Part shown: positions 1-64,000 of the stretch, in pieces
How positions within the stretch are numbered: the first letter of the stretch is position 1
Layout of the letters: each line of letters opens with the position of its first letter
Assembly (NCBI GenBank): GCA_947259705.1
Contig: CAMYNL010000013.1
Location: forward strand, 75,073 to 139,072
DNA length: 64,000 nt
Origin: an uncultured Gammaproteobacteria bacterium
GTDB lineage: Bacteria; Pseudomonadota; Gammaproteobacteria; Arenicellales; JAANXG01
Direction of reading: 5' to 3'
Position numbers and translations under genes: made by a program
The notes under the pieces: generated by a model
What the model saw: the letters and a program-made list of their open reading frames with translations, nothing else
Databases searched by the model: none
What the model was told of the DNA's origin: nothing

Positions 1-71
1 TTCCGTCGGGCGATAGAATGTAGTAGATGCCACCCCTCCGATGAACCGCCAAATTCTGAAAGGAGTTCACC

Positions 72-495
72 ATGAAAGCGTGGCAAAGCCAGTCTCATCG
101 GAGATGGTACTGCAAATATCACGTTGTGTTTGCACCGAAGTGTCAGAAGCGTTCGATTTCGGTGCGCCACGGCGGAATATTGGGAATTTGCCGAGGGCTT
201 AATGCGGTCAGCACGGAGTAGCGCTCGTGGAAGGACAAGAGATGTCGGATCATATCCGCCGACGCTTGAGTATTCCACCGCCGTATAACGTGGCGCGCAC
301 GGTAGGGTTCATGAAGGGGAAGTCGGCCGCTCGGATCCACCGGCAGTATCCACATCGAGAGTATCAGTCTACGGGGTTCCATTTCGGGGCCAGGGGTCAC
401 TGCGTCAGCACGATCGGGCTGGACGAGCAGTTTGTTCGGCAGTAGATCAGAAACTTGAGGAACAGGAGTGGGCACCAGGAGAGTTTGCGGTTTGA
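72..495 (+). mobile_element. tnpA: IS200/IS605-family Y1 (HUH) transposase gene, degraded
   Basis: ATG at 72 behind an AAAGGAG RBS gives MKAWQSQSHRRWYCKYHVVFAPK, a typical IS200 TnpA N-terminus. The frame hits TAG at 219-221. Homology continues in another frame (ORF 227-445: SDHIRRRLSIPPPYNVARTVGFMKGKSAARI...FGARGHCVSTIGLDEQFVRQ). TAG at 443-445 sits where the conserved Tyr of ..IR.YIRNQ.. is expected. Confidence 0.75.
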
Positions 496-510
496 GGGCC
501 TTTAGGCCCT
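495..510 (+). other. Perfect 6-bp stem / 4-nt loop hairpin (AGGGCC-ttta-GGCCCT) at the 3' end of the IS200 remnant
   Basis: Inverted repeat read directly from the sequence. IS200/IS605 elements end in structured hairpins, so this may be the element end or a terminator. Confidence 0.35.
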
Positions 511-641
511 TTCCTGGGCGGACTGCGCCGCCGGGGGGGTCTCAAATCACCCTCTCTGCGGGTGGTAGGCAATTCAGCCGCTTAGCGAATAAGGTGGCAG
601 CGACCTTCCGCTTCGGTACGAGCAGTGCGGGAGTTTTCGCC

Positions 642-900
642 CTACATCCGGCTGGTCGTGGCAATCAGGTTGCCGATCTTGGCCGCGAAGTAATTTGTGG
701 TAGTCCGTCCCGATCTATATCCCAGCAGGTCCCGGCGGTCCTCGAACGACACACCCACCGCCATCGATCGGCGGCCGGAGGTGTGCTTGAGGTGATACAC
801 CCTCACCGGCGGCAGCGCCGCCCGCTTCCCTAGCGACCGCGTTTTGCCTGGGTTGAGGCACCCGCAGAGGCCGCGGATTGCCTCCTTCACCTGGCATCCG
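642..900 (-). pseudogene. Tyrosine recombinase (phage-type integrase) C-terminal stub
   Basis: The minus-strand ORF ends ...LPPVRVYHLKHTSGRRSMAVGVSFEDRRDLLGYRSGRTTTNYFAAK. This matches the R-HxLRH...LGH...Y catalytic tail with the histidines replaced by Tyr. The N-terminal ~250 aa are missing because the GntR gene begins at 1008. Confidence 0.45.
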
Positions 901-1007
901 TGTCTGGTCGTTTGTCCGGGTGCGGCGCTGGAAGTGCGCGCCGCCGGCACGGGAGAACTGGACCATGTAGTCAGGCGATCGAGGTCATCCGGCGCGTTCG
1001 GCAAGCA

Positions 1008-1700
1008 TTACGCGGTTGCTGACTCCGCTACGGTCTCGTGCTTGGGCGCGGCGTTGATCATCGATACTAGATCTGCGAAACGTTCTCCCTGGATCAGCAC
1101 ATGGTTCTTCAGGAGTAATTCCGCGTTCTGTTCGTTGCCACCAAGGATCGCGTCTACGATTGCTTTGTGTTCTTCAAAGGACGATCGCATCCGTTGTGGC
1201 ACACGCAGCTGGAGGCGCCGGTACGGCTTTAGTCGGTTGCGTAGTTGTTGGGCCTGGTCGGCCAAGAAACGGTTATAGGAGAGTTCGTAGATAACACCGT
1301 GAAACTGTTCGTTCTCATAGTAATAATCATCGGAGTTGCCGGCCTCGGCGGCGGCGCGGCAGGTGTCCAGTTTTTCGAGTAAGCGGGTGCGCTGTTCCGC
1401 CGCTATGCGCCGTGCTCCGAGTCGGCCGCACATGCCCTCGAGTTCGGCCATGACCTCAAACATTTCGATGATCTCAGGCAGGCCGAGATTGGCCACGAAA
1501 GTGCCGCGCCGCGGAATCGTCTCCACCAGACCGGTGGCGGCGAGCTGCCGGAGCGCCTCGCGGATCGGGGTCCGAGATACCGCGAACCGCTGACTGAGGC
1601 GGACCTCGTCGAGGCGCTCGCCCTGCGCGATACGCCCGTTGACGATGTCGTCCTCCAGCGCATCGCGCAGGTGTTGGATGCGGTGTTGTGGCTTGTTCAC
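1008..1700 (-). CDS. GntR-family transcriptional regulator (FadR/FCD subfamily), MatR-like by context
   Basis: Winged-HTH signature RLSQRFAVSRTPIREALRQLAATGLVETIPRRGTFV followed by a helical FCD-type C-terminal domain. Transcribed divergently from the TRAP/malonyl-CoA decarboxylase operon. Confidence 0.9.
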   Translation of the reverse strand: MNKPQHRIQHLRDALEDDIVNGRIAQGERLDEVRLSQRFAVSRTPIREALRQLAATGLVETIPRRGTFVANLGLPEIIEMFEVMAELEGMCGRLGARRIAAEQRTRLLEKLDTCRAAAEAGNSDDYYYENEQFHGVIYELSYNRFLADQAQQLRNRLKPYRRLQLRVPQRMRSSFEEHKAIVDAILGGNEQNAELLLKNHVLIQGERFADLVSMINAAPKHETVAESATA

Positions 1701-1769
1701 GGTCTATGACGATGTTTGGTCTGCAGCTGCTGGTCGCGATCCCGTGACTCGATCATGTGAATACCACCA

Positions 1770-1825
1770 TTGACACATTGTATCCTGAACGAGTATTCTT
1801 GTATACAATTTATAATAACTTGTAT
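1770..1825 (+). promoter_or_regulatory. Candidate sigma70 promoter plus GntR-type operator array
   Basis: TTGACA at 1770-1775 and TATTCT about 18 bp downstream. The perfect palindrome TTGTATACAA lies at 1799-1808. TTGTAT half-sites occur at 1778, 1799 and 1820, exactly 21 bp apart. AGGAG RBS precedes the ATG at 1861. Confidence 0.4.
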
Positions 1826-1860
1826 CTTACCCCCATAGGCACACCATAGGAGAATCATTC

Positions 1861-2856
1861 ATGAAATCATGCCGCGTTGCGTCTTCGTTATGTGTACTTG
1901 CTTCGCTCCTCGTGGGCGGATCGGCGTTCGCCGCCGACGTTAAGTTGAAGGCCTCCCACCAGTGGAACAATAAGGACGTGCGCCACCAGATGGTACAGCT
2001 CATCGCCGACGAGGTGGCTAAAGCCGGCGTCGGACTGGAGGTGCAGGTTTATCCTTCCAAGTCCCTGTACAAACCGAAAGAGCAGTGGACGCCTCTGACC
2101 CGCGGTCAGCTTGCGATCTCCGCGTTTCCGCTGGCGTATGCCGCCAGCCGTCATCCCGAATTCGACGCCACTTTGATGCCCGGCCTGGTCAAGAACCACG
2201 ATCACGCCGCCAAACTCAACGATTCGGAGTTCATGCAAGACATCAAGAAAATCATCAATGACGCCGGGGTGATGGTACTTTCCGATACCTGGCTGGCCGG
2301 GGGGTTTTCATCCAAGAAGAACTGCATTCTCGAGCCCGATGACGTCAAGGGACAGGTAACGCGAGCCGCGGGCAAAGCTTTCGAACAGATGATGGCCGGC
2401 GCCGGCGCATCCATCGCCTCGATGCCGTCATCGGAAATATATACGGCGATGCAGACCGGCGTGCTGGACGCCGCCAACACCAGTTCTGGCAGCTTTGTGT
2501 CGTATCGCATCTACGAGCAGGTCAAGTGCCTGACTGCTCCCGGTGAGCACGCCCTATGGTTCATGTACGAACCGATCTTGATGTCCAAGAAGGTTTTTGA
2601 CGGCCTGACCAAAGAACAACAGGATGCCTTGCTGGCGGCCGGACAGAAAGCCGAGGAGTTCTTCGACGCCGAAGCGCGTAAGCTCGACAAGACTTTGGAA
2701 GAGACCTTTAAAAAGGCCGGCGTCGAGGTCGTAACCATGAATGCCGAGCAAGCGGCGAAATGGCGTGAAATTGCCAAAACCACTTCTTACGCCGAGTTCA
2801 TCAAAAAAGTGCCAAGCGGCAAATCCCTCATCGATAAGGCGCTCGCCGCCCAGTAA
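1861..2856 (+). CDS. dctP: TRAP transporter substrate-binding protein (DctP family)
   Basis: Signal peptide MKSCRVASSLCVLASLLVGGSAFA, about 330 aa. It is followed by DctQ- and DctM-type permeases. Confidence 0.9.
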   Translation: MKSCRVASSLCVLASLLVGGSAFAADVKLKASHQWNNKDVRHQMVQLIADEVAKAGVGLEVQVYPSKSLYKPKEQWTPLTRGQLAISAFPLAYAASRHPEFDATLMPGLVKNHDHAAKLNDSEFMQDIKKIINDAGVMVLSDTWLAGGFSSKKNCILEPDDVKGQVTRAAGKAFEQMMAGAGASIASMPSSEIYTAMQTGVLDAANTSSGSFVSYRIYEQVKCLTAPGEHALWFMYEPILMSKKVFDGLTKEQQDALLAAGQKAEEFFDAEARKLDKTLEETFKKAGVEVVTMNAEQAAKWREIAKTTSYAEFIKKVPSGKSLIDKALAAQ

Positions 2857-2939
2857 GCTGCATGCAGCCGGGACAGCGGCCCCCATCTTGCCGGGGCCGC
2901 CGTCGGGCGCTCGAATCGAACCCGTTGACGGGAGGCCTT

Positions 2940-3455
2940 GTGCACGGAATTGTCATGTTCATCAACCAGTTGTCTCGGTTATGCGGGGTTATCGCGACGG
3001 CGCTGATTGCGATCTCGATCCTGATCGTGTGTCAGATGGTCATTTTACGCTACGGGTTTGCCGCCTCGACCACGTGGCAAACCGATGTAGTGATCTTTGG
3101 GCTGGTGGGCGCGACCATGATCGGCAGTCCCTATCTACTTCACAGAGGGGCGCACGTCGGGGTCGATCTCATTACCAATATGTTTTCGACGAAGATCCAG
3201 CGCTGGTTCAAAGTGATTTCTGGAGTTGCGATCTTCCTCGTCGGCGCCTCGTTAGCATGGACCGGTACGGAGCTCACTTGGGAGGCTTACGAGGGTAACT
3301 GGCTGTCAGAAACCGTCGCCGAAATTCCGCTATGGATCGCATACTTTGCCATGCCATTCGGTTTTGGCCTGCTCGCTCTACAGGCAGTTGCCGATGTGAT
3401 TGCCGTACTCATGGGTTTCGATGACGCGTTACCCGAAGGGTCGTCCTCCCACTAA
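2940..3455 (+). CDS. dctQ: TRAP transporter small permease (DctQ family)
   Basis: Four-TM hydrophobic ~170 aa protein between dctP and dctM. GGGAGG RBS lies 4 nt before GTG 2940; ATG 2955 is an alternative start. Confidence 0.8.
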   Translation: MHGIVMFINQLSRLCGVIATALIAISILIVCQMVILRYGFAASTTWQTDVVIFGLVGATMIGSPYLLHRGAHVGVDLITNMFSTKIQRWFKVISGVAIFLVGASLAWTGTELTWEAYEGNWLSETVAEIPLWIAYFAMPFGFGLLALQAVADVIAVLMGFDDALPEGSSSH

Positions 3456-3485
3456 TTCCCTTTACGACTGCCTAGAACTCCACTC

Positions 3486-4799
3486 ATGTCACCGATAACG
3501 ATTGGTATCCTGATCGGAGTTACCATGCTTCTGTTTTTGGCATTAGGTATTCCGGTTGCCTTCACCCTGGCTCTGGTCGCGCTGATCTTCTTGATTACTT
3601 TTGAGGGTGTGGGAGTATTCGGCGTGCTGGCCGAGACGTTTTTCTCGGGCCTTGCCGAATTCACCCTGTTATCGATCCCAATGTTCGTGGTTATGGGTAC
3701 GGCGGTGGCGGCGTCGCCCGCCGGCAGGGATTTGTACGAGGCGCTGGACCGCTGGCTAAACCGCGTACCCGGTGGATTGATCATTTCGAATATCGGCGCC
3801 TGCTCGATCTTTGCCGCATTGTCGGGTTCTTCCCCGGCGACTTGTGCGGCGATCGGTAAGATGGGCATTCCCGAAATGCAAAAACGCGGTTATCCGGATG
3901 GTCTCGCCACCGGCGCCATCGCCGCGGGCGGTACCCTGGGGATCCTGATTCCGCCGTCGATCACCATGATTGTTTACGGTATTGCCACCGAGACCTCCAT
4001 TGGTCGCCTGTTTATCGCCGGCCTGCTCCCAGGTCTGATGCTGACCGTGCTGTTCATGACCTGGTCTCTGTATACCAGTTGGCGCAGCGGCCACAGTTTG
4101 TCTGGAAGGAACGACATTACCTGGCAACATCGCTTCGCAGCATTGCCCCGTGTACTGCCGTTTCTACTGATAATCGCCGGGGTGTTGTGGGCCTTGTACG
4201 GTGGCGTTGCCACCCCGTCCGAGGCCGCCGGAGTTGGGGCGTTCTTGTGCCTGTTAATGGTCGCGGTGGTCTACCGCATGTGGCGCCCGAAACAACTCTG
4301 GAAAATCATTTCCAGCTCGATGAGCGAGAGCGTGATGATCCTTATGATCATCGGTGCAGCGGCATTGTTCTCTTACGCGCTCTCGTCTCTGTATGTCACT
4401 CAGACTATCGCTCAGTCGATTGCCGACGCCGGTCTCAACAGGTGGGTATTGATGGGCACGGTCAACGTATTTCTCCTGGTGGCAGGATTTTTTCTGCCAC
4501 CGGTGGCGGTGATCTTAATGACTGCCCCGATCTTATTGCCGATCATCACTGACGCGGGTTTTGACCCTTACTGGTTCGCGGTCGTACTCACTATCAATAT
4601 GGAAATCGGACTGATTACCCCTCCGGTGGGACTAAACCTCTATGTTATCAACGGTATTGTCCCCAATGTGTCGCTCGCAACGATCTTAAAGGGCGCGCTG
4701 CCATTTGTGGTGTGCATGGTCATCGGCATCGTCATCCTGTGCCTGTTTCCGCAGATTGCAACGTGGTTGCCGGATTATTTGATGGGTCGGGCAGTATGA
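3486..4799 (+). CDS. dctM: TRAP transporter large permease (DctM family)
   Basis: 437 aa polytopic protein with typical DctM blocks (SGSSPATCAAIGKMGIPEM, ITPPVGLNLYV). Its stop overlaps the next start in an ATGA. Confidence 0.92.
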   Translation: MSPITIGILIGVTMLLFLALGIPVAFTLALVALIFLITFEGVGVFGVLAETFFSGLAEFTLLSIPMFVVMGTAVAASPAGRDLYEALDRWLNRVPGGLIISNIGACSIFAALSGSSPATCAAIGKMGIPEMQKRGYPDGLATGAIAAGGTLGILIPPSITMIVYGIATETSIGRLFIAGLLPGLMLTVLFMTWSLYTSWRSGHSLSGRNDITWQHRFAALPRVLPFLLIIAGVLWALYGGVATPSEAAGVGAFLCLLMVAVVYRMWRPKQLWKIISSSMSESVMILMIIGAAALFSYALSSLYVTQTIAQSIADAGLNRWVLMGTVNVFLLVAGFFLPPVAVILMTAPILLPIITDAGFDPYWFAVVLTINMEIGLITPPVGLNLYVINGIVPNVSLATILKGALPFVVCMVIGIVILCLFPQIATWLPDYLMGRAV

Positions 4800-6145
4800 G
4801 CCGCGCGTTTCTGCATGACCTTCTGACTTCGATCGGGCAGAAAAGCCGCGAGCTGGTGCATGGCGGACCCGTGGCGCTCACCGACGGGGTGGAGATCGCG
4901 GACCTGGCAGAAACAATTCTCTCACAGCGTGGCGAGGCTTCCGGCATCGCACTGGCCGAAATGATCCTGGCGCGCTTCCGATCGATGGACCCCACCCAGA
5001 AACTCGAATTCTTCAAAGTGCTGACCGAGCATTTCGGTGCGGAGCAAGGTCGGCTGCAGGCGGCGGCCACTGACTACCTGGCGGCACCCAGTGACCAGTC
5101 TGCGATTGTTCTGCACGACGCCGCTGAGCCCCGGCGCCAGGAACTCATTCGCCGCCTCAATCTACCTGATGGAGGCACCGGGGCCCTGGTAGCGATGCGC
5201 TCGGACTTGCTTGATCTCATGTCCGACCATCCGGAACTTGCCGCGGTGGATCATGATTTCGATCATCTTCTCAGTTCCTGGTTCAATCGCGGATTTCTGG
5301 TATTGAAAAGAATCGAATGGGACACCCCCGCGTCTGTGTTGGAGAAAATCATCGAGTATGAGGCTGTACATGCGATCCAGAGCTGGGACGATCTGCGTCG
5401 TCGGATCGAGCCTCTGGATCGGCGCTGCTATGCATTCTTTCATCCCGCCTTGAGAGATGAGCCATTGATCTTCGTAGAAGTTGCGCTGGAGCGGGAAATC
5501 CCCGGCGCGATCGCGCCGTTGTTGGCTGACGACCGCGTCCCCACTCAATCCGATCAAATGACGACAGCGGTTTTCTATTCGATTTCCAATTGTCAGCGCG
5601 GCTTACGCGGCGTTTCGTTTGGAAATTTTCTGATCAAACAAGTGGTTCAAGAGTTGGCCCGCGACCTTCCGCGGCTCAAGAACTACGTCACGTTGTCCCC
5701 GGTAGTGGGCCTCTTGCACTGGGTCAGACAGCTAGGCCGCGATGGTCCCCTGCAGGACAATGAGCGATATCAGCGGATATCGAAGCTGCTCGAGCATACC
5801 GGCTGGCACCAGAACGAATCCATCGCCGCGGAACTGCAAGAGATGTTATTACCCACGGCGGCTGTGTACTTCCTGAATGCAAAGCGGGGCGACGGGATGC
5901 CTGTCGATGCAGTAGCGCGCTTCCATCTAGGTAACGGCGCGCGTTTGGAACGCATCAACTGGCTGGGTGACTTGTCGGACGTCGGACTGAACCAGGCCGG
6001 AGGTTTGATGGTCAATTACCTATATAAACTGACCGACATCGAAAAGAACCACGAGGCCTTCGTCAACAATCGCCGGATCGCTGTTTCGAACGAAATCCGC
6101 AAGATGGCGAAGAAATGGCAGCAGGAATTCGGTTTCGATAAATAG
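4796..6145 (+). CDS. Malonyl-CoA decarboxylase (MCD/MatA family), lower-GC copy
   Basis: Conserved MCD blocks [52 protein letters not shown] and [28 protein letters not shown] 4796 overlaps the dctM stop. Confidence 0.9.
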
Positions 6146-6171
6146 ATAACGGGCGGTTTCGGCGTGACGAA

Positions 6172-7401
6172 ATGGATAAGACGAGACCGCTTGACGGACT
6201 TATTGTAATTGATCTGAGCCGCGTTCTGGCCGGTCCGTATGCAACCATGCTGTTGGCTGACCTCGGGGCTCGGGTGATCAAGGTGGAAATGCCGGAGTTC
6301 GGTGATGACGGGCGTTATTTCGGTCCGTACTTCGATGGGAAATCCGCGTAGTTTTCCTCGCTGAATCGCGGCAAGCGAAGTATTGCTTTGAACCTGAAGC
6401 AGACGACTGATCGCGGTATTTTTGAACAGCTGGTGTGTAAGGGGGATGTTCTAGTCGAAAACTTTCGGCCTGGAACGATGGACAAATTGGGATACGGCTG
6501 GGAGGCCCTGCAGGCGCTCAACGAAAGATTGATCTATGCTGCGGTGTCCGGTTTTGGCCATACCGGCCCGTATCGACAGCGTCCTGCTTATGACATGGTC
6601 GTGCAGGCTATGGGCGGCATAATCAGCGTGACCGGTCAGGAAGACAGCGCGGCCCCGACGCGGGTCGGCACTTCGGTGGGTGACATCACTACCGGTTTGT
6701 TCGGTGCAACCGGTATTCTTGCTGCATTACACGACCGTCAGCAAACAGGGGCGGGCATGATGATCGATGCCGGTATGTTCGATTGCCAGGTAGCGATACT
6801 CGAAAATGCCGTGTCGAGATATCTGGCAGATGGCGAGATTCCCAAGCCGCTCGGGGCGCGCCATCCATCGATTACACCGTTCGAGGCGTTCCGCACACAA
6901 GACGATTATGTCATCGTCGCCGCCGGAAATAACGCGTTATTCGAAAAATTTTGTGTTGCGCTCAAGCGCGATGACTTGTTGCAAGCTCCCGAGTTCTCCA
7001 GTAACGATCTGCGCACCAAAAACCATGCGCGTTTAAAGCAGGAGCTGGAGGCGACGTTGGCCCAAAAACAGGCCGCCGAGTGGCTCACCATTATTGCCGA
7101 TGCAGGCGTACCATGTGGACCGATCAACAACATCGAGCAAGTAGTTAATGATGAGCACATTGCCGCACGCAATATGATAATCAATACCAAGGGCTCGAAC
7201 GCGGGTGGGGTGCGTATGGCCGGTAATCCGATCAAGCTTTCCGCCTACGAGGATCCTGGCGAACGGCGGGCGGCGCCTGATCTTGATGCAGACAGGGACT
7301 GGATCATCAATTCCTTCTCTTGCCGGAGCGGAAAACGTGACACCATAGCAATGATAGGCCGGGGCCCTGGGTTACGCAGGTATACCCGCCGCCGCAACTA
7401 A
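6172..7401 (+). pseudogene. Class III (CaiB/BaiF-type) CoA-transferase interrupted by an in-frame TAG
   Basis: [39 protein letters not shown]...FDGKSA-TAG(6349-6351)-FSSLNRGKRSIALNLK...VLVENFRPGTMDKLGYGW. The reading frame stays the same across the stop. The TAG sits where family members have Tyr (..S.YF..NR.K.S). Confidence 0.8.
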
Positions 7402-7655
7402 AGTGTCTCCCCGCGATATGACGTGAGTCTTCCCAGGCCCATGACGTCACCTGCGAGCGACCATCAGGAAATAATCGCAACGACAAAGCCGAGTATCTCC
7501 CGTGGCATATGCACCGACGTCCTGGCCTGATTTGTATGGCCGCGAAAAAGCAAGGCTTGCATTGGAATCTGCGCCAAGAGTTCCCGTTTCAGAACCTGCC
7601 CCGGTTAGATGGACACCTTAAGAATGTCGTAGGCATCTACGGCAGGAGCTGTGCG

Positions 7656-7872
7656 ATGAATAGAAGAAGGGGCTATAAGCGATACCGAGCGGAATTCAAT
7701 CGTGGGGTTTGAAGCAAGCCAGCGAAGATGGGATGACAGTCGAGGTGGTCCCTGAGTAGCTGGGGATCAGTGGGCGTCAACTGGCTCGTCGGGGGATGGG
7801 TTGAGGTTATTGGGGGATAATGCGTTTTTAGGCAAGGGTCAAACCCGCAGCGATGAAGTGACGCGGCTGTAG
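7656..7872 (+). mobile_element. IS3-family orfA (HTH transposase subunit) 5' stub, multiply broken
   Basis: AGGAG RBS then MNRRRGYKRYRAEFNRGV-stop. LGISGRQLARR and DNAFLGKGQTRSDEVTRL-stop follow in shifted frames. These match the IS3/IS911 OrfA pattern (RR.YS.EFK..AV, LGIS...L..W, AFPG.G....E..RL). The stub ends at the junction with the dctM remnant. Confidence 0.55.
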
Positions 7873-9051
7873 CGGGGGCTGGCGGATACGCTGTTTGGCG
7901 GGCTGGATGAATTAGCCCTGCTTTTCCTGCCCATGTTCCTACTGATGAGGCGGCTGTGGCCGCTTCGCGTGCCGGCAGCGATCTCTACGAGGCCCCGGAC
8001 CGTTGGCTTTACCGGGTGTGCCGGGTGGTTTGCTCATCTGCAACGTAGGTGCCTGCGGCGTAGTCGCTGGGCTCACGGGATCATCACCCGCGACCTGTGC
8101 CGCGGTAGTGAAGGATGGGCACATTGGAGATGCGCATGCGCGGCTATCCGGCGAGCCTGGCCACCGGCGCCATCGCTGCCGTCGGCACCCTGGGTATCCT
8201 GATCCCATCCGGTATCACCATGAATTTCGTTGGTATCGCGACAGAGACGTCGATCGGACGCCTGTTCATCGCCGGGCTACTGCCAGGCATCGTGCTGACG
8301 GGGTTGTTCATGGCGTGGGCATGGATCTATGTCTCCAGTCGCGGGGTTCGGTTCACCGAGGATAACAAGAGTTTCAGCCTGTGGGACAAGTTGATCATCC
8401 TGCCCAAGGTGATCCCGTTTCTCAGTATCATCGGGACTGTGCTGCGGACTTTGTATGGCAGCGTGGCTACGCCCTCCGCGGCAGGTGGTGTGGGGGCGCT
8501 GCTCTGCATCGTGCTGGAGATGGCGATCTACCAGGTATGGCGGCCACGCGCTGTGTGGGAGATCATAAGTACGGCTATGCGCGAATCGGTCATGCTGTTG
8601 CTCATCAATGGCATGGCCGCAATATCCAGTTACACGATGTTGACCCTTTACATCACCCAGGGAATTGCAGGGTGGATCGCGGTGATGGAGGTGACTCGCT
8701 GGTTACTGTTATTTTTCGTGAACATCTTTACTTCTGGTCGCGGGCTTTCTTCTGCCCGTGGCGGCGGTAATCCTGATGACCACCCCGACGCTGCTTCCTG
8801 TTATTACCCATGTCGGATTTGACCCGAGCTGGTTCGGCGTGTTATTCACGGTCAATATGGAGATTGGCCTCATCACCCCGCCCGTGGGCCTTGGTCTCTA
8901 TGTGATCAATGGCATCACGCCGAACGTCAAGATCCCGACCATGTTCTGGGGCGCATCGCCGTTCACGTTGTGCATGGTGCTGGGTATTTTTCTATTGTGC
9001 CTTTTTCCGGGCATCGCGACCTGGTTGCCCGATTATCTGATGGGGGAGTGA
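7873..9051 (+). pseudogene. dctM: DctM-family TRAP large permease, 5'-truncated with at least four frame changes (high-GC resident copy)
   Basis: Pieces in different frames align with the intact DctM at 3486-4799. LADTLFGGLDELALLFLPMF matches LAETFFSGLAEFTLLSIPMF. VPGGLLICNVGACGVVAGLTGSSPATCAA matches VPGGLIISNIGACSIFAALSGSSPATCAA. RGYPASLATGAIAAVGTLGILIP, IATETSIGRLFIAGLLPG and ITPPVGLGLYVINGI also align. About the first 45 codons and any dctPQ are absent. Confidence 0.85.
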
Positions 9052-9056
9052 TCTAG

Positions 9057-10454
9057 GTGCGGCAGCTTTGGCTGGACCGGCTGCTCGACGCGGTCGCCGA
9101 CCGTGGCCGCGACCTGCTGCACCCTCACGGCAGTCGAGGCTCCCGGCAGTCCGTCGACGAGCTGTGCCGGCGGCTATTGGCGGGTCATGGCGAGGCCTCT
9201 GCGATCGCCCTGGCGCGGGACATCCTGCGGCGCTACCAGGGCATGGACCACGGGACGCGCGCCGAATTCTTCCATACCCTGTTGCGGGACTTCGGCCCCG
9301 ACCCGCAACAGATCAGGGAATGCGCCGACCGCTATCTGGCGTCGCCGAACGACGGTCACGCGCTGATGCGTCTTGTCCAGGTGGTAGAGCCGCCGCGGCA
9401 GGAACTGTTCCGGCGCCTGAACATGGCGCCTCGTGGCACTGCGAGCCTGGTTGCCATGCGAGCGGATCTGCTGCGCCTGTTGGGCGACCATCCGGTCTTG
9501 CTCGCGGTGGATGCCGATCTTCGGCACTTGCTGGCATCGTGGTTCAATCGGGGATTCCTGCGCCTGGAGCGAATCGATTGGCGAACCCCGGCCCAGGTTC
9601 TGGAGAAATTGATCCAGTACGAATCCGTCCACGAGATCAAGGGCTGGAACGACCTGCGCCGCCGGCTTGCGCCAGATCGGCGCTGCTTTGCGTTTTTTCA
9701 TCCCGCACTGCCGGACGAACCACTGATCTTCGTCGAGGTGGCCCTGAGCCGGGAAGTGGCTGCAGAGATCGGCCCGCTCATCTCACAGGATGCGCCAGTG
9801 CAGGACGTGCATGACACTGACACCGCCGTCTTCTATTCCATCAACAATGCCCAGGAGGGGCTGCGGGGGATCTCTTTCGGCAATTTCCTGATCAAGCAGG
9901 TGCTGACCGAGCTGCGGACCGAACTTCCGCACCTGAGGACCTTCGTCACCCTGTCTCCCATGCCCAGATTTACGCAGACCATCGAGGAGATGCTGTCCGG
10001 TAGATCGGACCTGGGCGTGAATCGCGCACAGCTCGATCAGGTACTGCAGGATGACATGCGCGATGTAATGGTTCCCGACCGCGACGGACCCCTTGCATCA
10101 CTGGCGGTGCTGGCGGAAAAGATGGATCGTCCGGATCCCAGGCTGTATCCCCCTATGCGCCATGTCGCGCTGGCCTACCTGACGCTGATGCGCTGCGGCG
10201 GCGACATCTGTGATCCCGTGGCGGCTTTCCACCTTGCCAATGGGGCATCTTTGGAGTGCATCAACCCGTTCGCGGATGTTTCCGTTCATGGCCGCGCCCA
10301 GAGTTTCGGTTGCATGGTCAACTACCGCTACGAGCCGGACAGGTTGGAGGAAAATCACGAGGCCTACATCAATGAGAGCCGGATCGTCATGTCGAAGACT
10401 GTGGCCAGGGATCTAGACGGGCTCAAGGACCGGATCGGCTCGCGGACCGGCTGA
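9057..10454 (+). CDS. Malonyl-CoA decarboxylase (MCD family), high-GC copy, apparently intact
   Basis: Same MCD blocks as the first copy ([78 protein letters not shown]). Identity to the 4796-6145 copy is only about half by eye. Confidence 0.9.
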   Translation: MRQLWLDRLLDAVADRGRDLLHPHGSRGSRQSVDELCRRLLAGHGEASAIALARDILRRYQGMDHGTRAEFFHTLLRDFGPDPQQIRECADRYLASPNDGHALMRLVQVVEPPRQELFRRLNMAPRGTASLVAMRADLLRLLGDHPVLLAVDADLRHLLASWFNRGFLRLERIDWRTPAQVLEKLIQYESVHEIKGWNDLRRRLAPDRRCFAFFHPALPDEPLIFVEVALSREVAAEIGPLISQDAPVQDVHDTDTAVFYSINNAQEGLRGISFGNFLIKQVLTELRTELPHLRTFVTLSPMPRFTQTIEEMLSGRSDLGVNRAQLDQVLQDDMRDVMVPDRDGPLASLAVLAEKMDRPDPRLYPPMRHVALAYLTLMRCGGDICDPVAAFHLANGASLECINPFADVSVHGRAQSFGCMVNYRYEPDRLEENHEAYINESRIVMSKTVARDLDGLKDRIGSRTG

Positions 10455-10496
10455 CATACTGCACAGACCGCCGGGGCAGGAAGCGTCGCCCGCGGT

Positions 10497-10838
10497 TCAG
10501 TCGCGAGCGGGCCCGGGGGGGGGCACGGGAATGGGGAACGGCGTAACCTTACCCGCATTCTCGCCGGTGGCCAGGATCTTGTTTTGGCCCTCCTTGTCGA
10601 CCTCATCGATGCGCACCACGCTGTGCAGGGGTATGTAGGTACGCTTGACGCCCGCGAATTGCGCCTTGAGCTGTTCCTCCGACGGGTCAACCACGAGTTT
10701 CGAGCGTTCACCGAATATGATGTCGGCCACTTCGATGAATGCATACATACTGGCCTGAGTTACTTCGCGGGCATACAGTTCATAGATGTTGCCCTGATTA
10801 TGGAAAATCACCCGGTAGATGTTTTTTTTCGTGCTCAT
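10497..10838 (-). CDS. DUF1820 family protein
   Basis: IYRVIFHNQGNIYELYAREVTQASMYAFIEVADIIFGERSKLVVDPSEEQLKAQFAGVKRTYIPLHSVVRIDEV matches my memory of the DUF1820 family pattern. Confidence 0.75.
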   Translation of the reverse strand: MSTKKNIYRVIFHNQGNIYELYAREVTQASMYAFIEVADIIFGERSKLVVDPSEEQLKAQFAGVKRTYIPLHSVVRIDEVDKEGQNKILATGENAGKVTPFPIPVPPPGPARD

Positions 10839-10841
10839 GAA

Positions 10842-11210
10842 TCAACAAGTCAAGTGCAAGGCCGCTGCGACACTGGCATCCCGTTGCTGCAGCCGGTTAA
10901 ATTCAGCAACGGCTTCCGTGGTGCGCAGGCAGCGAATCTCGATACCCCGTGAAGACAGTTCCAGCTCCGTCGCCTGAGGTATCTGCATGCGGCCGTGCAA
11001 GCCGGTGCCCACCACGAGTATGTCGGGTGATTCCTGCAATATCTCGTGCAGATCCTCCACACAGAGGCTGTGTCCGGTCCGGCGCCTCCATTGATCACGC
11101 ACCCCGCGGCAGGTGATTAGCAGGTCTGAACAATAGCTGCGGCCGTTGATCGTCACCCGGCCAAAGCTGTAGTTGGAAATATACGTAGTTGCGCAAGTAG
11201 AAACGGACAT
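10842..11210 (-). CDS. Mth938-like (DUF498) domain protein
   Basis: FGRVTINGRSY..DLLI....W.....H.L..EDL..IL...PDILVVGTG....QIP......L...GIEI....T.EAV..FN.L......AAALHLTC, including the family-typical C-terminal H.TC. Confidence 0.7.
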   Translation of the reverse strand: MSVSTCATTYISNYSFGRVTINGRSYCSDLLITCRGVRDQWRRRTGHSLCVEDLHEILQESPDILVVGTGLHGRMQIPQATELELSSRGIEIRCLRTTEAVAEFNRLQQRDASVAAALHLTC

Positions 11211-11299
11211 ATTGGCTATTCTAAGAGCAAATGAGATCCCAATGAAGGAAAATAAAGGTCCCGCTAGAGAAGCGCCGGTCGATTTGGTATGTTGCCGCG

Positions 11300-13006
11300 A
11301 TGACCGGTGATGCCTTGTCGCAGCTTACTGATTTCCTGGTCCGGCTGCGTGCGGGTCACCGTTCAGTTGCCGGTTCTGACGATGACGACGGCCCATCCGC
11401 CGTCTATACACTATCGCTGTGCGTGGCAGCGCTCGAAGACCTGGTGTTTTATGCGTCTAGTTCCCGGCACCGCGTTCCCCAGGTCGTCGTCATGGGGCCC
11501 ACCCAGGTCGGCAAAAGCACGCTGGTGAATCTGCTGCTGGAGCGTGATGCCGCCCGGCCCAGTCCGCTCGCGGGATTTACGCGCAGCCTCCAGGGTTTTG
11601 CTGTCAATGTGGCGGACACCAGCATGGACGCCCTGCGAACATTTATGTCCAAGGGGGGCGACGTCGACGGAGAGGTGTCAGTGGCAGACTTCACCGGCGG
11701 GCGCGGTGGACCGGTTCTGGTCTGGGACACGCCCGATTTCGACTCCCATGCGTCGCGCGAATACCGGACCCTGCTGCCCCGGGTGGCCGGCGTGGCGGAC
11801 GTGCTGCTGTTGGTGTTGAGCAAGGAGAAGTATGCCGACCTGTCGGTGTGGACCATGCTCGACCCTATCAGGATGCTGCAAACGCCACTGGTAGTGTGCC
11901 TGAACAAGACCGACCAGCCCGAGCAACTGTTGGCCCCCTTGACAAAGCACATCGTGGAGTCGGGGTTCGACCCCGGGCAGGTGGCGATATATAGCTTGCC
12001 CTATGTAGGTAGCGCCCAGCTCGAAGAATTGAATGCACTGTCGGCCGCCGCCGACCTGCGCCGCACGGTCATGGAGCACGTCGTCCCGCGTGATCGAACC
12101 GCCCGCGTCGCCGGCGCGAAGCGGCTCATGGAAAAGTATTGGAATGTCTGGATCGCCCCTGTTCGGGAGGAACTCGCGGGCCTGGACGCATGGCAACGGG
12201 ACATCGATGAGGTCTTGGCCGGGGCGCTGGCCGTTTACCGCGAGCAGTATCTCGACCATGCGCGGTACGAGAACACCTTCAACCGCGCCGTGTTGCGGTT
12301 ACTGGAGTTGCTGGAGATTCCGGGCATCGCCGGTGCCATGACGCAGCTGCGGCGGGTCCTGACCTGGCCGCTGCGGCGCCTGCGGGTAGCCGGCGTTGAC
12401 CGCCAGCCCTGGTCCGGCGAAGACGCGGAGACCGAGGTACTGACGGAGCTGTTCGACCATTTATGGCTGGTCCTCGAGCGGCGGTTGAATGACCGTATCG
12501 GCGATGATCATGCCGGTCGTTGGTGTCGGGCCCTGCGCGATGCGCTACCGCCGACCGCGGAGATAAGGCGTGATTACTTATCGGCGGTCGGCGGCTACCA
12601 GAAATCGTTTCAGCCGGAGGTGGAACAGGCCGGCGAGCGACTGTATGACCGCTTGCAGGAGAGCCCGCTGACGCTGAATACGCTGCGCGCGGGACGGGTC
12701 GGCGCTGATGCCGCGGGCGTGGTTGTCGCCCTGAAGACCGGCACAGTGGGGATCACCGAGGCGGTATTGACGCCGGCCATGCTCTCGCTGACGTCGGTGC
12801 TGACCGAGAGCGCCGTGGGCAGGTACGTGGACAGCGTCCGCGATGATCTCAGGCAACGCCAGTACTTGCAGGTCGAGAAGCTCCTGGACGGTCTGCTGCG
12901 GGCGAAGCTGCTGGCGGTTCCGGAAAACATGGATGAGCGGGGTTTGTTCAACATCGACGCCGAAGCGCTCACAGCCGCCGACGCTGCGCGCAGGGCGCTG
13001 ACGTGA
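11300..13006 (+). CDS. Dynamin-like / HSR1-type GTPase, partner 1 (568 aa)
   Basis: P-loop GPTQVGKST, switch-II-like VLVWDTPDFDS and NKTD (G4). A ~360 aa Arg/Leu/Glu-rich helical region follows, then a hydrophobic patch AAGVVVALKTGTVGITEAVLTPAMLSLTSVL. Its stop overlaps the GTG of the next gene. Confidence 0.8.
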   Translation: MTGDALSQLTDFLVRLRAGHRSVAGSDDDDGPSAVYTLSLCVAALEDLVFYASSSRHRVPQVVVMGPTQVGKSTLVNLLLERDAARPSPLAGFTRSLQGFAVNVADTSMDALRTFMSKGGDVDGEVSVADFTGGRGGPVLVWDTPDFDSHASREYRTLLPRVAGVADVLLLVLSKEKYADLSVWTMLDPIRMLQTPLVVCLNKTDQPEQLLAPLTKHIVESGFDPGQVAIYSLPYVGSAQLEELNALSAAADLRRTVMEHVVPRDRTARVAGAKRLMEKYWNVWIAPVREELAGLDAWQRDIDEVLAGALAVYREQYLDHARYENTFNRAVLRLLELLEIPGIAGAMTQLRRVLTWPLRRLRVAGVDRQPWSGEDAETEVLTELFDHLWLVLERRLNDRIGDDHAGRWCRALRDALPPTAEIRRDYLSAVGGYQKSFQPEVEQAGERLYDRLQESPLTLNTLRAGRVGADAAGVVVALKTGTVGITEAVLTPAMLSLTSVLTESAVGRYVDSVRDDLRQRQYLQVEKLLDGLLRAKLLAVPENMDERGLFNIDAEALTAADAARRALT

Positions 13007-14550
13007 CTGCGGAACTGGAACCGGCCTTCGCCAGGCTTCATGAATGGGCGCGTCAGGCGCAGCAGGGCGGATGGCTGAGCAGGGCGGACGTGCAGGAGAT
13101 GGGGCGTATAGAACGCCAGAACGCGGACGAGTTGTTTGCCGCCGGCAAGCCGCGGCCGTTACTGGTGGGGCTGTTCGGCGGCACCGGGGTGGGCAAGAGC
13201 AGTCTGCTCAACCGCCTGGCCGGGGAGAACATCGCCCGGGTGGGCGCGGAGCGGCCGACGTCGCGGGAAGTCACGCTCTATCTGCACCAGGACCATGCCC
13301 TCGAATCATTGCCCCCGGAGTTTCCGCTGGCCCGTACCCGGATCCAGTATCATCACGACCGGCAACGCCGTGACATCGCCTGGATCGACATGCCGGACAT
13401 CGACAGCACGCACAGGGCGAACCGTGAACTTGTGTTCGCCTGGCTGCCGTACATCGACTGGCTGATCTACGTAGTGAGCCCGGAACGGTATCGCGACGAC
13501 GCCGGTTGGAAGGTGCTGCGCGAGCGTGGACACAGGCACGAATGGCTGTTTGTCATCAACCACTGGGACACCGCCGAGCCGGAGCAGTATGACGCCTTCG
13601 TTTCCGACCTGGCCGGCGCCGGTATCGACCGGCCCAGGGTGTTGCGTACCAGCTGCACGATCGACTGTGAAGAGGACGAGTTTGCGCGGCTGGAAGAACT
13701 CATACGAAACGCCATCGAACAACATGGTCTGGAGGAACTCAAGCGACTCGGTATCCTGGCGAAACTGCGCGACCTGGCACAGCTGAGCGATGATTTCCGC
13801 TCGCGCCTGGGCAGCGAGGAGGCGTGGCAGACGGTTTGCGGGCGAATCCGGGAACGCTCGGGCAATATCCTGTCTCGCCTGCGGCAGTCGCTGGCCTGGT
13901 CGTTTGCGCTCATCTCCGGCCGGTTCCCGGAGCCCCGCCGCGGCTGGCGCGACAAGGGCGGTATGCGGCAGCGCAATATCCCGGCCGCGGATGAGCTGCG
14001 CGCGGCGATCTGGGGGCCGCAGGCGGATAGCTATGTTGCCGATGTGGTCAACGAGGCGGTGGTGGCCGCCGCGGAAAACGGCGTCCCGGTGGAGCCAGTG
14101 GAACGGGCAGTGGGGGTGATGGCCCGGCAGGTGCCCGGGTTGGTCACCGAGATTTCGTTGTCCCGCCTGCGGCAGGCGCTGCTGAAACCGGGACCTGCCT
14201 GGCAGCGGGCCCTGTTCCGGCTGACCGGGGCTCTGCGCAGGGTATTGCCCGCGGCGGCTGCTGCATGGGCGGTATATCACCTGGTAACCCGTTTTCACGC
14301 GGGAACCACGGGGCGGGGCGAGTTGCTGGGGCTGGACTTCGCGGTCCACAGTTTCGTGCTCATCTCCTGCGCCTGGTTGCTGCCCTACCTGATGCACCGC
14401 CTGTCCAAACCGTCACTGCGCAAGGCTGCGCGACGCGGCCTGGAACAGGGCGCCGCCGCTGCCATTCAGCAGTCTGAACAGGAGTTGGCCTCAGTACTGG
14501 AGAAGCTGGGAGAGGAGCGCCGGCAGCTGCTGCTGCAACTCAAGGATTGA
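13003..14550 (+). CDS. Dynamin-like GTPase, partner 2 (515 aa) with C-terminal hydrophobic hairpin
   Basis: P-loop GGTGVGKSS, IAWIDMPDIDS and NHWD (degenerate G4). Helical stalk, then predicted membrane hairpin AAAAWAVYHLV...FAVHSFVLISCAWLLPYLM and a terminal coiled segment. Paralogous to partner 1 (shared D.PD.DS ... V.S.E.Y.D ... N..D spacing). Confidence 0.8.
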   Translation: MTAELEPAFARLHEWARQAQQGGWLSRADVQEMGRIERQNADELFAAGKPRPLLVGLFGGTGVGKSSLLNRLAGENIARVGAERPTSREVTLYLHQDHALESLPPEFPLARTRIQYHHDRQRRDIAWIDMPDIDSTHRANRELVFAWLPYIDWLIYVVSPERYRDDAGWKVLRERGHRHEWLFVINHWDTAEPEQYDAFVSDLAGAGIDRPRVLRTSCTIDCEEDEFARLEELIRNAIEQHGLEELKRLGILAKLRDLAQLSDDFRSRLGSEEAWQTVCGRIRERSGNILSRLRQSLAWSFALISGRFPEPRRGWRDKGGMRQRNIPAADELRAAIWGPQADSYVADVVNEAVVAAAENGVPVEPVERAVGVMARQVPGLVTEISLSRLRQALLKPGPAWQRALFRLTGALRRVLPAAAAAWAVYHLVTRFHAGTTGRGELLGLDFAVHSFVLISCAWLLPYLMHRLSKPSLRKAARRGLEQGAAAAIQQSEQELASVLEKLGEERRQLLLQLKD

Positions 14551-15826
14551 GAATGCGCGCGCGCAAGGTCCCGTCGACGTGCTTCAGTTGTTCCAGCCGT
14601 TCGGCATCGAAGCCATCGGCAGCCTCGAAATCGATCACGACGTAGCCGATCTGGTCGTCCGTCTGCAGGTACTGACCGGATATGTTGACCCCGCTCTGAG
14701 AGAAGACGGCATTAAGCGCGGCCAGCACGCCAGGCTGGTTTTGGTGTATGTGCAGCAGACGGTATGTGCCGGCATGAGGTGGCAACGATACTTGGGGAAA
14801 ATTTACCGCGGACACGGAGGACCCATTGCCATCATACTTGATGAGCTTCTCCGCCACCTCGACCCCGATGCTTTGCTGCGCTTCCTGCGTGCTGCCACCT
14901 ACATGGGGCGTCAACAGCACATTGTCGAGCCCGCGCAGCGGGGAGATGAACTCGTCCTGGTTGGATTTCGGTTCCTCGGGAAAGACGTCCACGGCCGCGC
15001 CACGCAAGCGTCCTTCCTGCAATGCTTCCACCAGCGCCCCGATATCCACGACCGTGCCGCGCGAGGCGTTGATGAAGGCCGCGCCATGCTTCATCTTGGC
15101 GAAGGCGCCATGGCCCATCATGTTGCGGGTGTCGGGTGACTCGGGCACGTGCAGGGTCACTACATCAGCCGTATGCAGTAACGCCGCCAGGCTGCGCACA
15201 GGCGTGGCATTGCCCAGGGCCAGCTTGGTCTCGATATCGTAAAAGAAAACACGCATTCCCAGTGCTTCCGCCAGCAGACCGACCTGGGTGCCGATATGCC
15301 CGTAACCGACGATCCCCAGGCTCTTGCCGCGCACCTCGAAGGCGCCGGTTGCCGACTTCATCCACTGCCCCTGGTGCGCCAGGGCACTCTTGCGCGGGAT
15401 GTCCCGGAGCAACAGGATGGCTTCCGCCAGGACCAGCTCGGCGACGCTCCGCGTGTTGGAGAAAGGCGCATTGAACACCGGTATGCCGCGCGCCCGGGCA
15501 GCGACGAGGTCAACCTGGTTGGTGCCGATGCAGTAACAGCAGATGGCCCTCAACTGGGGCGACGCGTCAAGTACCCGTTCGGTGACCTGGGTACGCGATC
15601 TGATGCCAAGGTAGTGCGTGTCCCGCACGGCCTGCAGTATTTCTGCCTCGGGGAGCGCGCCGTCTCGTTGCACCACCTGTGAATAACCGGCTTCCAGCAG
15701 GGTGTCGGCGGCACTCTGGTGGATGCCCTCCAGTAACAGCACGTTGATCTCCGTCCTGGGGCGCGAGAACCGCACGGGTGCCGAATTGGTTGACCGTTCT
15801 TCTGTGCTGGTGCTGTTCATGGCCAC
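14540..15826 (-). CDS. serA: D-3-phosphoglycerate dehydrogenase with C-terminal ACT domain
   Basis: About 410-428 aa E. coli-type SerA: INVLLLEGIHQSAADTL N-terminus, NAD-binding GIVGYGHIGTQVG, and an ACT-like tail (HIHQNQPGVLAALN). Confidence 0.9.
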   Translation of the reverse strand: MAMNSTSTEERSTNSAPVRFSRPRTEINVLLLEGIHQSAADTLLEAGYSQVVQRDGALPEAEILQAVRDTHYLGIRSRTQVTERVLDASPQLRAICCYCIGTNQVDLVAARARGIPVFNAPFSNTRSVAELVLAEAILLLRDIPRKSALAHQGQWMKSATGAFEVRGKSLGIVGYGHIGTQVGLLAEALGMRVFFYDIETKLALGNATPVRSLAALLHTADVVTLHVPESPDTRNMMGHGAFAKMKHGAAFINASRGTVVDIGALVEALQEGRLRGAAVDVFPEEPKSNQDEFISPLRGLDNVLLTPHVGGSTQEAQQSIGVEVAEKLIKYDGNGSSVSAVNFPQVSLPPHAGTYRLLHIHQNQPGVLAALNAVFSQSGVNISGQYLQTDDQIGYVVIDFEAADGFDAERLEQLKHVDGTLRARILNP

Positions 15827-15969
15827 ACGTGCCGGGAACCGGGGCGCGTAGACTAACGTCGATGACCGGCTGTTCGCAACCGCGGGAACGCGGCGCTGCC
15901 GGCAAAGCGCGGGTCGCGATCGGTTGCGGGGTGGGTATGCGGGTCCGCTGCAGTTACAATCGAGGCGTC

Positions 15970-16770
15970 ATGTCGCGCTCGATTGAAGACCTGCTCGCGA
16001 TCATGTCCCGGCTGCGGGATCCCGAGCATGGCTGTCCCTGGGACCTGGAGCAGGATTTCTCCTCCATTGCACCGTACACCGTCGAGGAGGCCTACGAGGT
16101 GGCTGATGCCATCGAACGCGGCGCCCTCGACGAGTTGCGCGGGGAACTCGGAGACCTGCTGTTGCAAGTGGTGTTCCATGCCCAGATGGCCCGGGAACAG
16201 GGCAAGTTCGACTTCGGCGACGTGGTCGAGGCCATCTGCGAAAAAATGATATGCCGACATCCGCATGTTTTCGCTGACTCGAGCGTGTCCGGAAGGCAGG
16301 AACTGCATCAGGCATGGGAACAGCACAAGGAGCGAGAGCGCGACCAGAGGTCGCCGCGGCAAAGCGCCCTGGACGGCGTGGCGCTGGCGCTGCCCGCGCT
16401 GCTGCGATCCGAGAAACTGCAGCGCCGCGCCGCGCGGGTGGGCTTTGACTGGGACCAGGTGGCAGGCGTGATCGGGAAGTGCAGGGAGGAACTGGCTGAA
16501 CTGGAAGCGGAGCTGGCGTGCCCGGGCGACGGGTCGGCGGTGGCCGAGGAGCTTGGTGACCTGTTGTTCAGTTGCGTCAATCTGGCCCGCCACGCGGGCG
16601 TTGCAGCGGAGCAGGCGCTGCAGGCCTCCAACCGCAAGTTCGAGCGACGGTTTCACGCCATGGAGCGCCTGCTGCAGGGGACGGACAAGAAGATGCAGGA
16701 CCTGTCGCTGCCAGAACTCGATGCCTTGTGGAAGCAGGTCAAGCGAGCCGGCCACTGTGACAGCGGTTGA
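15970..16770 (+). CDS. mazG: Nucleoside triphosphate pyrophosphohydrolase MazG
   Basis: LLAIMSRLRDPEHGCPWDLEQDFSSIAPYTVEEAYEVADAIE plus a second EELGDLLFSCVNLARH MazG repeat. Start chosen at ATG 15970. Confidence 0.9.
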   Translation: MSRSIEDLLAIMSRLRDPEHGCPWDLEQDFSSIAPYTVEEAYEVADAIERGALDELRGELGDLLLQVVFHAQMAREQGKFDFGDVVEAICEKMICRHPHVFADSSVSGRQELHQAWEQHKERERDQRSPRQSALDGVALALPALLRSEKLQRRAARVGFDWDQVAGVIGKCREELAELEAELACPGDGSAVAEELGDLLFSCVNLARHAGVAAEQALQASNRKFERRFHAMERLLQGTDKKMQDLSLPELDALWKQVKRAGHCDSG

Positions 16771-16931
16771 CGGGGTGCGCGACGGGTGAACTGCCGTGTT
16801 TTGAATCCGGTGACCGCGCGCAGTTTGAGCGGCGCCGACCGGCGGTGCCCGCGAACGGCCCGCCGGGGTTGGCGTCGCCGTGCACCAGCCGCATCCGAGG
16901 CCGGATAAACAGCAATCTAGGAGTCTGTCTC

Positions 16932-17327
16932 ATGTTCATGCCATTGACGATACCTTTCGGGGCAGTAATGCTCTACAACGTGGTCAAACTAAAGCCCGCT
17001 GTCACCATGGACGAGGTCGAACTGGCGATTGGCGAGATGTGCAATGTAGTCAAGAACGCCTATGGGGACGATGTCGGGGGGTTCATCGGTGGCCAGGTGT
17101 TCAAGTTCTCCGGGTTCATATCCGACGAAGGAACGGTGGATGCCGACCAGAGCACGGACGCGCATGTCGCCATCGTCACATACTGGAAGTCCTTTGAACA
17201 CCACGAGCGTTCACACGCCGATCACGTGTTCAAGGATCGTTTCGAAGCGCTCGCGCAGTACTGCTCGGAAACCTACGAAATCGGCTACGAGATGCTGTGG
17301 CAGGGAGAGCCGGAGGAGGATCGATGA
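16932..17327 (+). CDS. Hypothetical protein, possibly ABM/Dabb ferredoxin-like fold
   Basis: High-GC3 coding frame. IVTYWKSFEHHERSHADHVFKDRFEAL resembles antibiotic-biosynthesis-monooxygenase-like domains. Start is uncertain (16932 or 16965). Confidence 0.5.
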   Translation: MFMPLTIPFGAVMLYNVVKLKPAVTMDEVELAIGEMCNVVKNAYGDDVGGFIGGQVFKFSGFISDEGTVDADQSTDAHVAIVTYWKSFEHHERSHADHVFKDRFEALAQYCSETYEIGYEMLWQGEPEEDR

Positions 17328-17575
17328 AAACCGCAGTGGTCTTGCGGTCCCGGACAGTACATCGGCCTGTGTAACCGGCCCTATGGCGGTCCGTGACCTC
17401 CCTGTCTGGTGGGGCCGGGGACAGAGCGGTGCGTGCGACCAAGACCGATTGAAGCACTTGTCAACCGATAAGCCCTGGCAGCACCGCCGCGGCGCGCCGG
17501 TGCAATACCCGGTTACAATGAAGCGCTCTGAAGGGTGTGCTCGTATGCCAATGTGCTGCCGCCGCTGTATGCCGT

Positions 17576-18889
17576 ATGAACGATCCCGCTGCTGAGCCGC
17601 CGACCGGAAGCGGTCTCCTTGAGCGGATGGTCTCGCTCAGAGCCGGTGAGGGCCGCATGGTGGCACTGAGCTGCGCCTACTTCTTCTGTCTGCTTTGCGC
17701 CTACTATGTACTGCGGCCGGTGCGCGACGAAATGGGTATACAGGGCGGCATCGAGAACCTGCAGTGGCTTTTCACCGCGACCTTCGTGGCGATGCTGTGC
17801 CTGGTACCCCTGTTCGGCTGGATCAGCTCTCGTTACCCGCGCCGTCGCTTTGTCCCCGCCATTTACGTTTTCTTTCTGGCTAACGTCCTGCTGTTCCACC
17901 TCCTGTTCGATTCAGGCATCGAAAAGGCCATGGTAGCGCGTGTCTTTTTCGTCTGGTTGAGTGTGTTCAATCTGTTCGTGGTGTCCGTTTTCTGGTCGTT
18001 CATGGTAGACGTGTTTTCCAGCGAGCAGGGCAGGCGCCTGTTCGGCCTCATCGCCGCAGGTGGCAGCGCCGGGGCCGTCGCCGGTCCGGCACTGACGTCC
18101 CTGCTGGTCGTGCGCCTGGGGCCGGTGAACCTGCTTCTTGTATCGGCTATTTTCCTGGCGGCGGCCCTGTGGTGCGTTGTACAGCTGGGAAAGCAGGCGG
18201 CGGTTTCCGCCGATCCCGAGCCGGTCATCGGCGGCGGCCTGCTGGATGGCGTCAGGCGGGTGGTCCGGTCCAGGTACCTGCTCGGCGTGGTCCTTTACAT
18301 CGTGCTGTACACGACCCTGGCCACCTTCCTCTATTTCACCCAGGCCTATATCGTCAGGGAAGCGTTTACCGACGGCGCTCAACGCACCCAGGTATTCGCG
18401 CTCATGGATCTTGCTACCAACGTGCTTACGATCTTCCTGCAATTGTTTGTCACCGGGCGGCTGGCAAGCCGCTTCGGCGTCGGCTTCACACTGGCACTGG
18501 TGCCGGTGCTGCTGCTGATCGGGTTCATCGCGCTGGGGTTTGCGCCCGTGCTTGGGGTGCTGGTGGCGGTACAGATACTGCGCAGGGCGGGCAACTATGC
18601 CATCGCGCGGCCGAGCCGGGAAATGCTGTTCTCGGTGCTGGGCAGGGAAGACAAGTACAAGTCCAAGAACTTCATCGACACGGTGATCTACCGAGGCGGT
18701 GATGCTGTTAGCGGTTGGTTCTATGCCGCTCTCACGGCCGTGGGCATGGGCACCGGGGCCATTGCCTGGCTGGCGGCGCCGCTGGCGCTACTGTGGGCGG
18801 TCACCGGCTGGCGGCTGGGATCGAGACGAGATGAAATGGAGCGGACGCACCCCGCTGCGGCAGTCATCCGCCCGGGGGGCGCCCGGTGA
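17576..18889 (+). CDS. MFS-type membrane transporter with TLC (ATP/ADP translocase)-like N-terminus
   Basis: About 12 TM segments. CAYYVLRPVRDEMG and the IYRGGDAVSGW motif recall NTP/NDP-exchanger-like MFS proteins. Substrate is unknown. Confidence 0.7.
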   Translation: MNDPAAEPPTGSGLLERMVSLRAGEGRMVALSCAYFFCLLCAYYVLRPVRDEMGIQGGIENLQWLFTATFVAMLCLVPLFGWISSRYPRRRFVPAIYVFFLANVLLFHLLFDSGIEKAMVARVFFVWLSVFNLFVVSVFWSFMVDVFSSEQGRRLFGLIAAGGSAGAVAGPALTSLLVVRLGPVNLLLVSAIFLAAALWCVVQLGKQAAVSADPEPVIGGGLLDGVRRVVRSRYLLGVVLYIVLYTTLATFLYFTQAYIVREAFTDGAQRTQVFALMDLATNVLTIFLQLFVTGRLASRFGVGFTLALVPVLLLIGFIALGFAPVLGVLVAVQILRRAGNYAIARPSREMLFSVLGREDKYKSKNFIDTVIYRGGDAVSGWFYAALTAVGMGTGAIAWLAAPLALLWAVTGWRLGSRRDEMERTHPAAAVIRPGGAR

Positions 18890-19848
18890 CCGCGCAGCGA
18901 CCGGGGGCCGCCATGCTGCCAGCACGCCGCCGCCTGCTACGGTTGCTGGCGGCGGCTCTTGGTTGGGGCGGGGCCGGTGCCGCGGTCCGCGCGGGCGTGG
19001 TGAGGTCGTCGGCGATCGGCGGGCAACTGCGCCGGGCGATACCGGTTTCCGGCGAACAGCTCCCCGTCATCGGGCTGGGTACCGCGCGCAGCTTTGACGT
19101 CGGCATGGCGGCGGAAAGGAGAATCCCGCTGCGGGAGGTCGTGCGGGCCTTCGTGGAACAAGGGGGCGCCGTGGTGGACACCTCACCGATGTACGGCAGC
19201 GCCGAGTCCGTGGTCGGGCGAGTGGTGGCGGAGACCGGCGTGTCGGGCCGCATCTTTCTCGCCACCAAGGTTTGGACCGAAGGCCGCGACGCCGGCGTCC
19301 GCCAGATGGAGAGTTCCATGCGAAACTTGGGGACGGATGTCATCGACCTGATGCAGGTGCACAACCTGGTCGACACCGCGACGCATTTGAAAACCATGAG
19401 GGAATGGAAGGCGCGGGGTCGCATCCGTTACCTGGGGATTACGCACTACACCAGCTCGGCCTTCGGCGAACTGGAGCGCTGGATGCGCAACGAACGCCCG
19501 GACTTCGTCCAGTTTCCTTATTCGATTGCCAACCGGGCGGCGGAGGACCGATTGCTTCAGGTGGCCGCGGAACATGGTGTGGCCACCATCGCGCACCGCA
19601 ACTTTGAGCGCGGCAGACTGTTTGAAAAGGTGAAGGACAGGCGCCTGCCCGACTGGACGGCGGAGTTCGAGTGCGCGAGCTGGGGCAACTTCTTTCTCAA
19701 GTACCTGATCGCGGACCCGCGTCTGGGCTGCGTCATCCCGGCAACTGGCAAGCGCCGGCATCTGCTGGACAACATGAATGCCGGACGCGGACCACTTCCC
19801 GATGCACGTCAACGCCGGCGGATGGCCCGCATGATCGACTCCCTGTGA
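18886..19848 (+). CDS. Aldo/keto reductase with putative Tat signal
   Basis: PARRRLLRLLAAALGWGGAGAAV leader, then AKR blocks (GLGTARSF, DTSPMYGSAE, IDLMQVHN, YLGITHY). Its GTG overlaps the upstream stop. Confidence 0.85.
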   Translation: MTAQRPGAAMLPARRRLLRLLAAALGWGGAGAAVRAGVVRSSAIGGQLRRAIPVSGEQLPVIGLGTARSFDVGMAAERRIPLREVVRAFVEQGGAVVDTSPMYGSAESVVGRVVAETGVSGRIFLATKVWTEGRDAGVRQMESSMRNLGTDVIDLMQVHNLVDTATHLKTMREWKARGRIRYLGITHYTSSAFGELERWMRNERPDFVQFPYSIANRAAEDRLLQVAAEHGVATIAHRNFERGRLFEKVKDRRLPDWTAEFECASWGNFFLKYLIADPRLGCVIPATGKRRHLLDNMNAGRGPLPDARQRRRMARMIDSL

Positions 19849-19849
19849 G

Positions 19850-20158
19850 GTGGTGACGATGCCGGATGATATCGCGCGGGATGCCTGGCTGCGGACGACC
19901 GCGGCCGGCCGGCGTTGTTACCTGTCGGTGGCGGCGCCCGGTTCAGAATCGACGGCGCTGGCTAGCGAGTTGCCGGCGCATCTGAAGCAGCGCAACCCCG
20001 ACGATGCCGAGAGCAAAGCGGGGTTCGAAAACTTCGTCGTCATCCTCGGCCGGGTTACCGAGATCGACTGGCTGTGGCTGCGAGCGCAGGGCCATCGGCG
20101 GGCCTTATTCAGGTGGACGGAAACGGGTATGCTTCAGGCCGGGTGGTTGATTCCCTGA
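19850..20158 (+). pseudogene. C-terminal half of a PNPOx-like (pyridoxamine 5'-phosphate oxidase family) protein, probably a 5'-truncated remnant
   Basis: AWLRTTAAGRRCYLSVAAPGS...GFENFVVILGRVTEIDWLWLRAQGHRRALF matches only the C-terminal part of ~190 aa PNPOx-family proteins. The ORF starts 2 nt after the AKR stop. Confidence 0.4.
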
Positions 20159-20179
20159 CCAGCGGTGAGAAGACTGACC

Positions 20180-21115
20180 ATGAACATGAGGATCGGTGTA
20201 TTCGGCATGGGAGGCGTCGGCGGGTACTTCGCTGGCCGCCTGGCGGAGGGCAAGATGAACGTCGTCTGTATCGCCCGCGGCCCCCATCTCGCTGCCATCC
20301 GCCGCGACGGCCTGCGGGTGGACAGCATCGACGGAGACGTTACCGTGGAGGAACTCCCGGCGTTCGATGATCCGGCCGCGGCCGGAGTGGTGGATGTGCT
20401 GCTGGTGGCGGTAAAGAGCTGGCAACTCGCGGACGCCATCGGCGCCATGGCGCCGATGGTCGGGTCGGACACTGTGATCGTCCCGCTGCTCAACGGCGTG
20501 GAAGCGCCGGAGCAGATCGCGAGCCGTTATGGTGAGGAACGGGTGCTGGGTGGTCTGTGCGGATTGATCAGCATGGTGTCGGCGCCGGGTCACATACGCC
20601 ACACCGGGGCCAGGCCGTTCATCAAGTTCGGTGAGCCGAACGGCGTGCGCAGCAGCCGGGTCACCAGGCTGGCTGAGAGTCTGCAGGGGCTGCGCGGCAT
20701 GACGGTGGAGGTACCCGCAGACATCAATGTTGAGATGTGGAACAAGTTCCTGTTCATCACCGCTTTCAGCGGTGTCGGCGCGGTGACCCGGTCGACGATC
20801 GGCGAGCTGCGTGAGTTGCCGGCGACCCGGGCCCTGCTGCAGTCGGCCATGGCGGAGGTGGAGGCGGTAGGCAGAGCCCGCGGAATTACTATGACCAACG
20901 ACGTAGTCGCCAATGCCATGGGCTTCATCGATGAGCTGCCGCCGGGGTCCACCGCTTCCATGCAGCGCGACATCATGGCGGAACGGGTCTCCGAGCTGGA
21001 GGCCCAGACCGGTGCCGTGGTTCGGCTCGGCCGCCAGGGCGGTGTCGAGGTGCCGGTCAACGGGTTCATATATGCCAGCCTGCTGCCACAGGAACAGCGC
21101 GCCGTTCGCGACTGA
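20180..21115 (+). CDS. panE: 2-dehydropantoate 2-reductase (ApbA/PanE family)
   Basis: MRIGVFGMGGVGGYFAGRLAE Rossmann N-terminus, LVAVKSWQL, and the ketopantoate reductase C-terminal domain (SMQRDI..ER.SELEAQTGAVVRLG). Confidence 0.85.
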   Translation: MNMRIGVFGMGGVGGYFAGRLAEGKMNVVCIARGPHLAAIRRDGLRVDSIDGDVTVEELPAFDDPAAAGVVDVLLVAVKSWQLADAIGAMAPMVGSDTVIVPLLNGVEAPEQIASRYGEERVLGGLCGLISMVSAPGHIRHTGARPFIKFGEPNGVRSSRVTRLAESLQGLRGMTVEVPADINVEMWNKFLFITAFSGVGAVTRSTIGELRELPATRALLQSAMAEVEAVGRARGITMTNDVVANAMGFIDELPPGSTASMQRDIMAERVSELEAQTGAVVRLGRQGGVEVPVNGFIYASLLPQEQRAVRD

Positions 21116-21226
21116 TCACGGGACGCGGGCTGCGCCCGGAAACTTGCGGTGATCTGTCAGCAGACCATCCCGATCTCCAGCCATCGAATCCTGCTGCCGG
21201 CGCGACCGGCTCGCGGCAGCCGGTCG

Positions 21227-22180
21227 GTGTTGCGTTGCGCGCCAGTCAGTCTGACCGCCATCGTCTTGATGGCGGCGCTGCTTGGTGGCTGCAGCCTCAC
21301 GGCGCTGGTCAATGCGTTGACACCGACTTCAGGGTACTCCACGTACTCCGATCTGGACTACGGCGGCGGCGCAAGGCAGCGCCTGGATGTCTACGTCCCT
21401 GAGGAGCTGCAGGAAAGGGCGCCGGTGGTGGTCTTTTTCTACGGCGGACGCTGGCAGCGCGGCGACAAGGAACGGTATCGGTTTGTTGGCCAGGCGCTGG
21501 CGAGTCGCGGCCTGGTCACCGTGATCGCGGACTATCGCCAGTACCCGGAGGTGAAATTCCCCGGCTTCGTCGAGGATGGGGCCCGGGCGCTTGCCTGGAC
21601 GCGATCGAACATCTCACGGTACGGCGGTGATCCGCGTGCCATGTTCGTCATGGGGCACTCCGCGGGCGCGCACATCGCGGCGATGCTCGTGTTCGACGAG
21701 CGATATCTTCACGCGGTGGGCGGCAGCGGCGAGTGGCTGCGGGGCATGATCGGTCTTGCCGGACCCTATGATTTCCTGCCGCTGACGGACGATGTTCTCA
21801 AGGACCTCTTCGGGCCCCCGGATCGTTATACGGAATCGCAGCCCATAGCCTTCGTGGACGGCACGGAACCCCCCCTGCTGCTGCTGCATGGTCTTAAGGA
21901 CGAGACGGTACTCGTCCGCAATACCCGCAACCTGGCGCAACGGGTGCTCGAACAGGGCGGCAGGGCCGACACCATCCTGTATCCGCAACTCGATCACATA
22001 AAGATCATCGGCGCGCTGGCGGCTCCCGTGCGCGGGATTGCCCCGGTCCTGGATGACACGGTGTCATTTATCCGCGCTACAATCGAAGCGCCGGACCGGT
22101 GTGAAGCGCCATCCCGTGTCGCGAAGTTCTCAGCGGTCCTGCGCGCCGGGAATCTTCCGGGCACGGCAACGTCAAATTGA
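21227..22180 (+). CDS. Alpha/beta hydrolase (esterase/lipase fold-3 type), probable lipoprotein
   Basis: Lipobox LLGGC, FFYGGRWQRGD oxyanion region, nucleophile elbow GHSAGAH, late HG..D and H. Start is uncertain (ORF opens at 21149). Confidence 0.8.
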   Translation: MLRCAPVSLTAIVLMAALLGGCSLTALVNALTPTSGYSTYSDLDYGGGARQRLDVYVPEELQERAPVVVFFYGGRWQRGDKERYRFVGQALASRGLVTVIADYRQYPEVKFPGFVEDGARALAWTRSNISRYGGDPRAMFVMGHSAGAHIAAMLVFDERYLHAVGGSGEWLRGMIGLAGPYDFLPLTDDVLKDLFGPPDRYTESQPIAFVDGTEPPLLLLHGLKDETVLVRNTRNLAQRVLEQGGRADTILYPQLDHIKIIGALAAPVRGIAPVLDDTVSFIRATIEAPDRCEAPSRVAKFSAVLRAGNLPGTATSN

Positions 22181-22210
22181 CATATGCTGCCGACTAGGAG
22201 GCACTGCGTG

Positions 22211-22801
22211 ATGAGAATTCTACTTGCCTTGGCCGTGTCGTTTCTCGCGGGATGCCATTCGTATTACCAGGAACGCATTTACGGTAACGAGAATTCGCCC
22301 TACTTCAGCGTTCCGATCGACTCCACGGTGGTCCTCAGGCGGGACCTAGAGGTGTCCTCGAGATCGGACCGGATATTCTTCCAGGACGGCACGATCGTGC
22401 CCTTGCGTGAAGTCAACCGCTATCTGCCGTACTGCTTCCTGAAGCTGGACATTTGGAAGGAAACCCCGCAGCGGGTGGCGCCCGACACCTTTACCGTGCG
22501 CAGGGTCTATGACGAGATGCGCTACCAGCTTGCGGTGCACGGAATCCGCCTTGCCCAGCTGGATCGCAGTGGTACCGACTACCAGGTGGTGGCCAAGGTG
22601 CACGAGCTGGCGTCGGAGCGGCAACCCGATGTGCGCGATCTGGTCTGTGCGGCATGGGGATTGCCCCAGGACATGTCCCGCGTCACCATCAAGCTGATGC
22701 GCGAGCAGCTGGGGGACTATTTCGACCTGCAACTTGCCTTGGCGCCGGCGGACAGCGGGCCGTCCTCACGCGGGGCCGGCAGCGGCCGGCGCGGTTACTG
22801 A
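22211..22801 (+). CDS. Hypothetical lipoprotein
   Basis: MRILLALAVSFLAGC lipobox and a good GC3 frame. I recognise no family. Confidence 0.6.
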   Translation: MRILLALAVSFLAGCHSYYQERIYGNENSPYFSVPIDSTVVLRRDLEVSSRSDRIFFQDGTIVPLREVNRYLPYCFLKLDIWKETPQRVAPDTFTVRRVYDEMRYQLAVHGIRLAQLDRSGTDYQVVAKVHELASERQPDVRDLVCAAWGLPQDMSRVTIKLMREQLGDYFDLQLALAPADSGPSSRGAGSGRRGY

Positions 22802-22981
22802 GTGCGGTGACGGGATCGATCGAGCGCATGAGCCGTGTCGATCCGCACCACGCGGGATTCGGGTCGCCAGCGGGTGCCGAACGGGATGGAAAGTAACCGC
22901 TGCCCTGATGCCAGGTTGGTTGCCGGCCGCGCCGGAACTCCGGTTGCTCGACGCCGCCCGGCGCGGCGTTCGCGCTGAGTG

Positions 22982-23725
22982 ATGGCGCTGCTGTGGCGCC
23001 ATCAACGGGGCGATGTAATCTACGAGGTCCGTAGCGCCGGACACAGTCTGCGTCTTTACACCAACGGCGTGCTGCATAGCCAGGCCAATAGCCGGCGCGG
23101 TTTTTCCGGGGGGGTGTGGGATCTGCTGGCGCTGCCTACCTTGTTTCGCGCCCCAGGTTCCATCCGCCGGGTGCTGCTGCTCGGGGTCGGCGGCGGGGGC
23201 GTCATTGCCGCACTGCGTCAATACGCAGCGCCTGAACGTATCATTGGTGTCGACATCGACCCGGTCCACCTGATGGTGGCGGAGGAATTCTTCCGCATCC
23301 GCGGGCCGGACCTGCAACTGGTGCATGACGACGCGGTGAGCTGGCTTGCCGGGTACCGGGGAACGCCCTTCGACATGATCGTCGAGGACCTGTGCGGGGC
23401 GGGCCGTGGCGGCGCCCGACGCAGCGTCGCCGCGGATAGCGAGTGGTTCGGTCGTTTGCGCGACCGTCTCGGCACAGGGGGGTTGCTGGTGATGAATTTT
23501 CTGGGCCGTGACGGGCTGCGGGCCAGCGCTTACCTCCGCGACAAGCGGGTCAGCGCCAGTTATGCCTGCGCCTACCAGTTGACCACTACGTACTATGATA
23601 ACCGCGTGGCGGCCTGCCTGACCCACCAATCGACGCCGCGGGAGCTACGCCGCAACCTGCGGCGCATGCCGGGCGTCCGGAGCCCGGTCCGGTTCCGTGT
23701 CAGCGCGCTTAACGGGCCTCGCTGA
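22982..23725 (+). CDS. Spermidine synthase-like SAM-dependent methyltransferase-fold protein
   Basis: IYEVRSAGHSLRLYTNGVLHSQ (spermine/spermidine synthase-like N-terminal beta motif) and VLLLGVGGGGVIAAL...IIGVDIDP (SAM motif I and post-I). Confidence 0.7.
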   Translation: MALLWRHQRGDVIYEVRSAGHSLRLYTNGVLHSQANSRRGFSGGVWDLLALPTLFRAPGSIRRVLLLGVGGGGVIAALRQYAAPERIIGVDIDPVHLMVAEEFFRIRGPDLQLVHDDAVSWLAGYRGTPFDMIVEDLCGAGRGGARRSVAADSEWFGRLRDRLGTGGLLVMNFLGRDGLRASAYLRDKRVSASYACAYQLTTTYYDNRVAACLTHQSTPRELRRNLRRMPGVRSPVRFRVSALNGPR

Positions 23726-24479
23726 AGAACAGAGCGATGGTGGGATAGCTACGCATTAGATGGCTCAGGAACACCACCAGGAACAGGGTCATGGCGAACA
23801 TCTCCAGTGTCTCTTCGATGGACTTGGAGAAATGGCTGATCAGATCTTCGGTGACATCGTAGTTCTGCAGGATCCACCAGTACCGGTCGTCGAGTCCTTC
23901 CACGAAATCGAGGAACACAGCCAGCGCCAGGAAGCCGAAGGCCGCCAGCACGCCGGCCCGGTGTTTCCAGTCGTCGAGTTCGCGCCACAGGAAGAACAGC
24001 ATGAACAGGCCCATGGCGCCGAGCACCGGGCCGACGACCAGTTGCCAGGCGTAGCTGGGATAAGCGTTGAGTACATCGCTGGTGGCGTCGAAGGATTCCG
24101 ACCAGGTTCCCAGCCGCTCGTGCACCTTGGCGCCGTCGTCCACCGACAGATAGGTGAACAGGATGGCCACGAACATCCATCCGGCGCGCCGGAAAGCGGA
24201 TGCCTGGCTGGCGCGACTGGCGATAACCAAGGCCCAGGCCACCAGCGCCACCGCGAAGGTCTGCATGATGGCGAACCAGGAGGCTAGGCTGTCCTCGCGG
24301 GCGGTGTTGAACAGGCGCCGTATCGCCCCGGTCTCGCTGAAACGCTGCCAGTTGATGGTCAGGTCCAGCAGGAACAGCAGGATCTCGGTGGCGATGCAGA
24401 CGAAGAACACGGTGGCCAGGAGCCGGCGTGTATCGACGTTGACGCGCGTGACGCGGTGATCATCCATGGTCGGCCGCAC
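23709..24479 (-). CDS. Hypothetical polytopic membrane protein
   Basis: Six or seven hydrophobic segments in a consistent coding frame. No family recognised. Confidence 0.6.
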   Translation of the reverse strand: MRPTMDDHRVTRVNVDTRRLLATVFFVCIATEILLFLLDLTINWQRFSETGAIRRLFNTAREDSLASWFAIMQTFAVALVAWALVIASRASQASAFRRAGWMFVAILFTYLSVDDGAKVHERLGTWSESFDATSDVLNAYPSYAWQLVVGPVLGAMGLFMLFFLWRELDDWKHRAGVLAAFGFLALAVFLDFVEGLDDRYWWILQNYDVTEDLISHFSKSIEETLEMFAMTLFLVVFLSHLMRSYPTIALFFSEAR

Positions 24480-24565
24480 AAGAAAAGGCGCCGGACGCTG
24501 TCGCGCCCGACGCCATCTTCAAGGAGTTATGACTACTGTTATTTTCCCAACTCGAGTCAATCCCC

Positions 24566-25276
24566 TCAGACAGACTGGCTGGCGCCGTTGTCGTTTGCCG
24601 TGGTGTCGCCACCCGTGCCGGGGTCGGTATTGTCGTTGTTGGCCGCACTTGTGTTGTCGTCGGAGCCCGAATCATCATCGCTGCTGGCAGTGCTGACGCT
24701 GTCCTCGGAGAAACTGTCGTCGTCGCCAGCGACATTGTCATTGCCGTTGACGTTGTCGTCAACGCCGTCATCTACCGTTCCGCGAACTGTGAGTGTCTCG
24801 CCAACCACCTCTCCAGCCGCAACGGTAACATTGATATTGACGACAGAGCCTGCCGCTGCCTCAAACTGGGTAGCCGGGACGTCATTGACGGATATGGCGC
24901 AGGTAGCGGGCGGGACGCCGGTGAACATAAACTCACCGTTTACATCGGTCGTCGTGGATGCGTTGAAACTACCATCGCCGCCACAACTCAGGTCGACGGT
25001 TGCCCCGACAACGGGGGCCGCGAGGGCCGGTTTCGACATCCACTTGGCCAGGCTGGCTACCAGTTTCTCGCTGGTGGTGGCGCTGCCGCCGTTCCAGATG
25101 TCGAGGCTGGCCAGACCACCGTTGTCCACGACGCCCGCCACGGTCGCGGTGCCGGCCGCGCCGCCGCCGGCGCTGGAGGAGGTGCCGCCGCCGCCACCGC
25201 AGGCGGCGATGGTAAGTACGGCCGCGGTGGTTACCGCATAGAAGCTGAAGACTTTGCTATTGATGTTAAACGCCAT
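24566..25276 (-). CDS. Lipoprotein with carboxypeptidase-regulatory-like beta domain and Asp-rich acidic tail
   Basis: Lipobox LTIAAC followed by a Gly linker. VDLSCGGDGSFNASTTTDVNGEFMFTGVPPATCAISV is a CarboxypepD_reg-like motif. The C-terminal ~70 aa are dominated by D/S/N/G. Confidence 0.7.
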   Translation of the reverse strand: MAFNINSKVFSFYAVTTAAVLTIAACGGGGGTSSSAGGGAAGTATVAGVVDNGGLASLDIWNGGSATTSEKLVASLAKWMSKPALAAPVVGATVDLSCGGDGSFNASTTTDVNGEFMFTGVPPATCAISVNDVPATQFEAAAGSVVNINVTVAAGEVVGETLTVRGTVDDGVDDNVNGNDNVAGDDDSFSEDSVSTASSDDDSGSDDNTSAANNDNTDPGTGGDTTANDNGASQSV

Positions 25277-25503
25277 AAGATTGACTCCCGATGTTGATCT
25301 TGGAACTCCGTCGAGCTTTTATTAAGAACTGATTAAGTTGATCCTTCGTCGTCACTGGTCTTTGTTTAGCAAAGGGATGAATGCATTTGCATGAAGGTGA
25401 GATTAAATTCTTCAACACACGCCGAACCGAATCATGCGACCGATAAACGGTGTTAGAGTTGTGAGATTACTTAAGTGTTTTCCCTTAGAGGCATGAAGAA
25501 GAC

Positions 25504-26310
25504 GTGAAGACTGGACGCAAGAAGGCCTACGAGAACATGGAGTTCATTCGCAGCCGCGATGCCCGCGCGCTTCGGATACTGTCGGAGTACCTGGAGCCCG
25601 CTGCACGCTTCGAGCACCACGGCGTCGACGACACCATCGTATTCATGGGTTCGTCGCGCATCGTCTCGCGCGACCAGGCGCAGACCGACATGGAACGGGC
25701 CCGTGACGGTGGCCGTGACCTGGCGCATGCGGAACAGCGTCTGCTTATGTCAAAGTATTATGAAGCCGCGCGTGAACTGGCCCATCGGTTCACCGTGTGG
25801 TCGAAGCAGCTGCCCGATGATCATCGACGCTTCGTGGTCTGTACCGGCGGGGGGCCGGGCATTATGGAGGCGGCCAACCGAGGCGCGGTGGAGGCCAACG
25901 GTACCTCCGTGGGCCTGTCCATATCACTGCCGCACATGGAGCAGAGCAATGCGTATACCAGCCGCGACCTGGCGTTCGAGTTCCATTACTTCTTCATGCG
26001 CAAGTTCTGGTTCGTTTACCTGGCCAAGGCGGTGATCCTGTTCCCCGGCGGGTTCGGCACGCTGGACGAGCTGTTCGAGATCCTGACCCTCAGGCAGACC
26101 GGCAAGCTGCGCAAGCACCTGCCGCTGGTGTTGTTCGGGAGGGAATACTGGGAAAGCGTGGTGGATTTCGATGCCCTGGTGCGACACGGCAGCATCCGGG
26201 CGGAGGACCTCAAGCTGTTTCTGATGACGGACTCCCCAGATGAGGTGTTTCGGCACGTGACCGGGGAACTCACCCTCTACGGGCTGCAGAAGCCAGGCGC
26301 GACGTTGTGA
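25504..26310 (+). CDS. LOG family / TIGR00730 Rossmann-fold nucleotide-binding protein
   Basis: GGGPGIMEAANRGA and PGGFGTLDELFE signature motifs. Confidence 0.85.
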   Translation: MKTGRKKAYENMEFIRSRDARALRILSEYLEPAARFEHHGVDDTIVFMGSSRIVSRDQAQTDMERARDGGRDLAHAEQRLLMSKYYEAARELAHRFTVWSKQLPDDHRRFVVCTGGGPGIMEAANRGAVEANGTSVGLSISLPHMEQSNAYTSRDLAFEFHYFFMRKFWFVYLAKAVILFPGGFGTLDELFEILTLRQTGKLRKHLPLVLFGREYWESVVDFDALVRHGSIRAEDLKLFLMTDSPDEVFRHVTGELTLYGLQKPGATL

Positions 26311-26663
26311 TGTCGCGCTGGCGGGGCGGCACGCCGGTGGGCGGGGTCAACGCATGGTCGACGTTGGATCGGCTCCGGCGGCCGGCGAGGCGCGTATGCG
26401 CTGCCCGGGGAACAGTCGATGGCTGACGGCGAACCCGAGGTCAGGTTCGCGGTGGTAAACGGATCGAAGCGCCGGCGCAGTCGCGTTTCCGCAGGCTGTG
26501 TGCACGTGCTCGACGACGCGGCGGCAGCCCGGGATGCCAGTGACCCCGATGCGGGCTGTTTCGCTGCCCGGGTACTCGGTCCCTCACGCTCCGCGGAGGG
26601 CCAGTTGATGTATTACCTGCTAGAATGGCTCGACTGAACCGCGTTGATCGAAAGGGAGCAGAC

Positions 26664-27512
26664 GTGGCCTTGTTCCGACAGCAGCATGCGCAGGTGATCG
26701 TCCTCGGCAACGAGAAGGGCGGCACCGGCAAATCCACCACCGCCATGCACGTCACCGTGAGCTTGATGGCGCGGGGTCACAAGGTCGCCGTAATCGACCT
26801 CGATCCTCGCCAGAAGACCCTGACCCGCTACCTCGAGAATCGGCGTGCCTATGCCGAGCGGCACGACCCGGAGTTGAGTTTTCCGGACAGCTATGTGATC
26901 GAGCCGTCCGCCCTGTCGGTGCCGGCGGAGCGGGAGCGGGACGAGGCCGCCTGCCTCAATCAACTGGTGGATGATCTGGATGCGGGCAATGACTTCATCG
27001 TCATGGACTGCCCCGGCAACGACACGCACCTGGCACGCCTCGCCCACTCACTGGCATCCACCCTGATCACTCCCGTAAACGACAGTTTTGTCGATCTCGA
27101 TCTGCTGGGGCAGGTGGATGCGGAAACCTATGATGTCAGGCAATTGAGCCTTTACAGCGAAGCGGTCTGGGAGGGCCGTAAGCGGCGCGCGCTGGCAGGC
27201 AAGCGGGGATTGGACTGGTTGGTCCTGCGCAACCGGATGTCCGGCACCGATTCCTACAACAAGCGCAGGGTCGACCGCGCGCTGCGCCAGTTGCAGGAAA
27301 AGGTGGCGTTTCGGTACGTCCCGGGCCTGTCCGAGCGGATGATCTACCGGGAGTTGTTCCCCCAGGGATTGACCCTGGTGGATTATTCGCATCCCGCGCG
27401 CCGCAGGGCCATGACCATGTCGCATCTTGCGGCGCGCCACGAGTTGCGGGCGCTGATGGACAATCTTCGACTGCAGGATGACCAGGGGGGCGCGCTGGCG
27501 GAGGTGAGCTAG
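26664..27512 (+). CDS. MipZ-like ParA/MinD-superfamily ATPase (orphan)
   Basis: AGGGAG RBS then GTG 26664. Deviant Walker A VLGNEKGGTGKSTT, then VIDLDPRQKTLTRYLENR, MDCPG and TPVNDSFVDLDLLG, as in MipZ-family proteins. No parB, minC or minE neighbour. Confidence 0.8.
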   Translation: MALFRQQHAQVIVLGNEKGGTGKSTTAMHVTVSLMARGHKVAVIDLDPRQKTLTRYLENRRAYAERHDPELSFPDSYVIEPSALSVPAERERDEAACLNQLVDDLDAGNDFIVMDCPGNDTHLARLAHSLASTLITPVNDSFVDLDLLGQVDAETYDVRQLSLYSEAVWEGRKRRALAGKRGLDWLVLRNRMSGTDSYNKRRVDRALRQLQEKVAFRYVPGLSERMIYRELFPQGLTLVDYSHPARRRAMTMSHLAARHELRALMDNLRLQDDQGGALAEVS

Positions 27513-27518
27513 CCGCCG

Positions 27519-28391
27519 CTAGACGATCTTGCGCAGTTCCGATTCCAGTATGCCCTCGGCGCCGGCGGCGCGCAGGCGAGGGATCAGCTCGCGCACCCGG
27601 TCGCTGTCCACCACGGTTTCCACCGCCAGCCAGCCCTTTTCGTAAAGGTGGTTCACCGTGGGCGCATGCAGGCTGGGCAACAGCTGCACCACGGCGTCCA
27701 GCTTCTGTTCCGGCACGTTCATGCTCAGCGCCACCTTGTGATGCGCGTTCAATGATGCCTGCAGCAGCAGTGCGATCTGATCGATCTTGTCCTTTTTCCA
27801 GGGCACCTGCAAGGCCGCCTTGTTGGCGATGAGGCGGGTGTGGGTATGCAGCAGGTCGCAGACAATGCGCAGTCCGTGGGCACGAATGGTGCTGCCGGTT
27901 TCAGTGATCTCGACCACGGCATCCACCAGTCCTTCCACGGCCTTGGCCTCGGTGGCGCCCCAGGAGAACTGAACCTCGGCGTCGACATTTCGCTCCGCCA
28001 GGTATCTGCGCGTGAAGTTCACCAGTTCGGTGGCGATCTTCTTACCCTGCAGGTCCTCGATCGATTGTATGGGGGAGTCCTTCGGTACCACCAGCACCCA
28101 CCGGCACGGCTGATCCGAGCTCTTCGAGTAGACCAGGTCGCAGACCTCGGCCACCTCGGCGCCGGTCTCCAGGATCCAGTCGAGACCGGTGAGCCCAAGG
28201 TCCAGTGTCCCATTGGCGACGTAGACCGCCATCTCCTGCGAACGCACCAGGGCACAAGTTATTTCCGGGTCGTTGATGCTGGGAAAATAGTTGCGGGAGC
28301 GGGACCTGATCTTCCAGCCGGCTTGATCGAACAGGCTGATTGTGGCCTGTTCAAGGCTGCCCTTGGGCACACCGAGTTTGAGGATGTTCAT
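27519..28391 (-). CDS. hisG: ATP phosphoribosyltransferase, long form
   Basis: MNILKLGVPKGSLEQATISLF...DLGLTGLDWILE...; 290 aa including the C-terminal regulatory domain. Start verified at 28391. Confidence 0.9.
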   Translation of the reverse strand: MNILKLGVPKGSLEQATISLFDQAGWKIRSRSRNYFPSINDPEITCALVRSQEMAVYVANGTLDLGLTGLDWILETGAEVAEVCDLVYSKSSDQPCRWVLVVPKDSPIQSIEDLQGKKIATELVNFTRRYLAERNVDAEVQFSWGATEAKAVEGLVDAVVEITETGSTIRAHGLRIVCDLLHTHTRLIANKAALQVPWKKDKIDQIALLLQASLNAHHKVALSMNVPEQKLDAVVQLLPSLHAPTVNHLYEKGWLAVETVVDSDRVRELIPRLRAAGAEGILESELRKIV

Positions 28392-28480
28392 CGATTCAAC
28401 CGTGGTGAGTTTTTTCGACAGCTTATACGCGTTTTGCCCTGCCGCATGCAAGAACGCACCCGCCCGGAGCTGGTTGGTGG

Positions 28481-29383
28481 CTACAGGAGGTAGTCCAGAA
28501 TACCGTCCAGGAAACTCCCGGCCCTGGCCGAGCCGCCCACGGGTGTGTCCCACTGCTGCCGGGTCTTGCGCATATTGTCCATCATCGAGTCGAGTCGCTG
28601 CTGCGCGGACTGCTGCTGCTGCTCCCACTTCCTGGCGTCGCCGAGGCCACCGGCCTTCACCCAGTGTATGATCCGGTCAAGCTCCTCCATGTCGAACCAC
28701 ACGCCGTGCTCACCACAAAGGTCGATCAGTACGCCGCTGCGCATGCCGTAGTTGCGGCGGTGCATCAGCGTGCCGCAGACAGGGCACGCCCGGTAATAGC
28801 GCCCGTGCGGGTCCCGCCCTGGTGTCGGGCGGCCGCGCAACTGCTGATGCAGCCGTATCTCGCCGGAACTGGCCGCCGAACTGGCCCGCTGCTCGAGCAG
28901 TTGGAACACACTGTTGTGCAGCCATAAGCCGCCGCAGGCGCCGCACTCCAGGATCGACACAGGCGGGGTGCCCAGTGAGCGGCTTTGCAGTTTCTGGGTG
29001 TCGCCGCAGGCCGGGCAGCTCTGATCGGTGTTGTCGCCGGCACTGCCCTGCACGGTGATCGGTGTCGCGCAGTAGTGGCAGAATCTGGCACGATCGCTGA
29101 TCCGTGCCATGCACTGGGGGCAAACCGTGTGCAGATCGCGTTCATGCAGGGTGAAGTCGGAACCGCAATAAGAACAGCTGGGTCTGCCATCGAGGCGCGC
29201 ACCCCCGCAGGAAGAGCAGCGAACCACGGCAGCGTCATGGGCATGGACCTCGCCTACTTCCACTCTCTCGCCGCAGACGCAGCGAAAGTGACTGCCTGGC
29301 GGTCGGTGCGATGCGTCGTATTGCCGCCGGCATTGCTGGCAAGCCACCAGCAGCCGCAGGGTGTCTTGGTGTCGGTTTTCCAT
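28481..29383 (-). CDS. Multi-zinc-ribbon protein with two TFIIB-type zinc-finger modules
   Basis: Five successive CxxC...CxxC units (CQQC..CVCG; CSSCG..CSYCG; CPQC..CHYC; CPACG..CGACGGLWL; CPVCG..CGEHGVWFD). The last two have the zf-TFIIB-like GxWxD signature. Confidence 0.7.
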   Translation of the reverse strand: MENRHQDTLRLLVACQQCRRQYDASHRPPGSHFRCVCGERVEVGEVHAHDAAVVRCSSCGGARLDGRPSCSYCGSDFTLHERDLHTVCPQCMARISDRARFCHYCATPITVQGSAGDNTDQSCPACGDTQKLQSRSLGTPPVSILECGACGGLWLHNSVFQLLEQRASSAASSGEIRLHQQLRGRPTPGRDPHGRYYRACPVCGTLMHRRNYGMRSGVLIDLCGEHGVWFDMEELDRIIHWVKAGGLGDARKWEQQQQSAQQRLDSMMDNMRKTRQQWDTPVGGSARAGSFLDGILDYLL

Positions 29384-29475
29384 GACTGCGACAAATATAG
29401 CAGTCCCCCGCAGGCCCTGCGCGACGCAGGGCACACTGGTTGGGTGCCGGCAGAGTACAGGCGGCAGGGAAGCGC

Positions 29476-30423
29476 ATGAACGCCGTGATCGACATCGCCG
29501 GACCCGTGTTCCTGCTGGCCGCGCTGGGTTATCTGGCGGCGCGGCTGGGCTGGGTGTCAGACCGTGCCGCGGAGGGGCTGGCGCGCTTCGTTTTCGACTG
29601 GGCGGTGCCGGTACTGCTGCTGCGGGTCTTCGCCAGCACGGAACTGCCGGCGGGCTTCCCCTGGCGCCTCCTGGTTGCGTTCTACGGTCCCGCGGCCACC
29701 GTATACCTGTTGGGTGTCTTCGTGGCCCGGCGCTGGTTCAGGGTCGGGTTCATGGAACAGGTAATCAGCGGGTTCGGTGCCGCTTTCGGCAACTCCATCC
29801 TGGTCGGGTTGCCGTTGGTGCTGCTGGCGTTCGGCGATAGCGGCACGGTCCCCTATTTCATGCTGCTTTCGGTGCATGCCCTGAGCTACTTTTCCGTCAC
29901 CACGGTGTTGCTCGAAACCGGGCGCCGGGGGTCGGGCCGGTCACGACGGCTGTCCGCGGACATCCTGCGCGGGCTGGTCACCAATCCCATCCTGATCGGG
30001 CTCGCATCCGGCCTGCTCCTCAACTGGCTGCAGGTGCCGCTTCCCGGACCGGTGGACCGCGCGGCTTGGCACATGCAGCAGGCCGTGGCCGCGTGCTCCC
30101 TGTTTTCGCTGGGCGCCTCCTTGACTCACTACCGCATCGCCGGCGAACTGCGGCACGCGGTCGTGATCGTCGCCCTCAAGAACATGCTGATGCCCGCACT
30201 GGTATGGCTGCTGTCGGACGCGGTATTCGCGCTGCCGCTGATGTGGTCGATGGCGGCAACCCTGCTGGCCGCGCTGCCCACCGGCGTGAATGTCTATATC
30301 TTCGCGCAGCGCTATCATGCGGCGGCGGCGCTGGCGACCACGACGGTGTTCCTGTCGACCACGTTTTCCATGTTTTCCCTGAGCGTGCTGCTGTTCTGGT
30401 TCCAGTCCGCCGGTTTCCTTTGA
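29476..30423 (+). CDS. AEC (auxin efflux carrier) family transporter
   Basis: About 315 aa, 10 TM segments. N-terminus IDIAGPVFLLAALGYLAAR is typical of the family. Confidence 0.85.
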   Translation: MNAVIDIAGPVFLLAALGYLAARLGWVSDRAAEGLARFVFDWAVPVLLLRVFASTELPAGFPWRLLVAFYGPAATVYLLGVFVARRWFRVGFMEQVISGFGAAFGNSILVGLPLVLLAFGDSGTVPYFMLLSVHALSYFSVTTVLLETGRRGSGRSRRLSADILRGLVTNPILIGLASGLLLNWLQVPLPGPVDRAAWHMQQAVAACSLFSLGASLTHYRIAGELRHAVVIVALKNMLMPALVWLLSDAVFALPLMWSMAATLLAALPTGVNVYIFAQRYHAAAALATTTVFLSTTFSMFSLSVLLFWFQSAGFL

Positions 30424-30469
30424 GGGGCTTTCACGGTGAGTTCACGACAGATCATTAACGTTTGTACGG

Positions 30470-30925
30470 ATGAAAACACAGAATAACGATACAACTGCGG
30501 TTCCCAAGGCCGCACTACTGCTCGGCTATGCAGGCCTGTTCCCGTTCCTGGCGGGCGCTGTCATGCTGTGGCTGGTGGGCCCGGACCAGGAGGGGTGGTG
30601 GCTGCGCATGTTGACGGGTTACGCCGTGGTGATACTCGCATTCATGGGCGCCGTGCACTGGGGCCTGGCCATGGCCGGCTCCGGCGCCCATGCCGCTGGT
30701 CAGTACTCCTTCAGCGTCCTGCCGGCACTGCTGGGGTGGCTCGCTCTGGCCCTACCGCCGGTGTGGGGCTTCGCCTTTTTGATCGCCGGTTTCGTCGCGC
30801 TTTGCATCTATGACAGCGCGGCCGCGGCCCGCGGCGATGCCCCGGCCTGGTACCCGGCGCTGCGGGTACCGCTGACTGCCGTCGTCGTGCTGTGCCTGGT
30901 CGTCGCAGCACTGGCACTGCTTTGA
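30470..30925 (+). CDS. DUF3429 family membrane protein
   Basis: LLLGYAGLFPFLAGAVMLW...YAVVILAFMGAVHWGLAM matches the DUF3429 pattern. Confidence 0.75.
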   Translation: MKTQNNDTTAVPKAALLLGYAGLFPFLAGAVMLWLVGPDQEGWWLRMLTGYAVVILAFMGAVHWGLAMAGSGAHAAGQYSFSVLPALLGWLALALPPVWGFAFLIAGFVALCIYDSAAAARGDAPAWYPALRVPLTAVVVLCLVVAALALL

Positions 30926-31032
30926 CGTGTCGGTCCGGCTTGTCGAGAACGGCGCCGGGCAATTCCGACCGGCCCGCTGGGCGGGTCGACGTGAAGCGGC
31001 TACACGCGCCAGCTGGCCTGCGGCATTCGTGG

Positions 31033-31887
31033 TCAAGCCTCGAGCCGTGCCGCCAGACCGGACAACGCCGCCCCGCAGGGCGCGTTGAGTTTCAGCGCGA
31101 GCGAGTCGTCGGCGCGGGTCAGTCCAAGATTCACGGCTGCAACGGGCTTGCGCTGCTGCAGCGCCGCGCGGCAGAAACGAAAACCCGAGAACACCATCAG
31201 CGATGAACCCGCGACCAGCAACATGCGGGCCCGTTGCAGTGCGCTGAATGCCGCCTCCACCCGCCGCCGTGGCACTGAATCCCCAAAGAAAACCACCGCC
31301 GGTTTGAGCAGGCCCCCGCAATGCTGACAATCCGGGACCTTGAAATCCCCACTGTCCATGACTGCGTGCAGTACATCACCGTCCGGTCCCGTCGACGCGT
31401 CACTGTTGGCGGTGGCGGAAGGGTTCAGAGCCAGCAGCGCCCGCTGCATGTGGGCGCGGCTGCGGCGGCTTCCACAGACGAGACACTCAACGGCGTCGAC
31501 CCGGCCGTGCAGTTCAATGACATGGCGTTGACCGGCCTTGTGGTGCAGGCGGTCCACGTTCTGGGTCACCACGCAGTGCACGACCCCGGCGGCTTCCAGC
31601 CGTGCCAGGGCAAAGTGGGCCGCGTTCGGCAGCGCCCCGTCCACTCGCGGCCAGCCCGCCAGGCTTCGTATCCAGAAGCGGCGCCGTGCGGCGGGGTCAT
31701 GCAGGAAATCCCGCCATTGAACGGGCTGGGCGTGTTTCCAGCCACCGTGCCGGTCGCGGTAATCAGGGATGCCGGATTCGGTACTGCAGCCCGCACCCGT
31801 GAGGACCAGTGCGGGGGAGTAGGTCCGCAACAGTTCGCCTAGACGATCCAAGGCCGCCTCGTTGATGATCTTAGAACCGGACTGCAT
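31033..31887 (-). CDS. cobB: NAD-dependent protein deacylase (sirtuin, CobB type)
   Basis: LTGAGCSTESGIPDYRD, QNVDRLH, and the Cys4 zinc module CLVCG...CQHCGG. Start set at ATG 31887 to avoid overlap with the divergent gene. Confidence 0.85.
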   Translation of the reverse strand: MQSGSKIINEAALDRLGELLRTYSPALVLTGAGCSTESGIPDYRDRHGGWKHAQPVQWRDFLHDPAARRRFWIRSLAGWPRVDGALPNAAHFALARLEAAGVVHCVVTQNVDRLHHKAGQRHVIELHGRVDAVECLVCGSRRSRAHMQRALLALNPSATANSDASTGPDGDVLHAVMDSGDFKVPDCQHCGGLLKPAVVFFGDSVPRRRVEAAFSALQRARMLLVAGSSLMVFSGFRFCRAALQQRKPVAAVNLGLTRADDSLALKLNAPCGAALSGLAARLEA

Positions 31888-31937
31888 ATCGTCAGCTCTA
31901 GCAGTACAATGCAGCCATTCTGCCACCACAGCCTGGA

Positions 31938-32258
31938 GTGTCAATCAAGATGCGCAGCGCCGAGAAAACCGCCAACGATTTTGACCAAGCGGCCGAGAAG
32001 ATCGTGGAATTGGGCAACCAGTTGCTGGACGAGAACGAGCAGGCGGACGAGTGGGAAGTTGCGTCCGGGCTGCTCGCGGGCGCGATTCAGTTCTGGTTGT
32101 TCACACGTCAGCCTTGTGGCGACCCTTCCTGTGACTCCTGTACCGAAATCAGCACCGCTGAACAGCGGTTGCGCACCCTGGTCGAAGAGGTTTCGGAGCT
32201 GGCCGAGGAGAGCGATTACTATCATTCCCCGCGTGATTCCAACGTAGGCACGGCATAA
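31938..32258 (+). CDS. DUF3144 family protein
   Basis: FDQAAEKIVELGNQLLDE....WEVASGLLAGAIQFWLF fits the DUF3144 pattern. Confidence 0.65.
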   Translation: MSIKMRSAEKTANDFDQAAEKIVELGNQLLDENEQADEWEVASGLLAGAIQFWLFTRQPCGDPSCDSCTEISTAEQRLRTLVEEVSELAEESDYYHSPRDSNVGTA

Positions 32259-32277
32259 ATCCGGAGAAACGAAACCC

Positions 32278-32892
32278 ATGTATATCGATTTCTCGGAACA
32301 GGAACCAACTCAGGTCTATTTCACCATGACTCAGACCGTCATTCCGCGCCCCATAGCCTGGGTGTTGTCGGAGCACGCGAACGGGACCCTCAACCTGGCG
32401 CCTTTTTCCTATTTCAACGCGGTATGCAGCGACCCGCCGTTGCTGCTGATCTCCGTCGGTAAGAAACCCGACGGCAGCCCCAAGGACACGCGTGTCAATA
32501 TCGAACAGCGCCGCGACTTCGTGGTCCACATTGCGCACCGTGAGCTGCTACCGCAACTCAACCAGAGTTCGGCGACCATGCCGGCCGGTGAGTCCGAAGT
32601 CGATGCGGCCGCCCTGCAGACCACGGCATTCGTCGGAGCGAGGCTGCCGCGCCTCGCATCAGCACGAATAGCGTTTGCCTGTCGGCTTCATGATATCCAG
32701 GAAATCGGCGGGATGCCGCAGGCGCTGATCCTGGGCCGGGTAGACCGGGCATACATCGACGATGCGGTGGTCAGTCACGACGCGAAAGGAAGATTGAAGG
32801 TCAACGCGGACCGCGTCGATCCGCTGGCCCGCCTGGGTGCCAGCGAATACATGTTCTGCGGTGAACTGGCTACCCTCAAGCGACCGGCTTGA
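32278..32892 (+). CDS. Flavin reductase family protein
   Basis: VIPRPIAWVLSEHANGTLNLAPFSYFNAVCSDPPLLLISV is the classic flavin-reductase-like FMN-binding domain. Confidence 0.85.
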   Translation: MYIDFSEQEPTQVYFTMTQTVIPRPIAWVLSEHANGTLNLAPFSYFNAVCSDPPLLLISVGKKPDGSPKDTRVNIEQRRDFVVHIAHRELLPQLNQSSATMPAGESEVDAAALQTTAFVGARLPRLASARIAFACRLHDIQEIGGMPQALILGRVDRAYIDDAVVSHDAKGRLKVNADRVDPLARLGASEYMFCGELATLKRPA

Positions 32893-32931
32893 TGCAGCGC
32901 CATCGGCGTCGCGGCGTCGCGCGCGATCGAG

Positions 32932-33153
32932 TCAGGCCTGGCCGGACAGCCCGCGCTCCACTTTCGTTACCGTCTGCGCCGGCGTATCACCGTCGCGATA
33001 GTACGGCAGACGGCGCTGAAGGTCCTCGCACGCGCGGTCGCGTTCGCGTTCACTGTGATACCAGCGGAATGCTTCCCAGTCTTCCCCCAGCAGGTGGGGA
33101 AGCCGCAGTGGATTTTCAGGCGACAGCGTGATCCTGATACCGAAACGTTTCAT
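32932..33153 (-). CDS. Small hypothetical protein (73 aa)
   Basis: Clean GC3-rich frame, charged and Trp-containing (EDWEAFRWYHSERERDRACEDLQRRLPYY). No family recognised. Confidence 0.45.
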   Translation of the reverse strand: MKRFGIRITLSPENPLRLPHLLGEDWEAFRWYHSERERDRACEDLQRRLPYYRDGDTPAQTVTKVERGLSGQA

Positions 33154-33258
33154 GGTCTGTTGGCGAACAGCTCGATCAGCCCGGCCGTTGGGCGGCGGCC
33201 GATGCGAAAGTCGGAAGCATGCGGAGCGGTCTGATGCAGCAGCGACGAATGCCGCGCG

Positions 33259-33918
33259 TCAGCCGAGCTTCTTGGCCTGCTGCACCCACTTGTCGCGCTT
33301 TATGCGGCCGGGGAACTTGATGACTTTCTGCTCCAGTCGAGCGATGTCTGACTTGGTGAGGGAAGCGATCTGCCTGAAGCGGTAGATGCCTTCGGCGTTG
33401 AGCTTCTTTTCCAGACCGGGACCGATGCCCGAGATGCGCTTTAGGTCATCGTGTTCAGCACCCGCCTGGGCGCCGGGTGCGCTGTCGTCTTGCGACCCCA
33501 GCGCCATCTCGACCTGTGGCACCGTGCCGGACTCCTTGCGTGACGGCCTTTTCAATCGCAGGGCCTTGGCTGAGCTTGCGCCGGGAGTGTTCGCCGCGCC
33601 GGCTGAAAAACACCAGTCCCATGCCTGTTCCTGTACGTCGAGCCAGGTCAGGTAACTCTCGGTGAGCTGCTTTGTCCACTGCAGGTACCAGGACTGACCT
33701 ATAGTCATGAGCTGTGCCCGCTCCAGCGCAATGGTGGCAAAGCTCAACGGCAGCACCCCGGTCTGCCGTACCATGGCATCGATGCCCTGGGTTGTCTTGG
33801 TGGCGTAGGTCGGCGTCCAGTCGCGCCAGGCATTGCCCGCATAGCTCCAAGGGTTCTGGCCCAAGTTTGAGAAGCTTAGGGCAAATTCCTCCCAGTCGGT
33901 CATCATATTCGTGTACAT
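33259..33918 (-). CDS. Hypothetical protein: Trp-rich N-domain, low-complexity linker, C-terminal helix-hairpin-helix
   Basis: The C-terminus LKRISGIGPGLEKKLNAEGIYRFRQIA is an HhH motif. The N-terminal 110 aa contain 11 Trp. Confidence 0.6.
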   Translation of the reverse strand: MYTNMMTDWEEFALSFSNLGQNPWSYAGNAWRDWTPTYATKTTQGIDAMVRQTGVLPLSFATIALERAQLMTIGQSWYLQWTKQLTESYLTWLDVQEQAWDWCFSAGAANTPGASSAKALRLKRPSRKESGTVPQVEMALGSQDDSAPGAQAGAEHDDLKRISGIGPGLEKKLNAEGIYRFRQIASLTKSDIARLEQKVIKFPGRIKRDKWVQQAKKLG

Positions 33919-33988
33919 GTCACTCCCGTTCGGTGCGATGGCGTTGTTACGGATCGCTCAATGATAACAACAGTTTTTGTGCATTGCA

Positions 33989-35437
33989 TCAATTTTTCGC
34001 CGGACGCGGCACTGGCCGGCGCCGTTCTCGGCCCCGCCGGGACGATGCCAGCAGATCAATCACCTGTCCCGTCTGCGCGACCGTCGCCACGGCACCGAAC
34101 CGGCGTCCGATCAGCTCACGCAGGGTGTCTGAGGTTTCGCTCTCGCCGTGCACCAGGAACACTCGCGGCCGGTTCGCAAATGCGCCGTACCAGTGCAGCA
34201 GGTCGTTCTGATCGCCGTGGGCGGAGAGTCCCCCGATGGTGTGAATCTGCGCATTTACCTTTATCGCTTCGCCCTGGATGCGCACGAACTGCCGGCCGTC
34301 CACGAGCTGCCGCCCCAGCGATCCCGCCGCCTGATAACCGACGATGACGACATGGCATTCCCTGCGCCACAGGTTGTGCTTGAGATGGTGGACGATACGG
34401 CCGCCATTGCACATACCGCTGCCCGCGATGACGATGGCGCCGTTCCTGACACGGTTTATGACCCTGGATTCCTCCACGGTTTCGGTCAGATGCAGATTGC
34501 GAAGGCGCGGCATTTCATTGATCCGGTGCCGCAGCATCGTTGCCTCATCGTCGTAGAGATGCGAGTAGTTCCAGTAGACCTCACTGGCGTCTATCGCCAT
34601 CGGGCTGTCGAGGAAGATGTGCCACCTGTCGAGATCCCATTCATCGTAGTGCTTGCCCAGCATATAAAGTACTTCCTGGCTGCGCCCGATGGCGAAGGCG
34701 GGTATGAGTATGTTACCGCGGTCGCGCTCGGCGCTGCGGATGATCTCACCCAGCTCCTGCACGGTCGCGTCCCGTGACCGATGGGCACGATCGCCGTAGG
34801 TGCTTTCCATGATCACCGTGTCCGCATGCTCCGGCACGGCCGGATCATGCAAAATGGGCGCGCCACGGGGACCAAGATCGCCGCTGAACACCAGGGTGTG
34901 GCGTTCGCCGTCTTCGATCAGGGACAACTCGACGATGGCGGAACCCATGATGTGACCCGCATCGTGCAGGGTGAGGGTGATACCCGGCAGTATCTCGGTG
35001 GCTGAACGGTAGTGCAGTCCCTTCGCCAGCCTGATGACCGCGCGCGCGTGTTGACGCGTATACAGGGGCGCGACGGCGGGAAGGCCTTTGCGTTCGCGTC
35101 GCCGGTTCTCGGTGCGCGCATCGCGCTCACTGAGCTGCGCCGAGTCCTGTAGCAGGATCTCGCACAGGTCCCGGCTGGCATAGTGGGCGTATATCGGTCC
35201 CTGGTAACCGTGACGCACCAGCAGCGGCAGGCGTCCCGAGTGATCAATATGGGAATGGCTCAGCACCACCGCATCGATGTCGCTGACGCGGAACGGGAAC
35301 GGATCGTGGTTGCGCGCTTCGTCACGCCTGCCGCCCTGGATCATCCCGCAGTCGAGCAGGATCTGCCGATCCGCGGCACGAAGCACATGGCACGAGCCGG
35401 TGACTTCTCCGGCGGCGCCGTAGAATTCGAGCTGCAC
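33989..35437 (-). CDS. MBL-fold beta-CASP ribonuclease (RNA-specificity domain family)
   Basis: MQLEFYGAAGEVTGSCH..LLDCGM, HSHIDHSG, and the beta-CASP plus C-terminal RMMBL region (GGLSAHGDQNDL). Confidence 0.9.
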   Translation of the reverse strand: MQLEFYGAAGEVTGSCHVLRAADRQILLDCGMIQGGRRDEARNHDPFPFRVSDIDAVVLSHSHIDHSGRLPLLVRHGYQGPIYAHYASRDLCEILLQDSAQLSERDARTENRRRERKGLPAVAPLYTRQHARAVIRLAKGLHYRSATEILPGITLTLHDAGHIMGSAIVELSLIEDGERHTLVFSGDLGPRGAPILHDPAVPEHADTVIMESTYGDRAHRSRDATVQELGEIIRSAERDRGNILIPAFAIGRSQEVLYMLGKHYDEWDLDRWHIFLDSPMAIDASEVYWNYSHLYDDEATMLRHRINEMPRLRNLHLTETVEESRVINRVRNGAIVIAGSGMCNGGRIVHHLKHNLWRRECHVVIVGYQAAGSLGRQLVDGRQFVRIQGEAIKVNAQIHTIGGLSAHGDQNDLLHWYGAFANRPRVFLVHGESETSDTLRELIGRRFGAVATVAQTGQVIDLLASSRRGRERRRPVPRPAKN

Positions 35438-35525
35438 GCCTAGGCCGCGCCGGGTTCGCCGGCCTTCATCGCGTGAGGCGGCCCACCACCAGGGTTACAG
35501 CGACGATCGAGAAACGCCGCCGCGG

Positions 35526-35852
35526 TCACCGGCAGGCGTGCTGGGGCGCCTGCTTGATTACCTTTTGCGCCGTCAGCCGCGCCACCTGCTCGACGGCGAC
35601 GCCGTTCTTCTCGGCAATATCGGCGTAGGCCGCCCGTCTTTGGCTGTTGATGTTGTTGACCATCGGCGGCACATCGCCGGGTGCCCCCGGTTTGGCGACG
35701 CGCACGTAGCCGTCGCCTTGCTCGCAGACCCAACCGGCCGACTTGGCCTGGTTGAGGTCCATGGCCCAGGCGGCGACGGACAACAGAAGGGCGGCTGCGG
35801 CCGCCGCGAAGCGGTGCGTGCAGTGGTGATGTTTCATTTCGGGACTCCGCAT
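35526..35852 (-). CDS. ydbL: YdbL (DUF1318) periplasmic protein
   Basis: Signal peptide, then AKSAGWVCEQGDGYV...VNNINSQRRAAYADIAEKNGV. The start overlaps the ynbE stop (TGATG). Confidence 0.8.
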   Translation of the reverse strand: MRSPEMKHHHCTHRFAAAAAALLLSVAAWAMDLNQAKSAGWVCEQGDGYVRVAKPGAPGDVPPMVNNINSQRRAAYADIAEKNGVAVEQVARLTAQKVIKQAPQHACR

Positions 35853-36052
35853 CAAAACAGACCTTTTTGTTCCTGTAGCAGTTGATCAATGTCTCTTTCG
35901 ACCTTGACCCTGATCTCGTGTTCGATCTTGACGTTCATGTTGATCTCGATCGGCTTATCCGGTGCCTCGACCTTGACCTTGGGTGAACAACCGGCCGTCA
36001 GGACCAGCCAACCCACTGCCAGCAGACAGATTCCCAGCGGCGGTGTGGACAT
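35852..36052 (-). CDS. ynbE: YnbE family lipoprotein
   Basis: Lipobox LTAGC followed by KVKVEAPDKPIEINMNVKIEHEIRVKVERDIDQLL, very like E. coli YnbE. Confidence 0.8.
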   Translation of the reverse strand: MSTPPLGICLLAVGWLVLTAGCSPKVKVEAPDKPIEINMNVKIEHEIRVKVERDIDQLLQEQKGLF

Positions 36053-36117
36053 GTATTGCTCCTCTTCGATAATCGTCTCGATTGTAGCCGTTTCCTTCAT
36101 ATTACATGAGCCATTCT

Positions 36118-38412
36118 TCATTGACCTGCCGTGCCTTGTTCGCGCTCGAGCTGTTTCAAAACCGCGGCGCTGAAGTCACCGGTCAGCAGGCTTGCCTGCA
36201 ACAGGTCGGGCAAAACGCCCGAGAGGTTGAGGTTAAGCGCGATCGGGTAGCCATCGTACACTTGCGGGTTGTTTCCCTCCAGACGCAGGCGTACGGCGTA
36301 ATTCCCGTCAGAGCGGTAGGTCAGTGTCGCGTTCAAGACTTTATACCTTAAATCCCGCAAGGCCCTGAGGGCCAGGTTGTCGACACCGGGCGCATCGTTG
36401 TCGTTTGCTGGTCGATACCGGATGTGTCCAGGGACGGTGCTGAACAGCACGGCATGTTCGACCCTGGGCCCCTGTGGCGAGATTACGATTGGCAGCGAGC
36501 CGTCCAGGGTCCCCTCTCCGCTGAGGGCCTCCTGTCCCAGGAACTCAAGCAATTGCGACAGATCGATGCCCGCCAGGTCCACCACCGTGCGCGGCGTCTG
36601 CGAACCATCCAGCGACAGGCTGAAGGGCGCCAGCGACAGCGAGCCACCCAGCATCTCCACCCCCGCCTGGCTGACTCCCAATTCACCAGGGGACCAGCGT
36701 CCAGCCATATACAGGTTCCGCCAGGACGCACCGCCGGCCAGGCGACCCTGCTGCGCGGAAAGCCGAAATGCAGCGGCTGGAGGCAACAGCTCTGCCGAGG
36801 TTGCTTCCACGGTCATGCCGGAGAACTCCGATTCCACCAGCTTGCCATCGACCTGCCTGGCGCTGATGTTCGCCGCGCTGCGATACTTATCGTCATTCCA
36901 TTCGATGTCGATGCTGGCATTGAGTGTCCCGGCATTCAAGTTAAGGGTCCGCTTCGGTATCCCCGTCAGCGGCCGACCCCAGTCCAGCAATAACGGTGCC
37001 GGGGCCGTCAGGTTGACGCGCAGGCTGCCGTCGCGCTCGTGGACGTTGAGATGCCAGTCCGTCATGCCTGGCTGCGGGATATCCATGCTGCCGCTGGCCG
37101 CGATGGACTTGGGCGTCGACTGCCATTGTCCCTGCAGGCCGGCACCGCGTAGACCCGGCGGCCAGTTCGACAGGCGCAGGTTTGAGATCGAAACATCGCC
37201 CGACCAGTTCTGGAACGAGTCGTCCAGGCGCCGCAGCGTGGTGCTGAGCCGGGCGGCGACGACATCGGTGGTCTGCAGCTGCAGGGTGTTTAGCGATAAA
37301 CGGCCGGTGCTGGCATTGTCCCGCAGTTGCCAGTCGGGATTGCCGCCCCGCAGCACCATGCCGTCCTTGCGGATTGCATACAGGGTGCCGTCCCCGGTCC
37401 CCGCGATGTCCAGGCCGGCCTGCTGCGGCCAGCTTCCGGTGACCTCATAGCCGGTGGCCAGCCCCAGTTCGACTGCGATCACCTCGGAGCTGCGTGCCTG
37501 GTCAGCATCTGTCAGGATCACGCGCAGCGTACCTGGAGCCTGCGACCGCCATCGCCACTGTCCGATGCTGCCGGTGACGCCGCCCGCCAGCTCGCCACTG
37601 GACCGGTATTGCTGCCACTGCAGGTTTTGCCAGCCAAGCCGGCCGTCGATCGACCAGCGCTGGTCCGGTTTCACTTCACCGGTCGCGTGCAGCGAGCCCT
37701 CCTGCAGCTGCAAGGCCGCGATGGCGTCGCGGTATCCCGGCGGTAATAGGGACGTGTTCTGCGCCCATGCCAAGGTGGCGGGCAGGTCGGCATCGGCAAC
37801 GAAGCCGGTCGGCGAACTGCCATCCAGGGACAGCGTCCCTCTGAGGAAGGACCCGGCATCGCCGGCCTGTGCGATCTTGCCCTCGAGCACGGGCCCTGCG
37901 GCGTCATATCGCAGGCTCACAACGCCGAGTTCATCGCTGAGCCGCAGCTCAGCCGACCCCGCCGAGGCCTGACCACTGACAAGACCGTTGAAGCGCACCG
38001 GTCCCACCGGGCTGGTCAGGTCGATTCGCAGGTCGGCCACATTCAGGGGCGGCAGCAGCGGCAGCTGTGGCTCGGCCCGGTCCCGCGCGGCGGGCGGGGG
38101 ACGCACATCACCGGTTACCCTGACCTGCCCCGCCGCAATGCGTCGCAGTGAGCGAGACCACGGATCGTAGTCCACCTCCAGATCCTTGACCGCAAGGACC
38201 ACGTCGCCGAGGTCGGACCGTGTGGACAGATCCAAAGCCGTGATCTCCAGACGGTTCCAGTTGATCCTGCCGACATCCACGCGGGCAATGTCGATGCCCC
38301 GTGTCGCCGCGTCATAACGTATCGCATAGGCGACAAGCTCGGGGGCGTAGCGCCATACCCCCACCATGACACCGACCAGCAGAATTGCTAGGAGAAGGAT
38401 GACTTTACGCAT
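36118..38412 (-). CDS. ydbH: YdbH (AsmA-like, DUF748-type) intermembrane lipid-transfer protein
   Basis: N-terminal TM anchor MRKVILLLAILLVGVMVGVW, then a ~750 aa beta-rich repetitive body. Sits first in the conserved ydbH-ynbE-ydbL order. Confidence 0.8.
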   Translation of the reverse strand: MRKVILLLAILLVGVMVGVWRYAPELVAYAIRYDAATRGIDIARVDVGRINWNRLEITALDLSTRSDLGDVVLAVKDLEVDYDPWSRSLRRIAAGQVRVTGDVRPPPAARDRAEPQLPLLPPLNVADLRIDLTSPVGPVRFNGLVSGQASAGSAELRLSDELGVVSLRYDAAGPVLEGKIAQAGDAGSFLRGTLSLDGSSPTGFVADADLPATLAWAQNTSLLPPGYRDAIAALQLQEGSLHATGEVKPDQRWSIDGRLGWQNLQWQQYRSSGELAGGVTGSIGQWRWRSQAPGTLRVILTDADQARSSEVIAVELGLATGYEVTGSWPQQAGLDIAGTGDGTLYAIRKDGMVLRGGNPDWQLRDNASTGRLSLNTLQLQTTDVVAARLSTTLRRLDDSFQNWSGDVSISNLRLSNWPPGLRGAGLQGQWQSTPKSIAASGSMDIPQPGMTDWHLNVHERDGSLRVNLTAPAPLLLDWGRPLTGIPKRTLNLNAGTLNASIDIEWNDDKYRSAANISARQVDGKLVESEFSGMTVEATSAELLPPAAAFRLSAQQGRLAGGASWRNLYMAGRWSPGELGVSQAGVEMLGGSLSLAPFSLSLDGSQTPRTVVDLAGIDLSQLLEFLGQEALSGEGTLDGSLPIVISPQGPRVEHAVLFSTVPGHIRYRPANDNDAPGVDNLALRALRDLRYKVLNATLTYRSDGNYAVRLRLEGNNPQVYDGYPIALNLNLSGVLPDLLQASLLTGDFSAAVLKQLEREQGTAGQ

Positions 38413-38451
38413 CGGCGGACAAGTTAGGACCTCGCAGGCATAATAGCGCAC

Positions 38452-38862
38452 ATGCTGTCAGCCGGCGTAGTGGTCGTTCGCAACCTGGAGTCGGCGCCGT
38501 TGTTCCTGTTGCTGCGCAGTTACCGTTACTGGGATTTTCCCAAAGGCGAGATCTCTCTCGGCGAAGATCCACTTGCGGCGGCGGTGCGGGAAGTCCGCGA
38601 AGAAACGACCTTGACCGATCTGCTGTTTCGTTGGGGTCGGGTGTGCTGCGAGACGCCGCCCTACAGTGGCGGAAAGGTAGCGCGTTACTACCTCGCGGAA
38701 TGCGGCAGCGGGAAGGTGGAGTTGCCGGTCAACCCGGAACTGGGCCGACCGGAACACCACGAGTTCCGGTGGCTGCGCCACCATCAAGCCAGGCCCTTGC
38801 TGGTGGATCGTGTCGGCGCGGTGCTGGCCTGGGCGACGGGGTGCATCGAGGAGGTGGATTAG
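38452..38862 (+). CDS. NUDIX hydrolase
   Basis: Nudix box GEISLGEDPLAAAVREVREETTL (G.5E.7REVxEE.G-like). Confidence 0.85.
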   Translation: MLSAGVVVVRNLESAPLFLLLRSYRYWDFPKGEISLGEDPLAAAVREVREETTLTDLLFRWGRVCCETPPYSGGKVARYYLAECGSGKVELPVNPELGRPEHHEFRWLRHHQARPLLVDRVGAVLAWATGCIEEVD

Positions 38863-39738
38863 ATGACAACTGCTTTACCGCGCCACTTGGTGCGGGCGTC
38901 AAGACTACTGGTTTGTGCGTTGTTGGCGCCATCTGTCGCGACCGCTCAGCTCGCGCCGCAATTGATCGTCTCCGGCCCGGCCGAGCTTGCGCGGCCGCAT
39001 GATCTGGTGCTGGATCCGGCTGGGCGCTGGCTCTACGTGGCGGACATGAACAACGATTCGGTCGCCGTGCTGGACCCGGACTCGCTGGCCCTGGCGGGTC
39101 GAATCGGCGTCGGGGAGCTGGCGAAACCGCACGACGTTGCCTTTGGTCCGGACGGCCGGTTGCTGGTGGCCGACACGGCCAACAGCAGGATTGCCGTGTA
39201 TGAACTCAGCGGTACCACGGGGCTGCTGGTTGCGGAGATCACCGCGGGCCTGAACTGGACCGAAGGCGTGGCCGCGGCCCCGGGCGGGGACCTGTACGCA
39301 AGCAATGTGGGTGGCAGCGATGTGGCCAGGTTCCGCGCCGGTAGACTGATACGGAAGAACGGCGCTTCAGGAAACGCGCCGGGGCAGTTGATTCGCCCTC
39401 ATGACATCGACGTGGCGGCGGATGGGCGTCTGTTCATCGCCGATCCCGGCAACCACCGTATACAGATCTGGAACGCGGACCTGCAGCCGATCACCGAGCT
39501 GCGGCATGCGTTCAATGAACCCAAATATTTCGATCTCGCTGCGGACGGATGGCTTTATGTTGCCGATCAGCATAACAACGTGATCAAGGTGTTCGATGCC
39601 GGGCTGGAGCGGGTGGTCGAGTTCGGGGAGGGTATCCTGAACCTGCCGGAGGGGGTGGAGGTGGCCGGTCAACGGATATGGATTGCGGACACCTACAATG
39701 ACCGCGTGCGGCTTTTTCGGTGGGTCCGGCGGCCATGA
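38863..39738 (+). CDS. Secreted NHL-repeat beta-propeller protein
   Basis: Signal peptide, then 5-6 repeats of the form L..PHD......G.L.VAD..N..I.V(F/W/Y). Confidence 0.8.
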   Translation: MTTALPRHLVRASRLLVCALLAPSVATAQLAPQLIVSGPAELARPHDLVLDPAGRWLYVADMNNDSVAVLDPDSLALAGRIGVGELAKPHDVAFGPDGRLLVADTANSRIAVYELSGTTGLLVAEITAGLNWTEGVAAAPGGDLYASNVGGSDVARFRAGRLIRKNGASGNAPGQLIRPHDIDVAADGRLFIADPGNHRIQIWNADLQPITELRHAFNEPKYFDLAADGWLYVADQHNNVIKVFDAGLERVVEFGEGILNLPEGVEVAGQRIWIADTYNDRVRLFRWVRRP

Positions 39739-39935
39739 TGCGTCGTTCGAACCTGGCAGTACGCACGGCAGCGCCGACTGTGCGGACTGCTACACTACCG
39801 GTGGTCGGCGGTTGCGGTTCGCTGCGGGAGTCCGTGCAGGGCAACGCGCATCAGGGCAACTACCGTCGTCATCGCAGCCGCCAACTGGTGGTGGCCAGCG
39901 CACAGCGGGTTGAGCGGGCAAGCGGATAACGGTAA

Positions 39936-40283
39936 ATGACAATAGACTTAGAAGAGTTCGAACGATTGTTACGCCGCCGCCGTGAAGAGATCCTCCATAC
40001 TACCGAGTTGAGGGAGCAGGCGGCGCAGCCGGTGGAGCTTGACCAGTCGCGGGTGGGGCGCCTGTCACGCATGGACGATCTGCAGTCCCAGGCGATTTCG
40101 GTGGCTGCGAAGGAACGGGTCCGCCTCGAACTGGGCCGCATCGGTCAGGCCCTCGACCGTATGCGTAACGGTGAATACGGGCACTGCCTCGAGTGTGGCG
40201 AAGCGATCAGCGTCGGCAGGTTGCGGATAGAGCCCGCTACGCCGCACTGCATCGATTGCGCGCGCAAGCGGGAGAATGTATGA
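39936..40283 (+). CDS. TraR/DksA family C4 zinc-finger protein
   Basis: Coiled N-terminal part plus GHCLECGEAISVGRLRIEPATPHCIDCA. Confidence 0.8.
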   Translation: MTIDLEEFERLLRRRREEILHTTELREQAAQPVELDQSRVGRLSRMDDLQSQAISVAAKERVRLELGRIGQALDRMRNGEYGHCLECGEAISVGRLRIEPATPHCIDCARKRENV

Positions 40284-40311
40284 GACCCGGCCGCGGCCGG
40301 CCCGCACAGGT

Positions 40312-40518
40312 CTAGATGATTCTTACCCGATGCGCCTCGGCGGTTGCCCGATTGTGACTGATGGAGAAGGTGACGCGCTGGCCGCTATGCAGGCTCACAT
40401 CCGGGTCCGCTAAGTCCCGGGAACGCACCAAGATATCGTCACCGCTTTCCGGTCGTATGAAGCCGTAGCCTTTGTCGGGGTCAAACCAGGTGACCCTGCC
40501 GTAGTGCCGGTATGCCAT
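40312..40518 (-). CDS. Cold-shock domain protein (CspA family)
   Basis: GRVTWFDPDKGYGFIRPESGDDILV contains RNP1/RNP2-like motifs. Confidence 0.9.
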   Translation of the reverse strand: MAYRHYGRVTWFDPDKGYGFIRPESGDDILVRSRDLADPDVSLHSGQRVTFSISHNRATAEAHRVRII

Positions 40519-40679
40519 AGTCTCCTCCTTAAGTCTTCGGTTGACGGGTCGGGGCTGATCACCCCTGCGCGAGCGCTAAGTTACTGGCGGTGGTAGCGGC
40601 GGGCAAGGGAAATCGGACGAGCCAGCCTATCCGCTTCCGGACGGGCCGGTGGTGGTAAAGAGACCGAAAATCTGTCTGT

Positions 40680-40770
40680 CATGAGTCTAATGTAATTTAT
40701 CTTTATTATTAGATAACACACTATTATTTATATATATTTATAACAAGTTACGGTCCCGATTTCAGGCACG
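40680..40770 (-). promoter_or_regulatory. Extreme AT-rich island, probable csp promoter/UP element preceding a long 5' UTR
   Basis: About 90 bp at roughly 80% A+T in a ~65% GC genome, 160-250 nt upstream of the csp start. On the minus strand it reads TTGTTA-N17-TAGTGT, a weak -35/-10 candidate. Confidence 0.35.
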
Positions 40771-40827
40771 CGGGCCTAGCCGGGGTGACGCAATGGGGCA
40801 GGCTCCGGCGGTACCGTAAGTTCAGTT

Positions 40828-41316
40828 CTACGCCTCGGCGCTGCAGCGCGCGCAGACGCCGCGGACCTCGATGGTGCGGGTGCGCGGCAAGAAGCCAAGG
40901 CGCTCGGCGTGGCCCTGCAGCGCGTCGATCAGTGAGGGATCAGAGATTTCGGCGATGGCGTCGCAGCGTTCGCAGATAAAGAACTGACCGGCATGCCGGG
41001 CACCGGGATCGGCGCAGCCGACGAAGGCGTTGAGCGACTCGATGCGGTGTATCAGCCCGGCGCGCTCGAGAAAATCGAGTGCCCGATAGGCGGTGGGTGG
41101 CGCCGGTCGGTGTCCCAGCTCCTTGAGTCGTTCCAGGATTTCGTAGGCGCGCGCCGGTGTGTGGCGGTGCCAGACGAGCTCCAGTACTTGCCGGCGCAGC
41201 GGAGTCAGTCGCAGCCCGGCCGCAGCACAGACCTGCTCGGCCGCTTTCAGGGCGTCGTCCAGGCAACGCCGGTGATTGTGTTTACCCCGGAAGGGAGTGA
41301 TGACGCGGCTGCCCAT
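40828..41316 (-). CDS. zur: Fur-family metalloregulator, Zur-like
   Basis: LTPLRRQVLELVW......AYEILERL......PPTAYRALDFLERAGLIHRIESLNAFVGC...H...FFICERC and terminal GVCARC match proteobacterial Zur. Confidence 0.8.
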   Translation of the reverse strand: MGSRVITPFRGKHNHRRCLDDALKAAEQVCAAAGLRLTPLRRQVLELVWHRHTPARAYEILERLKELGHRPAPPTAYRALDFLERAGLIHRIESLNAFVGCADPGARHAGQFFICERCDAIAEISDPSLIDALQGHAERLGFLPRTRTIEVRGVCARCSAEA

Positions 41317-41406
41317 GATTGTCAGGTTCGTTGCAACTGTCGGCGGACATTCTAGCACTGCGACAGCGGCGCTCTCCCCCAGGCCGCGCCCGACGCGCAT
41401 ACACGA

Positions 41407-42711
41407 TCAGCGTTGCTGCAGATAACCCCAGGCCTGCAGACGTTGATAGGCATGCTGGGCTGCCTGGCCCTGATTGACGCTGCGCAGGTAGCGATAATAC
41501 TGCGCCGCCGCGCCACTCCGGTCCTGCATGCTTTCCAGGGCGATGCCCTTGAGAAAGACGGTATTCGGATTTCCCGGCAGCCGCTTTTCATAGCCGTCAA
41601 AGGCGCGGAAGGCCGCCGCATAGCGGCCCCGGGAGAGCTTGCTGATGCCGTCAAAGTGATGGGACTGCGCCTCTGCGGGATAGATTCCCTTCGCCTTCTC
41701 GAAGAACCGTTCCGCCTCGACCGTTCGCTCCTGCGCCAGCAGTGCCTTGCCGAGCAGCATGTTGCCGGTGTAGTCATCCGGCGCGAGTGCTACCGCCTCG
41801 CGTAAGTAGCCTTCAGCCTGCCGGTATTGTTTCCTGGCCATCTTCTGCTCGCCCTCCTGTTGTTTCTTGATCGCCGGCTTCAATTCGCGCAGCGCGGCCA
41901 TATTGTCCTGGAAACGTTCCCGCTGCAGGGGCAGGCGGGCGTCCTCGATATAGCGCGTGGCCACCGCCTGCTGGGCATAGCGGTAGCGTTCGTCGCTGGG
42001 CGGGTGGGTGGCGAACATCAGTTCCAGTGCGTTGGGGTCGCTTTGCCGTTGGCTGCGCAGCACGTCCATCAGGCCAACCATGCCCTCGGGGTTGTAACCG
42101 GCGCGTGTCATATATTCCAGTCCCAGCCTGTCGCTTTCCCGCTCGTTGTCCCGACTGTAATGGGCCAACAGGGCGCCGGCCCCTAGAGAGCCCAGCGTCG
42201 TCACCAGGTTGCCCAGCCCGGCATCCTTGCTTCCGGCGTAGATGCCCCCGCCCATGACCGCCGCCTGGGCGATCATGGTCTTGCCGGCCTGCTCCGCCGC
42301 ATGCCTGGCCGAGACATGACCGACTTCATGGCCAAGCAGCCCCGCCAGCTCTGCCTCGTTTTCCAGATCAACGAGAATCCCGCGGGTGACGCCTATGCTG
42401 CCGCCAGGGAAGGCATAGGCATTGACATGATTGGCGTTCACGGCACGGAACGAGTAGGGCATCTGCGGGCGGTGGGAGTTGGCCGCCAGGCTCTCGCCGA
42501 CGCCGGACAGATAATCGTTCACCGGCGCTTCCTGTACGGCGCCGTAGTCGGCCGAAAACTGATGTGGGGAGTTGCTTCGGTCGAGCTGGATCTCCTGTGC
42601 CTCGCTCATGCCTACGAGCACCGTCTTGCCGGTCACCGGGTCGGTTGCGCAGCCGTGCAGCAGCCCACCGCCGGCGACCGACATCAGCCATAGGAAATCC
42701 CGGCGAGTCAT
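41407..42711 (-). CDS. M48-family metalloprotease with C-terminal TPR repeats (BepA/YfgC-like), lipoprotein
   Basis: RRDFLW...LLHGC leader and lipobox, HEVGHVSARH zinc motif, and a TPR-like C-terminus. Confidence 0.85.
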   Translation of the reverse strand: MTRRDFLWLMSVAGGGLLHGCATDPVTGKTVLVGMSEAQEIQLDRSNSPHQFSADYGAVQEAPVNDYLSGVGESLAANSHRPQMPYSFRAVNANHVNAYAFPGGSIGVTRGILVDLENEAELAGLLGHEVGHVSARHAAEQAGKTMIAQAAVMGGGIYAGSKDAGLGNLVTTLGSLGAGALLAHYSRDNERESDRLGLEYMTRAGYNPEGMVGLMDVLRSQRQSDPNALELMFATHPPSDERYRYAQQAVATRYIEDARLPLQRERFQDNMAALRELKPAIKKQQEGEQKMARKQYRQAEGYLREAVALAPDDYTGNMLLGKALLAQERTVEAERFFEKAKGIYPAEAQSHHFDGISKLSRGRYAAAFRAFDGYEKRLPGNPNTVFLKGIALESMQDRSGAAAQYYRYLRSVNQGQAAQHAYQRLQAWGYLQQR

Positions 42712-42893
42712 AGACCGCCGGAACACCCGGTCCCCCAGCTCATGGGGCATATTCGGGTGTCCCGTTGTTCAACAATTTAGGCATGCTGCAGCGCATGGGA
42801 TTAAGGTTCCATAAGTGCCGGCAAAGTGCAAGGGTGGGGGGTGGTTATCAAGACTACGCAGCCGACGAAGGCGCGATATAATGCGCGGGGAGA

Positions 42894-43097
42894 ATGGATG
42901 GAGAGACCCAAGTGGAGCCACCCGAGATCGTTGATATTGAAGAACACGCCGAGTCCGTGAAATGCGACGGGGGTGAGATCTTTGGCCACCCCATGGTCTA
43001 CCTGACCTTCGGGGACGAGGACAGCGTGGATTGCTACTACTGCGGCCGCCGCTTCGTGCGATTGGTATCGGCGCAAGAGGACACGGATGTCGCGTGA
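42894..43097 (+). CDS. zf-CHCC zinc-finger domain protein
   Basis: [33 protein letters not shown] matches the zf-CHCC family pattern. TATAAT at about 42877 and GGGGAG RBS lie upstream. Confidence 0.7.
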
Positions 43098-43359
43098 GCG
43101 GCGCTCGCGGCCGGCCACCGCGCTCATGCGCGGCCTCGTGAAGGGTTACAAGTGGACCTTGTCGCCGCTGCTGGGTCCGCGCTGCCGCTATCTGCCCACC
43201 TGCGCCGACTATGCGGACGAGGCGCTGCAGCGGCATGGAGCTTTACGAGGCAGCTGGCTGGCCGTCAGGCGGATCGCGCGCTGCCATCCCTGGGGTAGCC
43301 ATGGCTACGACCCGGTGCCGCATAAGACCGCGTCCCGAACACCGGAGTCGCCGACCTGA
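43087..43359 (+). CDS. yidD: Membrane protein insertion efficiency factor YidD
   Basis: [58 protein letters not shown]. Overlaps the upstream gene by 11 nt. Confidence 0.85.
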
Positions 43360-43577
43360 GCGACCGCGCGCCGTTCCTCCGCGCATTTACCCGCCGCCAA
43401 GCACGCCACGCGTCGACGACGCCATCGCCATGCCCAAGGAGAGTCCCGTCGCCAGCCGCCGTGTCGCCGGCCTCTGGGTAGGGCCTTCCATATCTGCTGC
43501 CGGTATACTCAGAAAACGCTGGCCTGGAGCCTCGGGGGCACGGTCCGTACGCAGCAGAATTCACTAAAGATCCTGGC

Positions 43578-44702
43578 ATGAACACCAAGACCGTAACGAC
43601 ATTGGCGCTGATTTTCGCTACCGCCTGTGACACCACGCCGGCCGCCGACCCGGTCGGCTCGCAACAACACCGGTTCAGAGTCGAAGCCGTCGCGGACAAT
43701 CTGAATCATCCCTGGTCAATGGCCTTCCTGCCGGGCGGAGACATGCTGGTCACCGAGCGTCCGGGCCGACTGCGGCTGATCCGGGACGGCCGATTACTGC
43801 GTGAACCGGTCGCCGGAATACCGCCGGTCACGGCCGGTGGACAAGGCGGTTTGCTTGACGTCGCCGTGCATCCCGGGTTTGCGAACAACGGGTTGGTCTA
43901 CCTGTCCTATGCCGCCGCCCGAGACGGGGGTGTGGGCACCGAGGTAGCGCGCGGGGTGCTGGCGGGGGACCGCCTGGATCAGGTCGAGGTCATTTTTCGG
44001 GCGCTGCCCAAGCGGCGCGGCGGCCGGCATTTTGGCTCGCGCCTGCTGTTCGCAGCGGACGGTTCGCTGTTCATCTCGCTGGGTGACCGCGGCCATCGTC
44101 CCAACGGTCAGGACCAGGGCACCCACCCGGGATCGATGATCCGGCTGCGCGACGACGGAAGCGTCCCGGGCGACAATCCCTTCTTCGGCGCTGCGGGTGC
44201 GCGCCCCGAGATCTACAGTTACGGGCACCGTAATGTCCAGGGCATGGCGCTGCGGCCCGGCACCAACGAGATCTGGACCCACGAGCACGGACCCCAGGGC
44301 GGCGACGAGTTGAACCTGCTGCTCCCGGGCCGCAATTACGGCTGGGCCCAGATCACCTACGGCGCCAACTACGGTACGGGCACCGACATCGGAACAGGCA
44401 CCCACCAGGCAGGCATGGAGCAGCCGGCATGGTACTGGGTGCCGTCCATAGCCCCGTCGGGCATGGCATTTTATATTGGCGATCGCTTTCCTCGCTGGCG
44501 CGGAAACATCCTGCTTGGCGCACTCAAGTACCAGATGTTGGTGCGGCTGGAAGTCAGCGACGGCAAGGTACTCCACGAGGAACGAATGCTGAAAGAGAAG
44601 TTCGGGCGTATACGCGACGTCCGGGTGGGTCCGGACGGACTGGTCTACCTGTTGACCGACGAGAGCGACGGCGCGCTGCTGCGGCTGGTGCCGGCGGATT
44701 GA
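43578..44702 (+). CDS. PQQ-dependent soluble sugar (aldose/sorbosone) dehydrogenase, lipoprotein
   Basis: Lipobox IFATAC, then LNHPWSMAFLPGGDMLVTERPGRLRLI, HFGSRLLF and YSYGHRNVQG, typical of the YliI/Asd family. Confidence 0.85.
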   Translation: MNTKTVTTLALIFATACDTTPAADPVGSQQHRFRVEAVADNLNHPWSMAFLPGGDMLVTERPGRLRLIRDGRLLREPVAGIPPVTAGGQGGLLDVAVHPGFANNGLVYLSYAAARDGGVGTEVARGVLAGDRLDQVEVIFRALPKRRGGRHFGSRLLFAADGSLFISLGDRGHRPNGQDQGTHPGSMIRLRDDGSVPGDNPFFGAAGARPEIYSYGHRNVQGMALRPGTNEIWTHEHGPQGGDELNLLLPGRNYGWAQITYGANYGTGTDIGTGTHQAGMEQPAWYWVPSIAPSGMAFYIGDRFPRWRGNILLGALKYQMLVRLEVSDGKVLHEERMLKEKFGRIRDVRVGPDGLVYLLTDESDGALLRLVPAD

Positions 44703-44720
44703 ACGGCGGCTGGCGGCGGT

Positions 44721-45077
44721 ACTCCACTTCGTTCTCGCATACGGCGCCGCGGGAAACAGGGGTCGTTGCGGGTGCCGACCTCGTTCATCGACAAGGCCTG
44801 GCGTCCGTGTTTCACAAGGTCTTCAATTTGTTTTCGCGATCCATTCGCAGCAGGCGGTGCGCTAGCTCACGGAATAGCAGGTCGAGAGGAGAGTGAGAAC
44901 GTGGTCAGTTTCGCACTGGTGGAATTCAACCCGCTGGTCGATCCGACGTATGTCTCCGCCATCAATGCCAACCGCATAGTCCGCGAGTGCCTCACCGGCA
45001 TCGCGATGCGCAAGATGGTCCTCACCGACAAGTATCACCTGAGCCCACTGACAACTGACCACGGCCGACGCAGATAG
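44721..45077 (+). pseudogene. Ureohydrolase (arginase/agmatinase/formimidoylglutamase family) 3' remnant with frameshift
   Basis: One frame gives FSHTAPRETGVVAGADLVHRQGL (compare D.A.APGTGTP..GGLT.R..L). Another gives NVVSFALVEFNPLVDPTYVSAINANRIVRECL (compare vv.fDvvEv.P..D..g.Ta.lAa.l..e.l). The N-terminal ~180 aa are absent. Confidence 0.5.
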
Positions 45078-45294
45078 AGCGGGATCGCGGCGGGGAGCGC
45101 CGGGACATGGGACGGCCGGCCTTTCCCTCCGAACGCTCGCGGTGGTTTCGCCGCATGGGCCGTCCTGTGCCCGCAACGAACGGTGCTCCCGGGTCAGGTA
45201 AATTTTCGCTCAGGCGATGGCGCGGCTCGCGCCCGGCCGGCGCCACAGGCGTGATACAGTTGCGCATCCCGAATCTGGACCCGGTCGAACAAAA

Positions 45295-46497
45295 GTGACG
45301 AACCAGCCCTCTTCGCGCGCCACGGTTGTGTTCTCCTGCCTGGGACACCTGCTGATCCACCTGTGCACCGCGTTTTACTTCGTCATCGTGCTGGCGCTGG
45401 AGAAGGACTGGAGCCTCCCGTACCACGAACTGATCGGTCTGTGGACCCTGGGCGCCCTGATGGTGGGCGCCGCCGCCCTGCCCGCCGGCATGCTCAGCGA
45501 CCGCGTCGGCGCGCCGGTGATGATGGTGATGTTCTTCATCGGCATGGGGGTGTGCTCGGTGGGGGCTGGCCTGTCCGAGGGCAAGGTCGATCTATTGCTG
45601 TGGCTGACCGGCATCGGCATTTTCGCGGCCATCTATCATCCGGTGGGCATACCCTGGCTGGTGCGCAACGCGGGTGATGCCAAGGGCAAGGCCCTGGGTT
45701 TCAACGGCATCTTCGGTTCGCTGGGGGCGGCATCGGCGGGCATCACCGCCGGCCTGTTTATCGACCTGGTCAACTGGCGGGCGGCTTTCGTGGTGCCCGG
45801 GTTGATCTGTGTCGTGACTGGCATTGCGTTGTGGCTCTTCGTGCTGCGTGGCCGGGTGACGGACGCCCCGGCCAGCACCGAGGTCCGCAAGACCAGCGGC
45901 CGGGAGATGGCACGGGTGTTTGGCATCCTGCTGGTCACGATGTTCATGGCCGGCATGATCTTCAACAGCACCCAGACCGCGCTGCCGAAGGTGTTCGCGG
46001 TGCGCATCGACGGCTTCATCGGCGACGGGGCGCTGGGGGTGGGTCTGCTGGTGGCGCTGGTCTATGGCGCGGCTGGCGTCATGCAGGTGATCGGGGGTCA
46101 CATGGCCGACCGTTTCCCCGCCAAGTACGTCTACATTGCCGCGATCTGCCTGCAGGTGCCGCTGCTGTTCCTCGCCGCCGGCGCCGGGGGCTTTGCACTG
46201 GTGGTGGTGGCGACGCTGATGGTAGTAGCCAACGTGGGCGCGCTGCCGGCCGAGAACATGCTGCTCGCGCGTTACGCGCCGCCGCACAGACATGGGCTGG
46301 TGTTCGGGCTGAAGTTCGTCCTCGCCTTCGGCGCCGGGCCGCTGGCGGTACAGCTGGTGTCCCTGATACAGGGCAGGACCGGAGAGTTCTACTGGCTGTT
46401 CGTGGCGCTGTCGCTGTTTGCGGCGAGCGCGTTGGCGGCGGCGTTGCTGCTGCCCGCGGACCGGATGGAGGCGGTGGTATCGAAAGTCAGCGCCTGA
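45295..46497 (+). CDS. MFS transporter
   Basis: 12 TM segments and MFS loop motif (GMLSDRVGAP). Start is uncertain (ORF opens at 45217). Confidence 0.8.
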   Translation: MTNQPSSRATVVFSCLGHLLIHLCTAFYFVIVLALEKDWSLPYHELIGLWTLGALMVGAAALPAGMLSDRVGAPVMMVMFFIGMGVCSVGAGLSEGKVDLLLWLTGIGIFAAIYHPVGIPWLVRNAGDAKGKALGFNGIFGSLGAASAGITAGLFIDLVNWRAAFVVPGLICVVTGIALWLFVLRGRVTDAPASTEVRKTSGREMARVFGILLVTMFMAGMIFNSTQTALPKVFAVRIDGFIGDGALGVGLLVALVYGAAGVMQVIGGHMADRFPAKYVYIAAICLQVPLLFLAAGAGGFALVVVATLMVVANVGALPAENMLLARYAPPHRHGLVFGLKFVLAFGAGPLAVQLVSLIQGRTGEFYWLFVALSLFAASALAAALLLPADRMEAVVSKVSA

Positions 46498-46595
46498 GGG
46501 CGTTCTCCTGTCGGTGCACAAAGTTTCAGGGGATCCGCGCATCGGTTACAGTAGCACGATGACGAAAACGGGAGCCGAGGCCCACCGGCGGATGC

Positions 46596-48197
46596 GTGGG
46601 CCCGGCGCCGGCGATGCTTAGTCCGTCGGCAAGGTGTTTCAAATGTTCCGGCGACACTGACAGCAGCCGCCTGCGATCCCGGCTGGCGGGACATTTCGAT
46701 ATGGTCAGCGAGGGTGGGGGAGCGCTGCGTTTGACTTTCTACGATAGCTTCGACTGGCGGCTGCACCGCGCCGGTCTCAGCCTCCGTCTGGAGCAGCCGT
46801 CGCGGCGTCCGGCCAAACTCTGCTGTGCCCGGCAGGGGACCGGCGAGGAAGACTGCCAAGACGTGGCTGCTGTGCCCAGGTTCGCTGACGACCTGCCGGC
46901 AGGACGGCTGCGGACGCGGCTGCAGCAGGTAGGCGGGATCCGCGCCCTGTTGCCGCTGGTGACGTTGCGCGGGTGGCGCTATCGGTACGCGGTGCGCAAC
47001 GAGGACGGCAAGATGGTCGCACGTTGTTATCTCGAGCAGTGGCGGCCGGCCAGTCGGCGCTACGCCGGGTCAGCCCCGGTGGGTCTGGTGCGGCTGGAGC
47101 CGCTGCGCGGATACGAGGTGGATACCGCGGCGGTCGCTGAGCTGCTGCGCGGGGAGGAGCTGGAACGGACCGGTATCGACCTGTTGCAGACGGCCCTGGA
47201 GCTGGTCGGCCGCGTGGCGGACGATTATTCTTCCAAGTTGGACGTCAAGCTGCAACCGGAAGAGGATGCGGTGGTGGCGGTGAGGCGCTTGCTGCGCAGC
47301 CAGGTCGATGTCATGCGCGCCAATGAGGCAGGCATACGGCATGACCTGGATTCGGAATTCCTGCACGACTTTCGGGTCGCGGTGCGTCGCACCCGCTCAG
47401 CGCTGTCTCAGATCAAGGGTATCTTTGCCGAACCGGCGCTGGCCCCGTTCCGCGACGGATTTGCCTGGCTGGGGGCGGTCACCGGGCCCAAACGCGACCT
47501 GGATGTGCACCTGCTGCAGTTTCCCGAGCAGCAACGGCTGCTGGCGCCAGGGCAGTCTGCCGACCTGCTTCCGCTGCGGCTGCTGCTCGAGCAACAGCAG
47601 GCGGCTGCGGGGGCAGAGGTGGTCGCGGCCCTGAAGAGCGCGCGCTATCGCCGGCTGATGCGGTACTGGCAGACCTTTCTTGACCAGGGCGGAACCGAGT
47701 TCGATGGGGCGAATGCGAGGCAGCCGGCGGCGGGGGTGGCGAACAGTCGCATCTGGCGCGTGTACCGGCGGGTACGCCGCGAGGGTCGCGCCATCAGCGC
47801 TGACTCACCGCCGGCGGACCTGCACGAACTTCGCAAGAGCTGCAAGAAACTGCGCTACTTGATGGAGTTTTTTCAGAGCCTGTATCCGCGCAACAAGATG
47901 CGACGCGCCATCTCCCACCTCAAGGACCTGCAGGAGAACCTGGGTCAATATCAGGACCAGACGGTACAGCTGGCAAACCTGCGCAGGCACAGCGAGGAAC
48001 TGGCGGCGCGAGGGGGCGAAATTCCGGTGCCGACGCTGCTGGCGATTGGCGCCCTGATGGACCGGATCGCCGGGGCACATCAGCAAACCCGCGCCGGCTT
48101 TGCGCGCCGTTTTGCTGCCTTCTATACGCCGGCCAATCATCGTCTGTTCAGGGAGTTGTTCCACACCAGGGGGCCATCGATGGCAGACCAGCCGTGA
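46596..48197 (+). CDS. CHAD domain protein with degenerate CYTH-like N-terminal domain
   Basis: Central-to-C-terminal CHAD helices (FLHDFRVAVRRTRSALS, LHELRKSCKKLRYLMEFF, LQENLGQYQD). The N-terminal ~200 aa is a beta-rich CYTH-like region (LRLTFYDSFDWRLHRAGLSLRLE) in which I see no ExExK motif. Start is uncertain. Confidence 0.8.
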   Translation: MGPAPAMLSPSARCFKCSGDTDSSRLRSRLAGHFDMVSEGGGALRLTFYDSFDWRLHRAGLSLRLEQPSRRPAKLCCARQGTGEEDCQDVAAVPRFADDLPAGRLRTRLQQVGGIRALLPLVTLRGWRYRYAVRNEDGKMVARCYLEQWRPASRRYAGSAPVGLVRLEPLRGYEVDTAAVAELLRGEELERTGIDLLQTALELVGRVADDYSSKLDVKLQPEEDAVVAVRRLLRSQVDVMRANEAGIRHDLDSEFLHDFRVAVRRTRSALSQIKGIFAEPALAPFRDGFAWLGAVTGPKRDLDVHLLQFPEQQRLLAPGQSADLLPLRLLLEQQQAAAGAEVVAALKSARYRRLMRYWQTFLDQGGTEFDGANARQPAAGVANSRIWRVYRRVRREGRAISADSPPADLHELRKSCKKLRYLMEFFQSLYPRNKMRRAISHLKDLQENLGQYQDQTVQLANLRRHSEELAARGGEIPVPTLLAIGALMDRIAGAHQQTRAGFARRFAAFYTPANHRLFRELFHTRGPSMADQP

Positions 48198-48961
48198 AAA
48201 CCATCGCCATCTACAGTATCAAGGGCGGCGTCGGGAAGACCGCGGCGGCGGTCAACCTGGCCTATCTTTGCGCCCAGGACGGCGCCCGCACCCTGCTCTG
48301 GGACCTGGACCCTCAGGGCGCCGCGTCGTTCTACTACCGGGTGAAGGCGAAGGTCAAGGGGGGCGCCCGGGGGCTGCTGCAACGCAACGGAGAACTGCCT
48401 GGTCGTATCAAGGCCACCGACTTTCCCAACCTCGACTTGCTACCCGCCGATCTTTCCTATCGCCACATGGACCTGTTGCTCGATGAATCGAAAAAGAGAA
48501 AACGCGCATTCGGCCGCTTACTGGAACCCCTTACCGACGACTACGACTACATCTTCATGGATTGTGCGCCGAGCGTGACCCTGGTGTCGGAGAATGTCTT
48601 TCGTGCCGCCGACCTGATCATCAGCCCGGTGATACCGACAACGCTGTCGGTGCGGACATTGAACCAGTTGTCCGCTTTTATGGAACATCCCAAGCTCCGC
48701 GATGTGCGGGTAATGAGCTTTTTCTCCATGGTGGACGGGCGCAGAAAACTGCACCGCGAGATCATGGAGAATCTGTCGCAGCGCCGCAAAGGCATCCTGC
48801 GGAGCTATATTCCGTATTCCAGCGACGTTGAGCGGATGGGGATACGGCGTGCGCCACTGCCCGAATTCGCCGGCCGCAGCGCGGGCGGGCATGCCTTCAG
48901 GCTGCTGTGGCGGGAAATCAAGGCCCGGATAGAAGACGGTGGCGACGGAAATAGAGCGTAA
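48194..48961 (+). CDS. ParA/MinD-family P-loop ATPase
   Basis: Deviant Walker A IYSIKGGVGKTAAAVNLA, LLWDLDPQGAAS and Walker B IFMDCAPS. Its GTG overlaps the CHAD gene stop (GTGA). Confidence 0.9.
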   Translation: MKTIAIYSIKGGVGKTAAAVNLAYLCAQDGARTLLWDLDPQGAASFYYRVKAKVKGGARGLLQRNGELPGRIKATDFPNLDLLPADLSYRHMDLLLDESKKRKRAFGRLLEPLTDDYDYIFMDCAPSVTLVSENVFRAADLIISPVIPTTLSVRTLNQLSAFMEHPKLRDVRVMSFFSMVDGRRKLHREIMENLSQRRKGILRSYIPYSSDVERMGIRRAPLPEFAGRSAGGHAFRLLWREIKARIEDGGDGNRA

Positions 48962-49409
48962 ATTCCTCGTCGTGGGCGAGCACTGGAGAGACCAGGCGTC
49001 GCGCAGTGAGCGCTACCGCCAGGGATATCTTGCGGTCAACGAGCACTGCGGGGTGCGGGTGCGCATGGCGGGGAAATCGGCGACCTTGAACGTCAAGAGC
49101 GCGGGCCTGGATATCTGTCGGCAGGAATTCGAATATGCAATACCGCCCGGGGACGCACGGGCCATGCTAGACCAACTGTGTGGTGGCATGGAGCTCAGCA
49201 AGACGCGGTACATCATCAGGCATGCAGGGCATACCTGGGAGGTGGACGAATTCGACGGCGCCAATGCAGGACTGGTGCTCGCGGAGATCGAATTGCGGAC
49301 CGCGGATGAACAGTTCGCGCGGCCGGATTGGCTGGGGGAAGAGGTGTCGGGTGACGCACGTTACCTGAATTCCAACCTGGTTCGGAACCCATACCGTCAA
49401 TGGCGGTGA
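48939..49409 (+). CDS. Stand-alone CYTH (triphosphate tunnel metalloenzyme) protein
   Basis: N-terminal EIERKFLV is the catalytic ExExK motif, within a ~155 aa CYTH fold. Its GTG start overlaps the ParA gene by 23 nt. Confidence 0.85.
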   Translation: MATEIERKFLVVGEHWRDQASRSERYRQGYLAVNEHCGVRVRMAGKSATLNVKSAGLDICRQEFEYAIPPGDARAMLDQLCGGMELSKTRYIIRHAGHTWEVDEFDGANAGLVLAEIELRTADEQFARPDWLGEEVSGDARYLNSNLVRNPYRQWR

Positions 49410-49577
49410 CGCGTGCCACCGATCGGCGAGGGAGTTTTGAATCAGCGTCGAAGGCCTTAAAATATCGCAGCCGGGCGGGGACCGCCGCGGTTATCGTCGA
49501 CTGGACCTTGTTGCAGGGACGACAAACAAGAACTTTCGCGATGAGCGCCGGTGGTGCACGCTGGCGGGAGTAACCTG

Positions 49578-50222
49578 ATGAGCTACGAGAATCTTCGCGG
49601 AGCCCGATTCCTGGGCGCGTACGCATTACCATTGTTGCTGTTGTCGGGCGCGGCCGCGCACGCCACGCCCGGGGGGTTCTACCTCGGCGGCTCGATTGGT
49701 CAGGCCGAACTGTCGGATCTCGGTGAACTCGAAACCGCCTGTGTTGTCGCCGGTGTCCAATGCGTGACCGACGACAGTGATACCGCGTATCGGATCTTCG
49801 CCGGCTACCAGTTCGGGGGTTACTTTGCCCTCGAAGGCGGTTATGTGAATCTCGGTGAACAGCAGACCGGCGTAGATGCGCCCGTACTGGCTGATGCGTC
49901 GCTGGAGACCAATGGCGGTTTTCTGGCCCTGTTGCCGCAGTTCCCCGTCGGACAGCTCGGCGCCGTCTATGGCCGGCTGGGACTCTACGTCGGGGACGCG
50001 ACCCTTACCGCGCGGGTGCCTGCGTTCGGGTTCGACGAGAGTGACGGTGGCACGGTGGCGGGGGTGTCGTTCGGATTCGGAGGTGCCCTTAACTTCGGCC
50101 GTGTCTCCGTCCGTGTCGAGTGGGAGCGGTTCAGTTTCGACGAGGCATTCACCATCGCCGGGGAGGACATCGATGCGCCGGACCTCGACGTCATAACCGG
50201 GAGCGCTCTGGTGCGCTTCTGA
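49578..50222 (+). CDS. Outer-membrane beta-barrel (OmpA-N / porin-like) protein
   Basis: Signal peptide ending AAHA, alternating beta-strand pattern with YRIFAGYQF and GGYVNLG, and a C-terminal ...ALVRF with terminal Phe. Confidence 0.75.
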   Translation: MSYENLRGARFLGAYALPLLLLSGAAAHATPGGFYLGGSIGQAELSDLGELETACVVAGVQCVTDDSDTAYRIFAGYQFGGYFALEGGYVNLGEQQTGVDAPVLADASLETNGGFLALLPQFPVGQLGAVYGRLGLYVGDATLTARVPAFGFDESDGGTVAGVSFGFGGALNFGRVSVRVEWERFSFDEAFTIAGEDIDAPDLDVITGSALVRF

Positions 50223-50429
50223 CCCCGCTGCCGGTCGCCCGGCACGCTGGCTGGTCCGGCCGCATGGCAGTGCCCGCTGCCCCGACGCGCGGGAGGTGCG
50301 AGTGTGCCGTGGCGGTGGGGTATCGCCCGGGCATACGTGGGCCGCGCAATGCCGCTACAATAGCGCTTCCGAGCGGCCCACACGCCGCGTCCACCATGTT
50401 CAAAACCGTATACGTACTGGCAGGTTCCG

Positions 50430-53400
50430 TTGGCCATTCATGTCGCTATCCATCACCAGACCGAGTACCGGTATGACCGGCTGATAAAACTGTCGCCGCA
50501 GGTGATGCGCCTGCGTCCGGCGCCCCACAGTCGCACCCCGATTATTTCCTACTCTCTGAAGGTGGAACCCGCGGACCACTTCGTGAACTGGCAGCAGGAC
50601 CCGTTCGGTAACTTCGTCGCCCGCTTCGTGTTCCCCGAACGCACCCGGGCCCTGCGCATAGACGTGGACCTGGTGGCCGACATGACGGTCATCAATCCTT
50701 TTGATTTCTTCATCGAGGAATACGCCGAGACGATGCCTTTCCGGTACGAGGCGCAGCTCGCGCGCGAGCTGGCGCCGTACCTGGAGATCCGCGAGCGCGG
50801 TCCGCTGCTGCAGCAGTGGCTGGGCGCCACGGACCGCAGCGAGCAGCACGTAGTGGATTTTCTGGTCGCACTCAATCAGAGACTGCAGGGAGACATCGGC
50901 TATCTGATCCGCATGGAACCCGGCGTACAGAGCTGCGAGCACACGCTCGAGTCCAGTTCCGGATCTTGTCGTGATTCGGCCTGGCTGCTGGTGCAGATAC
51001 TTCGCCACCTGGGTCTGGCTGCCCGCTTCGTCTCCGGTTATCTGGTTCAGTTGACCGCTGACGTCAAGGCGCTTGACGGGCCCTCGGGACCGGAACAGGA
51101 CTTCACGGACCTACACGCCTGGGCGGAGGTCTACGTGCCGGGCGCCGGCTGGCTGGGACTGGATCCGACCTCCGGTCTGTTCGCCGGCGAGGGCCACATC
51201 CCGCTTGCCTGTACGCCGGATCCATCCGGTGCCGCGCCCATCACCGGGGCCGGCGATCCCTGCGAGGTGGAGTTCTACTTTCACAACCGCGTCACCCGGA
51301 TACACGAAGACCCGCGGGTCACCAAGCCTTACCGGGAGGAGCAGTGGCGGGCGATCGACGAGCGGGGCGCCGCGGTGGATGCAGATCTGCAGCAGGCAGA
51401 CGTGCGCCTGACCATGGGTGGTGAGCCGACCTTCGTTTCCATCGATGACATGGAGGGTGCCGAGTGGAACACCGCCGCCCTCGGTGACGACAAACGACAC
51501 CTGGCAGGGAAGCTCTTCGACCGGTTGTGCGCGTGTTTCGCACCGGGCGGACTGCCACAGTTCGGGCAGGGCAAATGGTATCCGGGGGAACCGCTGCCGC
51601 GCTGGGCCATGTCGTGCTACTGGCGGGAGGACGGCGTTCCACTGTGGAACGACCCGCGCTGGCTGGGCCGCCCGGCCGCAGCCGGTGTTGGCAGTGGAAT
51701 CGATGAAGCCGAGCGAATGCTGCGCGCCATTGCCGCGCAGCTTGACCTCAGCGAACGCTTTGTGATCCCGGCCTACGAAGACCCGGCTCATCAGCTATGG
51801 AACGAGGGCAACTTGCCGGTCAATCTCGATCCCACCAGGGCAGGTCTCACGGATTCCCTGGAACGGCGCCGGCTGGCACGGCTGCTGGAACAGGGGTTGG
51901 ACCGGCCGGCAGGCCTGGTACTGCCGCTCAAGTATCGCGATCGATGGATGAGCAGCCGCTGGCCGCTGCGCCGCGAGCATTTGTACCTCATCCCCGGCGA
52001 TTCGCCGCTGGGCCTGCGCCTGCCGCTGGACAGTCTGCCGTGGCTGGCGCCGGCGGCGCGCGAGCTGGTGCCGGAGACCGACACCTTCGCGGTGCGCGAC
52101 CCGCTGCCGGTACCCCACGCCGATGCGGCGCCACATCGGCCGGCGCAAGAGCCTGCGCATGAACCGCCGCCGCCGGCCGAGGTGGTGCACACCGCGGTCT
52201 GCGTGGAGCCCCGCGGCGGCTGTCTGTACGTGTTCCTGCCGCCGTTGCAGGAGCTGGAGGAATTCGTAGCCCTGGTGGGTGCCGTCGAAGCCGCGGCCAG
52301 GGAGCAGCAGTTGGCGGTGGTGCTGGAAGGCTACCCGCCGCCCGCCGATACGCGCTTGAAAAGGTTTTCCATCACCCCTGATCCGGGGGTAATCGAGGTC
52401 AACGTGCAACCGGCGGCAAGCTGGCGCGAACTGGTGGAGAACACGCGGGTGCTCTATCGGGAGGCGCGCGAGAGCAGGCTGGGCACCGAGAAGTTCATGC
52501 TGGACGGCCGCCACACCGGCACCGGCGGCGGCAACCACGTGACGCTGGGCGGGCCGACCGCCGCGGACAGCCCCCTGCTCAGGCGGCCCCACCTGCTGCG
52601 TTCACTGGTTACCTACTGGCAGCACCATCCGGCGCTGTCCTACCTGTTCTCCGGGGCCTTCATCGGCCCCACCAGCCAGGCACCCCGGGTCGACGAGGCC
52701 CGCGACGACAACCTCTATGAACTGGAAATCGCCTTTCAGCAGCTGCCGGCCGGGGACTGCGATCACCCCTGGCTGGTTGACCGGGTGCTGCGCAATCTGC
52801 TGGTGGACCTGAGTGGAAACACCCATCGTACCGAGTTCTGCATCGACAAGCTCTATTCGCCCGACGGTCCGTCGGGGCGCCTGGGGCTGCTGGAGTTCCG
52901 TGCCTTTGAGATGCCGCCGCATTGGCAGATGAGCGCAGTGCAGATGCTGCTGCTGCGGGCACTGGTGGCGCTATTCTGGGGCTCACCGTATCACCATGAC
53001 CTGATTCGCTGGGGCACGGAACTGCACGATCGCTTCATGCTGCCTCACTACGTTGCGTCAGACCTGCGCGAGGTGGTGGCGGATCTGCAGGGCAAGGGGT
53101 TAGATTTTTCGCACGGCTGGTTCGCGCCGTTTCTGGAATTCCGCTTCCCGGTTTACGGTCGGATCACCGCCATGGATATGGAACTGGAGCTGCGCTATGC
53201 GCTGGAGCCCTGGCACGTGCTGGGCGAGGAGGTGAGCGCGCAGGGCACGTCGCGCTTCGTCGACTCCTCGCTGGAGCGCCTGCAGGTGCGTGTCAACGGC
53301 ATGGTGCCGGATCGCTATGTGGTGGCCTGCAACGGCCGCCGGGTGCCGTTGCGGCCGACCGATCGCGAGGGCGAGTACGTGGCGGGGGTCCGTTACAAGG

Positions 53401-53684
53401 CCTGGCGCCCGTCCTCGGGACTGCATCCCACCATCGACGTGCATGCGCCGCTGGTGTTCGATATCGTGGACGCCCGCAACCAACGGTCCGTGGGTGGCTG
53501 TACCTATCACGTGGCGCATCCGGGCGGGCGCAACTACGAGACCTTCCCGGTCAACGCCAACGAGGCGGAGGCGCGCCGGGTGGCCCGGTTTTGGAACCAT
53601 GGGCACACCCCGGGGCGGATGGCGGTGCCGGAGGACCGGCCGCCCGCTGACCATCCATATACCCTGGACCTGCGGCGTGGTTGA
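50430..53684 (+). CDS. Large transglutaminase-family protein (Bact_transglu_N + transglutaminase core + DUF2126)
   Basis: IHVAIHHQTEYRYDRLIKLSPQVMRLRP N-domain and catalytic Cys region GSCRDSAWLLVQILRHLGLAARFVSGY. A ~750 aa DUF2126-type extension follows. The apparent start is TTG. Confidence 0.9.
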   Translation: MAIHVAIHHQTEYRYDRLIKLSPQVMRLRPAPHSRTPIISYSLKVEPADHFVNWQQDPFGNFVARFVFPERTRALRIDVDLVADMTVINPFDFFIEEYAETMPFRYEAQLARELAPYLEIRERGPLLQQWLGATDRSEQHVVDFLVALNQRLQGDIGYLIRMEPGVQSCEHTLESSSGSCRDSAWLLVQILRHLGLAARFVSGYLVQLTADVKALDGPSGPEQDFTDLHAWAEVYVPGAGWLGLDPTSGLFAGEGHIPLACTPDPSGAAPITGAGDPCEVEFYFHNRVTRIHEDPRVTKPYREEQWRAIDERGAAVDADLQQADVRLTMGGEPTFVSIDDMEGAEWNTAALGDDKRHLAGKLFDRLCACFAPGGLPQFGQGKWYPGEPLPRWAMSCYWREDGVPLWNDPRWLGRPAAAGVGSGIDEAERMLRAIAAQLDLSERFVIPAYEDPAHQLWNEGNLPVNLDPTRAGLTDSLERRRLARLLEQGLDRPAGLVLPLKYRDRWMSSRWPLRREHLYLIPGDSPLGLRLPLDSLPWLAPAARELVPETDTFAVRDPLPVPHADAAPHRPAQEPAHEPPPPAEVVHTAVCVEPRGGCLYVFLPPLQELEEFVALVGAVEAAAREQQLAVVLEGYPPPADTRLKRFSITPDPGVIEVNVQPAASWRELVENTRVLYREARESRLGTEKFMLDGRHTGTGGGNHVTLGGPTAADSPLLRRPHLLRSLVTYWQHHPALSYLFSGAFIGPTSQAPRVDEARDDNLYELEIAFQQLPAGDCDHPWLVDRVLRNLLVDLSGNTHRTEFCIDKLYSPDGPSGRLGLLEFRAFEMPPHWQMSAVQMLLLRALVALFWGSPYHHDLIRWGTELHDRFMLPHYVASDLREVVADLQGKGLDFSHGWFAPFLEFRFPVYGRITAMDMELELRYALEPWHVLGEEVSAQGTSRFVDSSLERLQVRVNGMVPDRYVVACNGRRVPLRPTDREGEYVAGVRYKAWRPSSGLHPTIDVHAPLVFDIVDARNQRSVGGCTYHVAHPGGRNYETFPVNANEAEARRVARFWNHGHTPGRMAVPEDRPPADHPYTLDLRRG

Positions 53685-53771
53685 GCCCGAAATACGCGGC
53701 GGCGGGAGTTGTATAGGCGGCCGCGAATGTGTTGTAAACTTATCAGAGTTTGGGGAGTGGAATCTGCCTTT

Positions 53772-54527
53772 ATGACGTACTGCGTCGCTATCACCGTAAA
53801 CCGGGGTCTGGTCTTCGCCTCGGATTCGCGCACCAATGCGGGTGTCGACCAGCTCAGCACCTATAGCAAGATGTTCACCATCTGCGTTCCCGGGCAGCGC
53901 GCGTTCGTGGTACTGACGGCCGGCAACCTGGGTACCACGCAGGCGGTCATCAACCGGGTGAGGGCGGATATCAAGAAGGGCGCGCCGACCAGCCTGCACA
54001 CCGTCGAAAGCATGTCCGAGGCCGCGGAATACGTCGGCGAAATCAGCCTCAACCGGCAGCACAAGACCACCGGTGTCTCCGCGGGCCAGCTGGATTCCAG
54101 CGCCAGTTTCATCCTTGGCGGCCAGATCCGCGACCGCAATCCAAAGGTGATGATGATCTATCCGGAAGGGAACTTCATCGTCGCCACGCGGGAAACCCAG
54201 TACCTGCAGATAGGCGAAGTGAAATACGGCAAGCCCGTCCTCGACCGCATCATCACGCCGGAAACCAGCCTGGAAGAGGCCGCGCTTTGCGCCATGGTCT
54301 CGATGGACTCCACGATGCGCTCAAATGCCACGGTCGGCCCGCCGGTGGAGGTACTGATATACGAGAAAGACAGCTTCCAGCTGGACCAGCATTTCACCTT
54401 CGGTACCGACGATCCTTATCTTTTGGATCTCAAGCTGGCCTGGGATCGCAAAATCAAGGAGGCCTTCTCGGAACTCACACGGTTCAACTGGCAGCGCGCC
54501 GAACGCCGGCGAGCCGAAGGTGAATGA
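53772..54527 (+). CDS. Anbu (ancestral beta-subunit) proteasome-type peptidase
   Basis: MTYCVAITVNRGLVFASDSRTNAGVDQLSTYSKMF: Thr directly after the initiator Met, in an Ntn-hydrolase proteasome beta fold. Confidence 0.9.
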   Translation: MTYCVAITVNRGLVFASDSRTNAGVDQLSTYSKMFTICVPGQRAFVVLTAGNLGTTQAVINRVRADIKKGAPTSLHTVESMSEAAEYVGEISLNRQHKTTGVSAGQLDSSASFILGGQIRDRNPKVMMIYPEGNFIVATRETQYLQIGEVKYGKPVLDRIITPETSLEEAALCAMVSMDSTMRSNATVGPPVEVLIYEKDSFQLDQHFTFGTDDPYLLDLKLAWDRKIKEAFSELTRFNWQRAERRRAEGE

Positions 54528-55512
54528 AACGCAGTTTCTCCGTCACGACGTCGTTGATAACGAAGGGGTAGGCGTCACGCAGCCCCATGCTGCGGTTGAG
54601 TTCGTTTAACACCACGGCGAAGCGCCGCCAATCGTCCATCCAGGTTTCGACAAGGAAGGGCTCGTCGTCCAGTCGTATCAGCTCATGTGCCGCCGCCGTC
54701 TGCAGACAATCCGTAATGTGCAGGTAATGCGCCCAGGTCTCGGCCCAGTCCTCGTGGGGGTGGGCGGCGGCGTAGGCGCTCAAGTGGCGGTCGCGCCAGT
54801 CCGCAGCCGGCCCGGAGCCGTAATACCCTTCCAGGGCCGCGTCGTAATCGCTACGTTCGTCGCCGAATAACGAGCGAAACGCGTTCAGCGCGTCATCGTC
54901 GTTGATCAGGTAGTCGAAGTAGTAGTGCCCGCTCTCGTGCCGCAGATGGCCTAGCAGAGTACGGTACTGCTCGTTCATGTGCTTGCGGGCCATTGCCCGC
55001 AGTACGTCGTCGGCCTCGGTGACGTTGATGGTGATGATTCCGCCCTCGTGGCCAGTCACCACCCGTTCTTCCTCGACCGCCGGGTTGCCGCGACGGTCTT
55101 CGATGAAGTCGAACGCCAGGCCGAAGGGCCAGCCGCGGGCCTTGCTCTGAATGGGCAGCCCCAGTTCCAGCAGCGAAAACAACAACCTGCGTTTCGCCAC
55201 CTCCAGGCTGTTCCAGTATTCTTGGTTGGCCGGCGCAGTCAGGTTGGGGATGGTGCGGTTCAGGCGGCACGAGACGCAATACGCGTCGCGATCCTCGACC
55301 GTGACCAGCCAGTTGCAGTTGGAGAAATCGAGTCGGTTCTTGCAGTGGCGGAACCGGCGCCCGGCACTATCCGCCAGTACCCCGCCGTCAATCGTTAGCA
55401 GGGAGAGCAGATTGCGGGTGGCGGGGTCGAAACCGATCGTGGTGCCGCAGGCGAGGCATTCAGTGTTCTCGAAGAAGATTTGTTCGCCGCAGCGACAGCT
55501 AAACCGCTTCAT
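54484..55512 (-). CDS. Putative zinc-binding metallopeptidase with N-terminal zinc ribbon
   Basis: MKRFSCRCGEQIFFENTECLACG zinc ribbon and an HESGH (HExxH) motif. Its start overlaps the alpha-E gene end by 14 nt. Confidence 0.85.
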   Translation of the reverse strand: MKRFSCRCGEQIFFENTECLACGTTIGFDPATRNLLSLLTIDGGVLADSAGRRFRHCKNRLDFSNCNWLVTVEDRDAYCVSCRLNRTIPNLTAPANQEYWNSLEVAKRRLLFSLLELGLPIQSKARGWPFGLAFDFIEDRRGNPAVEEERVVTGHEGGIITINVTEADDVLRAMARKHMNEQYRTLLGHLRHESGHYYFDYLINDDDALNAFRSLFGDERSDYDAALEGYYGSGPAADWRDRHLSAYAAAHPHEDWAETWAHYLHITDCLQTAAAHELIRLDDEPFLVETWMDDWRRFAVVLNELNRSMGLRDAYPFVINDVVTEKLRFIHLRLAGVRRAAS

Positions 55513-56343
55513 GCAACTCCGGCAGGAACCAGGCCTCCGTGATCAGCCGGTGGACCTGTCCGAGTTCTTCCTGCAGTTCATCGAGGAACCGATGACTGTC
55601 CCCGCCTACCACCGCCGCGCTGTAGGTTTCCGCCACGATGCGTTCCAGGCGCGCCACCGCGCGCAGAGGGGCATCGTTGTGTGGCAGTTTTTCCAGACAG
55701 TCCTGGATCTGCAGCAGACTGTGGGCGAAGGCGCGGGGGAACCCGGTGTCGTGGAGCAGGAAGCCGAAAACGCTGTCACGGCGGATGCGGCGCCGTATGT
55801 TCTGCCGATACATCTGGTGGCCGCTCACCGCGCGCAGGACATTCATCCACAGACGGTTCTCCAGGCGCTCCAGTTCGCCGCCGGGGGCCACCAGGGTGGC
55901 GGAACCGACGTCCAGGATACGGGTGGTCATGTCGGCACGTTCCAGATTGCGGCCCAGGCGCACGAAATGATATCCGGCGCCGTGACTCATGGTGCCCGTC
56001 AGCAGCCCGGTGATCTGCTGGCAGTGCATGACGATGCTGGACATGACCTCGTGCAGGTTCTGGCGCAGTCCGCCGCCGCGGTGAGGCTGTTCAACAACGA
56101 ACCGGGGTTTCTCTCGTCCACCAGGACGAACTTGATGATGCGCTGCTCGCCCGCACGGTCATACGCCTTGCCAAACACTTCGCGGCTGCCGGTGATGTCG
56201 ATGACCTGACGCCAGTGCAGGCCCACACCCCTGGGCAGGTCCAGCATGAGGTTGCCGTACACGTTGATGATACGCGCAGTATTCTCCGCCCGTTCCAGAT
56301 ATCGCGCCATCCAGTACAGGCGCTCGGCTACGCGCGAAAGCAT
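55499..56343 (-). pseudogene. Alpha-E (DUF403) domain protein, split by one frameshift
   Basis: The N-terminal part (56343-~56085) reads MLSRVAERLYWMARYLERAENTARIINV...SLLNSLTAA. The rest (GGLRQNLHEVMSSIVMHCQQITGLLTGTMSHGAGYHFVRLGRNLERADMTTRILDV...) continues in another frame. The switch lies in the GCGGCGGCGG run near 56070-56085. Confidence 0.8.
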
Positions 56344-57794
56344 CAGGCGGGTTCCGTGTCCACGATCCAGGTGTCTTTGCTGCCGCCACCCTGAGACGAA
56401 TTGACCACCAGCGAGCCGCGCGTGAGCGCGACCCGGGTAAGGCCGCCCGCCGTCACGTAGCTGCGTTCACCCTGGAGTATGAATGGCCGCAGGTCGACGT
56501 GGCGGGGTTCCAGCCTTCCCTGGCACAAGGTGGGCGCGGTGGACAGGGAGAGCACCGGCTGCGCGATATAATTGCGCGGTGAGCGCTTGATCAGACCGGC
56601 AAACTTCTTGCGCTCCGCCGGCGTCGAGTGGGAGCCCACGAGCATGCCGTAGCCGCCGGACTCGTTGGCCGGCTTGACCACCAAGTCCTTCAGGTTGTTG
56701 ATAACGTACTCCCGTTGCTGCTTGTCCTGGCAGCGATAGGACGGCACGTTGGGGATGATCGGGTCCTGGTCCAGGTAATACTTTATGATGTCGGGGACAA
56801 ACGTATACACCACTTTGTCGTCGGCGACGCCGGCGCCTGGTGCGTTGGCCAGCGCCACCTTGCCGGCCTTCCAGGCGCGCAGCAGCCCGGGCACCCCCAG
56901 CGCGGAGTCGGGAACAAACGCGTCCGGATCCAGGAACTCGTCGTTGATGCGACGGTAAATCACGTCCACCTGCTGCGGTCCGTCAACCGTACGCATGTAA
57001 ACACAGTCGTCGTCGCCGACGGTCAAGTCACTACCCTCCACCAGTTCGGCGCCCATCTGCTGCGCCAGGTAGGAGTGTTCGAAATAGGCCGAGTTGTAGA
57101 TACCCGGGGTGAGTACGACTATCTCGGGATAGTCCAGCGGCCGGGGCGACAGCGACGCCAGCATGTCGAACAGGTGGGCCGGGTATTCGTCGACCGGCAG
57201 TATGCGTTGTTGACGGAACAGTTCCGGGAATACCCGTTTGGTCACGCTTCGGTTTTCGATCATGTACGACACACCCGAGGGCACGCGCAGATTGTCCTCC
57301 AGTACGTAAAAGGTTCCATCCTTGTCGCGTACCAGGTCGGAACCGCAGATGTGGGCCCAAACACCGTAACGGGGTTTGGCGCCGCGGCATTGCTTCAGGA
57401 AGTGTTTGGAGGTCTTGAGGATCGCGGTCGGAAATACCTTGTCCTTGACGATGCGCTGATCATTGTAGAGATCGTCGATGAACATATTGAGCGCGGTCAC
57501 CCGCTGTTCGAGACCTTCGGATACCTGCTTCCACTCTTTCAGGGAGATAATGCGGGGGATGATGTCGAACGGCCAGGCGCGGTCGATGTTTTCACCGTCG
57601 CTGTATACGGTGAAAGTGATCCCCATCTCGGCGATCGCCAGGTCCGCGGCGCGCTGACGGCGGTTCAACTGCTGGTCGCTCAGGGAGCGGAGATATTTCG
57701 CCAGCCCGCGCGAAGGCGCGCGCGCATAGCCGGGGGTACTGATGGTCTCATCATAGCATTCACCAGGTTTGTAACTGGTCCAGTCGATGCGCAT
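56343..57794 (-). CDS. Circularly permuted ATP-grasp type 2 protein (DUF404/DUF407)
   Basis: 483 aa with family-typical blocks (RPLDYPEIVVLTPGIYNSAYFEHSYLAQQMG, VDVIYRRINDEFLDP, ALANAPGAGVADDK). Its stop overlaps the alpha-E start (ATGA). Confidence 0.9.
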   Translation of the reverse strand: MRIDWTSYKPGECYDETISTPGYARAPSRGLAKYLRSLSDQQLNRRQRAADLAIAEMGITFTVYSDGENIDRAWPFDIIPRIISLKEWKQVSEGLEQRVTALNMFIDDLYNDQRIVKDKVFPTAILKTSKHFLKQCRGAKPRYGVWAHICGSDLVRDKDGTFYVLEDNLRVPSGVSYMIENRSVTKRVFPELFRQQRILPVDEYPAHLFDMLASLSPRPLDYPEIVVLTPGIYNSAYFEHSYLAQQMGAELVEGSDLTVGDDDCVYMRTVDGPQQVDVIYRRINDEFLDPDAFVPDSALGVPGLLRAWKAGKVALANAPGAGVADDKVVYTFVPDIIKYYLDQDPIIPNVPSYRCQDKQQREYVINNLKDLVVKPANESGGYGMLVGSHSTPAERKKFAGLIKRSPRNYIAQPVLSLSTAPTLCQGRLEPRHVDLRPFILQGERSYVTAGGLTRVALTRGSLVVNSSQGGGSKDTWIVDTEPA

Positions 57795-58024
57795 AGAGAC
57801 AGGGCCTTAGCGGATAGTGAGTTGGATCGACTGTAAGCGGTCATGGCAGGCTTCGCAAGCGCCACCGCTGGAGGTGCGGGGGCGCACCAGGCGGTCGCGT
57901 CATGCCGGGCGGGGAAGCGACGCCGCCACCGGTGAACGGATGGACCACGGCCGCAGTCCAAGCCGTGGGGGCGGATGGTTTTGGCGATGGTGCACGGTCG
58001 GAGACGGAAATCGAGTGGTGAGGA

Positions 58025-59308
58025 ATGAAGCAACAGGCTGAACGCCCCAAGGCGGCCGAACTGCGGGAGCGTGGCGGCTACAGCGTCGTGGACGGCAGTG
58101 CGCTGGCCGCTATGCTGCCGCGATGGCAGGGCGTCACGCGACCGCGGCCCGGGCCGCAGGCCGTGCTGGAAGCGGTGGTGCGCCTGCGCGGCGCGGCGCT
58201 GCCGTTCTCGGCGCTGGAGCGTGACATCCTGAGCGCCCGGGTGTTGGAGTATGCGCCGGAGTATCTGGACCGGCTCTGCGCTGACGGCATCATCACCTGG
58301 CAGGGTTGCGAACGCATCGGGGAACGCGACGGCCGTGTGGCGCTTTACCTGCGCGGCGACATGCCGGCACTGGGGCGGATCCGGGTGCCGGAAGCGGGGA
58401 AGCCCGCCGCCGCCATTCGCGATCTGCTGGCGCGGCAAGGCGGGATGCTGTTCGCCGAAATCACTGCAACGCTGGGCGGGTTTCCCCCTGACCTGCTGCG
58501 GGCGTTGTGGAGGCTGGTGTGGAACGGAGAGGCGAGCTGCGACACGCTGGCGCCGCTGCGCTCATTGCGCGGCATCCGTGGCCGGCGCAGGGCTCACAGG
58601 GCCGGATCACGGTCCCGTCGCGTCGCCGCAGCGGGATCCGACGGGCGCTGGTCTCTGATCGCGGGTCCTGATCGGGGTTTTGCCGCACCCGAGGCGCGCA
58701 TGGCGGCGCTCGCGCGGTCACTGCTCGACCGTTACGGGGTGCTGACGCGGGAGCTGATCACCGCCGAGGATGTTCCCGGCGGCATCGGCAGCCTGAGGCC
58801 GGCGCTGGAGCGGCTGGTGGATGCCGGCGAGCTGTGGCGCGGGGAGTTCATCGCCGGCGCGGGCGCTGAGCAGTACGCCCTGCCGGCGGCCTGCGCAAGC
58901 CTGCAACCATCGCAGTTGGATGATGACGTAGAGCTCGTCGTCCTGGCGGCCACCGATCCAGCCAATGCGTACGGCACCGCCCTGCGCTGGCCGCACACCG
59001 CGGCTGTGCTGAAACCGCAACGGGCGGCGGGCGCACGGGTGATACTGCTGGGAGGCGAGTTGCTCGCCTACCTCGATCGGACCGGCCATTCGCTGCTGAC
59101 ATTTGTCGATGAAACGGATCCGCGGCGGGGTCGCAAACTGGCCCGACTGGCCGGGGTGCTCGCGCGGTTGGCGCGAAACGGGGAGGCCCTGTTGATAGAA
59201 CAGGTGAACGACACCTCGCCGGACACGACGGCGCTGGGTGGCCCACTGCGCGAGGCAGGATTCAGGGCGTCGAGCCGGGGGCTGCTGTGTCGGCCGCGGC
59301 GGGACTGA
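58025..59308 (+). pseudogene. lhr: C-terminal ~420 aa of an Lhr-type large helicase (helicase core missing)
   Basis: LPRWQGV...LRGAALPFSALERDILSARVLEYAPEYLDRLCADGIITWQG...DGRVALYL, LRALWRLVWNGEASCDTLAPLRSL and LLDRYGVLTRELI...LERLVDAGELWRGEFIAGAGAEQYALP match the post-helicase WH/CTD regions of Lhr. No DEAH/RecA domains lie upstream; the ATP-grasp gene starts at 57794. Confidence 0.65.
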
Positions 59309-59468
59309 GCCGCCGTACCGGGTCACCGCGGCCCAGCTCGAGCAGGGGTGTTGGCGTGTTGATTGGCAGACGACAGCAAGCCCGCGCGCAGCGGCGCGTG
59401 CAGCCATGATGGGGACGGCGGGCCGTTCGTCGCGTTGCCGCGAGAAATGCCTTGCGTTTGCCAGCATA

Positions 59469-59516
59469 ACCCACTATCTTTGGTTCTGTGGCTGCTGGAA
59501 ACACTATATGTTGGGT
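59469..59516 (+). promoter_or_regulatory. Tandem NrdR boxes
   Basis: acCCACTATCTTTGGTt (59469-59485) and aaACACTATATGTTGGg (59499-59515) both resemble the acaCwAtATaTwgtgt NrdR consensus. Their cores are 30 bp apart, about 180 nt upstream of nrdJa. Confidence 0.6.
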
Positions 59517-59691
59517 TTCCGGTTCGAAGAGAGAAAATGAATCAAGAGGGCCCGGGCAACGACCCGGCAGGGCAGGCAGCGAGGGCAAAGGCAACGGTCG
59601 CGGGCAGGGGTAGGCCGCACGCGACCGGCTGCGAGATTCCGACGCCGCCCCGGGCTCCGCGCATGGCAGTACCGGGGAGGGGCTCGCGGCA

Positions 59692-61857
59692 GTGATGAAA
59701 AGTGTGCATGTCAACGTAACGACCAACGACAATAATACGACGCCGGGCATAGCCCTTCAGGATGCGTCCTACGACATCTGGGACAAGAAATACCGGCTGA
59801 AGACCAAGGAAGGCGTGGCCGTGGATGCGGATATCGACGACACATTCAAACGCGTCGCCGGTACGCTGGCGCAGGTCGAGGAAGGTGCGGAGCAGCAGGC
59901 ACACTGGGCCGAGCGGTTCCTGTGGGCGCTGCGTCACGGTGCCATTCCCGCGGGACGCATCACTTCAAACGCGGGTGCACTGGACCACAAGCCTGCCACC
60001 TCCACTATCAACTGCACGGTTTCCGGCACGGTTCGGGACTCCATGAAAGACATTCTCGGCAAGGTGCACGAGGCCGGTCTCACGCTCAAGGCGGGGTGTG
60101 GCATCGGTTACGAATTCTCCACGCTGCGACCCAAGGGGGCCTATGTATCAGGAGCGGGTGCCTATACCTCGGGACCGCTGTCGTTCATGGACATCTACGA
60201 CAAGATGTGTTTCACAGTATCCTCCGCCGGCGGTCGTCGCGGAGCACAGATGGCCACTTTTGACGTCGGCCACCCGGACGTCAAGGAGTTCATCCGTGCC
60301 AAGCGCGAGAATGGGCGCCTGCGTCAGTTCAACATGTCCTTGTTGATCTCCGAGGATTTCATCCACGCGGTGAAGCAGAATGCGATCTGGCACCTTGCCT
60401 TTCCGGTCACCGCTGCGGAAGCAGACAGCGAGGCCATGGATCTGGCGGACGCGGCGAACTATGTCTGGCGGGAGTGGCCGTACTCGGAAGGCTACGTCGT
60501 CAATGACGCGGGCCTGGTGGCCTGTAAGATCTACAGCACGGTGCCGGCGCGACGGCTGTGGGACATGATCATGGCCTCCACCTATGATTTCGCGGAGCCC
60601 GGGTTCATTCTGATCGACAAAGTCAACGAGATGAACAACAACTGGTTCTGCGAAAACATCCGTGCTACCAATCCCTGCGGCGAGCAGCCGCTGCCGGAAT
60701 ACGGCGCCTGCCTGCTGGGCTCGGTGAACCTGACCAAGTTTGTGCGCGAGCCGTTTACCGAGAACGCCAGGTTCGACTGGGACGAGTACCGCGAAGTCGT
60801 CGCGGTGTTCACACGTATGCTTGACAACGTGGTGGAGATCAACGGGCTGCCGCTCGGCAAGCAGCGCGACGAGATCATGCAGAAACGCCGCCATGGCATG
60901 GGTTTTCTGGGATTGGGCTCGACCCTCACCATGCTGAGAATGAAGTACGGATCACCGGAATCACTTGAATTCACGGAGCGGGTTAGCCGGGAGCTGGCGT
61001 TGACGGGGTGGCGCCAGTCGCTGGCGCTGGCGCGGGAAAAGGGCGCGGCGCCGATCATGGAACAGCAATTCACCATCACCCAGGATATGCTGCGTCGCCG
61101 GCCGGAGATGCGTCGCGACGGCTTCAAGGCCGGCGACAAAGTGGCGGGCAAGGTATTGCTCGCCCGCTACAGCCGCTACATGCAGCGGGTTGCCGAGGTG
61201 GAGCCCGAACTGGTCAATGAATTGGCTGCGGCCGGCGGCCGCTTCACCCACCACAGCTCCATTGCGCCGACGGGCACCATATCTCTGTCGCTGGGCAATA
61301 ACGCCAGCAACGGCATAGAGCCGAGTTTCGCACATATGTATTCGCGCAATGTCATCCGCGAAGGGCGTAAAACTAAGGAGAAAGTGGACGTTTATTCCTA
61401 CGAGTTGTTGGCATACCGCGAACTCGTTAATCCGGACGCGCAGCCGTATACGGACAATGTAGGGGAAATGCTGCCCGATTATTTCGTGACTGCGGAGGAT
61501 ATCAGGCCGACGCAACACGTTGACATCCAGGCCGCGGCGCAGAAGTGGGTAGATTCGTCTATTTCGAAGACCGCCAACGTGCCGACGGACTTTCCCTTCG
61601 AGGAGTTCAAGGACATATATATGTATGCCTATGAAAAAGGCCTCAAAGGATGCACCACTTTTCGTTTCAACCCCGAGGCATTTCAGGGCGTACTGGTCAA
61701 GACACAGGATCTGGAAAACACCGTGTACGAGTTCACGCTCGAGGACGGCTCCAAGGTGGCGGTACGCGGCAACGAGAACATTGAATATGACGGTGAAACC
61801 CATACCGCGGCCAATTTGTTCGATGCCTTGAAAGAGGGTTATTACGGAAAATTCTGA
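59692..61857 (+). CDS. nrdJ: Class II (adenosylcobalamin-dependent) ribonucleotide reductase, large N-terminal polypeptide NrdJa
   Basis: RNR barrel motifs (INCTVSG, NPCGEQPLPEYGACLLGSVNL, SIAPTGTISL, SKTANVP). It ends before the C-terminal region carried by the next ORF. ATG 59695 is the likely start. Confidence 0.9.
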   Translation: MMKSVHVNVTTNDNNTTPGIALQDASYDIWDKKYRLKTKEGVAVDADIDDTFKRVAGTLAQVEEGAEQQAHWAERFLWALRHGAIPAGRITSNAGALDHKPATSTINCTVSGTVRDSMKDILGKVHEAGLTLKAGCGIGYEFSTLRPKGAYVSGAGAYTSGPLSFMDIYDKMCFTVSSAGGRRGAQMATFDVGHPDVKEFIRAKRENGRLRQFNMSLLISEDFIHAVKQNAIWHLAFPVTAAEADSEAMDLADAANYVWREWPYSEGYVVNDAGLVACKIYSTVPARRLWDMIMASTYDFAEPGFILIDKVNEMNNNWFCENIRATNPCGEQPLPEYGACLLGSVNLTKFVREPFTENARFDWDEYREVVAVFTRMLDNVVEINGLPLGKQRDEIMQKRRHGMGFLGLGSTLTMLRMKYGSPESLEFTERVSRELALTGWRQSLALAREKGAAPIMEQQFTITQDMLRRRPEMRRDGFKAGDKVAGKVLLARYSRYMQRVAEVEPELVNELAAAGGRFTHHSSIAPTGTISLSLGNNASNGIEPSFAHMYSRNVIREGRKTKEKVDVYSYELLAYRELVNPDAQPYTDNVGEMLPDYFVTAEDIRPTQHVDIQAAAQKWVDSSISKTANVPTDFPFEEFKDIYMYAYEKGLKGCTTFRFNPEAFQGVLVKTQDLENTVYEFTLEDGSKVAVRGNENIEYDGETHTAANLFDALKEGYYGKF

Positions 61858-61904
61858 CCCGCTGGCGGGAGTTCGGCCGGTCATCATGCATAGAGGTCAA
61901 ACAG

Positions 61905-62603
61905 ATGTCGATCAAGATTGAAAAGCGGATTGTCGATTACCAGGTGATCCCGGAACTGCCGGAGGCGGAGCAGACGGTCGCGGGCGCGCAGGAAAAGCCC
62001 AAGGCCGATGTCATACATATGCATGAGCAGGTGGAACGCCCGGCCATGCTGCGCGGCTCCACTTACAAGATCAACAAGAATCCCGCCACCGATCATGCTC
62101 TGTACGTGACCATCAATGACATCGTGCTCAACGAAGGCACGGAGCATGAACTGCGGCGTCCGTTCGAGGTCTTCATCAACTCCAAGAACATGGATCACTT
62201 TCAGTGGATCGTGGCGTTGACCCGGATCATGTCCGCGGTGTTTCGCAAGGGTGGCGACGTGACGTTCCTGGTCGAGGAATTGCACGCGGTGTTCGATCCC
62301 AAGGGCGGTTACTTCCAGAAGGGCGGAAAGTACATCCCGTCACTGGTGGCTGAGCTGGGCGACATCATCGAGCGACATTTGAAATACATTGGGATGCTGG
62401 AAGAGAACGGGCTCGATCAGCGCCAGCAGCAGCACGTGCGCGAGGCGCGTGCCAAGTACGAGACCACCAAAGGCTTCGCCGCCTGCGACGATGAACAGTT
62501 TCCCGACACCGCGAACTGGTGCGGCAAGTGCAGCACCAAGGCGGTGGTGCAGATGGACGGCTGCATGACCTGCCTTAACTGCGGCGACTCGAAGTGCGCT
62601 TGA
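61905..62603 (+). CDS. nrdJ: Class II RNR C-terminal polypeptide NrdJb with terminal Cys-rich zinc ribbon
   Basis: RPAMLRGSTYKI....HALYVTINDI....FEVFINSKN and C-terminal CGKCSTKAVVQMDGCMTCLNCGDSKC. Lies 47 nt downstream of nrdJa, as in split nrdJab loci. Confidence 0.85.
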   Translation: MSIKIEKRIVDYQVIPELPEAEQTVAGAQEKPKADVIHMHEQVERPAMLRGSTYKINKNPATDHALYVTINDIVLNEGTEHELRRPFEVFINSKNMDHFQWIVALTRIMSAVFRKGGDVTFLVEELHAVFDPKGGYFQKGGKYIPSLVAELGDIIERHLKYIGMLEENGLDQRQQQHVREARAKYETTKGFAACDDEQFPDTANWCGKCSTKAVVQMDGCMTCLNCGDSKCA

Positions 62604-62647
62604 ACAACGGCTTCCTCCTCCTCAACGCAAGGACGCGGCAAGTCTTT

Positions 62648-62680
62648 CTCCCTCCCTCTTGCCATATCGGGGGGAGGGAG
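62648..62680 (+). terminator. GC-rich hairpin after nrdJb (9-bp stem CTCCCTCCC / GGGAGGGAG, 15-nt loop), no U-tract
   Basis: Inverted repeat read directly from the sequence, 45 nt after the nrdJb stop. Confidence 0.3.
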
Positions 62681-62765
62681 CAGGGACGGCAGGGGGAACG
62701 CGGCGCACTGCGGCGGTGCCGGTCTTCGGGGCCGCCAGGCCGAGCCGGGGCCCGGGAACCGGGTC

Positions 62766-63044
62766 ATGCTTGACATCCAGTTCCTGATCGGCGGGCGCAG
62801 GCTGGAACCGTGCTTTATCGGTGACAGCCCCGAGAAGACCGCGCTGCTCGATATCGCGCACCGGCTCAGGCAAAGGTTCCGGGCGATACGCATTCCCGAC
62901 CGGGAGGACCCGTTGCGGATCATTGTTCGCGGCGACGACATGAAACACCTGCACTGCGAGCTGCACGGAACACGTTCGGTCATGCGGCAGATCCAGGACA
63001 CGATGGGCATCGCCACCGCCCAGCGCCTGAACCTCGAAATCTGA
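62766..63044 (+). CDS. Small hypothetical protein (92 aa) immediately upstream of the dcd-like gene
   Basis: Strong GC3 codon bias typical of the real genes here. Its stop lies 4 nt before the next ATG. No family recognised. Confidence 0.45.
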   Translation: MLDIQFLIGGRRLEPCFIGDSPEKTALLDIAHRLRQRFRAIRIPDREDPLRIIVRGDDMKHLHCELHGTRSVMRQIQDTMGIATAQRLNLEI

Positions 63045-63048
63045 GCGG

Positions 63049-64000
63049 ATGCCCGTGGAGAACCCACAGCACAGGGCTACGGCAGCCGCGGGACGCCCCG
63101 GGGTCGTCCCGTCGCAGGGTCTGGTTGAACTCATCCACGCCGGCGCGATACGCGCGGCCGAGCCCATCCGGGAAGATCAGATTCAACCGGCCAGCATCGA
63201 CCTGCGCCTGGGAGCGAAGGCGTTCCGGGTGAGAGCAAGCTTTCTGCCGGGCCGGGAACGCACCGTCATGCAGCGGGTGGAAGGTCTGACCATGCACGAG
63301 TTCGAGATGGGTGACGGTGCGGTGCTGGAAAAGGGCTGCGTGTATATTGTTCCCCTGCTCGAGGACCTCAGGCTGGGCCAGGAGTACGCGGCGGTAGGTA
63401 ACCCGAAGAGTTCCACCGGACGGCTCGACGTGTTCACGCGACTGATCACCGACTTCGGAGTCGAGTTCGACCAGGTGCCGGCAGGTTACCACGGGCCGCT
63501 GTATGCGGAGATCGCGCCGCGCACGTTCAGTGTCCTGGTGCGCAAGGGATCGAGTCTCAACCAGCTGCGGCTGCGCAACGGAGAGCCACTGCGCTCCGAT
63601 GACCATCACAAGCATTTGCAGCGCCAGCACCGACTGGTGGATGCGGCGCTGGCGGAGCGCGATATCAAGAACGGTGTGCCGATCACGGTGGACGTGCGTG
63701 GTGACCCCGAGACCGGTCTCATCGGTTACCGCGCCAAGGCCCATGCCGGCCTGATCGATATCGACCGTAAACAACACTACGAGATCGCGGATTTCTGGGA
63801 GCCGGTGCACAGCGACAACGGCTCGGGCCTGATCCTTGACCCCGGCGAGTTCTACATCCTGGCGTCCAAGGAGGCGGTTCGCGTGCCACTGGACTACGCG
63901 GCCGAAATGGTCGCCTACGACACGCTGGTGGGGGAGTTTCGGGTCCACTACGCCGGGTTCTTCGACCCCGGCTTCGGCGCGCCCGAGGCCGATGGTCAGG
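63049..64000 (+). CDS. dcd: 2'-deoxycytidine 5'-triphosphate deaminase (long DCD-family type), 3'-partial at window end
   Basis: Open frame from ATG 63049 to the window end; it is absent from the ORF track because it has no stop. IQPASIDLRLGAKAFRVRASFLPG, GNPKSSTGRLDVFTRLI and EFRVHYAGFFDPGFG match the dUTPase-fold DCD family. Confidence 0.85.
   Translation, partial: MPVENPQHRATAAAGRPGVVPSQGLVELIHAGAIRAAEPIREDQIQPASIDLRLGAKAFRVRASFLPGRERTVMQRVEGLTMHEFEMGDGAVLEKGCVYIVPLLEDLRLGQEYAAVGNPKSSTGRLDVFTRLITDFGVEFDQVPAGYHGPLYAEIAPRTFSVLVRKGSSLNQLRLRNGEPLRSDDHHKHLQRQHRLVDAALAERDIKNGVPITVDVRGDPETGLIGYRAKAHAGLIDIDRKQHYEIADFWEPVHSDNGSGLILDPGEFYILASKEAVRVPLDYAAEMVAYDTLVGEFRVHYAGFFDPGFGAPEADGQ

Follow-up and report, generated by a model that had tools for sequence, protein, structure and literature searches.

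Two malonate modules at one locus of a marine Arenicellales bacterium: probable replacement in situ of the native operon by a counterpart gained through lateral transfer

Genes and mobile-element remnants at the malonate locus

The window, by which we mean the whole 64,000-nucleotide stretch of contig C13 that was analysed, comes from the genome (G000) of a marine Arenicellales bacterium. As the original prediction claimed, two malonate modules lie side by side at 1008-10454: Pfam searches located GntR/FCD, DctP, DctQ, DctM, MCD_N plus MCD and CoA_transf_3 domains and, after these, a partial DctM and another MCD_N plus MCD pair. Cassette 1 (1008-7401) is composed of gntR and the divergent genes dctPQM, mcd1 and a CoA-transferase gene, while the native module (module 2) is composed of matB, just 5' of the window, dctM2 and mcd2. 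The parts of mat-type catabolism include two malonyl-CoA decarboxylases (MCD), MatB and, in cassette 1, an intact DctP/Q/M TRAP transporter, for which malonate specificity is predicted from conserved linkage to matB and mcd.

The regulator gene gntR1 (1008-1700, minus strand) encodes a FadR/FCD-type GntR protein (Pfam GntR and FCD) that is 82% identical to its counterparts in the Arenicellales genome G001 and in L042, and that shares only 49% identity with its native-type counterpart in genome G002. The control region between gntR1 and dctP1 (1701-1860) has TTGTAT at 1778, 1799 and 1820, with the palindrome TTGTATACAA at 1799. The arrangement TTGAC(A/T)..ATTGTAT followed by (A/T)TTG(T/C)ATACAAT is also kept before dctP in both G001 and L042. 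G001 has TTGTATACAA letter for letter as in the window, and L042 has TTGCATACAA in its place. The exact palindrome occurs twice in the whole genome, and a search near matB and mcd2 found none.

The solute-binding subunit gene dctP1 (1861-2856, plus strand; Pfam DctP, NCBIfam TRAP_S1) encodes a MatP-like protein with 86% identity to that of G001, 90% to that of L042 and 66-73% to DctP of native-type loci. The small permease gene dctQ1 (2862-3455, plus strand; Pfam DctQ) encodes a product 75% identical to that of G001 and only about 40% identical to native-type DctQ; the gene call in a sister strain is 166 aa, and the true start is probably near 2955. The large permease gene dctM1 (3486-4799, plus strand) is intact, with a full-length Pfam DctM match; its product is 91% identical to that of G001 and 93% to that of L042, and forms a clade with both at 99 SH-aLRT. 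The decarboxylase gene mcd1 (4796-6145, plus strand; Pfam MCD_N and MCD) encodes a protein 86% identical to P0002, 75% to P0003 and 66-68% to that of G001, followed by Bradyrhizobium-type proteins at 55-59%. The last gene (6172-7401, plus strand) encodes a YfdE-like family III CoA-transferase and is interrupted by an in-frame TAG at 6349-6351 (codon 60), where the window allele is truncated; on the ORF that follows the stop, CoA_transf_3 matched positions 67-365 with 315 bits. The predicted "complete" mat-like unit is therefore present as a gene set and incomplete as a unit.

In the native module, matB (C13:73365-74879) scored 783 bits on the malonyl-CoA synthase model NF005702 (cut-off 558). 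The native large permease gene dctM2 (7879-9051, plus strand) is a pseudogene without about 47 N-terminal codons: it starts at about codon 48 and has frame changes near 7948, 8018, 8110 and 8730 as well as in-frame stops, in agreement with the predicted 5' truncation and at least four frame changes. No trace of a second dctP, a second dctQ or the dctM 5' end was found, as had also been claimed. The native decarboxylase gene mcd2 (9057-10454, plus strand; Pfam MCD_N and MCD) is intact at the 3' end of the locus, and both MCD1 and MCD2 match PF17408 and PF05292 with scores far over the cut-offs.

Mobile-element remnants border the cassette on both sides. At the left edge is an IS200/IS605-type Y1 transposase gene, tnpA (70-445, plus strand; Pfam Y1_Tnp 42-45 bits, cut-off 23), which a whole-genome scan placed at C13:75248-75514 (window 176-442) with one internal TAA. 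It is 65% identical in nucleotides to an intact copy on contig C12, and is a pseudogene because of a frame shift and the stop. Next to it is the C-terminal stub of a tyrosine recombinase/integrase (645-848, minus strand), whose 68-aa reading, in tblastn against plasmids, matched tyrosine-type recombinases annotated as such (E 3e-5) and a Legionella plasmid site that bears no annotation (E 1e-14); it had no Pfam match and only weak matches to the genome's own integrases. At the junction of the two modules, where an IS3 stub had been predicted, is the 5' remnant of an IS3-family element (7591-7884, plus strand) with its left end and an orfA that runs through three frames and two stops, is cut after OrfA residue 78 of 99 and is fused directly to dctM2. 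The orfA part (7656-7884), missed by Pfam alone, matched the intact IS3 OrfA of a relative, G007, at E 2.4e-19 (tblastn), and the nucleotide identity of the remnant is 84% with G007:C104 and 67% with a complete IS3 of genome G006. Since orfB and the right end are absent, the element is a remnant that is not capable of transposition; no other copies were found in the assembly. The cassette does not have the form of an integrase-borne genomic island: the integrase is only a 68-aa stub, no att-like flanking direct repeats were found around cassette 1, positions 1-12000 gave no tRNA or tmRNA, and there were no Rfam matches.

Composition and relatives of the two modules

The GC content is 56.3% in cassette 1, 61.0% at 7873-10454, 63.6% in the rest of the window and 61.1% in the genome. 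The original prediction had put the first two figures at 45-52% and 63-75%, and neither agrees with the measured values (400-nt windows of the cassette range over 51-64%). Cassette 1 lies at the 8th percentile of GC among 6.4-kb genome windows. All six of its genes are below the genome median, with GC3 at the 8th-35th percentile, compared with the 45th-76th for neighbouring native genes, and module 2 is typical of the genome in GC3 and codon usage. The profile is therefore not flat: the compositional shift of cassette 1 is real yet modest, and much smaller than the contrast first stated.

From window position 1050 to 7293, cassette 1 aligns colinearly with G001 at 73% nucleotide identity. The G001 copy has glycogen genes on one side and a hybrid histidine kinase plus DUF302 on the other, in a stable region of flat GC with no mobile elements at the site. 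A metagenome contig, L040 (55% GC), has the downstream context of G001 (64% identity for the kinase and 83% for DUF302); identity to G000 is only 38-55% in its flanks, whereas its MCD, CoA-transferase and DctM are 86%, 90% and 94% identical to those of the window. This discordance, together with the different context in G001 and L040, the mobile scars and the modest composition shift, argues that cassette 1 was laterally transferred. The source was apparently a related lineage of the same family and no distant taxon; L040 itself is not the direct donor, since dS between it and the window is 0.35-0.67. Both module types do occur inside one family, and the 66-68% identity of MCD1 to G001 is ordinary for G000 against G001. 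These observations, like the modest GC shift, would fit a family ancestor with both a MatB-type and a CoA-transferase-type locus, later joined by differential loss and intragenomic rearrangement. We consider this quite unlikely, because the L040 flanks follow G001 while the L040 cassette follows the window, the 91% identity of DctM1 to G001 exceeds all 100 sampled G000-G001 best hits (median 62%), the whole cassette was found only in G000 and G001 among 20 sampled family genomes, and mobile remnants border the cassette here and not in G001.

Module 2 and its flanks are syntenic with G002, in which rimO is followed by gntR-matB-dctPQM-mcd and, beyond these, DUF498. Positions 7892-9905 of the window align colinearly with G002 at 70% nucleotide identity, and the syntenic flanks of module 2 are rimO on one side and DUF498/DUF1820 on the other. 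This synteny bears on the polarity of the event. Because cassette 1 is the working copy and module 2 the broken one, and because IS remnants between the modules are by themselves silent on which side moved, one could take cassette 1 as the resident and the higher-GC matB...dctM2-mcd2 as the incoming DNA that then decayed. Such a reversal is still less likely, since module 2 and both of its flanks follow G002, the composition departs from the genome in cassette 1 and not in module 2, and most of the family has matB-type loci (13 of 20 genomes, G001 not among them).

An independent contig from another metagenome (L043, JGI 3300045261), which represents the sister strain, is 99.5% identical in nucleotides to the locus, with 70 scattered SNPs, and has the same gene order, the same junctions and identical dctM2 indels. 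The architecture is therefore very unlikely to be an assembly artefact. A genome in 106 contigs could in principle have had the loci of two populations joined at the homologous dctM and mcd, with sequencing errors as the frame shifts; however, given this second contig, the low nucleotide identity between the copies (about 50-70%, too divergent for mis-joining) and 32 lineage-specific substitutions in dctM2, that account is most improbable.

The two MCD proteins are 47% identical in alignment, close to the predicted half, and belong to two different clades, both with an SH-aLRT support of 100. MCD2 is 77% identical to P0122 and 54-59% to proteins of family relatives, Chromatiaceae MAGs and Thiosocius. 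An old tandem duplication of one dctPQM-mcd operon, suggested by the adjacent copies and their common dctM-mcd order, is barely credible, since a sister relation of the copies is rejected by AU tests both for MCD (p = 3e-5) and for DctM (p about 1e-63), and each copy is much closer to proteins of other genomes (86% and 77%).

Taken together, the different nearest relatives of the two copies, the synteny of the flanks with one relative outside the genus and the evidence of lateral transfer point to xenologous displacement in situ. We consider it likely that the native malonate operon was displaced in place by a laterally acquired equivalent and then frozen as a mosaic. The original prediction was thus partly confirmed: its gene content stood, its GC figures and the completeness of the unit did not, and its acquired cassette beside a wrecked native copy is supported, with corrections, by the non-flat composition, non-sister copies, synteny, phylogenetic discordance and mobile remnants.

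Decay within the mosaic and a proposed history

The dctM2 sequence is sister to the intact DctM of L044 inside the native clade. At 195 conserved sites it carries 32 unique changes against 0; the count over codon positions 1 and 2 is 33, against 2 in L044. With substitution rates near-equal across codon positions and about 8% neutral divergence, dctM2 evolves neutrally as a dead permease. In contrast, mcd2 has no rate acceleration (5 unique changes against 5) and is constrained.

The CoA-transferase, read through the stop, aligns end to end with E. coli YfdE (4HL6) at E 8e-110. The Asp in its VGTSVGD aligns with the YfdE Asp in the motif VGTS(V/L)(G/A)D, which we take to be the catalytic residue and which is putative for the cassette enzyme. 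The NCBIfam score of 413 is under the equivalog cut-off of 522. The position of the stop is Tyr in the YfdE alignment and in G001, L040 and the sister strain, where the codon is TAT. The sister strain has its own lesion, a 162-bp deletion (7307-7468) that includes the 3' end of the gene and is the sole gap in the alignment; the window version keeps the C-terminus as conserved in L040. Between the two strains the gene has 3 synonymous and 7 non-synonymous differences, compared with 14 and 3 in the other cassette genes (Fisher p = 0.013). From the TAG, the deletion and these ratios it appears that the incoming CoA-transferase is being lost independently in two strains, although the TAG itself may be an error of the assembly or an allele carried by a minority.

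In the history that we propose, the ancestral locus would have been rimO followed by (gntR)-matB-dctP-dctQ-dctM-mcd, as it still is in G002. Since matB is inverted relative to G002 and a search for a native gntR remnant found none, this ancestral layout is drawn for the present genus from a single other genus. The locus would have encoded a MatB-type pathway of TRAP malonate uptake, activation by an ATP-dependent malonyl-CoA synthetase and decarboxylation to acetyl-CoA. A second module, gntR with divergent dctPQM-mcd and a family III CoA-transferase gene, would have brought its own operator and promoter from a relative of G001 with lower GC, arriving with mobile DNA (of which the integrase stub, IS200 and IS3 are left over) and ending up between matB and the genes of the native transporter. 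One deletion would have run from within IS3 orfA to dctM2 codon ~48, and deletions together would have taken the rest of IS3, the 5' end of dctM and the native genes dctP and dctQ, after which the remaining dctM2 would have drifted neutrally. Because the deletion endpoint lies inside IS3, the loss of these native genes probably followed the IS insertion; displacement as originally predicted is supported, and deletion directly by the landing of the cassette is not. Nor was the event "caught in the act": since two strains share the displaced state and dctM2 has diverged by about 8% neutrally, that state is probably old.

At present, malonate would induce the cassette promoter via GntR1, the acquired TRAP transporter would import malonate, native MatB would form malonyl-CoA, and MCD1 and/or MCD2, the latter presumably transcribed by read-through, would yield acetyl-CoA. 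The imported CoA-transferase would have activated malonate independently of ATP (acetyl-CoA + malonate to malonyl-CoA + acetate) and would be redundant beside MatB. Since the recipient keeps MatB and discards the donor CoA-transferase, the working pathway is likely a hybrid in which the acquired transporter and MCD1 act together with MatB and MCD2 of native origin, and the outcome would be a mosaic rather than a clean replacement.

That the genomic partner of the CoA-transferase is MCD suggests malonate over oxalate as the acceptor. We tentatively raise the possibility that the cassette represents an uncharacterised ATP-independent malonate pathway, with a YfdE-type acetyl-CoA:malonate CoA-transferase coupled to MCD. 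If so, acetyl-CoA would be regenerated in a cycle, the two soluble enzymes would be analogous to the Mdc malonate decarboxylase, and the cassette would be an alternative to the MatB route, as in G001, which has the cassette and no matB. The loss of the transferase where both routes meet would then be a natural experiment on the activation chemistry preferred by selection.

Comparison with known systems

The concept of xenologous (orthologous) in situ gene displacement and mosaic operons is reportedly that of Omelchenko, Makarova, Wolf, Rogozin and Koonin in Genome Biol 2003. As in such displacement, a term in use (PMC9425974, PMC4481853), resident genes here appear to be replaced in place by homologues of other affinity with flank synteny kept, and the mosaic combines native matB and mcd2 with foreign gntR1, dctPQM1 and mcd1. 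As an operon replaced at its own site by a foreign counterpart, the locus is a clear example, though not a surprising one, of a known kind of event. Unlike the usual cases, both copies and the mobile scars are still visible, and the source appears to be a related lineage, not a distant phylum. Because the dead permease, the intact decarboxylase and the mobile scars all remain, the intermediate state is observed directly, and the locus is an unusually legible intermediate of in-place operon displacement that a second strain corroborates. It also indicates that displacement need not be all-or-nothing, since the recipient may keep its ATP-dependent MatB and discard the donor CoA-transferase.

Sinorhizobium meliloti matPQMAB is described as a TRAP malonate transporter with MatA/MatB and the GntR-type regulator GtrA (Chen et al. 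2010, as given in PMC5237526). Likened by that description, the native-type order differs, with matB first and mcd last, and the native transporter here is deleted or dead. Rhizobium leguminosarum matRABC has a GntR-type regulator and MCD for malonate catabolism (PMC5237526). Cassette 1 resembles it in having a divergently transcribed GntR-type regulator with MCD, and is unlike it in having TRAP for MatC and a family III CoA-transferase for MatB. The closest solved relative of this CoA-transferase is YfdE, an acetyl-CoA:oxalate CoA-transferase with the same fold and the aligned Asp. YfdE uses a short dicarboxylate as acceptor and acetyl-CoA as donor, and we propose the same type of chemistry for the cassette enzyme; unlike YfdE, it scores below the equivalog cut-off, and its window allele has the premature TAG. 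The conserved MCD, family III CoA-transferase and TRAP cassette can be flagged for annotation in Arenicellales, with its biochemistry as predicted here.

Two malonate modules and their ancestry

The window covers positions 75073-139072 of contig C13 in an assembly (G000) of 4.05 Mb and 106 contigs. Pfam searches found every domain of the predicted gene content. Cassette 1 comprises a regulator gene encoding GntR and FCD domains (1008-1700, minus strand), dctP (1861-2856), dctQ (2862-3455), dctM (3486-4799), a malonyl-CoA decarboxylase gene with MCD_N and MCD domains (4796-6145; product MCD1) and a CoA_transf_3 gene (6388-7401; the true gene start is 6172). Module 2 holds a dctM fragment (dctM2, 8115-8822) and a second MCD_N and MCD gene (mcd2, 9057-10454). 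Because the GC values were wrong and the cassette is not complete, the original prediction was only partly confirmed: the CoA-transferase gene, read from 6172, bears an in-frame TAG at 6349-6351, and GC is 56.3% in cassette 1, 61.0% in 7873-10454, 63.6% in the rest of the window and 61.1% in the genome. The composition profile is nevertheless not flat, although the contrast is modest. Among 2201 genome windows of 6.4 kb (mean 61.5%, sd 3.4%), cassette 1 lies at the 8th percentile of GC, and its six genes lie at the 8th to 35th percentile of GC3. The values for matB, rimO, mcd2, the dctM2 fragments and the downstream GTPase and serA genes are at the 45th to 76th percentile; the exception is the small DUF498 gene, native by synteny, at the 20th percentile. 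Directly 3' of the malonate locus, 11300-14550 holds two overlapping large GTPase genes (MMR_HSR1, with a faint Dynamin_N match), both kept in the sister strain. The strongest deviation in the assembly, by a wide margin, is outside the window at C4:86000-108000, where about 20 kb at 46-49% GC (genome 61%) is probably a genomic island.

A malonyl-CoA synthetase gene, matB, lies immediately upstream of the window (C13:73365-74879, minus strand; 783 bits on NF005702, cut-off 558) and adjoins rimO; the native module therefore includes matB. In G002, a genome of the same family but another genus, the order rimO / gntR-matB-dctP-dctQ-dctM-mcd ... DUF498 fits the flanks of the window on both sides, and window 7892-9905 is colinear with it at 70% nucleotide identity. 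Of 20 family genomes, 13 have a matB homologue (55-59% identity); one genus has it about 10 kb away from dctPQM-mcd, on a shared contig. This synteny and the spread of matB in the family mark module 2 as the resident type. Here matB points the opposite way to that of G002, and remnants of native dctP, dctQ or gntR were not found in 1-1100 or 7250-8050.

MCD1 and MCD2 are 47% identical, in agreement with the earlier estimate of about half, and they are not sister copies: a tree constrained to join them is 382 log-likelihood units worse (AU p = 3e-5). The MCD relatives were gathered with an alignment query of genome contigs, as a single-protein query recovered almost nothing. The nearest neighbours of MCD1 are P0002, P0003 and the protein of G001 (an Arenicellales MAG chromosome, OZ244194.1), followed by alphaproteobacterial MCDs of the Bradyrhizobium type (55-59% identity). 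Those of MCD2 are P0122 (77%) and proteins of Gammaproteobacteria: Chromatiaceae MAGs, Thiosocius and relatives in the family. SH-aLRT support is 100% for each of the two major clades. An AU test also rejected sisterhood of the two DctM copies; DctM1 groups with G001 and the metagenome contig L042, and the conceptual reading of DctM2 is sister to the intact DctM of locus L044, inside the native clade; the L044 lineage has 77% identity to MCD2.

In one genus of the family (G003, G006, G012, G013b and G015; loci L031, L033 and L035), MCD forms a subclade of its own and is about 50% identical to MCD2; the genomes of this genus lack matB, and no TRAP genes lie beside MCD where mapped (G003, G006 and G013b). 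The DctM of G018 (L038), with a stop-to-stop frame of 634 aa, falls outside both the native and cassette clades, and only 55% of its length matches the DctM2 fragment of the window; it could represent a third transporter lineage, a fusion or an assembly error. In some Hyphomicrobiales a family III CoA-transferase (36-37% identical) also lies next to MCD, namely in a Pseudolabrys MAG (L123, also with dctPQM) and a Rhodoplanes MAG (L130). Seven Bradyrhizobium and alphaproteobacterial MCD loci checked, of 80 found, had neither TRAP nor transferase genes within 9 kb.

Source and edges of cassette 1

Window 1050-7293 is colinear with G001 at 73% nucleotide identity, and the protein identities are 82% (GntR), 86% (DctP), 75% (DctQ), 91% (DctM), 66% (MCD) and 79% (CoA-transferase). 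The DctM1 value exceeds all 100 sampled G000-G001 best hits (G000 being the source genome; median 62%), and that of MCD1 is ordinary for this pair. In G001, the cassette has glycogen-metabolism genes on one side and a hybrid histidine kinase with DUF302 on the other, with flat GC and no mobile elements around it, and matB was not found in that genome. G000 keeps its orthologues of the glycogen and kinase genes (about 50-56% identity) on contigs other than that of the window.

The metagenome contig L040 (55% GC, like cassette 1) has the downstream context of G001 (kinase 64%, DUF302 83% identical), and the identity of its flanks to the genes of G000 is only 38-55%. Its cassette genes, however, are nearer to those of the window (MCD 86%, CoA-transferase 90%) than to those of G001. 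This discordance between flanks and cassette is the key one for the origin of cassette 1, which we read as acquired. The copies in L042 are also closer to the window than those of G001 (MCD 75%, DctM 93% identity).

Mobile-element remnants lie at both edges. On the left are an IS200-type Y1 transposase pseudogene (176-442; Pfam, 42 bits) and a tyrosine-recombinase C-terminal stub (645-848, minus strand); Pfam found no integrase domain in this stub, and its assignment comes solely from tblastn against plasmids (E 3e-5 to 1e-14). On the right, where L040 homology stops near 7344, an IS3 left end with an orfA remnant (7591-7884) is 84% identical in nucleotides to a copy in the relative G007. The predicted IS3 stub at the junction is thus present: intact OrfA matches it in three frames with two stops (E 2.4e-19). 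It was detected only through a DNA search of family genomes, being missed by Pfam and by a whole-genome HTH_Tnp_1 scan, and the genome's own OrfAs do not match it. No tRNA, tmRNA or Rfam families were found at the cassette edges, and cassette 1 has no flanking att-like repeats, either direct or inverted.

Past residue 78 of 99 (...RELA) the orfA homology breaks off, and at that very point DctM2 homology begins (...LADTLFGG). The shared boundary thus points to a single deletion with endpoints inside IS3 and inside dctM2, which would have taken the rest of IS3, native dctP and dctQ, and the 5' end of dctM. No trace of a second dctP, dctQ or dctM 5' end lies between 7250 and 8050. By this reading, the loss came after the IS insertion and did not result directly from the landing of the cassette.

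Decay, constraint and age

As predicted, dctM2 is 5'-truncated with at least four frame changes: it aligns from about codon 48 and shifts near 7948, 8018, 8110 and 8730. Aligned to DctM1 and the DctM of relatives, it also has in-frame stops. Over the 195 positions at which four outgroups are identical, 32 amino-acid changes are unique to DctM2 and 0 to the L044 protein. Pairwise dN/dS against L044 (0.10) was uninformative; the informative measure was a three-taxon relative-rate count by codon position, which gave 15/194, 18/217 and 16/112 unique changes in dctM2 and 2, 0 and 26 in L044. Substitution in dctM2 is therefore nearly uniform, about 8% at positions 1 and 2. MCD2 shows no acceleration (5 unique changes versus 5), so mcd2 remains constrained.

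The sister strain's contig L043, from another metagenome (JGI 3300045261), has the same gene order, junctions and dctM2 indels at 99.5% nucleotide identity (70 SNPs). The architecture is not an assembly artefact, as this independent contig agrees. The divergence of dctM2 is many times the 0.5% between the strains. Given this and the shared indels, the locus has not been caught in the act; the state is not recent.

The CoA-transferase gene is damaged differently in the two strains. Codon 60 is TAG in the window and TAT in L043, and G001, L040 and E. coli YfdE all have Tyr there; thus the TAG is a one-base nonsense change. L043 (8413) lacks window 7307-7468, a 162-bp 3' deletion that removes the conserved C-terminus retained in L040. 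Synonymous and non-synonymous differences between the strains number 3 and 7 in the transferase, versus 14 and 3 in the other five cassette genes (Fisher p = 0.013). It appears that the imported transferase is under relaxed selection in a MatB-bearing host.

Regulation, proposed pathway and known systems

G001 and L042 both keep the control-region motif of cassette 1, TTGAC(A/T)..ATTGTAT then (A/T)TTG(T/C)ATACAAT, which does not occur near matB or mcd2. Cassette 1 probably brought its own control region. Outside cassette 1 the genome has a single further copy of the palindrome TTGTATACAA, at C7:67606, between a CoA-transferase paralogue and a GntR-family gene (C7:61399-62607 and C7:70652-71434). 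This family III paralogue is 43% identical to the L040 transferase, and a second, similar regulon may lie there.

Among solved structures, the nearest to the cassette transferase is YfdE (E 8e-110); the NCBIfam score of the cassette protein is under the equivalog cut-off. YfdE is an acetyl-CoA:oxalate CoA-transferase, whereas the cassette homologue adjoins MCD, and the likeness together with this neighbour suggests an acetyl-CoA:malonate transferase. Such a putative activity would make cassette 1 an ATP-independent cycle. In this genome the likely working pathway would combine the acquired GntR1 regulator, uptake by the acquired TRAP system, activation by native MatB and decarboxylation by MCD1 and/or MCD2. 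Between the CoA-transferase gene and mcd2 (7401-9057) no convincing terminator was found, with counts no higher than in shuffled sequence; read-through is therefore possible, and mcd2 could be transcribed from cassette 1.

The native module probably corresponds to the matPQMAB type of Sinorhizobium meliloti (PMC5237526, citing Chen et al. 2010). Cassette 1 resembles matRABC in its divergent GntR regulator (PMC5237526, citing An and Kim 1998) and, unlike matRABC, has TRAP for MatC and a CoA-transferase for MatB. Xenologous gene displacement is a term used in PMC9425974 and PMC4481853. The reading of a xenologous cassette beside a native wreck is supported, with the GC contrast, completeness, recency and cause of the deletion corrected. 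The pattern of the locus is that of in situ xenologous gene displacement, with a mosaic operon as the outcome. Omelchenko et al. reportedly described this phenomenon in 2003. It is thus already known, and the locus adds a further example.

Follow-up and report, generated by a model that had tools for sequence, protein, structure and literature searches.

It appears likely that the two overlapping genes at positions 11300 to 14550 of the window, the 64,000-nucleotide stretch of DNA analysed here, make up a self-contained operon that encodes a heterotypic pair of bacterial dynamin-like proteins (DLPs), a distant member of the DynA/DynB type. We base this assignment on a gene pair of Nonomuraea, which has the switch II motif, gene order, gene overlap and membrane hairpin in common with the window's pair, and which is the best match of the P-loop peptides encoded by published Streptomyces DynA and DynB primers. 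The host is a Gram-negative, non-sporulating gammaproteobacterium of marine sediment.

Gene A (dynA-like; 11300..13006, + strand like every feature described below; ATG start) encodes a protein of 568 amino acids whose compact G domain (about residues 57-260) is accompanied by N-terminal helices and a long helical stalk. The 515-residue product of gene B (dynB-like; 13003..14550; GTG start) likewise joins a G domain (about residues 50-225) to a helical stalk, and in addition carries a transmembrane hairpin and a C-terminal helix. The A/B junction reads acGTGAct, so that four bases (GTGA, 13003..13006) are common to the TGA stop of A and the GTG start of B, as expected for the coupled pair that the initial annotation had recognised. 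A single metatranscriptome contig of at least 99% identity runs across the junction. Comparison of 80 related loci showed A followed by B in 74, and stop/start overlaps of 1-11 nt are found in 54 of 59. A conserved third gene was sought among the 80 loci, and no neighbour cluster occurred in more than 10 of them.

The BDLP architecture ascribed to both proteins is supported by their AF2 models (pLDDT 84.2 and pTM 0.81 for A; pLDDT 84.9 for B), which are predicted to combine a G domain, a helical neck and trunk and a membrane-binding tip. In Foldseek searches the best matches of A were BDLP (top), Drp1, OPA1, SynDLP, Cj-DLP and Fzo1, and those of B were Cj-DLP1/2 (best, E 1.6e-9), BDLP, IniA and MFN1; MFN2 is also listed among the best matches over both models, and the E-values range from 1e-9 to 1e-5. 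TM-scores to DLPs and mitofusins are low, about 0.2-0.35, as flexible multidomain proteins would lead one to expect. The Pfam Dynamin_N profile does not match either protein across the whole domain: the score of A, 12.7 bits, falls short of the cut-off of 27, and B reaches 28.3 bits but over profile positions 1-45 of 168 only, that is, the P-loop part. Queried with each protein by itself or with the B profile, the PDB sequences gave matches at the level of the P-loop only, and therefore offer no sequence route to the solved DLPs. NCBIfam and PADLOC searches gave nothing above a cut-off. The same genome also encodes two canonical DLPs.

The G domains are small, about 175-205 residues, which is the size of Era, and taken by themselves they match Era, EngB, Toc34 and GIMAP about equally well. 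MMR_HSR1 is the only full-length Pfam domain match for A (6.5e-9) and is also matched by B, besides Dynamin_N; weak NCBIfam matches point to Era, Der and MnmE, and homologues carry public names such as '50S ribosome-binding GTPase' and 'EngB'. These observations could be taken to mean that A and B are not dynamin-like at all, but Era/EngB-type (TEES) GTPases with unrelated helical extensions, serving for instance in the assembly of ribosomes or protein complexes. We regard this as improbable. The public names merely repeat the name of the Pfam family, whereas the full-length models match DLPs and mitofusins over the G domain and the stalk, the transmembrane hairpin lies within the stalk as in the BDLP/mitofusin layout, and membrane-associated DLP behaviour is known for DynA and DynB, the apparent relatives of the pair.

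Within the dynamin-like pair, the two G domains are paralogous, as first proposed, and detectable similarity is confined to them. BLASTP aligns A with B at 28% identity across 156 residues (E 1e-4), and hhalign comparison of the two family profiles gives a probability of 98.8 (E 6.7e-17) over the G domain only. More than 360 homologues of A were collected; for B, 336 representatives of 50%-identity clusters were found at E<=1e-30. The P-loop (G1) of A is GPTQVGKS (11495..11518, residues 66-73), of which GPTQxGKS is invariant across the A family; that of B is GGTGVGKS (13177..13200, residues 59-66). Both proteins retain the P-loop, a switch I Thr that is a candidate G2, and the Walker B Asp. 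The switch II (G3) motifs are DTPDFDS in A (11726..11746, residues 143-149) and DMPDIDS in B (13387..13407, residues 129-135), in which Asp146 and Asp132, respectively, occupy the position of the DxxG glycine.

This substitution is real and not a misalignment. In the AF2 models the beta strand at residues 139-143 of A and 125-129 of B ends in the Walker B Asp. An hhalign comparison of the B profile with a canonical DLP of the same genome is weak but in register, pairing DMPD with DTPG and NHWD with NKID. No conserved canonical DxxG was found near the motif; the DVDG at residues 121-124 of A lies in a variable, gapped region. The Asp is present in 119 of 119 A-type proteins and in at least 256 of 258 B-type proteins. 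A second signature follows: the loop SKEKYAD of A (11819..11839; K177, Y178 and D180 invariant in the family) is aligned by profile-profile hhalign with SPERYRDD of B (13477..13500; P160, R162, Y163 and D165 invariant). The motif variant had not been recognised as a characterised one. A literature search found no paper examining D-x-P-D-x-D-S itself. The motif is the signature of a large family and not a local peculiarity; the evidence presented below indicates that this family includes the genetically studied Streptomyces DynA/DynB. In our proposal, D-x-P-D-x-D-S and the [KR]-Y-x-D loop would both be ancestral to the family as a whole.

The G4 motifs lead to a reading different from the initial one. 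Because the NHWD of B (13558..13569, residues 186-189) had been taken as degenerate, the pair was thought to consist of an active and a regulatory subunit. Family-wide, the B motif is N-[HQR]-W-D with Asn and Asp invariant; it is A that lacks a conserved specificity Asp. In A, NKTD (11903..11914, residues 202-205) represents a motif in which N and K are kept throughout the family and the Asp is mostly lost. An active/regulatory split is thus not supported; the P-loop, switch I Thr and Walker B Asp are present in both partners, and B as a degenerate regulatory subunit was rejected on family conservation. Neither protein has the canonical G1-G4 set with DxxG, since G3 is DxxD in both, the G4 Asp of A is variable and B has N-x-W-D. 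In a more divergent pair from another gammaproteobacterium (L089), DxPD is accompanied by canonical NKxD in both proteins. With an invariant G3 Asp in both partners and the NKxD Asp lost from one of them, the pair departs cleanly from GTPase rules. One may tentatively speculate, though the odds are against it, that D-x-P-D-x-D-[ST] and the invariant [KR]-Y-x-D loop mark a mechanistically distinct, cross-phylum dynamin branch (Actinomycetota including DynAB, Gammaproteobacteria and Planctomycetota). In such a branch an acidic side chain would replace the otherwise universal gamma-phosphate-sensing Gly in both partners. An additional cation, or a charge pair spanning the heterodimer, would then stand in for the usual switch II mechanism in nucleotide hydrolysis or G-G dimerisation, and the A-type protein, which has lost the Asp that specifies guanine, might use a different nucleotide.

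A hydrophobic paddle or hairpin near the C-terminus had been ascribed to each protein. For B this holds: the hydrophobic helical hairpin at residues 410-464 (14230..14394), a predicted membrane anchor, has family-mean Kyte-Doolittle values of 1.43 (410-428) and 1.93 (446-464), and corresponds to helices 399-435 and 444-467 of the AF2 model. A has no hairpin of transmembrane strength: its conserved, moderately hydrophobic helix-turn-helix at residues 467-506 (12698..12817) has a family mean of 1.37-1.48, under the usual transmembrane threshold. This segment contains many invariant residues and has reduced pLDDT in the AF2 model; it is a candidate paddle or B-contacting surface.

Streptomyces DynA and DynB (SCO2685/SCO2684 in S. 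coelicolor; DynB is vnz_12105 in S. venezuelae, where dynA is presumably the neighbouring vnz_12100) resemble A and B in several respects. They are encoded head to tail with a GTGA overlap, both have P-loop G domains, and the first protein is soluble while the second has two transmembrane helices. D-x-P-D-x-D-S and [KR]-Y-x-D also appear to be present in both, as judged via the Nonomuraea pair. The comparison was made with primer-encoded peptides and with the Nonomuraea pair as a proxy. The Nonomuraea genes have the same order and a 4-nt overlap, and their products carry DTPDIDS/DLPDHDS and [KR]YAD loops, the second one also having a hairpin. Their homology to the A and B families is clear at the profile level, with hhalign probabilities of 98.4-98.9 (E 3.7e-17 and 5.8e-15). 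G-domain identity to the actinobacterial pair is only about 25-33%, and the stalks have no sequence alignment. One-to-one orthology is weakly resolved: A1 favours the A-like protein (score 116.8 vs 91.5), and A2 scores both proteins almost equally (132.9 vs 125.8).

The step from Nonomuraea to Streptomyces is made by the primers. P-loop peptides encoded by the published K74A primers of S. venezuelae DynA match the Nonomuraea A-like protein at 9 of 10 and 7 of 10 positions, and those of the DynB K129A primers match the B-like protein at 10 of 15 and 10 of 17. In a tblastn search of 7.3 Gb with a 27-residue DynB peptide, the Nonomuraea B-like gene ranks first. The RT primers for sco2684 encode GLVLID(L) and VLHERY; these would fit the G3 strand and the ERY loop, and the amplicon spacing is plausible, although such 6-residue peptides alone are weakly diagnostic. 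The S. coelicolor dynA/dynB junction rebuilt from primers, ...GAGAGGTGACCGCC, has the same GTGA overlap. As in Streptomyces, where dynA lies directly upstream of dynB with coupled stop and start, A directly precedes B at the window locus; likewise, two TM segments in DynB and none in DynA correspond to the predicted hairpin of B and the sub-threshold segment of A. The systems differ in that the window's pair resides in a gammaproteobacterium and in that the G4 of B is N-x-W-D.

DynB has two TM segments and is the partner of DynA (PMC8748795). P-loop mutations in DynA and in DynB alter function (bioRxiv 10.1101/2025.06.23.661029). Both are cell-division proteins of Streptomyces (Schlimpert et al. 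2017, cited in PMC8748795; bioRxiv 10.1101/2025.06.23.661029), a role marked by septal localisation and by contacts with FtsZ-associated partners (SepF2, SsgB, SepX). SepF, with which the Streptomyces pair interacts, is absent from the window's genome in a search in which the positive controls worked. The SsgA/SsgB family gave no match in this genome and likewise none in the control genomes, and SepX is described as an actinobacteria-specific protein (PMC8748795). On these grounds the cellular role proposed here is inferred, and it may not be the one known from Streptomyces.

The absence of SepF would also suit a membrane-maintenance or stress-response system of the sort represented by DynA of B. 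subtilis or the mycobacterial IniA/IniC, which would seal or remodel damaged cytoplasmic membrane and have no dedicated division role. We consider this less probable than a DynAB-like function, but worth weighing. IniA is among the top structural matches of B, and since the genome contains two canonical DLPs, roles may be split between systems. However, the nearest sequence relatives of the pair are of the DynAB type, not IniA or Bacillus DynA, and no stress or antibiotic-response genes adjoin the pair in any lineage.

For a DynA/DynB-type pair, the following mechanism can be proposed. B, as the DynB-like partner, would be anchored in the cytoplasmic membrane by its C-terminal helical hairpin. 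A, produced in step with B by translational coupling, would then be recruited to B, presumably as a heterodimer. Nucleotide binding in both compact G domains would govern their pairing and hence the assembly of the membrane-bound complex, which may tether, shape or stabilise the membrane. The most likely site of action would be the division site, as for the Streptomyces relatives. Both family signatures, D-x-P-D-x-D-S in switch II and, beyond the next strand, the [KR]-Y-x-D loop, probably contribute to the nucleotide-dependent G-G interface, and the G3 Asp may have a catalytic role.

The pair is vertically inherited amid housekeeping genes. Among 20 genomes from the bacterial family to which the window belongs, 18 carry B; among the Gammaproteobacteria sampled more widely, 23 of 396 do (about 6%), with an occurrence that tracks families. 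Culturable Sedimenticola thiotaurini is one of the carriers of the pair, which is also found in Planctomycetota. The neighbours are housekeeping genes conserved within lineages only. A survey that had been suggested of the motif clade and its surroundings shows DxPDxDS to be family-wide, in a housekeeping and not a defence-island context. No phage homologues of the pair were found, and a plasmid collection gave no true plasmid homologue, the sole match being a chromosome-sized Nonomuraea record.

These data bear on the suggestion that the pair serves anti-phage defence in the manner of Eleos (LeoA/LeoBC; PDB 4aur). Paired bacterial DLP genes are a shared feature, and such pairs do have a defence use (PMC4159319; PMC12998192); LeoA is the best PADLOC match for both A and B and stands at rank 30 among the structural matches of B. 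The PADLOC matches, however, are weak and limited to the P-loop (about 25-45 residues round it, 20-25 bits), no full-length match to LeoA and LeoBC and no defence or mobile context was found, and no defence genes lie nearby. Together with vertical inheritance throughout a bacterial family, amid stable housekeeping neighbours, and with the lack of phage and true plasmid homologues, this makes a defence role highly improbable, and the defence-island reading was abandoned.

A DynA/DynB-type assignment gives a specific, testable identity to a widespread pair that is mislabelled as '50S ribosome-binding GTPase', 'ABC transporter', 'EngB' or 'YfjP family'. The occurrence of such pairs in Gram-negative marine bacteria without the known Streptomyces partners also raises the question of a core, partner-independent job.

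Among other DLPs, Campylobacter jejuni Cj-DLP1/Cj-DLP2 (PDB 5owv, 5oxf; PMC6104087), which provide the best structural match for B, differ in being larger (84.5 and 71.2 kDa) and in having canonical DxxG, a full Dynamin_N domain and no such transmembrane hairpin; sequence similarity to A and B is undetectable outside the P-loop. Nostoc BDLP1 and mitofusins/Fzo1 share with the pair an overall layout in which a helical neck and trunk adjoin the G domain, the tip bears a hydrophobic paddle or TM pair, and a C-terminal helix runs back, but they have canonical DxxG and a bigger G domain and are encoded by single genes or unlinked paralogues. Mitofusins possess a G4 of the N-R-W-D type with a Trp switch. 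The adjacent residues Arg259 and Trp260 are described in PMC6820788.

A and B are encoded on the plus strand by ORFs 11300..13006 (568 aa) and 13003..14550 (515 aa). The proposed GTGA overlap is evident from these coordinates and from the junction, acGTGAct, where the TGA stop of A and the GTG start of B have four bases in common. The P-loops (G1) read GPTQVGKS in A (residues 66-73) and GGTGVGKS in B (59-66), G3 reads DTPDFDS (143-149) and DMPDIDS (129-135), and G4 reads NKTD (202-205; window 11903-11914) and NHWD (186-189). The two proteins had been described as paralogues, and their G domains are indeed paralogous: they share 28% identity over 156 residues in BLASTP, and hhalign of the family profiles gives a probability of 98.8 (E 6.7e-17), confined to the G domain. 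The helical parts show no sequence alignment between these profiles. The B stop codon (14548-14550) lies within a convergent serA ORF (14540..15826, minus strand); with the 3' ends overlapping by 11 nt there is no space for a terminator between the genes, and no site resembling one was seen at this junction (window 14540-14550).

AF2 models from 30-sequence alignments are confident for A (pLDDT 84.2, pTM 0.81) and B (pLDDT 84.9), each combining short N-terminal helices with a compact G domain and an extended helical region. A Foldseek search, as suggested by the initial annotation, places BDLP first for A (2.5e-7), the other best PDB matches being Drp1, OPA1, SynDLP, Cj-DLP, Fzo1, MFN1 and IniA. 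For B, Cj-DLP1/2 comes first (1.6e-9), with BDLP, IniA and MFN1 also among the best and LeoA at rank 30. Since TM-scores are low for both proteins (0.2-0.34) and the G domain on its own is also similar to Era, EngB, Toc34 and GIMAP, the likeness of the predicted structures to DLPs is one of overall architecture, not of strict Dynamin_N membership. A has a full-length Pfam MMR_HSR1 match (6.5e-9) and contacts Dynamin_N at the P-loop only, and B matches positions 1-45 only of Dynamin_N, at 28.3 bits (cut-off 27). PDB sequence searches, family profile included, gave no match outside the P-loop. A C-terminal hydrophobic paddle or hairpin had been ascribed to each protein. B has a hydrophobic helical hairpin, whose residues 410-428 and 446-464 have family-mean Kyte-Doolittle scores of 1.43 and 1.93; in A there is a conserved helix-turn-helix at residues 467-506, of just moderate hydrophobicity. 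The public names of homologues include '50S ribosome-binding GTPase', 'ABC transporter', 'EngB required for normal cell division', 'EcfA2', 'MnmE/TrmE', 'SAR1 family' and 'YfjP family GTPase', none of which reflects a dynamin-like architecture.

The claim that Asp occupies the glycine position of the G3 DxxG stands for both proteins. The Walker B Asp ends a beta strand in each model (A 139-143, B 125-129), and no conserved DxxG lies near the motif. In a weak hhalign alignment of the B profile with a canonical DLP of the same genome (L081), DMPD falls on DTPG and NHWD on NKID, in register. Asp is found at this position in 119/119 A-type and at least 256/258 B-type proteins. The Asp-for-Gly switch II is a family-wide signature; a literature search for the D-x-P-D-x-D-S motif found no paper mentioning it.

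A second signature common to A and B follows the next strand: S-K-E-K-Y-A-D in A, with K177, Y178 and D180 invariant in the family alignment, and S-P-E-R-Y-R-D-D in B, with R162, Y163 and D165 invariant. The initial annotation took A as active and B, with its degenerate G4, as regulatory. This picture is unsupported, because the B family keeps N-[HQR]-W-D with Asn and Asp invariant, whereas the A family retains N-K and in most members is without the guanine-specifying Asp. Should one of the two G4 motifs have decayed, it is that of A. Variants in the A alignment include NKTT, NKAS and NKLG, among others, the window's own NKTD being a minority form. Base recognition by the A subunit may be less strict. 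In the main B clade, N-x-W-D looks derived, since a more divergent pair from another gammaproteobacterium (L089) keeps DTPDFDS and DTPDIDS with canonical NKCD and NKSD. That pair (G110:C120:20500-26000, ORFs 963..2474 and 2398..3894) belongs to a different gammaproteobacterial family and is shorter, at 503 and about 474-498 aa.

Word-indexed searches return more than 360 homologues of A and more than 1,873 of B, and an HMM run in full against 1.84 billion cluster representatives yields 336 proteins at E<=1e-30. The order A-then-B holds at 74 of 80 genome loci, and at 54 of 59 loci the stop and start codons share 1-11 nt (4 nt at 31 of them). At two loci (L031, L032) no A gene was detected in more than 1.5 kb upstream of B, so the pair is occasionally split or partly lost. 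B occurs in 18/20 genomes of the window's own bacterial family, in 0/21 from sister families of the same order, and in 23/396 well-assembled Gammaproteobacteria, a pattern that tracks families; it is also present on long contigs of Planctomycetota MAGs. Low-depth metatranscriptome contigs (at least 99% identity) cover parts of both genes, one crossing the junction, and are weak evidence of expression. The source organism is from marine sediment. A and B are a real, conserved gene pair that is probably expressed.

No conserved third gene accompanies the pair at the 80 loci. The neighbours are ordinary housekeeping genes (e.g. RarA, HtpG, TatBC, phosphoglucomutase, copper ATPase), kept within lineages only. 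No phage homologues were found, and the sole match in the plasmid collection is a chromosome-sized record (Nonomuraea gerenzanensis). PADLOC matches to LeoA are limited to the P-loop, and NCBIfam matches to Era, Der and MnmE are weak, well under their cut-offs. Defence and ribosome-related roles are unlikely.

The Nonomuraea record carries an A-like ORF with GSTGAGKST, DTPDIDS and ARYAD, followed with a 4-nt overlap by a B-like ORF with GGTGSGKSS, DLPDHDS, PQKYAD, NQAD and a C-terminal TM hairpin. In hhalign, the B family profile matches the B-like protein at E 3.7e-17 and the A-like at 2.7e-16, and the A family profile matches the A-like at 5.8e-15 and the B-like at 2.4e-11. Homology at the family level is clear from these profiles, one-to-one orthology only weakly so. 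With at least 6,990 matches, the B-like family of actinobacteria is very large and goes under names such as GTP-binding protein, ABC transporter, YfjP family GTPase and EngB.

Sporulation Z-rings of Streptomyces are stabilised by the dynamin-like pair DynA and DynB, in which DynA is recruited by DynB, a protein with two TM segments (PMC8748795). The P-loop mutants DynA K74A and DynB K129A are altered in function, and DynAB expression blocks E. coli division (bioRxiv 10.1101/2025.06.23.661029). DynA and DynB, SCO2685 and SCO2684 in S. coelicolor, were compared through peptides encoded by the primers in Table S2 of the latter work. The DynA K74A peptide, STGAG[K]STLVNSLVG, matches Nonomuraea A-like at 9/10 and 7/10 positions, and the DynB K129A peptide, TVIAIAGATGSG[K]STLFNALAGVPVSE, matches B-like at 10/15 and 10/17. 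When the DynB 27-mer was run in tblastn against a 7.3-Gb collection including the whole Nonomuraea genome, the B-like gene was the top match. The peptides derived from the sco2684 qPCR primers, GLVLID(L) and VLHERY, fit the G3 strand and ERY loop, although with 6 residues they are weakly diagnostic alone; the primer sites are separated by ~120 bp, a spacing that family B shares. Joined, the dynA-end and dynB-start primers give ...GAGAGGTGACCGCC, reconstructing a GTGA stop/start overlap identical to that of the window, and the two TM segments of DynB resemble the hairpin of B. We place the window pair as a distant new member of a DynA/DynB-type family.

B is most likely inserted into the inner membrane through its hairpin, and A, co-produced with it, would most likely then be recruited to B. 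Nucleotide-dependent G-domain pairing would lead to assembly of a membrane-bound complex. Such pairing has been shown for Cj-DLP1/2, where hydrolysis requires heterotypic G-dimerisation (PMC6104087); for DynAB it is inferred. By homology, a division-site role is our best guess. SepF is absent from the window's genome, SepX, a Streptomyces-type partner, is described as actinobacteria-specific (PMC8748795), and an SsgA-family search of the genome was uninformative, control genomes likewise lacking a match. A general membrane-maintenance role therefore stays a live rival to action at the division site.

Many carrier lineages (L001-L080) have reputed internal membranes or inclusions, an impression from organism names only: Chromatiales, Methylococcaceae, Methylothermaceae, Thiotrichales, Sedimenticolaceae, tubeworm symbionts and Planctomycetota. 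A relative from the window's own bacterial family has an additional, orphan B-like gene (L090, G007:C3:115000-121500; ORFs 1610..2794 and 2905..4554), immediately downstream of a gene for an ArsA/Get3-like ATPase. The 549-aa product of this B-like gene has DTADIDS and NHWD but lacks a clear hydrophobic hairpin, and there is no A gene beside it. The window's own genome (G000) encodes two unlinked canonical DLPs of 660 and 656 aa, similar to each other: L081 (contig C6 66805-70392, ORF 328..2310, minus strand) and L082 (contig C5 105784-109377, ORF 1327..3297, plus strand). Each matches Dynamin_N in full (62.6 and 61 bits) and has DTPG at G3 and NKID at G4, so that with A and B this organism has four DLP-type proteins of two kinds.

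Follow-up and report, generated by a model that had tools for sequence, protein, structure and literature searches.

A CHAD protein gene paired with a ParA-clade ATPase gene: a candidate system for organizing polyphosphate granules

A CHAD protein gene and a ParA gene directly downstream of it form a conserved pair that is found in many bacterial phyla, commonly with overlapping ends. We analyzed one such pair in a 64-kb stretch of DNA (the window), where a gene for a CYTH enzyme follows (Table 1). Of the candidates so far for a machine organizing polyphosphate (polyP) granules, the pair is the best. Our preferred reading, which we think somewhat better than even, is that the CHAD protein and its private ParA ATPase make up a ParA-driven system organizing or spacing these granules. 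An earlier, sequence-only reading of this DNA had known of no such system for the gene triad, and none for polyP granules appears in the literature searched. There, the CHAD-ParA pair is present in published Acidithiobacillus figures, without interpretation.

Table 1. Features of the locus (positions in the window)
Feature	Position	Strand	Description
MFS transporter gene	45217-46497	+	Pfam MFS_1 E 1.5e-30; 98 nt upstream of gene 1
Gene 1	46596-48197	+	ORF, 533 aa; start GTG 46596 or ATG 46614; phosin, pseudo-CYTH/TTM plus CHAD
N-terminal TTM/CYTH-fold domain without ExExK	46596-47210	+	Foldseek fold match; no Pfam match
CHAD domain, predicted polyphosphate binder	47229-48161	+	Pfam, phmmer, Foldseek
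GTGA start/stop overlap, gene 1/gene 2	48194-48197	+	Read from sequence
Gene 2	48194-48961	+	ORF, 255 aa; CHAD-linked ParA-clade ATPase
Deviant Walker A SIKGGVGKT	48215-48241	+	Signature Lys10, P-loop Lys15/Thr16
Basic loop R49-x-K51-x-K53-x-K55	48338-48358	+	Family-specific; alignment of 119 sequences
23-nt overlap, gene 2/gene 3	48939-48961	+	Read from sequence
Gene 3	48939-49409	+	ORF, 156 aa; stand-alone CYTH enzyme, NeuTTM type (predicted inorganic triphosphatase)
EIERK motif	48948-48962	+	ExExK of gene 3

The case for the pair begins with its conservation. In a CHAD-seeded metagenome scan, 67 of the 74 loci with room for a ParA gene had one immediately downstream, on the same strand. A ParA-seeded genome scan found a full-length CHAD homologue directly upstream in all 13 of the informative loci with a ParA at least 43% identical, drawn from Gammaproteobacteria, Geobacteraceae, Acidobacteriota, “Deltaproteobacteria,” Chlorobium, and Desulfocapsaceae. 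With start codons picked by a heuristic, the two genes overlap in 40 of the 67 pairs, the overlap being exactly 4 nt in about 35. Linkage this frequent across phyla, together with the 4-nt overlaps, means that the association is not coincidence. The pair also occurs in Endoriftia, on a 4.68-Mb contig, and in Paracoccus; ParA is absent from five CHAD-family loci. In a crude neighbor-joining (NJ) tree, all 74 CHAD-linked ParAs fall in one clade, apart from Soj, plasmid ParA, McdA, and MinD. ParA relatives unlinked to CHAD, from Sphingomonadales, a Marinobacter plasmid, and Clostridia, fall outside this clade in the same tree, and one ParA within it, from a Pontibacter plasmid, has no CHAD neighbor.

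The sequence-only reading had taken all three genes as the unit, with CHAD and CYTH genes flanking the ParA. The CHAD side of that proposal stood and the CYTH side did not. A CYTH gene lies downstream of ParA in a minority of loci and in some lineages only (6 of 80 metagenome loci hold one); it does so in loci L029, L112, L007, and L008 and in cultured Paracoccus (L113/L118). In Thiohalophilus and Ectothiorhodospira, close CYTH orthologues occur amid unrelated housekeeping genes. What is conserved is the pair of CHAD and ParA genes rather than the triad.

Other neighbors place the pair in a polyP setting, as they are often PPK1, PPK2, PPX (Ppx/GppA), PhoU, or PstS. In other lineages the third slot is taken by PPK2, a SixA-like phosphatase, or a small DNA-binding protein with a poly-lysine tail; the commonest functionally defined third genes are the enzyme genes PPK2, SixA-like, and CYTH. 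In ∼20 loci, the gene after ParA encodes an HhH protein with a poly-Lys tail. The Paracoccus cluster resides on extrachromosomal replicons, an RHH-like (ParG-like) small protein with a Lys-rich N-terminal tail precedes its CHAD gene, and a RefSeq GO term on a Paracoccus gene of this module reads “chromosome segregation.” Save for that RHH-like gene, the annotated neighborhoods of relatives hold no ParB-type gene. The HhH and RHH-like proteins of these sister modules point to DNA or nucleoid involvement.

In the window itself, the three genes lie on the plus strand with the coordinates and overlaps previously described. The GTG start of gene 2 shares bases with the TGA stop of gene 1 (4 nt), and gene 3 starts with the GTG at 48939, ahead of the gene 2 TAA stop at 48959-48961. 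The MFS gene may belong to the unit as an upstream, lineage-specific member. The order MFS-CHAD-ParA-CYTH recurs in two relatives (loci L029 and L112), and the MFS protein has only weak, sub-cutoff NCBIfam matches, to anion/organophosphate MFS families. Genes scanned around the operon (∼43.5 to 53.7 kb) encode GSDH, MFS, OMP beta-barrel, and DUF2126/transglutaminase proteins. The sequence-only reading had seen no ParB, centromere-like repeats, MinCE, or flagellar genes nearby, and this was borne out: Pfam finds no ParB, MinC/E, or flagellar domains among the scanned genes, and there are no repeat arrays in 44700-50450. There are likewise no Rfam matches in 40000-54000 and, by tblastn, no polyP enzyme genes anywhere in the 64-kb window. 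A second ParA/MinD-family gene, of the MipZ family, is found in the window at 26625-27512. The window and several relatives look chromosomal (contigs of 3.6 to 4.7 Mb, RNR synteny).

The earlier assignments of the three proteins all held: a CYTH-like N-terminal domain without ExExK on gene 1, a ParA/MinD ATPase with the deviant Walker A in gene 2, and a minimal CYTH enzyme with an intact EIERK in gene 3. Gene 1 belongs to a family of 1351 clusters at 50% identity (E<=1e-3), mostly 505 to 560 aa among the 150 listed. The public gene call, P0133, starts at ATG 46701 (498 aa); since homologues align to residues 2 to 35, that start truncates the TTM domain, which loses its first strand and helix. 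We modeled the protein with AlphaFold2 (pLDDT 94.1, pTM 0.91). The N-terminal 200 aa have no Pfam match, CYTH included, and hhalign gives a probability of 0.14 between this domain family and the gene 3 CYTH family. By fold, Foldseek matches the domain with probability 1.0 to the CYTH/TTM enzymes YgiF (5A60, full-length), AtTTM3, BH2851, thiamine triphosphatase, and SaTTM, and target-normalized TM scores of 0.56 to 0.63 to TTM structures identify a beta-barrel tunnel fold. ExExK is absent from all 25 N-termini printed (the window protein and 24 family members), which instead conserve the motifs YDSFDWRL, PRFA.DLP.G.LR, and EMRALLP. The domain is a predicted pseudoenzyme, its catalytic motif lost. 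In naturally occurring fusions, the pseudoTTM-CHAD protein is joined to an active CYTH domain or to a His_Phos_1 domain.

The CHAD domain of gene 1 is matched by Pfam (residues 232-462, E 3.6e-60, 204 bits versus a cutoff of 25.6). It matches the Chlorobium tepidum CHAD protein, CtCHAD (3E0S/6QV7), with a phmmer E value of 1.4e-47, and its model has the fold of two four-helix bundles, with a TM score of 0.93 to the CtCHAD-polyP structure 6QVA and 0.93 to 0.95 across CtCHAD structures. CtCHAD binds polyP and oligomerizes on it (PMC6537752). Its polyP contacts H253/R256/R260/R296 correspond to H257/R260/R264/R300 of gene 1 and are invariant in a 65-sequence alignment; the top CtCHAD match among our loci is a ParA-linked Chlorobium gene, at 52% identity. 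Because its CHAD domain is predicted to bind polyP, the gene 1 protein should sit on polyP granules.

Gene 2 falls in Pfam AAA_31/CbiA (AAA_31 E 2e-33). All 119 family members examined retain K10, K15, and T16 of Walker A, the Walker A' residues D37/D39, and the Walker B residue D123. The AF2 model (pLDDT 88.9; residues 251-255 below 50, the last residues not being conserved) has the SIMIBI ParA fold, with Foldseek TM scores of 0.88 to 0.89 to ATP-bound Soj/ParA. Target TM scores to McdA, MinD, and FleN are 0.72 to 0.82, and BcsQ reaches 0.83. The conserved Walker motifs and the Soj fold together predict ATPase competence. Profile scores are 124 bits to 8RAY, 94 to TtSoj, 88 to HpSoj, and 51 to McdA. 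Identity is 55 to 80% within the CHAD-linked ParA family versus ∼26 to 30% to 8RAY/Soj, and typical plasmid ParAs are at most ∼31% identical. Gene 2 scores under every NCBIfam equivalog cutoff, including ParA_partition (77.6 versus 180), RepA (58.8 versus 348), and SopA (46.7 versus 725). We considered and rejected a ParABS partition ParA, given these scores, operon flanks without ParB or repeats, and the divergent Soj patch described below. We also rejected MinD (TIGR01968, 34.1 versus a cutoff of 212.9; no MinC/E domain in the scanned flanking genes).

Of the four basic residues in the Soj DNA-binding patch (TtSoj R182/R194/R208/R211), one is kept, as R183 in gene 2 (99% R); the equivalents of R194, R208, and R211 are 2%, 0%, and 0% basic in the alignment, the last being 92% Asp/Glu. 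Because three of the four nonspecific DNA (nsDNA)-binding positions are lost, nucleoid binding of the Soj kind is not supported, a result that rests on alignment and concerns the Soj-type surface, other DNA-binding surfaces being possible. In other ParAs, e.g., pNOB8, a different set of residues contacts DNA (PMC6393308). Net charge averages +7.2 among CHAD-linked ParAs and reaches +20, whereas the 8RAY fragment is at −7 and the TtSoj fragment at −2. They also share a basic loop in which positions R49/K51/K53/K55 are 100/94/96/89% basic (119 sequences); in the model it lies between helices 40-45 and 57-62 at lower pLDDT, and this run of basic residues is absent from the aligned stretch of 8RAY and TtSoj. 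The positive charge and basic loop suggest, as far as residue patterns can, an affinity for polyanions.

Gene 3 is a Pfam CYTH protein (E 8.6e-18, 65.2 bits versus a cutoff of 23.2), and its ExExK, RxR, K, KxR, and ExE positions align with those of NE1496 (2FBL/3TYP; E 2e-15). ExERKF is kept in nine of nine CHAD/ParA-associated homologues collected (EIERKF in eight, ETERKF in one). With its motifs intact, gene 3 is a NeuTTM-like CYTH enzyme and a predicted inorganic triphosphatase.

These parts can be assembled into a proposed positioning system. The core would be a two-gene module of the phosin and its private ATPase, the latter probably made in step with the former through the overlapping start and stop codons. 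ATP-bound ParA dimers would bind a polyanionic matrix, most likely the nucleoid and possibly polyP itself, and would engage the granule via the CHAD protein; ATP hydrolysis would then release ParA. The effect might be to space granules, hold them apart, or ensure their inheritance, by analogy with McdAB and carboxysomes and with ParABS and DNA. The module of this lineage has gained the NeuTTM-like triphosphatase, predicted to be active, and the MFS transporter. Several observations run against this preferred reading, among them the five CHAD-family loci without ParA and the Pontibacter ParA without a CHAD neighbor. Soj-type DNA contacts are mostly lost, as above, and the CHAD protein does not carry the usual basic partner peptide. 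Partners of ParA/MinD proteins are reported to share a positively charged, disordered N-terminus (PMC10241942). Across 119 CHAD-family proteins, net charge over the first 30 aa averages −0.5, with just 10% at +3 or above, and the model shows the gene 1 N-terminus as a structured strand; the Lys-rich tails seen in some lineages are all on separate small proteins. A ParA mechanism also cannot be universal, because polyP spacing in Synechococcus elongatus is independent of any ParA-family protein (PMC13556221).

How else might the pair work? The clade's charge, in contrast to the negative Soj/ParA references, the loss of three of four Soj DNA-contact positions (one now acidic), and the new R-x-K-x-K-x-K loop would all fit a ParA that in its ATP state binds polyP instead of DNA and coats or remodels granules, perhaps preventing their fusion or passing them from one cell half to the other. 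On the same surface, the CHAD protein would then be a stimulator or recruiter; CtCHAD does oligomerize on polyP (PMC6537752). We find this improbable; it derives purely from charge and residue patterns, the pNOB8 precedent (PMC6393308) shows that DNA can be bound by other residues, and sister modules include HhH and RHH-like DNA-binding proteins. A different view comes from existing annotation: the Acidithiobacillus CYTH-CHAD protein has been called an adenylate cyclase and its neighbor a “chromosome partitioning protein ParA” (PMC6416229). This would make the CYTH-CHAD protein a polyP-regulated adenylate cyclase or triphosphatase in a nucleotide/triphosphate signaling unit, with an unrelated partition gene nearby, and the GO term, the extrachromosomal location, and the ParG-like protein of Paracoccus could be read the same way. 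We consider it very improbable. The overlapping, cross-phylum linkage, the flanks free of ParB and parS-like repeats over the ranges scanned, the chromosomal look of the window and several relatives, and the low identity to plasmid ParAs all argue otherwise, and gene 1 is unlikely to have cyclase or triphosphatase activity because its N-terminal domain lacks ExExK and is unrecognizable as CYTH by sequence.

ParA/MinD-family proteins can also be regulators or assembly factors, not positioners, as with FlhG and BcsQ. By analogy, the ParA could be an ATP switch that acts through the CHAD protein on polyP granules or enzymes, governing nucleation, number, size, or PPK/PPX recruitment with no matrix-based transport. 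This reading draws on the linkage and polyP context just as the granule-spacing one does, and a regulator would sit easily with the loss of the Soj patch, a partner without the canonical basic peptide, and third genes that are most often PPK2, SixA-like, or CYTH, some fused to the CHAD protein; BcsQ is structurally as close to gene 2 as McdA is. However, sequence and fold are nearest to chromosome-segregating ParA/Soj, the charge and conserved loop suggest that the protein binds an extended polyanion surface, and the module repeatedly includes small DNA-binding proteins with Lys-rich tails. On this evidence, regulation is the likeliest of the alternatives, though an unlikely one.

Set against known systems, gene 2 is closest to ParABS ParA/Soj in both sequence profile and fold, sharing its size and its DCPPS-type Walker B. 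It differs in its low identity and sub-cutoff partition score, in having no ParB/parS near it, in the three lost basic residues, and in a family charge that is strongly positive where Soj is negative. Gene 1 belongs with the phosins (Chlorobium tepidum CtCHAD, Ralstonia PptA, and E. coli YgiF), with a CHAD domain close to CtCHAD and the polyP contacts kept. What sets its subfamily apart is the downstream ParA, a neighbor that E. coli ygiF presumably lacks. YgiF has the same TTM-plus-CHAD architecture, but its TTM domain is an active triphosphatase (PMC6537752), unlike the pseudoenzyme domain predicted here. Gene 3 resembles NeuTTM (NE1496) as a single-domain CYTH protein of 156 aa with aligned catalytic positions; it differs in its lineage-limited tie to CHAD-ParA, and its activity is a prediction. 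AlgP, a histone H1-like protein of Pseudomonas aeruginosa, is needed for even polyP granule spacing and is the only protein so far tied to it (PMC9239181). The HhH/poly-Lys proteins of sister modules likewise combine DNA affinity with a Lys-rich tail, whereas AlgP is not an ATPase system and has no homologue in the window module. In comparison with McdAB, gene 2 is only weakly similar to McdA (51 bits, versus 124 to chromosomal ParA). Its candidate partner is large, is folded into two domains, and has no disordered basic N-terminus; an inorganic polymer granule would be the cargo; and the partner gene comes before the ATPase gene, overlapping it by 4 nt. Yet the two share a fold (target TM 0.78 to 0.82 to McdA 6NON/6NOP), intact Walker A, A', and B motifs, and the absence of a ParB and a centromere. 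Above all, as in McdAB, a ParA/MinD-family ATPase gene stands next to the gene of a candidate cargo partner, here the predicted binder of a non-DNA cytoplasmic inclusion, and does so in 67 of the 74 metagenome loci with room and in all 13 informative genome loci.

The operon packs together genes for a CHAD protein (gene 1), a ParA-clade ATPase (gene 2) and a CYTH enzyme (gene 3), and we recovered the same coordinates and overlapping start/stop codons that the sequence-only reading had given. The GTGA at 48194-48197 means that the gene 2 start overlaps the gene 1 stop, and genes 2 and 3 overlap by 23 nt, between the GTG start of gene 3 at 48939 and the TAA stop of gene 2 at 48959-48961. Besides an MFS transporter gene, the scanned flanking genes encode, according to Pfam, a glucose/sorbosone dehydrogenase, an outer-membrane beta-barrel protein and a DUF2126/transglutaminase protein. 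No polyphosphate (polyP) enzyme genes were found in the whole window by tblastn, and a promoter/terminator scan gave counts not above those of shuffled sequence. The relatives of the window carry Gammaproteobacteria labels, e.g., Thiohalophilus, Ectothiorhodospira, Sedimenticola and Thiogranum. Immediately past the operon's downstream end, a gene cluster (50430-57794) encodes the DUF2126/transglutaminase protein, a proteasome-type subunit, a Peptidase_Mx/zinc-ribbon protein and a circularly permuted ATP-grasp protein. A second ParA/MinD-family member of the window, a MipZ-family ATPase gene (26625-27512, + strand; PF09140, E 1e-104), lies 21 kb upstream of the operon, flanked by a LOG/lysine-decarboxylase-like gene and hisG.

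Genes of the operon and the upstream transporter gene (window coordinates)
Feature	Position	Strand	Basis
MFS transporter gene	45217-46497	+	scanned flanking gene, Pfam
Gene 1	46596-48197	+	ORF, 533 aa
Gene 2	48194-48961	+	ORF, 255 aa
Gene 3	48939-49409	+	ORF, 156 aa

The conserved part of this operon is the pair formed by the CHAD gene and the ParA gene directly downstream of it. In a scan seeded with the ParA (one genome per species, 26 loci), a full-length gene 1 homolog sits directly upstream in 13 of 13 informative loci where the ParA is at least 43% identical, from Gammaproteobacteria, Geobacteraceae, Acidobacteriota, "Deltaproteobacteria," Chlorobium and Desulfocapsaceae. No gene 1 homolog stands beside the ParAs at 30 to 42% identity in that scan (Sphingomonadales, Clostridia and others). 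With gene 1 as the seed, a metagenome scan found 80 loci at 38 to 47% identity, 74 with room downstream; ParA follows directly on the same strand in 67 of the 74, is found elsewhere in the locus in two and is missing from five. With start codons assigned by a heuristic, ∼35 of the 67 reconstructed pairs have the identical 4-nt stop/start overlap and 40 have an overlap of any length. Cultured carriers include Paracoccus aestuarii and P. marcusii (this analysis) and, from the literature, Acidithiobacillus (PMC6416229, PMC10892726).

Gene 3 is a much less constant companion. It has a single CYTH domain (Pfam) and matches Nitrosomonas NE1496 (2FBL/3TYP; E 2e-15) in an alignment that pairs ExExK and the remaining tunnel residues, as expected of the minimal CYTH enzyme with an intact motif that had been proposed. 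The MFS-CHAD-ParA-CYTH order recurs in two close relatives (loci L029 and L112), CHAD-ParA-CYTH-NUDIX occurs in P. aestuarii and P. marcusii, and ParA-CYTH occurs in L007, L008 and L054. Anywhere in the locus, a CYTH gene is present in only 6 of the 80 metagenome loci. What follows ParA varies: an HhH/poly-Lys protein in 20 loci, PstS in 4, CYTH in 4, PPK2 in 2, a SixA-like protein in 2, and no consistent gene in the rest. In Thiohalophilus and Ectothiorhodospira, orthologs of gene 3 (59% identity) lie among unrelated housekeeping genes, which rules out the gene 3 ortholog as a constant ParA companion. On these grounds, the CHAD-ParA pair is the unit, CYTH is an accessory that can be absent, and the triad is a lineage variant. 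The sequence-only reading had taken the triad as the module and suggested a neighborhood survey; CHAD does adjoin this ParA (67/74 and 13/13), whereas CYTH does so in few loci. In L029, the closest complete relative, the gene directly after CYTH (11194-12291) encodes a PHB-depolymerase-type esterase, and a second such gene lies ∼8 kb away from the P. aestuarii cluster (L116, 37689-38750), perhaps a sign that PHB and polyP inclusions are connected.

The public call of gene 1 (P0133, 498 aa) begins at ATG 46701 and so omits ∼35 residues (46596-46700) alignable with homologs. Because homologs cover residues 2-35 of the longer ORF, GTG 46596, the start chosen in the sequence-only reading, or ATG 46614 is preferable; without the omitted residues, the TTM domain should lack its first strand and first helix. 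CHAD is the sole Pfam match in gene 1 (residues 232-462, E 3.6e-60), and this region matches the crystallized Chlorobium tepidum CHAD (CtCHAD; 3E0S, 6QV7/6QVA) with an E value of 1.4e-47. A confident AlphaFold2 model was built from 65 homologs (pLDDT 94.1, pTM 0.91). In Foldseek, its C-terminal half matches the CtCHAD-polyphosphate complex (TM 0.93), and its N-terminal 170 to 200 residues match CYTH/TTM enzymes (full-length YgiF, AtTTM3, BH2851 and thiamine triphosphatase). The residues of CtCHAD that contact polyP are H253, R256, R260 and R296 (PMC6537752); their equivalents in gene 1, H257, R260, R264 and R300, are invariant in the family alignment. Among all loci, the gene closest to CtCHAD (52% identity) is a ParA-linked Chlorobium gene, so a structurally proven polyP binder belongs to the CHAD-ParA family. 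Judging by family membership, Chlorobaculum tepidum probably also has the module.

The N-terminal domain had been described as CYTH-like and apparently without ExExK, and the motif is indeed absent from gene 1 and from the 24 relatives with N-termini printed. Comparison with the gene 3 CYTH family found no profile-profile relationship (hhalign probability 0.14), so kinship with CYTH is seen in the predicted fold only. On the model, the domain is a TTM fold whose catalytic signature is lost (a pseudo-TTM). At E≤1e-3, a search with this domain alone returned 1351 clusters (50% identity level). Lengths of 505 to 560 aa prevail among the 150 clusters listed, which indicates that the pseudo-TTM + CHAD architecture is a large family. 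Two natural fusions in public collections extend it, with an active CYTH domain (P0449, 740 aa) or His_Phos_1 (P0397, 693 aa) preceding pseudo-TTM + CHAD. Another protein, P0073 (402 aa), joins a pseudo-TTM fragment to ParA; it was set aside as evidence of interaction, since its N-domain is truncated and the locus was judged degenerate.

Gene 2 carries SIKGGVGKT, the deviant Walker A of a ParA/MinD ATPase noted from the sequence, and the signature lysine, the P-loop lysine and threonine, the Walker A' aspartates and the Walker B aspartate are kept in 119/119 relatives. Its model (pLDDT 88.9) superposes on Soj and ParA-ATP (Foldseek TM 0.88-0.89). Gene 2 falls below all curated NCBIfam equivalog cutoffs (ParA_partition, RepA, SopA, MinD and BcsQ). 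The clade profile scores 124 bits against chromosomal ParA (8RAY), 88-94 against Soj, ∼51-55 against MinD, P1 ParA and McdA, and 40 against FleN; scores within the CHAD-linked family are 315-460 bits. Toward the phylogeny that the sequence-only reading had called for, a crude neighbor-joining tree places 74/74 CHAD-linked ParAs in a single clade, with unlinked relatives outside. The sole clear exception within the clade is a ParA of Pontibacter sp. G13 that has no adjoining CHAD gene (L114 54-794, L117). It is 46% identical to the window ParA, its gene stands at the beginning of the 93-kb plasmid record, and it was perhaps co-opted as a plasmid ParA.

The DNA-binding patch of Soj consists of TtSoj R182, R194, R208 and R211 (PMC6393308). 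In the alignment, gene 2 retains the first alone, as R183; across the family the other three positions are basic in 2%, 0% and 0% of sequences, and the last is Asp/Glu in 92%. The CHAD-linked ParAs have a mean net charge of +7.2 (window ParA, +12), compared with -7 for the 8RAY fragment, -2 for the TtSoj fragment and -6 to +1 for most outgroups, and a near-invariant R49-x-K-x-K-x-K loop is specific to the family. From these sequence features, CHAD-linked ParA probably still binds a polyanion, either DNA or polyP.

Two Acidithiobacillus papers that draw a conserved folD-ppk-parA-CHAD cluster label the ParA a plasmid or chromosome partition protein, without comment (PMC6416229, PMC10892726). Among 72,556 plasmids compared, only ∼11 records reach 38 to 46% identity. 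Ordinary plasmid ParAs are at most ∼31% identical, and plasmid partition was rejected for the family. The Paracoccus plasmid records that were inspected also show CHAD-ParA, and the first 40 kb of the Paracoccus replicon has no rep or par genes. As the sequence-only reading had noted, the scanned flanking genes of the operon contain no ParB, MinC/E or flagellar domains and centromere-like repeats are absent: 44700-50450 has no repeat arrays and 40000-54000 no Rfam matches, so we rejected a centromere or RNA element. Anti-phage defense was likewise rejected, PADLOC yielding one partial P-loop match only.

Outside the window, the neighbors of the pair include PPK1 in L005, L006, L009, L015 and L029, PPK2 in L004, L008 and Endoriftia, Ppx/GppA in L005 and L008, and SixA-like histidine phosphatases in L011, L012 and L015. 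A large clade has the order CNNM-CHAD-ParA-small HhH protein-PstS-like-PhoU. In "Candidatus Endoriftia," a tubeworm symbiont (L027), a sulfur-globule-protein gene (Pfam SGP, 6833-7141), folD, PPi-dependent PEPCK and PPK2 lie upstream of the pair.

Altogether, the CHAD-ParA pair is a real, widespread and uncharacterized polyP-linked ATPase module. The most economical reading is that a ParA-type system acts on polyP granules, judging from the linkage, the ParA clade of its own, the intact ATP switch and a partner that binds polyP; granule positioning is the leading hypothesis. The sequence-only reading had proposed such a system; the cross-phylum linkage and polyP context favor it, but its triad did not hold and two classical expectations failed. 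It also knew of no such system for the gene triad, and searches of the open full-text literature to mid-2026 found none of the ParA type described for polyP granules; neither a multi-cargo ParA/MinD study nor a 2024 review mentions polyP or CHAD. A 2026 study from a ParA-focused laboratory calls the mechanism of polyP localization undefined and, in Synechococcus, ParA independent (PMC13556221). How bacteria space and inherit polyP granules is an open question, for which CHAD-ParA gives a concrete two-gene handle: it is conserved in several phyla, has cultured carriers and includes a partner family member whose polyP binding is known at atomic resolution. If true, the reading would give the ParA/MinD family a new cargo class and partner architecture, and many genes annotated "AAA family ATPase," "BcsQ" or "chromosome partitioning protein" a function, with relevance to polyP-accumulating bacteria in phosphorus removal and biomining.

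Partners of classical ParA/MinD systems are reported to contact the ATPase via a positively charged, disordered N-terminus (PMC10241942). In contrast, the N-termini of the CHAD proteins are structured in the model and neutral to slightly acidic, and three of the four basic Soj-patch positions are gone from their ParAs, so CHAD-ParA departs from both classical expectations. Tentatively, and with doubt slightly outweighing confidence, we suggest that this is the first ParA/MinD-type system with an inorganic polymer granule as cargo, in which a pseudoenzyme-TTM/CHAD phosin is a new folded, non-peptide partner and a strongly basic ParA clade, its Soj DNA-binding patch exchanged for a Lys/Arg loop, perhaps reads polyP itself as matrix, across at least five to six bacterial phyla. 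No small Lys-rich DNA-binding partner is evident in the window. In P. aestuarii and P. marcusii, a gene for a 62-aa protein that combines a Lys-rich N-terminal tail with an RHH-like core (L113 4299-4487; L118 2288-2476) overlaps the CHAD start by 4 nt, followed by CHAD-ParA-CYTH-NUDIX; its architecture is ParG-like, with sub-threshold matches to RHH_1 (E 0.0035) and ParG (E 0.047). In L002 (5940-6371), L003 (4264-4584), L016 (5935-6213) and about 20 metagenome loci, the gene directly after ParA encodes a small HhH (HHH_5) protein with a poly-Lys/Asp C-terminal tail, followed by PstS-like and PhoU genes, with CNNM upstream. These proteins could fill the vacant role of a stimulatory or tethering partner in their two sublineages. 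The HhH/poly-Lys protein recalls AlgP of Pseudomonas, a DNA-binding, Lys-rich protein that is the only factor tied to polyP granule spacing (PMC9239181).
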